DNA of 15,372 bases. It comes from PVC group bacterium. GTDB lineage: Bacteria; GCA-001730085; JADFSZ01. The notes below the pieces were generated by a model. That model saw only the letters and a list, made by a program, of their open reading frames with translations, did not search any database and had not been told where the DNA came from. The stretch is from the NCBI GenBank assembly GCA_022560555.1, contig JADFSZ010000018.1, positions 1 through 15,372 on the forward strand. Reading direction: 5' to 3'. The position numbers were made by a program, and so were the translations under genes. Shown here piece after piece: positions 1 through 15,372 of this stretch (position 1 is its first letter; each line of letters starts with the position of its first letter).

Positions 1-37
1 AGCATACTGCATTTCCATCAATGAGATAAAATTTTGG

Positions 38-63
38 CAAGAAAAATCCCCGACGGGCATTTC
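38..63 (-). terminator. Weak candidate intrinsic terminator downstream of the secretin gene
   Basis: The minus strand reads AAAUGCCC-GUC-GGGGAUUU followed by UUCUU. This is an imperfect 8-bp stem with one G-G mismatch and a 3-nt loop, starting about 55 nt after the stop at 117..119. The stem is short and imperfect. Confidence 0.3.
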
Positions 64-116
64 ATATGTAAGGTTTAAAAACTACGAAGTTTATCGGCCC
101 ATGCGTCATTATGGTT

Positions 117-1289
117 TCAAAACGCGCGATCATTATCTTTAATTTTTGCGGTAATAAAGAAAAGTAAATTTTTCCTTTGTTCTGATTTTGTTGTTGTTTT
201 AAATAAATTTCCTATGAGAGGAATATCACCAAAAAATGGAACTTTCCGCACATCCTCCCTTTCTTCACGTGTCATGAGACCTCCGATGATAACAGTGCCT
301 CCATCCGGTATCAGCACCGTCGTATCCACGCTGCGGGTGACAAAATTCGGAAAGAAGATGTTCGCTATCTCCCCCTCACTTCCAATGGGAATGGTTCCCG
401 GTACCAACTCTAAGTCAATGACAACGGGATGAAATTCCAGAATGATACTTTTGCGATCCGTACTAATGGTAGGCGTGATATCCAAAACAATGCCTGAGTC
501 TGCTTCACTGACAACGGGATCCGGAACAGAAACGAGAGTATCCCCCACTGTCTGGGTGCTTGTGTCTATATCGCTAACGTAGGACTGCGTGCGTATAATC
601 TGGATGTTGGCACGCTGGTTATTAAAACATGAAATGCGCGGAGATGCCAAAGTGGTCAGGTCCACTTTTTGGGCTAAGGCGTGAACGAGAACATCAATAT
701 TCAGATTGGAGGTATTAATGAATCCTAAAATACTGAATTCTTCGGTTGGGTCCAGGGGAAAATCTTCCGTCCAGACTCCAGCCCCAAAGTTTGTTACGTC
801 AGATCCCCCGCCCGTATTGCCATTTACGCCAAAAGTCCCATGATGATTCCCCACGTCGACCGTGTATCCTAAATCCCGAATTTCAACTCCCAAATCTGTA
901 CCGTCAAAAGAGGTCACTTCAATAATACGCGCTTCGATCAAGATTTCATCGGCGACATAAGTGCGAAGCTCCTCCAGAATGCTTTCAACACGGTTGATAT
1001 TTTCCGGTGTATTTCTCACAAAGAGTTTTCCTGTCGGACGATGAAAAACAATGTTGGTTCCTTCTTCTTCAAAATTGACCATGTCGGTTATGAGCGTAAT
1101 GAGAGATTCTCCCGGAACAATAAAGGGGCTCGCGACACCTTCAATCCCTCCGGAAACTTGTATGGAGATGACTTCATCGCTTGTTATCGATTCCGGAGCT
1201 AGCGCTTCAGCATACGGTACTCTGACAAAGACTTCAATGATGACGATCAGAAATATCCATCGGCACTTATCTAAAATTTTCTTTCTCAT
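117..1289 (-). CDS. Outer-membrane secretin (PilQ/GspD family), short form (about 390 aa) with its own signal peptide and only one small N-type domain before the secretin core
   Basis: The ORF track gives 117..1400. The preferred start is ATG 1289..1287, preceded by GAGGG (minus strand AATGAGGGATTACATTATG). The N-terminus MRKKILDKCRWIFLIVIIEVFVRVPYAEA has a basic n-region, a hydrophobic core and an AEA cleavage-like site. The secretin core starts at ILIEARIIEVT. It ends with the family signature GGLMTREEREDVRKVPFFGDIPLIGNLFK...RKNLLFFITAKI. Confidence 0.88.
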   Translation of the reverse strand: MRKKILDKCRWIFLIVIIEVFVRVPYAEALAPESITSDEVISIQVSGGIEGVASPFIVPGESLITLITDMVNFEEEGTNIVFHRPTGKLFVRNTPENINRVESILEELRTYVADEILIEARIIEVTSFDGTDLGVEIRDLGYTVDVGNHHGTFGVNGNTGGGSDVTNFGAGVWTEDFPLDPTEEFSILGFINTSNLNIDVLVHALAQKVDLTTLASPRISCFNNQRANIQIIRTQSYVSDIDTSTQTVGDTLVSVPDPVVSEADSGIVLDITPTISTDRKSIILEFHPVVIDLELVPGTIPIGSEGEIANIFFPNFVTRSVDTTVLIPDGGTVIIGGLMTREEREDVRKVPFFGDIPLIGNLFKTTTKSEQRKNLLFFITAKIKDNDRAF

Positions 1290-2982
1290 AATGTAATCCC
1301 TCATTCTTATTCTTATTTTTGGTTTTGTAATTATTCCCCCCCGCCTCCGAAGATCCAGTTGAAATATTGACTCCTTCGAGACCATCGGATGGAAAGTCAT
1401 GAATCTTGCGAATCAAGTCCGATACATCAAAAACCACCATGCGTAAACCACTTTCAAGAATCCGGTTCTGTGTGGTAATCCAGATCATATTTTCTTCAAT
1501 CATGTAACGCAAATCCGTAAATCTTAAAGCGGCATCCAGAAGCTCAATCAACGGCAAATCTTTCACTTTGATCGATATGGCCCCGCCCTCAAGCACATCG
1601 CTTAGTTCCCCGATGTCTTGGGCGATCGCACGGGTGTCAACAACAATGTTCAATCCTGTCAGAGCAGAAAGTGTCTCAATAACGGATAAAATACTGGCAT
1701 TGTTAAATTCCACGGTATATCGTACGGCCAAGGCATCTAAAAGCTTTTGCTTATCAGGAGACACGTATAAAGCTGTTTCGAGAGGACGTCGCCGCGGACC
1801 GAACTGACGCGCCCAATCAGGTGCTCTCTGGGTTGAGGGGATACTACTCTCAATCACATCGGACAAATGTCCCGTTGTTGCAATGTCCGCCATCTTTTCT
1901 AGGAGAACGTTTTCTAACTCAACTTTCTCTATTTCTGCCCGGCGAATCCATTCAGAAACTTTTTCTTTTAAATCCGGCTGGGGGCCCATACTGAGCGTAT
2001 CCTCCCAAATATTGATGGCCATATCGTACTGCCTCACTTGATAAAGCTTTTGACCTTCTTTAAAAAGACGCTTCATGGTTTGTTGGCGCACATCCATGGC
2101 ATACTGTACTTTTGCCTGCTGAATCTCCCGGATAAACTGTCTGGCTTTGTCATTTTCAGGTTCTTGTTTCAGAATATTTTTATAGGAAACGAGAGCCAAG
2201 TCATATTTCTCCTGATGAAACAATTCTTCCGCTTTGTCCATACGTTCTTTGCGGCTCAGTTGCTTTTGGACATCTTTGACAAACTGATTAGCCTTCCGGT
2301 TATTGGGGTCAAGCTTCAAGACACGATTAAAGGCTTTATCGGCCTGCTCATATTGTCTTTGGTCATAATACTTTTCGCCTCGGGCAAGCGCCCTTGCGAT
2401 TCCCCGTGCTTTCTGTTCTTTGGCTTTATGTATCGCCCGTTTTCTTTTCGCATCTTTCTTTTGGGCCGTGCGTGCTTTCTTTCTTTCGGCTCTTTGGCGT
2501 TTAACCTCCGCTTTCAGAAAATCCCGCGCGGCCCACGACGCGGCATCTTCCAATGGCCCTCCCATTGCCGCGGAATCACTGATGCGATCAGTGTAAATAT
2601 TAATTTTCTCCGCTCTCATATTGACTTGCTTCGCTTTCACATCCATGGTGCTTATCCAATCGGAAGATGGACGGGGGCTCTCTTTCGCGGGCCTGTTTAA
2701 GATTTCCTTTTTCACGTTGTCCATATACACCTTAACCTGCTCAAAATTCGGATTGATATCCTGAACCTTTTGAAATTCAATAAGGGCCGCTTCAAGGGCT
2801 CCTTCTCGATACAGCGTGATGGCCTGCGTGTAATGCTGATCAAGATAATCCTGGATCTCCTTTTCAACCAGGTGCATCCCCGTATTGGCTTTGAGATTTT
2901 GCGGACAAACCACAGTCATCCCGATAAAAACCGGTATCAAAAACGCCAAAATCGCCATTTTTTGATTCCCTTTATAGGACAT
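1267..2982 (-). CDS. Exported TPR-repeat / basic coiled-coil protein with a C-terminal secretin-N0 (STN)-like domain; possible pilotin-like or secretin N-terminal subunit
   Basis: The ORF track gives 1267..3024. The preferred start is ATG 2982..2980 (M15), with GGAG 7 nt upstream (TGGAGAAACGTATG). This yields MSYKGNQKMAILAFLIPVFIGMTVVC, a signal peptide or anchor followed by a Cys; the lipobox is not canonical. There are four TPR-like modules:
- LYREGALEAALIEFQKVQDINPN
- YYDQRQYEQADKAFNRVLKLDPNN
- FHQEKYDLALVSYKNILKQEPEN
- LYQVRQYDMAINIWEDTLSMGP
A K/R-rich segment reads KAEVKRQRAERKKARTAQKKDAKRKRAIHKAKEQKAR. The C-terminal segment VEFNNASILSVIETLSALTGLNIVVDTRAIA...ISIKVKDLPLIELLDAALRFTDLRYMIEENMIWITT matches the pattern of secretin/TonB STN (N0) domains. 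Confidence 0.7.
   Translation of the reverse strand: MSYKGNQKMAILAFLIPVFIGMTVVCPQNLKANTGMHLVEKEIQDYLDQHYTQAITLYREGALEAALIEFQKVQDINPNFEQVKVYMDNVKKEILNRPAKESPRPSSDWISTMDVKAKQVNMRAEKINIYTDRISDSAAMGGPLEDAASWAARDFLKAEVKRQRAERKKARTAQKKDAKRKRAIHKAKEQKARGIARALARGEKYYDQRQYEQADKAFNRVLKLDPNNRKANQFVKDVQKQLSRKERMDKAEELFHQEKYDLALVSYKNILKQEPENDKARQFIREIQQAKVQYAMDVRQQTMKRLFKEGQKLYQVRQYDMAINIWEDTLSMGPQPDLKEKVSEWIRRAEIEKVELENVLLEKMADIATTGHLSDVIESSIPSTQRAPDWARQFGPRRRPLETALYVSPDKQKLLDALAVRYTVEFNNASILSVIETLSALTGLNIVVDTRAIAQDIGELSDVLEGGAISIKVKDLPLIELLDAALRFTDLRYMIEENMIWITTQNRILESGLRMVVFDVSDLIRKIHDFPSDGLEGVNISTGSSEAGGNNYKTKNKNKNEGLHYEKENFR
1336..1342 (-). repeat. Homopolymeric G7 tract (C7 on the + strand) inside the two-frame overlap between the TPR/N0 gene and the secretin reading frame
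   Basis: Read directly: + strand ttattCCCCCCCgcctcc. In the TPR frame it encodes GCG GGG GGG AAT (A G G N). In the secretin frame it reads CGG GGG GGA ATA (R G G I). It is the longest G/C homopolymer I found in the window. Confidence 0.95.
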
Positions 2983-3004
2983 ACGTTTCTCCAAAGATCG
3001 GTTA

Positions 3005-3820
3005 TTATAACTCGCTCTCTGCATCTTCTTCTTGGTCCGGAGCCTCTATTGTGAGAGTAATCATGTCCCCTTGATCTAAATTCTTCAATGCGGCTGTTTC
3101 ATCGGTAATTTCAACCACAGTAAAGCCCTTAATCACACTTCCCACGTGTACGGTCTCAGGCCGATTTTCCGATTCAATGTAAATTTCCGCAAACAACTCT
3201 TTCTTCATACTGGGTTTCTTGTATTCTAAGAAAAACGTTTCTCCGTCAATCAATTTTTCAATTTTTAATTTCCCCTCTTTGATCTCAAGCAAACGATATC
3301 CTTCAACTTCTCCCTTAATCTCGCGAAAATGCGTCCCCGAGGGGGTATTCATTTGGAACAAAACAAGGCCGATCTCATTTTTAAGTTCACCCAACCAAAG
3401 AAGGGGTATCGGCTCTCGTATCGTTTTTTTTAACACAAACTCCGGTTTTTCCGGTTCCAAGATGTCCTCGGGCACTTCCACAATTACTACCGGCGGTGGA
3501 GGAAGCAGTACTCCTTCCGGTGCCTTATATTTGACGAAAAGTATGCGGCCAAACTGGTCCTTATTCAAAACAAAGTTCTCTGACTTACTCAAAAGCTGTT
3601 GGAACTCCCCCACAAGACTTTCCGGTACGACAGCATGCCGTTGTATATCAGATTCGATATCTGACAAACGTTCATTAAACGCGCTAATATTTTCAGTCAT
3701 AGACCAATTCACCAGAATCCATCCCACGCAAATAATAAGCACGATCGCACAAAACCACATCATGATGGCATCGTAGTGCCGCAAAACTTTGTCTATAACA
3801 ACATCCCATTGCAATTTCAT
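3005..3820 (-). CDS. Bitopic membrane protein, PilP/GspC-like by position and topology
   Basis: The start ATG is at 3820. An N-terminal TM segment (IMMWFCAIVLIICVGWILVNW) is followed by a Pro-rich linker (LLPPPPVVIVEVPEDILEPEKPEF). Two beta-rich segments then resemble the PilP/GspC HR-domain pattern: LWLGELKNEIGLVLFQ...IKGEVEGYRLLEIKEGKLKIE and TVHVGSVIKGFTVVEITDETAALKNL. It sits between the PilO-like gene and the secretin-associated genes. The functional call is by analogy only. Confidence 0.45.
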   Translation of the reverse strand: MKLQWDVVIDKVLRHYDAIMMWFCAIVLIICVGWILVNWSMTENISAFNERLSDIESDIQRHAVVPESLVGEFQQLLSKSENFVLNKDQFGRILFVKYKAPEGVLLPPPPVVIVEVPEDILEPEKPEFVLKKTIREPIPLLWLGELKNEIGLVLFQMNTPSGTHFREIKGEVEGYRLLEIKEGKLKIEKLIDGETFFLEYKKPSMKKELFAEIYIESENRPETVHVGSVIKGFTVVEITDETAALKNLDQGDMITLTIEAPDQEEDAESEL

Positions 3821-3844
3821 CTGTGGTCATACCTCGGTATCGCC

Positions 3845-4576
3845 TTAGCCTAACAAAAACCGGAAAGCTTTTACAACCAAATCGGCTTTAACGGTTTCTT
3901 CCGTTACCCGGCTGATATGACAGTAATTTATGATAAAAAACAAACGCTGATGCTCGAGAGCGTAAAGCAAGTTAATCAGTTCGCCGTAATCCGTCTCGAA
4001 GTTAAACGTGGCCGTAAATTCCTCATATGTCGGCTCTTGAGTCATTTTGTTTGTTTTCATCTTCCCTTGCGTAATATGAATATTTTTAAGTTCAGGAGTC
4101 CCGGCTTCCTGAAAAACCCGAATAATTGTTTCTGATATTTCTAGACGCCGAACAAGATCCGGCACCTCCGCCGATTTAGGAATGGTTGTGTCAAATTGCT
4201 CGAACCCGATTCTTTGACGCCCAAGCTCTCTTCGCTTCTTAACCACAAGATTTTTGAAATCAAGTCCCGACAAACTCGGATATTTCTCGGAAAATGTAAA
4301 TGGGTACGCCTCGATCAAATGTTTTTTGATAGCTTCGTATTCTTCGTTAAGCTTAGAGTATTCACGTTCAAGATTCGTCACAATTTTACGTACAGTTACT
4401 GAGCCGGCATTTTTATGATACTCATCAAGCTGCTTCATGGATTGCTCATACTGATGTTGCATATCCGCATAGGCCTTTTTCTGGGGAAGATAAAAATAAA
4501 GGAATGTGCCGATTCCAAGAAGAACAATAATAATCGGTATAGCAATCACAACAATATCTTTTGAGCTAAACCTCAT
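3845..4576 (-). CDS. PilO/GspM-like bitopic inner-membrane protein
   Basis: The start ATG 4576..4574 overlaps the upstream stop as ATGA (4576..4573), with GGAG 8 nt upstream. The protein has an N-terminal TM segment (IVVIAIPIIIVLLGIGTFLYFYL), a coiled-coil stretch (YADMQHQYEQSMKQLDEY...LEREYSKLNEEYEAIKKHL) and a C-terminal alpha/beta region (DYGELINLLYALEHQRLFFIINYCHISR) typical of PilO/GspM. Confidence 0.55.
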   Translation of the reverse strand: MRFSSKDIVVIAIPIIIVLLGIGTFLYFYLPQKKAYADMQHQYEQSMKQLDEYHKNAGSVTVRKIVTNLEREYSKLNEEYEAIKKHLIEAYPFTFSEKYPSLSGLDFKNLVVKKRRELGRQRIGFEQFDTTIPKSAEVPDLVRRLEISETIIRVFQEAGTPELKNIHITQGKMKTNKMTQEPTYEEFTATFNFETDYGELINLLYALEHQRLFFIINYCHISRVTEETVKADLVVKAFRFLLG

Positions 4577-6270
4577 GATAAATCTCCAAACTCCACGTAA
4601 ATCGTAAATTCAATAAGCTCCCCCAAACTATCTTGGACGGCAACGACAACTTCAACCTTCGTAAAATAGCTGTCTTGGGCTAAGGTGTTTTTGAAATCCT
4701 CAACATCCGAAAAATCACCCTTTGTTTTCCCGCGAATTTGAAATTGCTTGAAAAACATAGCCCGATCCCCCAGAGAAAAACCTTTTCCCTCCGGCCGGCC
4801 GCGAGATTCAGCCTGGCGGCGCCCCCGAGCCCTTGGTCTTTGGTCCAGTGCCTCTGCTTCTCCCTTCATCCTTTGAACCGGAATAAATTCGTCAAGCCAA
4901 AAATTATTGGGAATATGACGTGTCACTCGGGCAAGCGTATTCAGCCAGTCATGTTTGTGATTCAGCAAAACCCGCACTTCTTCCAGACGGCTCTCTAAAG
5001 GATCCAGTTTTTCTTCGATACCAGTTCTTAATTGATAGCATTCCTCGCATTCCGAAACAATGAGTTCGATCTGATTCGTTTTTGTCTCGAGCTGTGTGGT
5101 TTGAAAAGAAATGCCCAAATAGATGACGGCCAAGGAGAGACAAAATAATCCCGCCGCTGCGTAAAAATGCCCTTGCCGTTTTTTTATTCCTCGCGTCTGA
5201 ATCACTTCTTGCGGCAAAAGATTGGTATTCAGCTCTGCTTTACCGACGGCGCGTAAAGCCAGTCCGCATGCGATCCCAAACGCGGGATCAAGCCCTTCAG
5301 TCTTGTTGATCGTTCCCTTTGGCGACACACTGATGTTTTCAAGAAGATCAATTTTCTGTGTCGGAATTCCGATGTTTTTTTCAATAAAGGCCATAATGCC
5401 TTTCAAATTGGCCCCACCACCGGAAACAACAACTTTTTCAATGACAACTTCTTTGGATTGGGACCGGTAATAGCCGATTGAGCGCTGAATTTCAGCGATG
5501 AGACGCTGCAAAGTGATCGTGATCGAACGGTTCACCTTGCCGGAAGTCCCGCTTTCTTCTTCGGTTAGCCCTTGATCGATTTTCATTTGTTCGGCTTCTT
5601 TGAAGCCGATACGCATCTCATTTTTTATTGTTTCTGTGATTTCATTACCGGCTAAGGGAAGATTTCTGGACCAGAATTTTTTCCCTTCATACACCAACAA
5701 TGTCGTTGTTGCGGCTCCGATGTCAATAAAAACGATCCCTTTCCCGGGCGGCTTGTAGTGCACGTAATTGTAAAAAGCCAGTCCGCCAACGTCGATAGCT
5801 TCCACTTCAACAACGTTTGTCATCGGAGTTAAAAAGCTCTTTAAAATCCGCTTTTCGAGAGCGCTCAGCACAACCTCGGTTTCGATGGCTAAAGTTTGTT
5901 GTTCCAATATCTGGTAATCCCATACAACGCTGTCTATGGGAAAGGGAACCTGTTGCTGGGCCTCATATTCAATGATTTGGCCGATCTTGCTCGACATAAC
6001 CGGAGGAAGTTTTATGAAGCGGGAAAATGTAAACTGGTTTGGCAGGGATACGATGGCGCTGGATTTTTCAATCCCCATTTTTAATAACATGTGCCGGATA
6101 ATTACGGCAATAGGAGAAAAATCTTTTTGAAGATTAATAGCTTCTTCACGCGGAATTTCAGATTGATGGGCGTGGACAATCTCGAGATCCTTGCCAACCT
6201 TCTTAAACTCAACAATCTTTATTGAGCTTGCCCCTATATCAATCCCAATATAAGCTCTTCTTGGAAGCAT
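4573..6270 (-). CDS. pilM: Type IV pilus assembly protein PilM fused to a PilN-like transmembrane/periplasmic region (GspL-like architecture)
   Basis: The start ATG is at 6270..6268. Actin-like ATPase motifs are present: YIGIDIGASSIKIVEF, VFIDIGAATTTLLVYEG and VVVSGGGANLKGIMAFIEKNIGIP. At about aa 345 comes the conserved PilN N-terminal motif (NTNLLPQEV). A TM segment follows (FYAAAGLFCLSLAVIYLGISF), then a coiled coil and a periplasmic alpha/beta region (FWLDEF...FQIRGKTKG...VEVVVAV). That region is interrupted by an Arg-rich insert. Confidence 0.85.
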   Translation of the reverse strand: MLPRRAYIGIDIGASSIKIVEFKKVGKDLEIVHAHQSEIPREEAINLQKDFSPIAVIIRHMLLKMGIEKSSAIVSLPNQFTFSRFIKLPPVMSSKIGQIIEYEAQQQVPFPIDSVVWDYQILEQQTLAIETEVVLSALEKRILKSFLTPMTNVVEVEAIDVGGLAFYNYVHYKPPGKGIVFIDIGAATTTLLVYEGKKFWSRNLPLAGNEITETIKNEMRIGFKEAEQMKIDQGLTEEESGTSGKVNRSITITLQRLIAEIQRSIGYYRSQSKEVVIEKVVVSGGGANLKGIMAFIEKNIGIPTQKIDLLENISVSPKGTINKTEGLDPAFGIACGLALRAVGKAELNTNLLPQEVIQTRGIKKRQGHFYAAAGLFCLSLAVIYLGISFQTTQLETKTNQIELIVSECEECYQLRTGIEEKLDPLESRLEEVRVLLNHKHDWLNTLARVTRHIPNNFWLDEFIPVQRMKGEAEALDQRPRARGRRQAESRGRPEGKGFSLGDRAMFFKQFQIRGKTKGDFSDVEDFKNTLAQDSYFTKVEVVVAVQDSLGELIEFTIYVEFGDLS

Positions 6271-6330
6271 AGCCCCCCGTTATGCTTTCTGTAAGTGTGT
6301 CAAGATAATGCCGTTATTCGTATATAATGT

Positions 6331-6353
6331 CTTATGTAAGTATAAAGCATAAG
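6331..6353. promoter_or_regulatory. Inverted repeat CTTATG-N11-CATAAG bracketing the -10 hexamer; possible operator
   Basis: Read directly: + strand CTTATGtaagtataaagCATAAG. The 6-bp arms enclose the -10 element at 6339..6344. The arms are short, so chance occurrence cannot be excluded. Confidence 0.3.
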
Positions 6354-6367
6354 CTGATCTGTGTCAA
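6339..6367 (-). promoter_or_regulatory. Sigma70-type promoter for the pil-like operon
   Basis: The minus strand reads TTGACA (6367..6362), a 17-nt spacer CAGATCAGCTTATGCTT, then TATACT (6344..6339). That is a perfect -35, optimal spacing and a 5/6 match to the -10. It lies about 70 nt upstream of the pilM start, in the only large intergenic gap (6271..6469). Confidence 0.6.
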
Positions 6368-6469
6368 GCATATTAAGCCGGTATCCCGAAGCGACATGGC
6401 GTAGGCGTGTTTTTGAAAAGCATGCTGATAACAGCAAGATTCGTATCATACTAAACTATAATAGAATTT

Positions 6470-7606
6470 TCAGGCGAGAATGTTTAATATGGCGCGCGCA
6501 GCCTTACGTGCGGCACCATCCGAGACGAGACGTTCTTTGACTTTCATCAGTTTATGAACAATTTCCTTTTCCCTTTCTGGATTTTCAATGATGGCTTCTA
6601 CGTGTTTTTGGATAAAATAAGGCTTAGCCTGTGATTGCAGACATTCGGGAGCCACTTCTTCGCCAGCGACAATATTCACCATTCCTAAAAACGGAACGTC
6701 CACGACAAGGCGGCCTAAACACCATGTGGCCCAAGAAATCTTATACAAAATCACCATGGGCTTCAAAAAGCATGCGGCTTCCAAGGTCACGGTTCCGGCC
6801 GCAACAAGAACAAGCCGAGAAAGGGCAATAGACGTGTAAGCTCCTGATTCAACAATTGTTAGAGGAATTTTAGTATGAGCCGTTAGATCTCGGATAATCT
6901 GAGGACACGCTCCATCCGCAAGTCCCAAAATAAAATGCAGACTTTTATTTTTTTTGTACAAATTCTCGGCTGTTGTGAGCATAATCGGCAGGTGAGTTTG
7001 GATCTCGTTGGGACGGCTTCCGGGCAAAAGACCAATGACGGTTTTTTCCCTGAGCTCATGATAGGGCTGGATAAGTGCAAGGACATCTTTTTCACCGGGC
7101 AGAGCTTCCAAAATCGGATGTCCGACATAAAGAACGTTGACCCCTGCTTCTTTATACATTGTTTCTTCGAATTTAAACAAAACCAACATGAGGTCAACCA
7201 AGGCTTTTATTTTCCATATACGCCCCTTTCCCCAAGCCCAAATTTGCGGACTGACAAAATACACAATTTTCACGCCTAATTTTTTAGCTAGAGCAGCGAG
7301 TTTAAGATTAAAACCGGGAAAATCGATAAATACAATCACATCCGGCTTTTCTTTTTTAATCCAGTCAAGCGTTTGAAAAAGAATCCGACGAAATATCGAA
7401 TAACTTTTTACGACTTCAATCAAGCCAACAACGGCATGCTTGAGCATATCTTCCAGAAGAGGCACACCTTCATTGGCGAGCTTTGGACCGCCCAGCGCAT
7501 AAAGCTCTACATCCGGATTGATCTTTTTGATCGCACCGGCTAGAATGCCTCCATGCAAATCACCGGAAGCTTCTCCGGCAACGATTAATATTTTTTGACT
7601 TGGCAA
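6470..7606 (-). CDS. lpxB: Lipid-A-disaccharide synthase
   Basis: The translation carries the LpxB N-terminal signature KILIVAGEASGDLHGG, and similarity continues along the whole length (PGFNLKLA..., LLPGSR..EI). The ORF track starts at GTG 7687, which would overlap the upstream gene by 103 nt. The only other start codon in that stretch is TTG 7606..7604, with GGAG 6 nt upstream (AGAGGAGATTATTTG). That start gives about 378 aa and a 22-nt overlap. Confidence 0.9.
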   Translation of the reverse strand: MPSQKILIVAGEASGDLHGGILAGAIKKINPDVELYALGGPKLANEGVPLLEDMLKHAVVGLIEVVKSYSIFRRILFQTLDWIKKEKPDVIVFIDFPGFNLKLAALAKKLGVKIVYFVSPQIWAWGKGRIWKIKALVDLMLVLFKFEETMYKEAGVNVLYVGHPILEALPGEKDVLALIQPYHELREKTVIGLLPGSRPNEIQTHLPIMLTTAENLYKKNKSLHFILGLADGACPQIIRDLTAHTKIPLTIVESGAYTSIALSRLVLVAAGTVTLEAACFLKPMVILYKISWATWCLGRLVVDVPFLGMVNIVAGEEVAPECLQSQAKPYFIQKHVEAIIENPEREKEIVHKLMKVKERLVSDGAARKAARAILNILA

Positions 7607-8607
7607 ATAATCTCCTCTGCAATAGCCAAGGCTTCCCGCCCGGCCAACCCTGAAACAAGGGGTTCCAACCCATCCTGAATGGAACACACGAAGGAATTTA
7701 ATTCATCCTGCAAGGGTTCATTTTTCCGAATGTTTAATTTCTTACGATGAATAAGGTCTAAAATCGTGCGGGGGTTTGTTTTTTGAGGATATTTCTTGGA
7801 ATATGTCACAGCTTCCTGCTTCATATAGTCAATGGAAACATATTTCTCTTCGTCAAAAACACGAATTTTTCTCATCGACTGCAATGTCAATCGGCTTGCA
7901 GTGAGATTGACAATGCATTTATTTTCAAAAATTAATTTCGCGTTTGCGATATCATTTTTCTGAGACAAGACGGGTGTTCCGTACGCAGAAATTTCTTTGA
8001 TTTTCGATTTAACTAAACACAGCACGATATCAATATCATGAATCATCAAATCTAACACAACATCAATATCCGTGCTTCGAAAACTGTAGCTTCCCAGTCT
8101 ATGGACCTCAATAAAACGGGGGTTTTTTAGAATCTTTTCCACTGCCGTCACAGCCGCGTTAAATCTCTCCACATGTCCCACTTGTAAAATTACCTGATGC
8201 TTCTTGGCTAAATCCAGAAGCTGATCGGCTTCACTAACATTTGTCGTGATGGGTTTCTCAATGAGAACATGACATTGGGCTTCAATGGCCGATGATCCAA
8301 CGGATAAATGACTGCCTGTCGGTGTCACCACACTGACGGCATCAACATCAGCCAATAAATCATCGAGGTGTTCATAGGGTCGAGTTTTACATATTCTTGC
8401 GATTTTTTTCGCGCGCCTCAAATCAATATCCATGACCCCAAGCAACTCAATATTTTTCATACGGCTGTAGATGCGCGCGTGCCGCTCACCTAAAAATCCG
8501 ACACCGACGACGCCGATACGTATCGGTGAATGAATTTGTTTGTTTGATACGATTGTCACTTTATGATGATCTTTTATGCGCGATCTTTGAGACCTGAGGC
8601 AATACAA
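7585..8607 (-). CDS. Gfo/Idh/MocA-family NAD(P)-dependent oxidoreductase; GnnA-like by position between lpxA and lpxB
   Basis: It has a Rossmann motif (IRIGVVGVGFLGERHA), an EKP motif (VLIEKPI) and GHVERFN. The start is uncertain. TTG 8607 from the ORF track overlaps the upstream gene by 34 nt. GTG 8559 is in frame and gives a more typical short N-terminus but has no clear SD sequence. Confidence 0.8.
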   Translation of the reverse strand: MYCLRSQRSRIKDHHKVTIVSNKQIHSPIRIGVVGVGFLGERHARIYSRMKNIELLGVMDIDLRRAKKIARICKTRPYEHLDDLLADVDAVSVVTPTGSHLSVGSSAIEAQCHVLIEKPITTNVSEADQLLDLAKKHQVILQVGHVERFNAAVTAVEKILKNPRFIEVHRLGSYSFRSTDIDVVLDLMIHDIDIVLCLVKSKIKEISAYGTPVLSQKNDIANAKLIFENKCIVNLTASRLTLQSMRKIRVFDEEKYVSIDYMKQEAVTYSKKYPQKTNPRTILDLIHRKKLNIRKNEPLQDELNSFVCSIQDGLEPLVSGLAGREALAIAEEIICQVKKY

Positions 8608-9371
8608 AGTCCCCGTTCGGATTTCTCCAGAAAATCCAGAAGAAGATTCCGATGTTCGTTGGGCGGTTCTTTGGATAACTTCTCGATCGCTTGTGATTTA
8701 TTCAGTTCTGACTTAAAAAGAATCTTAAAATCTTTCTTAATGTCTTCAATCCGCTCCGGGGAAAAATCCCCTCGACGAAGAGCAACAAGATTGACCGCGG
8801 AAACAGCACAGGGGCGCCCCCCGGCCAACATAAAGGGAGGAATATCTTTATTCACGGCTGAATGACCCGAAAGTATCACAAAAGCACCGATGCGAACAAA
8901 CTGATGCACAGCCACCATTCCGGAAATAAAGGCATGCTCTCCCACATCAACATATCCGGCCAATAAAACACCATTCGCCAAAATAACATGATTTCCTATT
9001 TGACAATTATGTGCGACATGAGAAGCACCCATCAAAAAACAATTGTTGCCAATGTGTGTCGATGAGCCTTCCTTGGTTCCTTTATGAATCGTAACATATT
9101 CACGAATTTCATTGCTGTCCCCGATATGAACGTAACTATGAATGTCTGAATGAAAGGCTAAATCTTGCGGTTCATGGCCGATGACAGCCCCCATATGAAT
9201 CCGATTGTTTTTCCCGATTCTCGTTCCGCGGGCAATAAAACTGCCCGCCATCACAACGGTACCTGCGTCAATATCCACATCGTCTTCAATCACAACATGG
9301 GGCCCCACCTGGACATCATGATGGATGCGTGCGCCGGTGTCAACGATGGCAGTCGGATGAATCTTAGTCAT
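8574..9371 (-). CDS. Second LpxA-family acyl-ACP:UDP-sugar acyltransferase paralog (left-handed beta-helix plus LpxA-type C-terminal helical domain)
   Basis: The start ATG 9371 has AGGAG 9 nt upstream and overlaps the lpxI stop by 8 nt. Hexapeptide repeats run throughout. LpxA-type motifs are present: IREYVTIHKGT, the catalytic-His region LMGASHVAHNCQIGN, VAVHQFVRIG, and a C-terminal KILFKS...SERGLC. The UDP-GlcNAc-contacting motif is QDLAF rather than the QDLKY seen in the neighbouring paralog and in E. coli LpxA. Confidence 0.8.
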   Translation of the reverse strand: MTKIHPTAIVDTGARIHHDVQVGPHVVIEDDVDIDAGTVVMAGSFIARGTRIGKNNRIHMGAVIGHEPQDLAFHSDIHSYVHIGDSNEIREYVTIHKGTKEGSSTHIGNNCFLMGASHVAHNCQIGNHVILANGVLLAGYVDVGEHAFISGMVAVHQFVRIGAFVILSGHSAVNKDIPPFMLAGGRPCAVSAVNLVALRRGDFSPERIEDIKKDFKILFKSELNKSQAIEKLSKEPPNEHRNLLLDFLEKSERGLCIASGLKDRA

Positions 9372-10185
9372 GTGAAGCGACTCCTAGGACGCAAACATTC
9401 CTTTGATCGGCTTTATTCACAAACTTTTTTTTATTCATGATGAGGGTTTTGCCCGCTTCAACCGCTAGAACACAAGCCTTAACTTGACTCATCACCTCAA
9501 GGGTTTCAACTCCTACGACAGGAACATCAAAACGCATATCCTGATGAGGCTTGCTCACCTTTACAACAACCACTCCGTCTCCGCCCAAAAGGGCTCCCCT
9601 CTTAATCGCCGCGTCTGTTCCCTCAATAGCTTCCACAGCCATCACAGCCTTATTCTTAACAATAATGGTTTGTCCGATATCCAACGCGGCTGATTTTTTG
9701 GCCATATCAAAACCAAACAGAATATCCTCCTGTTCCCTGTCCGTCGGGACACGCTTAGTCATAACCCCAACCGGGGCCAGAAACGATTCCATAAAAGTTG
9801 TCGATGCAATGAGTTTAACCCCGGCGTCTTCAAAACGCTCAGCCACCGCCAGAAGCAAGGAATCATCACGTCGATCCAACACATTCGTCCAGATATTTTT
9901 TAACGGCATTTGTTTCATAAGGGCCGGTGCGTTTTTAATCAAATGGGCTTTATGTATTTTCCCTGCCATCACAGCCTCCGTGATATGATGATCATGAAGA
10001 AGCTCAATGAGTCTCTCAACTTCGTGAATCTCCAGCCAATGCACCGTTTTGACAATGTCTTCAATACGCGATTCTGTTTCTCCGATGATCGCAAACGCGA
10101 CAACCGAGATATTCGCTTTTTGGGCCTGCTCGGCTAAAAGAAGGGGAAATTCTCCGTGTCCGGCAATGAGACCCAATGTGCTCAT
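9364..10185 (-). CDS. lpxI: UDP-2,3-diacylglucosamine diphosphatase LpxI (DUF1009 family)
   Basis: LGLIAGHGEFPLLLAEQA at the N-terminus, and LDIGQTIIVKNKAVMAVEAIEGTDAAIKRG plus FDVPVVGVETL, match the Caulobacter LpxI pattern as I recall it. The ORF track start is TTG 10191. I prefer ATG 10185..10183, which forms an ATGA overlap with the lpxA stop and has GGGGGA 8 nt upstream. Confidence 0.88.
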   Translation of the reverse strand: MSTLGLIAGHGEFPLLLAEQAQKANISVVAFAIIGETESRIEDIVKTVHWLEIHEVERLIELLHDHHITEAVMAGKIHKAHLIKNAPALMKQMPLKNIWTNVLDRRDDSLLLAVAERFEDAGVKLIASTTFMESFLAPVGVMTKRVPTDREQEDILFGFDMAKKSAALDIGQTIIVKNKAVMAVEAIEGTDAAIKRGALLGGDGVVVVKVSKPHQDMRFDVPVVGVETLEVMSQVKACVLAVEAGKTLIMNKKKFVNKADQRNVCVLGVASHD

Positions 10186-10955
10186 CGACAAATCCCCCGG
10201 CTGGATTTTTCGATAAAGCGGACCACATCCATCACTTCTACGGTATCCTGATACTGATCCTTAAGCTTCGAGAGGGCTTGAGAAAGGGGAAGTTGTGATC
10301 GGAATAATATTTTAAACGCTTTTTTCAAGAGTGCTTGGAGTTCAAGAGAAAAATTCTTTCTATTGAGACCTATAGAATTGAGGCCGTATAATTTCGCGGG
10401 ATGTCCGTCGGCTCTTGCGTAAGGAATAACATCTTGAACAACTTTCGAACATCCTCCGACAATCGCTTGTTTTCCGATACGCACAAATTGATGAAGGGCG
10501 GACAATCCTCCGACAACCGCGCCGTTTTCGATCTCAACATGGCCGGCCAGCGTGGCTCCGTTCGCCAGGATGGAGTGGTTATAGATAACACTGTTATGCC
10601 CGACATGAACATAGGCCATAAGTAGATTATCATTGCCGATAATTGTTTCAGAGTTTTCCTCCGTCCCGAGATTAATGGTGACATATTCCCGAATACGGTT
10701 TCTGTCCCCGATCTTGACAAAAGAAGTTTTTCCGGCATATTTGAGATCCTGCGTAATACTTCCGATAATCACCCCGGTAAACAACACACACTCGCGTCCG
10801 AGGGAGGCCCCGCTTTCAATCACACAGCTTGATCCGATACACGTATGGTCCCCAATAACCGCGTTCGCCTTTACAATAGAATACGGACCTATCGAGACGT
10901 CCTCACCAAGAATGGCACGCGGATCAACAATCGCCGTTTTGTGAATCTGAGCCAT
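10182..10955 (-). CDS. lpxA: Acyl-ACP:UDP-N-acetylglucosamine O-acyltransferase
   Basis: It is collinear with E. coli LpxA over its full length: HKTAIVDPRA, ITQDLKYAGK, VKIGDRNRIREYVTI, NLLMAYVHVGHN, ILANGATLAGHV, LHQFVRIG, VVQDVIPY, FKILFRS and SSRGICR. Confidence 0.93.
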   Translation of the reverse strand: MAQIHKTAIVDPRAILGEDVSIGPYSIVKANAVIGDHTCIGSSCVIESGASLGRECVLFTGVIIGSITQDLKYAGKTSFVKIGDRNRIREYVTINLGTEENSETIIGNDNLLMAYVHVGHNSVIYNHSILANGATLAGHVEIENGAVVGGLSALHQFVRIGKQAIVGGCSKVVQDVIPYARADGHPAKLYGLNSIGLNRKNFSLELQALLKKAFKILFRSQLPLSQALSKLKDQYQDTVEVMDVVRFIEKSSRGICR

Positions 10956-10980
10956 ATCGTTCCTTTATATTTATCCTTAC

Positions 10981-11020
10981 TCAAAAGAAAGAGGATATCC
11001 TTATTGATTTGGATATCCGC
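10981..11020 (-). terminator. Hairpin formed by two copies of the palindromic octamer GGATATCC, followed by a U-rich tract; candidate attenuator or partial terminator between lpxC-fabZ and lpxA
   Basis: GGATATCC occurs at 10993..11000 and 11011..11018. The minus strand reads GCGGATATCC-AAATCAATAA-GGATATCC-TCTTTCTTTTGA, an 8-bp stem with a 10-nt loop and a T-rich tail. It sits in a 100-nt gap within an otherwise tightly packed operon. Confidence 0.35.
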
Positions 11021-11055
11021 TTGAAGAATTTGGGGGCCTATAAAACTTCGGGTGA

Positions 11056-12366
11056 TCACGGGCTCACGATGGAAAATGACAGATCGGCCTCGGCAACCAC
11101 GGCTCCGTCCACTGTCGCAATGCCCGAAAATTTACAATATTTACTGCGTTTCTTTTTTAAGCGCACTTCCATCAAAAGTTGATCTCCGGGGAAAACCGGT
11201 TTGCGCCATTTGACTTTTTCCATTCCCATAAAGTACGCAATTTTCCCAATATTCTCTTCGGCTCTGAGCATCAGCACCCCCGCCAGTTGCGCCATGGCTT
11301 CGACGATAAGCACTCCCGGCATCACGGGATGCCCCGGAAAGTGTCCCTGAAAAAACTGATCATTGATGGTGACGTTTTTAATGCCGAGAGCCCGTGTTTG
11401 ACCTTCCATATCCAGAATACGGTCAATGAGTAAAAAGGGATACCGATGCGGCAAAATTTTCTGAATATCATTAATATCCAACTCATGACCGTGCACATCA
11501 GAATCGTGAACAAGGATACCGGATCCAAAATTCCGCGATTCCATCTTTCTTAATTTTTCGACAAGTTTGACATTGCACGCGTGCCCCGATTTAATCGACA
11601 AAATATGCGCTTTGATGGGAGATCCGAGAAGCGTTAAATCCCCTATGAGATCAAGAATTTTGTGCCGGACAAACTCGTCGGGAAATCTCATGTTTTCATT
11701 TAATATTTTATCATCGCCGAGCACAACGGCATTGTCCAATGTCCCTCCTTTGATGAGCCCTTGGCTCCTCAGTTTCTCCACCTCGCTCAAAAAACAAAAT
11801 GTTCTCGCGGGGGCAATCTCATTTTCAAACGATTTTTCATTGATGACAAGAGAATGATATTGAGCTCCTAAAGCCGGATGCTGGTAATCAATGGTAAATG
11901 ATATTCTGAGTTCATTCGCGGGCATGACCACAATGTGCATATCATTAAGCGAACAATGCACGATTTGCCGGACCTGGAAAAAGCGTTTCGCTTTATCCTG
12001 GACCGTACAACCGGCGCTTTTCAACACTTTGACTATGGGTTCGGCCGACCCGTCCATGACAGGAGTTTCATTGGAATTTAATTCGATTTGAATGTTATCA
12101 ATCCCAAGGCCCGTAATCGCGGCTAACATATGCTCTACAGTGTGAATTTTGACATCTTTCTCGCCAATGGTTGTCCCGCGGGAGACATCCCGCACAAGGG
12201 AGACATCCGCCGGAAGCTCGGGCTTCCCCGGAAGATCCACACGAATAAAGCGTATACCGTAATCCATCGGTGCCGGCTTAAAAGTCACGGCCACTTCATT
12301 ACCCGTATGCAGTCCTATACCGGCATAGTTGGCTTCTTCGGCTATTGTTTTTTGGGCTTCTGACAC
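11056..12366 (-). CDS. lpxC/fabZ: Bifunctional UDP-3-O-acyl-N-acetylglucosamine deacetylase (LpxC) / 3-hydroxyacyl-ACP dehydratase (FabZ) fusion
   Basis: The start is GTG 12366, with AAGGA upstream. The N-terminal half matches LpxC (AGIGLHTGNEVAVTFKPAP, TVEHMLAA, ETPVMDGSA, HKILDLIGDL). The C-terminal third matches FabZ (ILPHRYPFLLIDRI, FFQGHFPGHPVMPGVLIVEAMAQ). Confidence 0.93.
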   Translation of the reverse strand: MSEAQKTIAEEANYAGIGLHTGNEVAVTFKPAPMDYGIRFIRVDLPGKPELPADVSLVRDVSRGTTIGEKDVKIHTVEHMLAAITGLGIDNIQIELNSNETPVMDGSAEPIVKVLKSAGCTVQDKAKRFFQVRQIVHCSLNDMHIVVMPANELRISFTIDYQHPALGAQYHSLVINEKSFENEIAPARTFCFLSEVEKLRSQGLIKGGTLDNAVVLGDDKILNENMRFPDEFVRHKILDLIGDLTLLGSPIKAHILSIKSGHACNVKLVEKLRKMESRNFGSGILVHDSDVHGHELDINDIQKILPHRYPFLLIDRILDMEGQTRALGIKNVTINDQFFQGHFPGHPVMPGVLIVEAMAQLAGVLMLRAEENIGKIAYFMGMEKVKWRKPVFPGDQLLMEVRLKKKRSKYCKFSGIATVDGAVVAEADLSFSIVSP

Positions 12367-12389
12367 CAGAGAGGGTCCTTAACGATCGT

Positions 12390-12914
12390 TCAATTATTAA
12401 CTTTTAATTTTTTCAAAACCTTTTCGGTGATATCAAATCTAGGCACGCTAAACAAAACGATTTTGTCATTTTGCTCCAGGATGAGATCGTATTTTTCTTC
12501 CTCACCAACCGCTTGTACCGCTTCAAGAATTCGATCAATGATTTCTTTCTTGATTTTATTTTCCATGGATTTTATGCTTTGATTCACTTCAATAACAAAA
12601 TCCTGAAGAGCTTTAACTTTCGCATCAATAATTTCTTCGCGCTTTTCTTTTTCTTCTTTAGATAAAATGATTTCTTGTTTATCCAGCTCCTCGGTTAAGG
12701 TCGTAATCTCGGTCTTTTTCCGGTCAATAACTTCCTGCTGTTTTTCAACCTCTCCTTTCAAAACTTTCGAGGATTTTTCCACATCTTCAAATTCCGCAAA
12801 AATTTGGCGCAGATTCACCATTCCTATATTAAGGGCCTCTTCGGCCTGAAGGTGTCCCGGAAGACTCCAAATGCACAAAACCATTATACCAATAACCCAA
12901 GTGCTTTTTTTCAT
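12390..12914 (-). CDS. skp: Periplasmic chaperone Skp/OmpH family
   Basis: It has a signal peptide (MKKSTWVIGIMVLCIWSLPGHLQA). The remainder is a roughly 150-aa K/E-rich coiled-coil body with the typical IGMVNLRQIF start. It occupies the canonical position between bamA and the lpx genes. AGAGGG lies 9 nt upstream of ATG 12914. Confidence 0.85.
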   Translation of the reverse strand: MKKSTWVIGIMVLCIWSLPGHLQAEEALNIGMVNLRQIFAEFEDVEKSSKVLKGEVEKQQEVIDRKKTEITTLTEELDKQEIILSKEEKEKREEIIDAKVKALQDFVIEVNQSIKSMENKIKKEIIDRILEAVQAVGEEEKYDLILEQNDKIVLFSVPRFDITEKVLKKLKVNN

Positions 12915-12964
12915 TTAAACAACCCTCTTTTCATAAGTTTTTGATTTTTCGAAACACACTGAAT

Positions 12965-15262
12965 TTAAAAAAGTTTCCCGACACCAAAATGCCAACGAGC
13001 CGAATCGGCATTAAGATCACGTTCGTCTTTGTCCAAAACCCACGCATAGTCCAATTTCATCGGACCAAAAGGCGTTTTTACACGCACACCGACACCCGCA
13101 CCGCTCACAAGACTTCCCAGATTCCAGGAAAATTCATCTTCATAAACATTTCCCGTGTCATAAAACACAGCACCCCGAATGACATCTTTATAAACCGGAA
13201 AACTGTATTCGGCGCTCGCAAGCAGTATCGTATTGCCTCCGATGGGATTGTTTGCCGCGTCCCTCGGCCCAACTTGACGAAATCCGAATCCCCGCAAATT
13301 GTTTCCTCCGGCAAAAAACCGCTCAAAAATCGGAACGCGGTCCGAGGCCCCATAGTTTTGAATCGTCCCTAAATCAAGCGAGAGTTCCAAAACCTGTTTT
13401 TCGATGAAAGAATAATATTTCTTAGCCGCAACATTGTACTTCAGATACTCCACATCTCCGCCGAGCGGGCCTCCCATAAATTCCGTTGAAAATGACGTTG
13501 AGTATCCCCGTGTGGGGAACGTGCCGCTATTCGTTGTATTGCGGGATAAGGTGACCGTCAAACTGCTTAAAAGCGTTTCCCCTCCCTCCGCGAGAATCAA
13601 AGGCGATGCATCAAGCGAGAAAGAATCAATTTTAACATTTTCGATTTTGTAACGTGCGGATATGTAGTTGTGTTTTCCTAGCGCCTTTCCCAATCGTACG
13701 GCTCCGCCCGTTCGTCTTTCGTCAAAATCAGCACGAAAGAAATCACGATTGAAAAGATCTACCCCAAATAATACGGGATAATCGAACAGCCAGGGTTCTA
13801 CGAAATTCAACTCATAATCCCGCCGGCGACGTCCGACTTCCGCACGCAAACGCAGGCGTTGACCACCCCCGATAAAACTGGGAAAATTCCCAATATCAAA
13901 ATTTGTTTGTGTCATTTCAACAAAACCGATTAAATTTTCAATGGTGCTGTAACCGGCCCCAAAACTCAAGTTTCCCGTTTTCTTTTCCACAACATCCACA
14001 ATCAAATTTTCATGATTCGGCATACTGCCGGGCTCGATATTGAGCCGAACATCTTCAAAGTATTCCATCTTGAGAAGTCTCTCCTGGCTTTTAGAAAGCT
14101 CGCCTCCGTCAAAAACATCAAGGGGTTTCAGTGTAATATTCCTTCGGATAACAATATCTTTCGTCTTCGCATTGCCTCGGATGACGATGTTCTCTATGTA
14201 TATTTTTTCGTTTTCGCTGATGCGAAATTCTAAATTAATATCCTGAGTTTCTTCATCAATTCTTGTAAACAGATCCACTTTGGCATAAATGTAGCCTCTG
14301 TCGCCATAAAATTCTTCAATATTTCCGATGGATTCTGACACCGTTGTCAGGTTGTAAACATTTCCTCTCTTAACGGTGATGGATTTCCTGAGATCTTCTT
14401 CGGGGAATAAGATATTGCCGTTCACCCGGACTTCACCAATTTGATAGATATACCCTTCTTCCACAACTATCACGATATCCAAAAATTTCTTATCTTCGCT
14501 TTCGGTTTCGTCTACTTTAAGAATTCTCGCGTTAATGTAACCTTGATCCCGGTAATGGCGCATAACAGCATCTAAGTCCGCCTGAAAAATTTCTCGCTTC
14601 ATGTATCCGGATTGAAAAATTCCGCTTTTTTTTGTTTTCATGGCTTTAACAAAAACTTTGTCCGGTATATCGTCATTTCCTTCAAAAACAATGCTTCGGA
14701 TCTTGACTCGGGGGCCCTCTACGATCACATATGTCACCACCGCGGATTGCGTCTCAGGGTCTGCGTCAATTTCAGCCTGGACAATGACCGCAGAATGCCC
14801 CTTTTTTTCATAATAAGCCTTGAGTTGATTCACGTCACTTTGAACGATGCTTTGATTTAAAACGCTTCCTTCTAACAGAGTGATTTCACGCACAAGTTTC
14901 TTTGTTCGAAACCGGTCGTTTCCCGAGATAATAATGGCGGTCACGGTCAGTTTTTCTGTAACGGAGAATATAATATCAACGCCTTCGTCCAATTCATCCA
15001 ATTGAACCGTGATATCAGAAAAGTACCCCAGAGAATACAGGCGACGAAGATCCTCGTTTAAAACCGCACTTTCAAAGGGATCTCCCTTTTTAAGACGAAT
15101 TTGGGGCAAAACGAGATCCGGACTGATGTTTTGACTTCCCCGGACAATGATGTCATGAACAGGAATGCCATCACGGACGGCCCATGCCGGATGACTCCAT
15201 CCAAAAAAGAGGCTTGTAAACAAGGAGAGAGATAAAACAATTTTTAAAAGCTTTGACGTCAT
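12965..15262 (-). CDS. bamA: Outer-membrane protein assembly factor BamA (POTRA domains plus 16-strand-type beta-barrel)
   Basis: The protein is 765 aa with a signal peptide ending AWA. Repeated POTRA-like units are visible (I..I.V.GN......I......G......L..D...L...GYF). The C-terminal barrel carries FFAGG, RGF and a terminal aromatic residue (HFGVGKLF). It is in synteny with skp and the lpx genes. Confidence 0.93.
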   Translation of the reverse strand: MTSKLLKIVLSLSLFTSLFFGWSHPAWAVRDGIPVHDIIVRGSQNISPDLVLPQIRLKKGDPFESAVLNEDLRRLYSLGYFSDITVQLDELDEGVDIIFSVTEKLTVTAIIISGNDRFRTKKLVREITLLEGSVLNQSIVQSDVNQLKAYYEKKGHSAVIVQAEIDADPETQSAVVTYVIVEGPRVKIRSIVFEGNDDIPDKVFVKAMKTKKSGIFQSGYMKREIFQADLDAVMRHYRDQGYINARILKVDETESEDKKFLDIVIVVEEGYIYQIGEVRVNGNILFPEEDLRKSITVKRGNVYNLTTVSESIGNIEEFYGDRGYIYAKVDLFTRIDEETQDINLEFRISENEKIYIENIVIRGNAKTKDIVIRRNITLKPLDVFDGGELSKSQERLLKMEYFEDVRLNIEPGSMPNHENLIVDVVEKKTGNLSFGAGYSTIENLIGFVEMTQTNFDIGNFPSFIGGGQRLRLRAEVGRRRRDYELNFVEPWLFDYPVLFGVDLFNRDFFRADFDERRTGGAVRLGKALGKHNYISARYKIENVKIDSFSLDASPLILAEGGETLLSSLTVTLSRNTTNSGTFPTRGYSTSFSTEFMGGPLGGDVEYLKYNVAAKKYYSFIEKQVLELSLDLGTIQNYGASDRVPIFERFFAGGNNLRGFGFRQVGPRDAANNPIGGNTILLASAEYSFPVYKDVIRGAVFYDTGNVYEDEFSWNLGSLVSGAGVGVRVKTPFGPMKLDYAWVLDKDERDLNADSARWHFGVGKLF

Positions 15263-15310
15263 TGATCTTTTTTAATCTTCTTTATACTGTGTTTGCATAT
15301 AATATCATAA

Positions 15311-15338
15311 ATGCTAAAAAAAATATATTTATTGGCAA
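15311..15338 (-). promoter_or_regulatory. Weak candidate promoter upstream of bamA
   Basis: The minus strand reads TTGCCA (15338..15333), a 16-nt AT-rich spacer containing T8, then TAGCAT (15316..15311). The -10 matches only 4/6. The region is AT-rich, so alternative hexamers exist. Confidence 0.25.
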
Positions 15339-15372
15339 GTGTAATTCTTTTAAGCCGTTAACTCTTCATAGG

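Follow-up and report, generated by a model that had tools for sequence, protein, structure and literature searches.

In a 15,372-nucleotide stretch of DNA from a PVC group bacterium (contig JADFSZ010000018.1, hereafter the window), a type IV pilus secretin is encoded by two adjacent genes, and the break between them lies inside an N1-type domain: an exported TPR protein carrying the N0 domain ends with strand β1, and a short secretin opens with α1-β2-β3-α2. One domain is thus shared out over two polypeptides. In the usual view a secretin is one chain, whose N0 domain links the pore in the outer membrane to the platform in the inner membrane. The principle of a split secretin is already known; the present case is a real, conserved and lineage-restricted variant, in which N0 and a TPR array are placed on a separate exported protein by a cut through the adjacent ring-building domain.

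Gene cassette and domain content of the two proteins

The five leftmost genes of the window form a minus-strand cassette in the order PilM-PilN fusion, 243-aa protein, 271-aa protein, TPR protein and 390-aa secretin. The first gene (4573..6270) encodes the PilM-PilN fusion of 565 aa, with a clear Pfam PilM_2 match (E 4e-41) and a weak C-terminal PilN match, and its position was unchanged in every related locus. The second gene (3845..4576, minus strand) encodes the conserved, membrane-anchored 243-aa protein at the PilO position. This protein is possibly a distant relative of Amuc_1100; precomputed Pfam Amuc_1100 matches on its homologues were weak or faint, and a profile search of the PDB with it returned no match. 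The third gene (3005..3820, minus strand) encodes the likewise conserved and membrane-anchored 271-aa protein, which had no match in Pfam or PDB sequences and whose position, that of PilP, suggests a PilP-like role.

The TPR protein and secretin ORFs are adjacent on the minus strand, where the earlier note had placed them, and lie in different frames with a 23-nt overlap. Counted from the first ATG of the secretin-frame ORF, at 1400, the overlap is 134 nt. In the ORF list the TPR-N0 gene (1267..2982) encodes 571 aa from ATG 2982; the frame is open from 3024, and ATG 2982 is the likely start, with GGAG 7 nt upstream. The protein is 96% identical to P0001, annotated in a PVC group bacterium. On inspection it begins with a putative signal peptide of the signal peptidase I type, MSYKGNQK-MAILAFLIPVFIGMTVV-CPQNLKA (2887..2982, minus strand), and no canonical lipobox was seen in this segment (...GMTVVC-PQNLKA). 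The signal peptides of its homologues lack a conserved lipobox cysteine as well: by inspection, a cysteine is missing from the lipobox position in the homologues from loci L003, L005 and L009, and that of L005 contains none at all. A TPR and coiled-coil region follows at about residues 55-370 of the ORF (1915..2862, minus strand), matched by Pfam TPR_2 (52.1 bits, cut-off 27), TPR_1 (45.1 bits, cut-off 27.8) and further TPR families.

Structure prediction of the last 175 aa of the TPR-N0 protein indicated a genuine secretin-type N0/STN domain at ORF residues 435-526 (1447..1722, minus strand; AF2, Foldseek, hhalign). The core of the AF2 model had pLDDT values of 81-88 and the order β-α-β-β-α-β-β, the fold common to secretin N0 domains and the signalling domains of TonB-dependent transducers. 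Foldseek ranked the PilQ N0 domain of N. meningitidis first (4ar0, E 9.8e-6), followed by M. xanthus PilQ, the N0 domain of ETEC GspD (4jtm, TM 0.72 on the target) and the STN domain of PupA (2a02). Isolating this segment improved the Pfam E values from 0.002 to 2e-4 for type_II_gspD_N0 (PF21305) and from 0.063 to 0.0025 for STN (PF07660), with scores under the curated cut-offs (21.5 vs 27 and 18 vs 28.4 bits, respectively). The profile and structure searches thus found N0/STN similarity at the C-terminus of the TPR protein, where the earlier note had claimed an N0 (STN)-like domain; the AF2 model and its match to PilQ N0 bear this claim out.

The short secretin gene (117..1289, minus strand) encodes 390 aa and is preceded by the Shine-Dalgarno sequence GAGGG (1298..1302), 8 nt before the ATG. 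An alignment of 14 short secretins of 357-410 aa revealed a signal-peptide-like start in every member, with charges in the n-region, then a hydrophobic core, and small residues at positions -3 and -1. In the window protein this signal peptide spans residues 1-29 (1203..1289, minus strand), with probable cleavage at AEA|LAPES, and AF2 placed a helix within it at residues 6-21. A separate secretin gene with a good ribosome-binding site and an export signal, as first read from the letters, is therefore confirmed by the GAGGG sequence and the alignment. A conserved A/P-P-x-E/D motif follows the signal peptide in 12 of the 14 proteins. The mature N-terminus, residues 30-57 (1119..1202, minus strand), is conserved, with the family consensus AP.EI.SS.TI.SQLV...SPYMVTGE, and is predicted to be flexible (pLDDT 44-58).

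The secretin core comprises residues 113-390 and, with the stop codon, occupies 117..953 (minus strand; Pfam, AF2, Foldseek). Pfam PF00263 matched residues 204-383 with E 1e-36 and 126.5 bits (cut-off 27.5), and AF2 modelled long β-hairpins with pLDDT above 90. The best Foldseek match of the model was V. cholerae PilQ (6w6m, E 1.9e-19); GspD, BfpB, InvG and pIV also matched. The protein belongs by its C-terminal domain to the secretin superfamily, whose members form 12-15-meric outer-membrane channels. Neither Pfam nor AF2 detected an N0 domain in the 390-aa chain.

The break inside the N1-type domain

Directly after N0, the TPR protein carries the peptide MVVFDVSDLIRKIHDFPSDGL (1378..1446, minus strand), identified by conservation and alignment as N1-type strand β1 and a short helix. 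Its D, V, D, D, F, P and L columns are invariant in six family members, and it aligns with 'vYDVrDL..dFpg', with which the N1 half of one-chain modules begins; modelled without a partner, it had pLDDT values below 50. On the secretin, residues 58-112 (954..1118, minus strand) form an incomplete N1/N3-type (Secretin_N) domain according to AF2, Pfam and hhalign. The AF2 model of this half-domain consisted of a helix (60-70), two strands (79-83 and 88-93) and a second helix (95-110) with pLDDT 86-93, and no confident strand preceded α1 in the secondary-structure output, which is blind to strand pairing. Pfam Secretin_N matched here from profile position 12 or 13 to 63 of 69, at 20.9-24.9 bits (cut-off 28.2).

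An N0-N1 HMM was built from 78 one-chain modules, none from the split family. Its match to the TPR-N0 protein covered positions 24-158 and scored 84 bits; on the window secretin it covered positions 167-216, a match that is weak when taken alone (7.4 bits). Most of the 14 short secretins matched at about 160-216 and three just at about 190-216, and the match fell at one constant place in these proteins; on the one-chain secretins P0015, P0018 and P0019 it ran continuously over 37-215. In profile-profile comparison with the one-chain modules by hhalign, the TPR C-terminus family covered columns 61-181 (99.6%, E 9e-25) and the short-secretin N-terminus family columns 189-243 (93%, E 2e-7). The match of the window secretin gains weight from this result and from the consistency across the family. 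Joining β1 to the secretin half-domain in a chimera left the Pfam Secretin_N match no longer than before; the test was uninformative, because this model also misses β1 in one-chain P0018. The assignment of N0 to the TPR protein in the earlier note stands, but the small secretin domain that it took to be self-contained is truncated, with β1 encoded upstream (HMM, AF2, hhalign). The stretches VFDVSDLI...DFP and SLITLITDMV...ILEELR, which it had kept apart, are β1 and the remainder of one N1-type domain.

In the probable explanation, the break fell in a long variable loop between N1-type β1 and α1, and the downstream half gained its own ribosome-binding site and a Sec signal peptide. Both halves would be exported into the periplasm; the short chain would form the outer-membrane channel, and the TPR-N0 chain would re-associate with it. 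The likeliest route would be donation of the missing β1 by the VV(Y/F)DVxDL..DFP peptide to the α-β-β-α half-domain of the secretin. An N0 ring would then sit beneath the pore with the TPR arrays beyond it, and N0 would dock, as in other secretins, to the PilM-N/PilO-like/PilP-like inner-membrane platform specified by the genes directly upstream. Instead of serving as a lipoprotein pilotin, the TPR array would be a spacer or an assembly module built into the secretin. If the halves do re-associate, the covalent link would be dispensable, and the pair would offer a ready-made system for the roles of N0 and TPR in pore assembly, gating and platform docking. We tentatively propose, and rate as somewhat short of probable, that the N1 ring-building domain is rebuilt in the periplasm from the two polypeptides via β-strand complementation, which would make the N0/TPR layer between pore and platform a detachable subunit. 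If this is true, pore insertion and platform coupling could be assembled or regulated stepwise, and the proteins would provide a natural 'split-domain' system for studying secretin N-ring formation.

A different, rather unlikely explanation sees in the TPR-N0 protein a separate periplasmic accessory factor, for example for docking or as a scaffold or chaperone, whose STN domain is incidental, and in the short secretin a self-sufficient minimal one; the two could cooperate, with no shared domain rebuilt. STN/N0 modules are widespread beyond secretins, our profile having found 26,774 representative proteins; many STN/N0 proteins have up to 13 tandem modules, and stand-alone N0-N1 proteins of ~230-250 aa exist. 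The conserved N-terminal 28 residues of the secretin, in which AF2 placed a low-confidence strand at 41-44, could themselves complete the domain. TPR proteins such as PilF, TadD and Y4yS also aid secretins in trans elsewhere (PMC4311626). However, the two proteins match complementary, non-overlapping halves of the one-chain module and align collinearly with one-chain TPR-N0-N1-secretin proteins. In addition, the β1 motif, which is the best-conserved segment of the TPR protein, is in every case followed by just a few residues before the chain stops, and the two genes are always adjacent and in the same order. These features argue for the reading in which both chains contribute to one N1-type domain.

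Conservation and origin of the split

The two genes were kept in nine independent loci (the window, L008, L001, L002, L003/L004, L005, L006/L007, L009 and L090), among which secretin identity was 34-49%. The distance between the genes ranged from -23 to +142 nt and all three relative frames occurred; stop codons varied, and an SD-like AGGAG or GGAGG preceded the secretin start in most loci. The five-gene cassette was constant and the flanking genes varied. In a large protein collection the family amounts to 13 protein clusters, and a genome scan detected one species representative; it is rare, and its known members all come from uncultured PVC-group bacteria, which limits its practical reach.

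This conservation shows that the split is real and not an assembly artefact, a point on which the earlier reading is upheld by the varied spacing and frame of the nine loci. The idea of an artefact, or of one secretin gene recently interrupted by a pseudogenising frameshift, draws on the 23-nt overlap of the window ORFs (134 nt from ATG 1400) and on the end of the TPR ORF. This tail (1267..1377, minus strand), which includes the overlap, is of low complexity and not conserved; it differs in every homologue, and in L008, the 96% relative, it contains an indel, so that the ORF stops 37 nt short of the secretin ATG. However, two genes are present in all nine loci, whose sequences stem from various samples and assemblers (ENA, JGI, NCBI, Logan), with spacers of up to 142 nt, three frames, a conserved secretin start codon and mostly an SD; every secretin has a signal peptide, and the arrangement is kept down to 34% identity. 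This very improbable explanation is effectively refuted, and a systematic error common to assemblies from all four sources is implausible. Programmed ribosomal frameshifting or stop-codon read-through into one chain, which the overlap of the window ORFs in different frames might suggest, is practically negligible, because other loci have the genes in frame 0, 1 or 2 and 3 to 142 nt apart, neither a slippery site nor the overlap is conserved, and an internal signal peptide would be senseless within a fused chain.

All nine family loci were thus two-gene loci, and fused chains were found in other bacteria. One-chain TPR-N0-N1-Secretin proteins of 885-905 aa are encoded in L093, L141 and L161. 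Both window proteins align collinearly with the L093 protein, weakly so in the TPR region, and the order TPR, N0, N1-type domain and secretin is preserved across the two adjacent products. The occurrence of this order on one chain elsewhere makes fission the best reading of the window state. We consider that the two genes are probably fission products of a PVC-type TPR-PilQ whose ancestor carried a signal peptide, TPR, N0, N1-type domain and core; the direction, fission over fusion, rests on parsimony, since the one-chain relatives are about 26-27% identical and stand in different gene contexts.

A one-chain protein of this kind has been described in Akkermansia: PilQ (Amuc_1098) has 907 aa, TPRs at 71-239 and a secretin domain at 650-876, and two small exported proteins are encoded in its cluster alongside a PilM/FtsA-like gene (PMC4960237, PMC5332112). 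Likened to it by published description rather than by sequence, the window pair resembles this protein and the TPR-secretins of Verrucomicrobia and Lentisphaerae in its N-terminal TPRs and C-terminal secretin domain, and in length (about 540 + 360 mature residues), but is made as two polypeptides instead of one. Of the PilM-, Amuc_1100- and Amuc_1099-like genes of Amuc_1098-type clusters, PilM_2 is clear here, and the Amuc_1100 signal, on homologues of the 243-aa protein, is weak or faint. In the pilus-like Amuc_1098-1102 cluster of Akkermansia, whose products are studied for host effects, the TPR-N0 and pore parts may likewise be separable.

Relation to pilotins and other secretins

PilF/PilW/Tgl/TadD pilotins, which secretins need for localisation or multimerisation, are defined by a lipobox cysteine and have no N0. 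The TPR-N0 protein shares with them TPR repeats next to a secretin gene, and a role in secretin assembly is plausible; unlike them, it has about 570 aa, lacks a conserved lipobox and carries the N0 and β1 of a secretin. Its interpretation in the earlier note as a pilotin-type TPR module fused to N0 is contradicted by the lack of a conserved lipobox on inspection and by the one-chain TPR-N0-N1-secretins.

The same note knew of no described example, but secretins divided between genes have been reported. Rhizobial RhcC1 and RhcC2 form the split secretin of Rhc type III systems (PMC3574062), in which TPR proteins are encoded nearby and one of them, Y4yS, affects RhcC2 levels (PMC3574062, PMC4311626). 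As here, N- and C-terminal parts lie on two genes (RhcC1/NolW + RhcC2; HrcIIC1 + HrcIIC2). In contrast to the type IV pilus cassette of the window, these belong to a type III system, the two secretin genes are non-adjacent, and the TPR protein is a small lipoprotein of its own, unfused to the N-terminal secretin half. The mitochondrial T2SS secretin of some protists is likewise broken into several polypeptides, GspD, GspDL and GspDN1-3 (PMC8134430); it differs in being eukaryotic and T2SS-derived, in having lost N0 together with GspC, and in having no TPR module.

The PilM-N/PilO/PilP-like context, PilQ as the nearest structure and MSHA-type proteins as the nearest one-chain relatives place the window pair outside type III systems. 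By secretin score (124-128 bits) the closest one-chain relatives were the MSHA-type proteins P0015, P0018 and P0019, of about 550 aa. Unlike the window proteins, they are single chains with a short coiled region and no TPRs as N-terminal extension. They have the same order of N0, β1, a long Gly/Ser loop, α1-β2-β3-α2 and secretin, and their type IV pilus cluster also encodes an MshE-type ATPase.

Domains of the TPR protein and the short secretin

The pilus cassette of the window ends with the genes for a TPR protein (3024/2982..1267, minus strand) and a 390-aa short secretin (1289..117, minus strand). The most likely start of the TPR gene was ATG 2982, with GGAG 7 nt upstream, and the secretin gene started at ATG 1289, with GAGGG 8 nt upstream. 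The two ORFs share 23 nt in different frames. In the Pfam scan, the first product had above-threshold TPR repeats (TPR_2, 52 bits). At its C-terminus, weak matches to type_II_gspD_N0 (E 0.002; 2e-4 for the isolated C-terminus) and STN (E 0.063; 0.0025 for the isolated C-terminus) together appear to outline one N0 domain. In the AF2 model, the last 175 residues formed a β-α-β-β-α-β-β core (pLDDT 81-88). In Foldseek, the PDB entry closest to this model was PilQ of Neisseria meningitidis, in its N0 domain (4ar0, E 9.8e-6), and further matches were Myxococcus PilQ, the N0 domain of ETEC GspD (TM 0.72 on target), and the STN signalling domain of PupA. The N0/STN-like character that the earlier note had given to this C-terminus is thus borne out by structure, with weak agreement from Pfam.

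The same note had also labelled the TPR module a pilotin. By inspection, the signal peptides of the TPR protein family are of the signal peptidase I type, and no cysteine is conserved at a lipobox position. The TPR part is therefore not a classical pilotin, and the label was dropped. The whole TPR protein as query returned one homologue only, as TPR/coiled-coil words swamped the candidate list.

The Secretin domain was strong in the short secretin (Pfam E 1e-36), and the Secretin_N match was partial, covering only profile positions 13-63 of 69. The AF2 model (mean pLDDT 77.6) best matched the type IV pilus PilQ of Vibrio cholerae (6w6m, E 1.9e-19), followed by GspD, BfpB, P. aeruginosa PilQ, InvG, and phage pIV. 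In the alignment of homologues, all 14 short secretins open with a signal peptide, and 12 of them have a conserved A/P-P-x-E/D motif after it. Together with the GAGGG sequence, this upholds the view of the short secretin as a gene of its own with a good ribosome-binding site and a signal-peptide-like N-terminus. The first ~28 mature residues (window 1119-1202, minus strand) were well conserved (consensus AP.EI.SS.TI.SQLV...SPYMVTGE) and modelled as disordered (pLDDT 44-58). Through this segment the short secretin may make a second contact, with the TPR-N0 protein or with some other partner.

Conservation of the two-gene arrangement

The short-secretin family comprised 13 protein clusters (357-410 aa, 33-48% identity over 86-99% of the query). 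The next matches, ordinary secretins of 550-600 aa with STN domains, scored sharply lower (128 bits, against 189). In the family loci the cassette order was constant: PilM(N), proteins of ~240 and ~245 aa, a TPR protein of 600-620 aa, and the short secretin. The cassette was found with differing flanks in loci L001 (and its 264-kb JGI contig), L002, L003/L004, L005, L006/L007, L008, L009, and L090. L008 is from 'PVC group bacterium' GCA_022561295.1 and is 96% identical to the window; L009 is from 'PVC group bacterium ex Bugula neritina'.

The distance from the TPR stop to the secretin start ranged from -23 to +142 nt across the family loci, with all three relative frames and differing stop codons, and an AGGAG-like sequence preceded the secretin start in most of them. 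Taken with the signal peptides, these features point to two separately translated genes. On this evidence a programmed frameshift, a recent pseudogene, and an assembly artefact were rejected. As the earlier note had proposed, the secretin is split over two genes, and the same arrangement was present in all nine loci, the window included.

Comparison of the TPR gene tail with that of L008 (window 1267-1377; L008 6560-6630) revealed small indels, which leave the window ORF ~22 low-complexity residues longer and create its 23-nt overlap with the secretin gene. The TPR ORF of L008 ends, owing to an indel, 37 nt ahead of the conserved secretin ATG, and the overlap is therefore merely a non-conserved tail.

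A genome scan with the short-secretin N-terminus gave one true relative (L009) among the matches listed, together with at least 79 ordinary PilQ genes from Proteobacteria and others. Scanning metagenomes with the N0 C-terminus gave no further split locus; L092 was the same contig as L007. The split secretin is rare and restricted to uncultured bacteria of the PVC group. In place of a TPR-N0 gene, P0014 (401 aa), the most divergent short secretin, has ahead of it the 3' end of a second secretin gene, one that resembles P0013 (short contig L091, 1-1711).

Position of the break

The best-conserved stretch of the TPR proteins, VV(Y/F)DVxD(L/I)xxKxxDFP, lies at their end, a few residues past N0, and its D, V, D, D, F, and P columns were invariant in the family alignment. 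Very many one-chain proteins carry the same motif. In small planctomycete proteins such as P0124, N0 is followed by 'VYDVRDLLFKIQDFPGP', a Gly/Ser-rich loop, and 'DFITEIVKAN...ITLTNGLLIVTQTKKVHGEVGRLLNLLRQ'. The closest one-chain secretins, the MSHA-type P0015, P0018, and P0019, share this N0-β1-long loop-α1-β2-β3-α2 layout. The C-terminal motif of the TPR proteins thus corresponds to strand β1 in a domain of the N1 type (Secretin_N-like), whose α1-β2-β3-α2 portion comes after a long loop. In the window secretin exactly this portion, 'SLITLITDMV..NIVFHRPTGKLFVRNTPENINRVESILEELR', follows the signal peptide and the 28-residue conserved linker.

An HMM was built from 78 one-chain N0-N1 modules, none of them from the split family. 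The window TPR protein matched it over model positions 24-158, with 84 bits, and the match of the window secretin spanned 167-216. Of the 14 short secretins, most matched at ~160-216 and three only at ~190-216, each time at one and the same position along the protein; one-chain secretins gave a continuous match over 37-215. In profile-profile comparison, the TPR C-terminus family aligned with module columns 61-181 (99.6% probability, E 9e-25) and the short-secretin N-terminus family with columns 189-243 (93%, E 2e-7). The AF2 model of the short secretin placed a helix at 60-70, strands at 79-83 and 88-93, and a helix at 95-110 in its N-domain (pLDDT 86-93), with no confident strand before helix 60-70 (residues 23-58, pLDDT <58). 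The β1 peptide of the TPR protein, modelled without a partner, had pLDDT <50. An artificial chimera of β1 and the half-domain did not extend the Pfam Secretin_N match, but Pfam likewise fails to pick up β1 in P0018, a one-chain relative, and the chimera was therefore given no weight. The HMM, profile-profile, and AF2 results agree: one N1-type domain is divided between two polypeptides. The break had previously been placed between N0 and a self-contained small domain; it lies instead inside the N1-type domain, with β1 on the TPR protein.

An exhaustive profile search, the alignment of which included planctomycete-type N0-N1 proteins, returned mostly multi-repeat N0-N1 proteins and few close relatives, and served for the one-chain module profile. 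The module of N0 plus the 'YDVxDL' N1-type domain occurred in 26,774 representative proteins at E <= 0.001 (including P0128-P0276), many with up to 13 tandem modules at a period of ~200 aa. Proteins of ~780 aa had two N0-N1 modules, with a degenerate segment resembling a secretin after each. P0124 (annotated source, Planctomycetes bacterium), P0125, P0198, and P0225 are stand-alone exported proteins of ~210-250 aa with N0 and a complete N1-type domain, without a secretin core; by their sequences they look like free secretin-type periplasmic modules.

Origin, proposed assembly and gene neighbourhood

The metagenome scan with the N0 region also revealed one-chain proteins of 885-905 aa on three contigs (L093:4864-7518, L141:3489-6194, and L161:348-3062), with the Pfam order TPR, N0/STN, Secretin. 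Both window proteins were collinear with the L093 protein: the TPR region weakly (179-344 with 62-200, E 0.006), N0 plus β1 at 437-553 with 389-493 (E 9e-11), and the short secretin at 76-390 with 539-876 (E 1e-29). Canonical secretins as a rule have N0, N1, and the secretin domain on a single chain, and the split state is therefore most simply read, by parsimony, as fission of a one-chain form. The earlier idea of a pilotin newly joined to N0 gives way to this direction, as TPR, N0, and secretin exist on one chain elsewhere.

The locus thus has two genes, each with an export signal. The first product carries N0, and the second is a secretin whose N-domain is incomplete; the two halves complement each other, and their arrangement is conserved. 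We propose that the short chain would form the outer-membrane pore and that the TPR-N0 chain would dock beneath it, most plausibly by giving β1 to the two-stranded sheet of the secretin. With β1 donated in this way, the N-ring would be restored and would gain an N0 ring and a layer of TPRs. Because N0 is the contact site for the inner-membrane platform in GspC-GspD and PilP-PilQ, the split-family N0 may join the PilM-N, 243-aa, and 271-aa proteins encoded upstream.

Split secretins have precedents, contrary to the earlier note. Rhc-family type III systems, in which TPR proteins are encoded close by, are described as having a 'split secretin gene' (rhcC1/nolW and rhcC2, hrcIIC1/hrcIIC2; PMC3574062, PMC4311626), and the mitochondrial T2SS of some protists has GspD and GspDN1-3, GspDN2 and GspDN3 being halves of one Secretin_N domain (PMC8134430). 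The likeness is that the secretin is split over more than one chain. PilQ of Akkermansia muciniphila (Amuc_1098; 907 aa, TPRs 71-239, secretin domain 650-876) was termed unique by its authors, yet is conserved in Verrucomicrobia and Lentisphaera (PMC4960237); within the Amuc_1098-1102 cluster it is accompanied by a gene of the PilM/FtsA-like kind and by others for small exported proteins (PMC5332112). Akkermansia PilQ has TPR and secretin on one chain, whereas the window has two chains. What is new is a split secretin in a type IV pilus cassette, an N-terminal half that carries a long TPR array as well as N0, and a break point that sequence places inside the N1-type domain throughout the family. 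No description of a TPR-N0 protein with a split type IV pilus secretin broken in the N1-type domain was found in the literature searched.

Every sizeable gene-like ORF of the window is on the minus strand. Read 5' to 3' and identified by Pfam scan, these begin with BamA (15262..12965), Skp/OmpH (12914..12390), a 436-aa LpxC-FabZ fusion (12366..11056; LpxC E 2e-101, residues 5-273; FabA-like E 1e-37, residues 305-427), LpxA (10955..10182, 257 aa; Hexapep and Acetyltransf_11), LpxI (10191..9364), a second LpxA-like acyltransferase (9371..8574, 265 aa; Hexapep and Acetyltransf_11), a GFO/IDH/MocA oxidoreductase (8607..7585), and LpxB (7687..6470). The cassette follows with a 565-aa PilM-PilN fusion (6270..4573; PilM_2 E 4e-41) and membrane-anchored proteins of 243 aa (4576..3845) and 271 aa (3820..3005), preceding the TPR and secretin genes. 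The PilM-PilN fusion resembles MshI-type systems and is fused in all related cassettes (545-580 aa). Profile searches of PDB gave no match for the 243-aa and 271-aa proteins; PilO-like and PilP-like roles, respectively, are suggested by gene position alone. Precomputed Pfam marks showed weak or faint Amuc_1100 similarity on homologues of the 243-aa protein, which the PDB profile search did not bear out.

In the lipid A cluster (7585-10955, minus strand), two LpxA-type acyltransferase paralogues flank LpxI, the oxidoreductase separates the second paralogue from LpxB, and LpxD was absent. The presence of the oxidoreductase may hint that lipid A is made by a modified pathway of the GlcN3N type. 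The outer-membrane biogenesis block (BamA, Skp, and lipid A genes; 6470-15262) adjoins the pilus cassette upstream on the same strand. Since cassette neighbours are quite different in related loci, this linkage is specific to the lineage of the window; L008 (96% identical) also has LpxB upstream.
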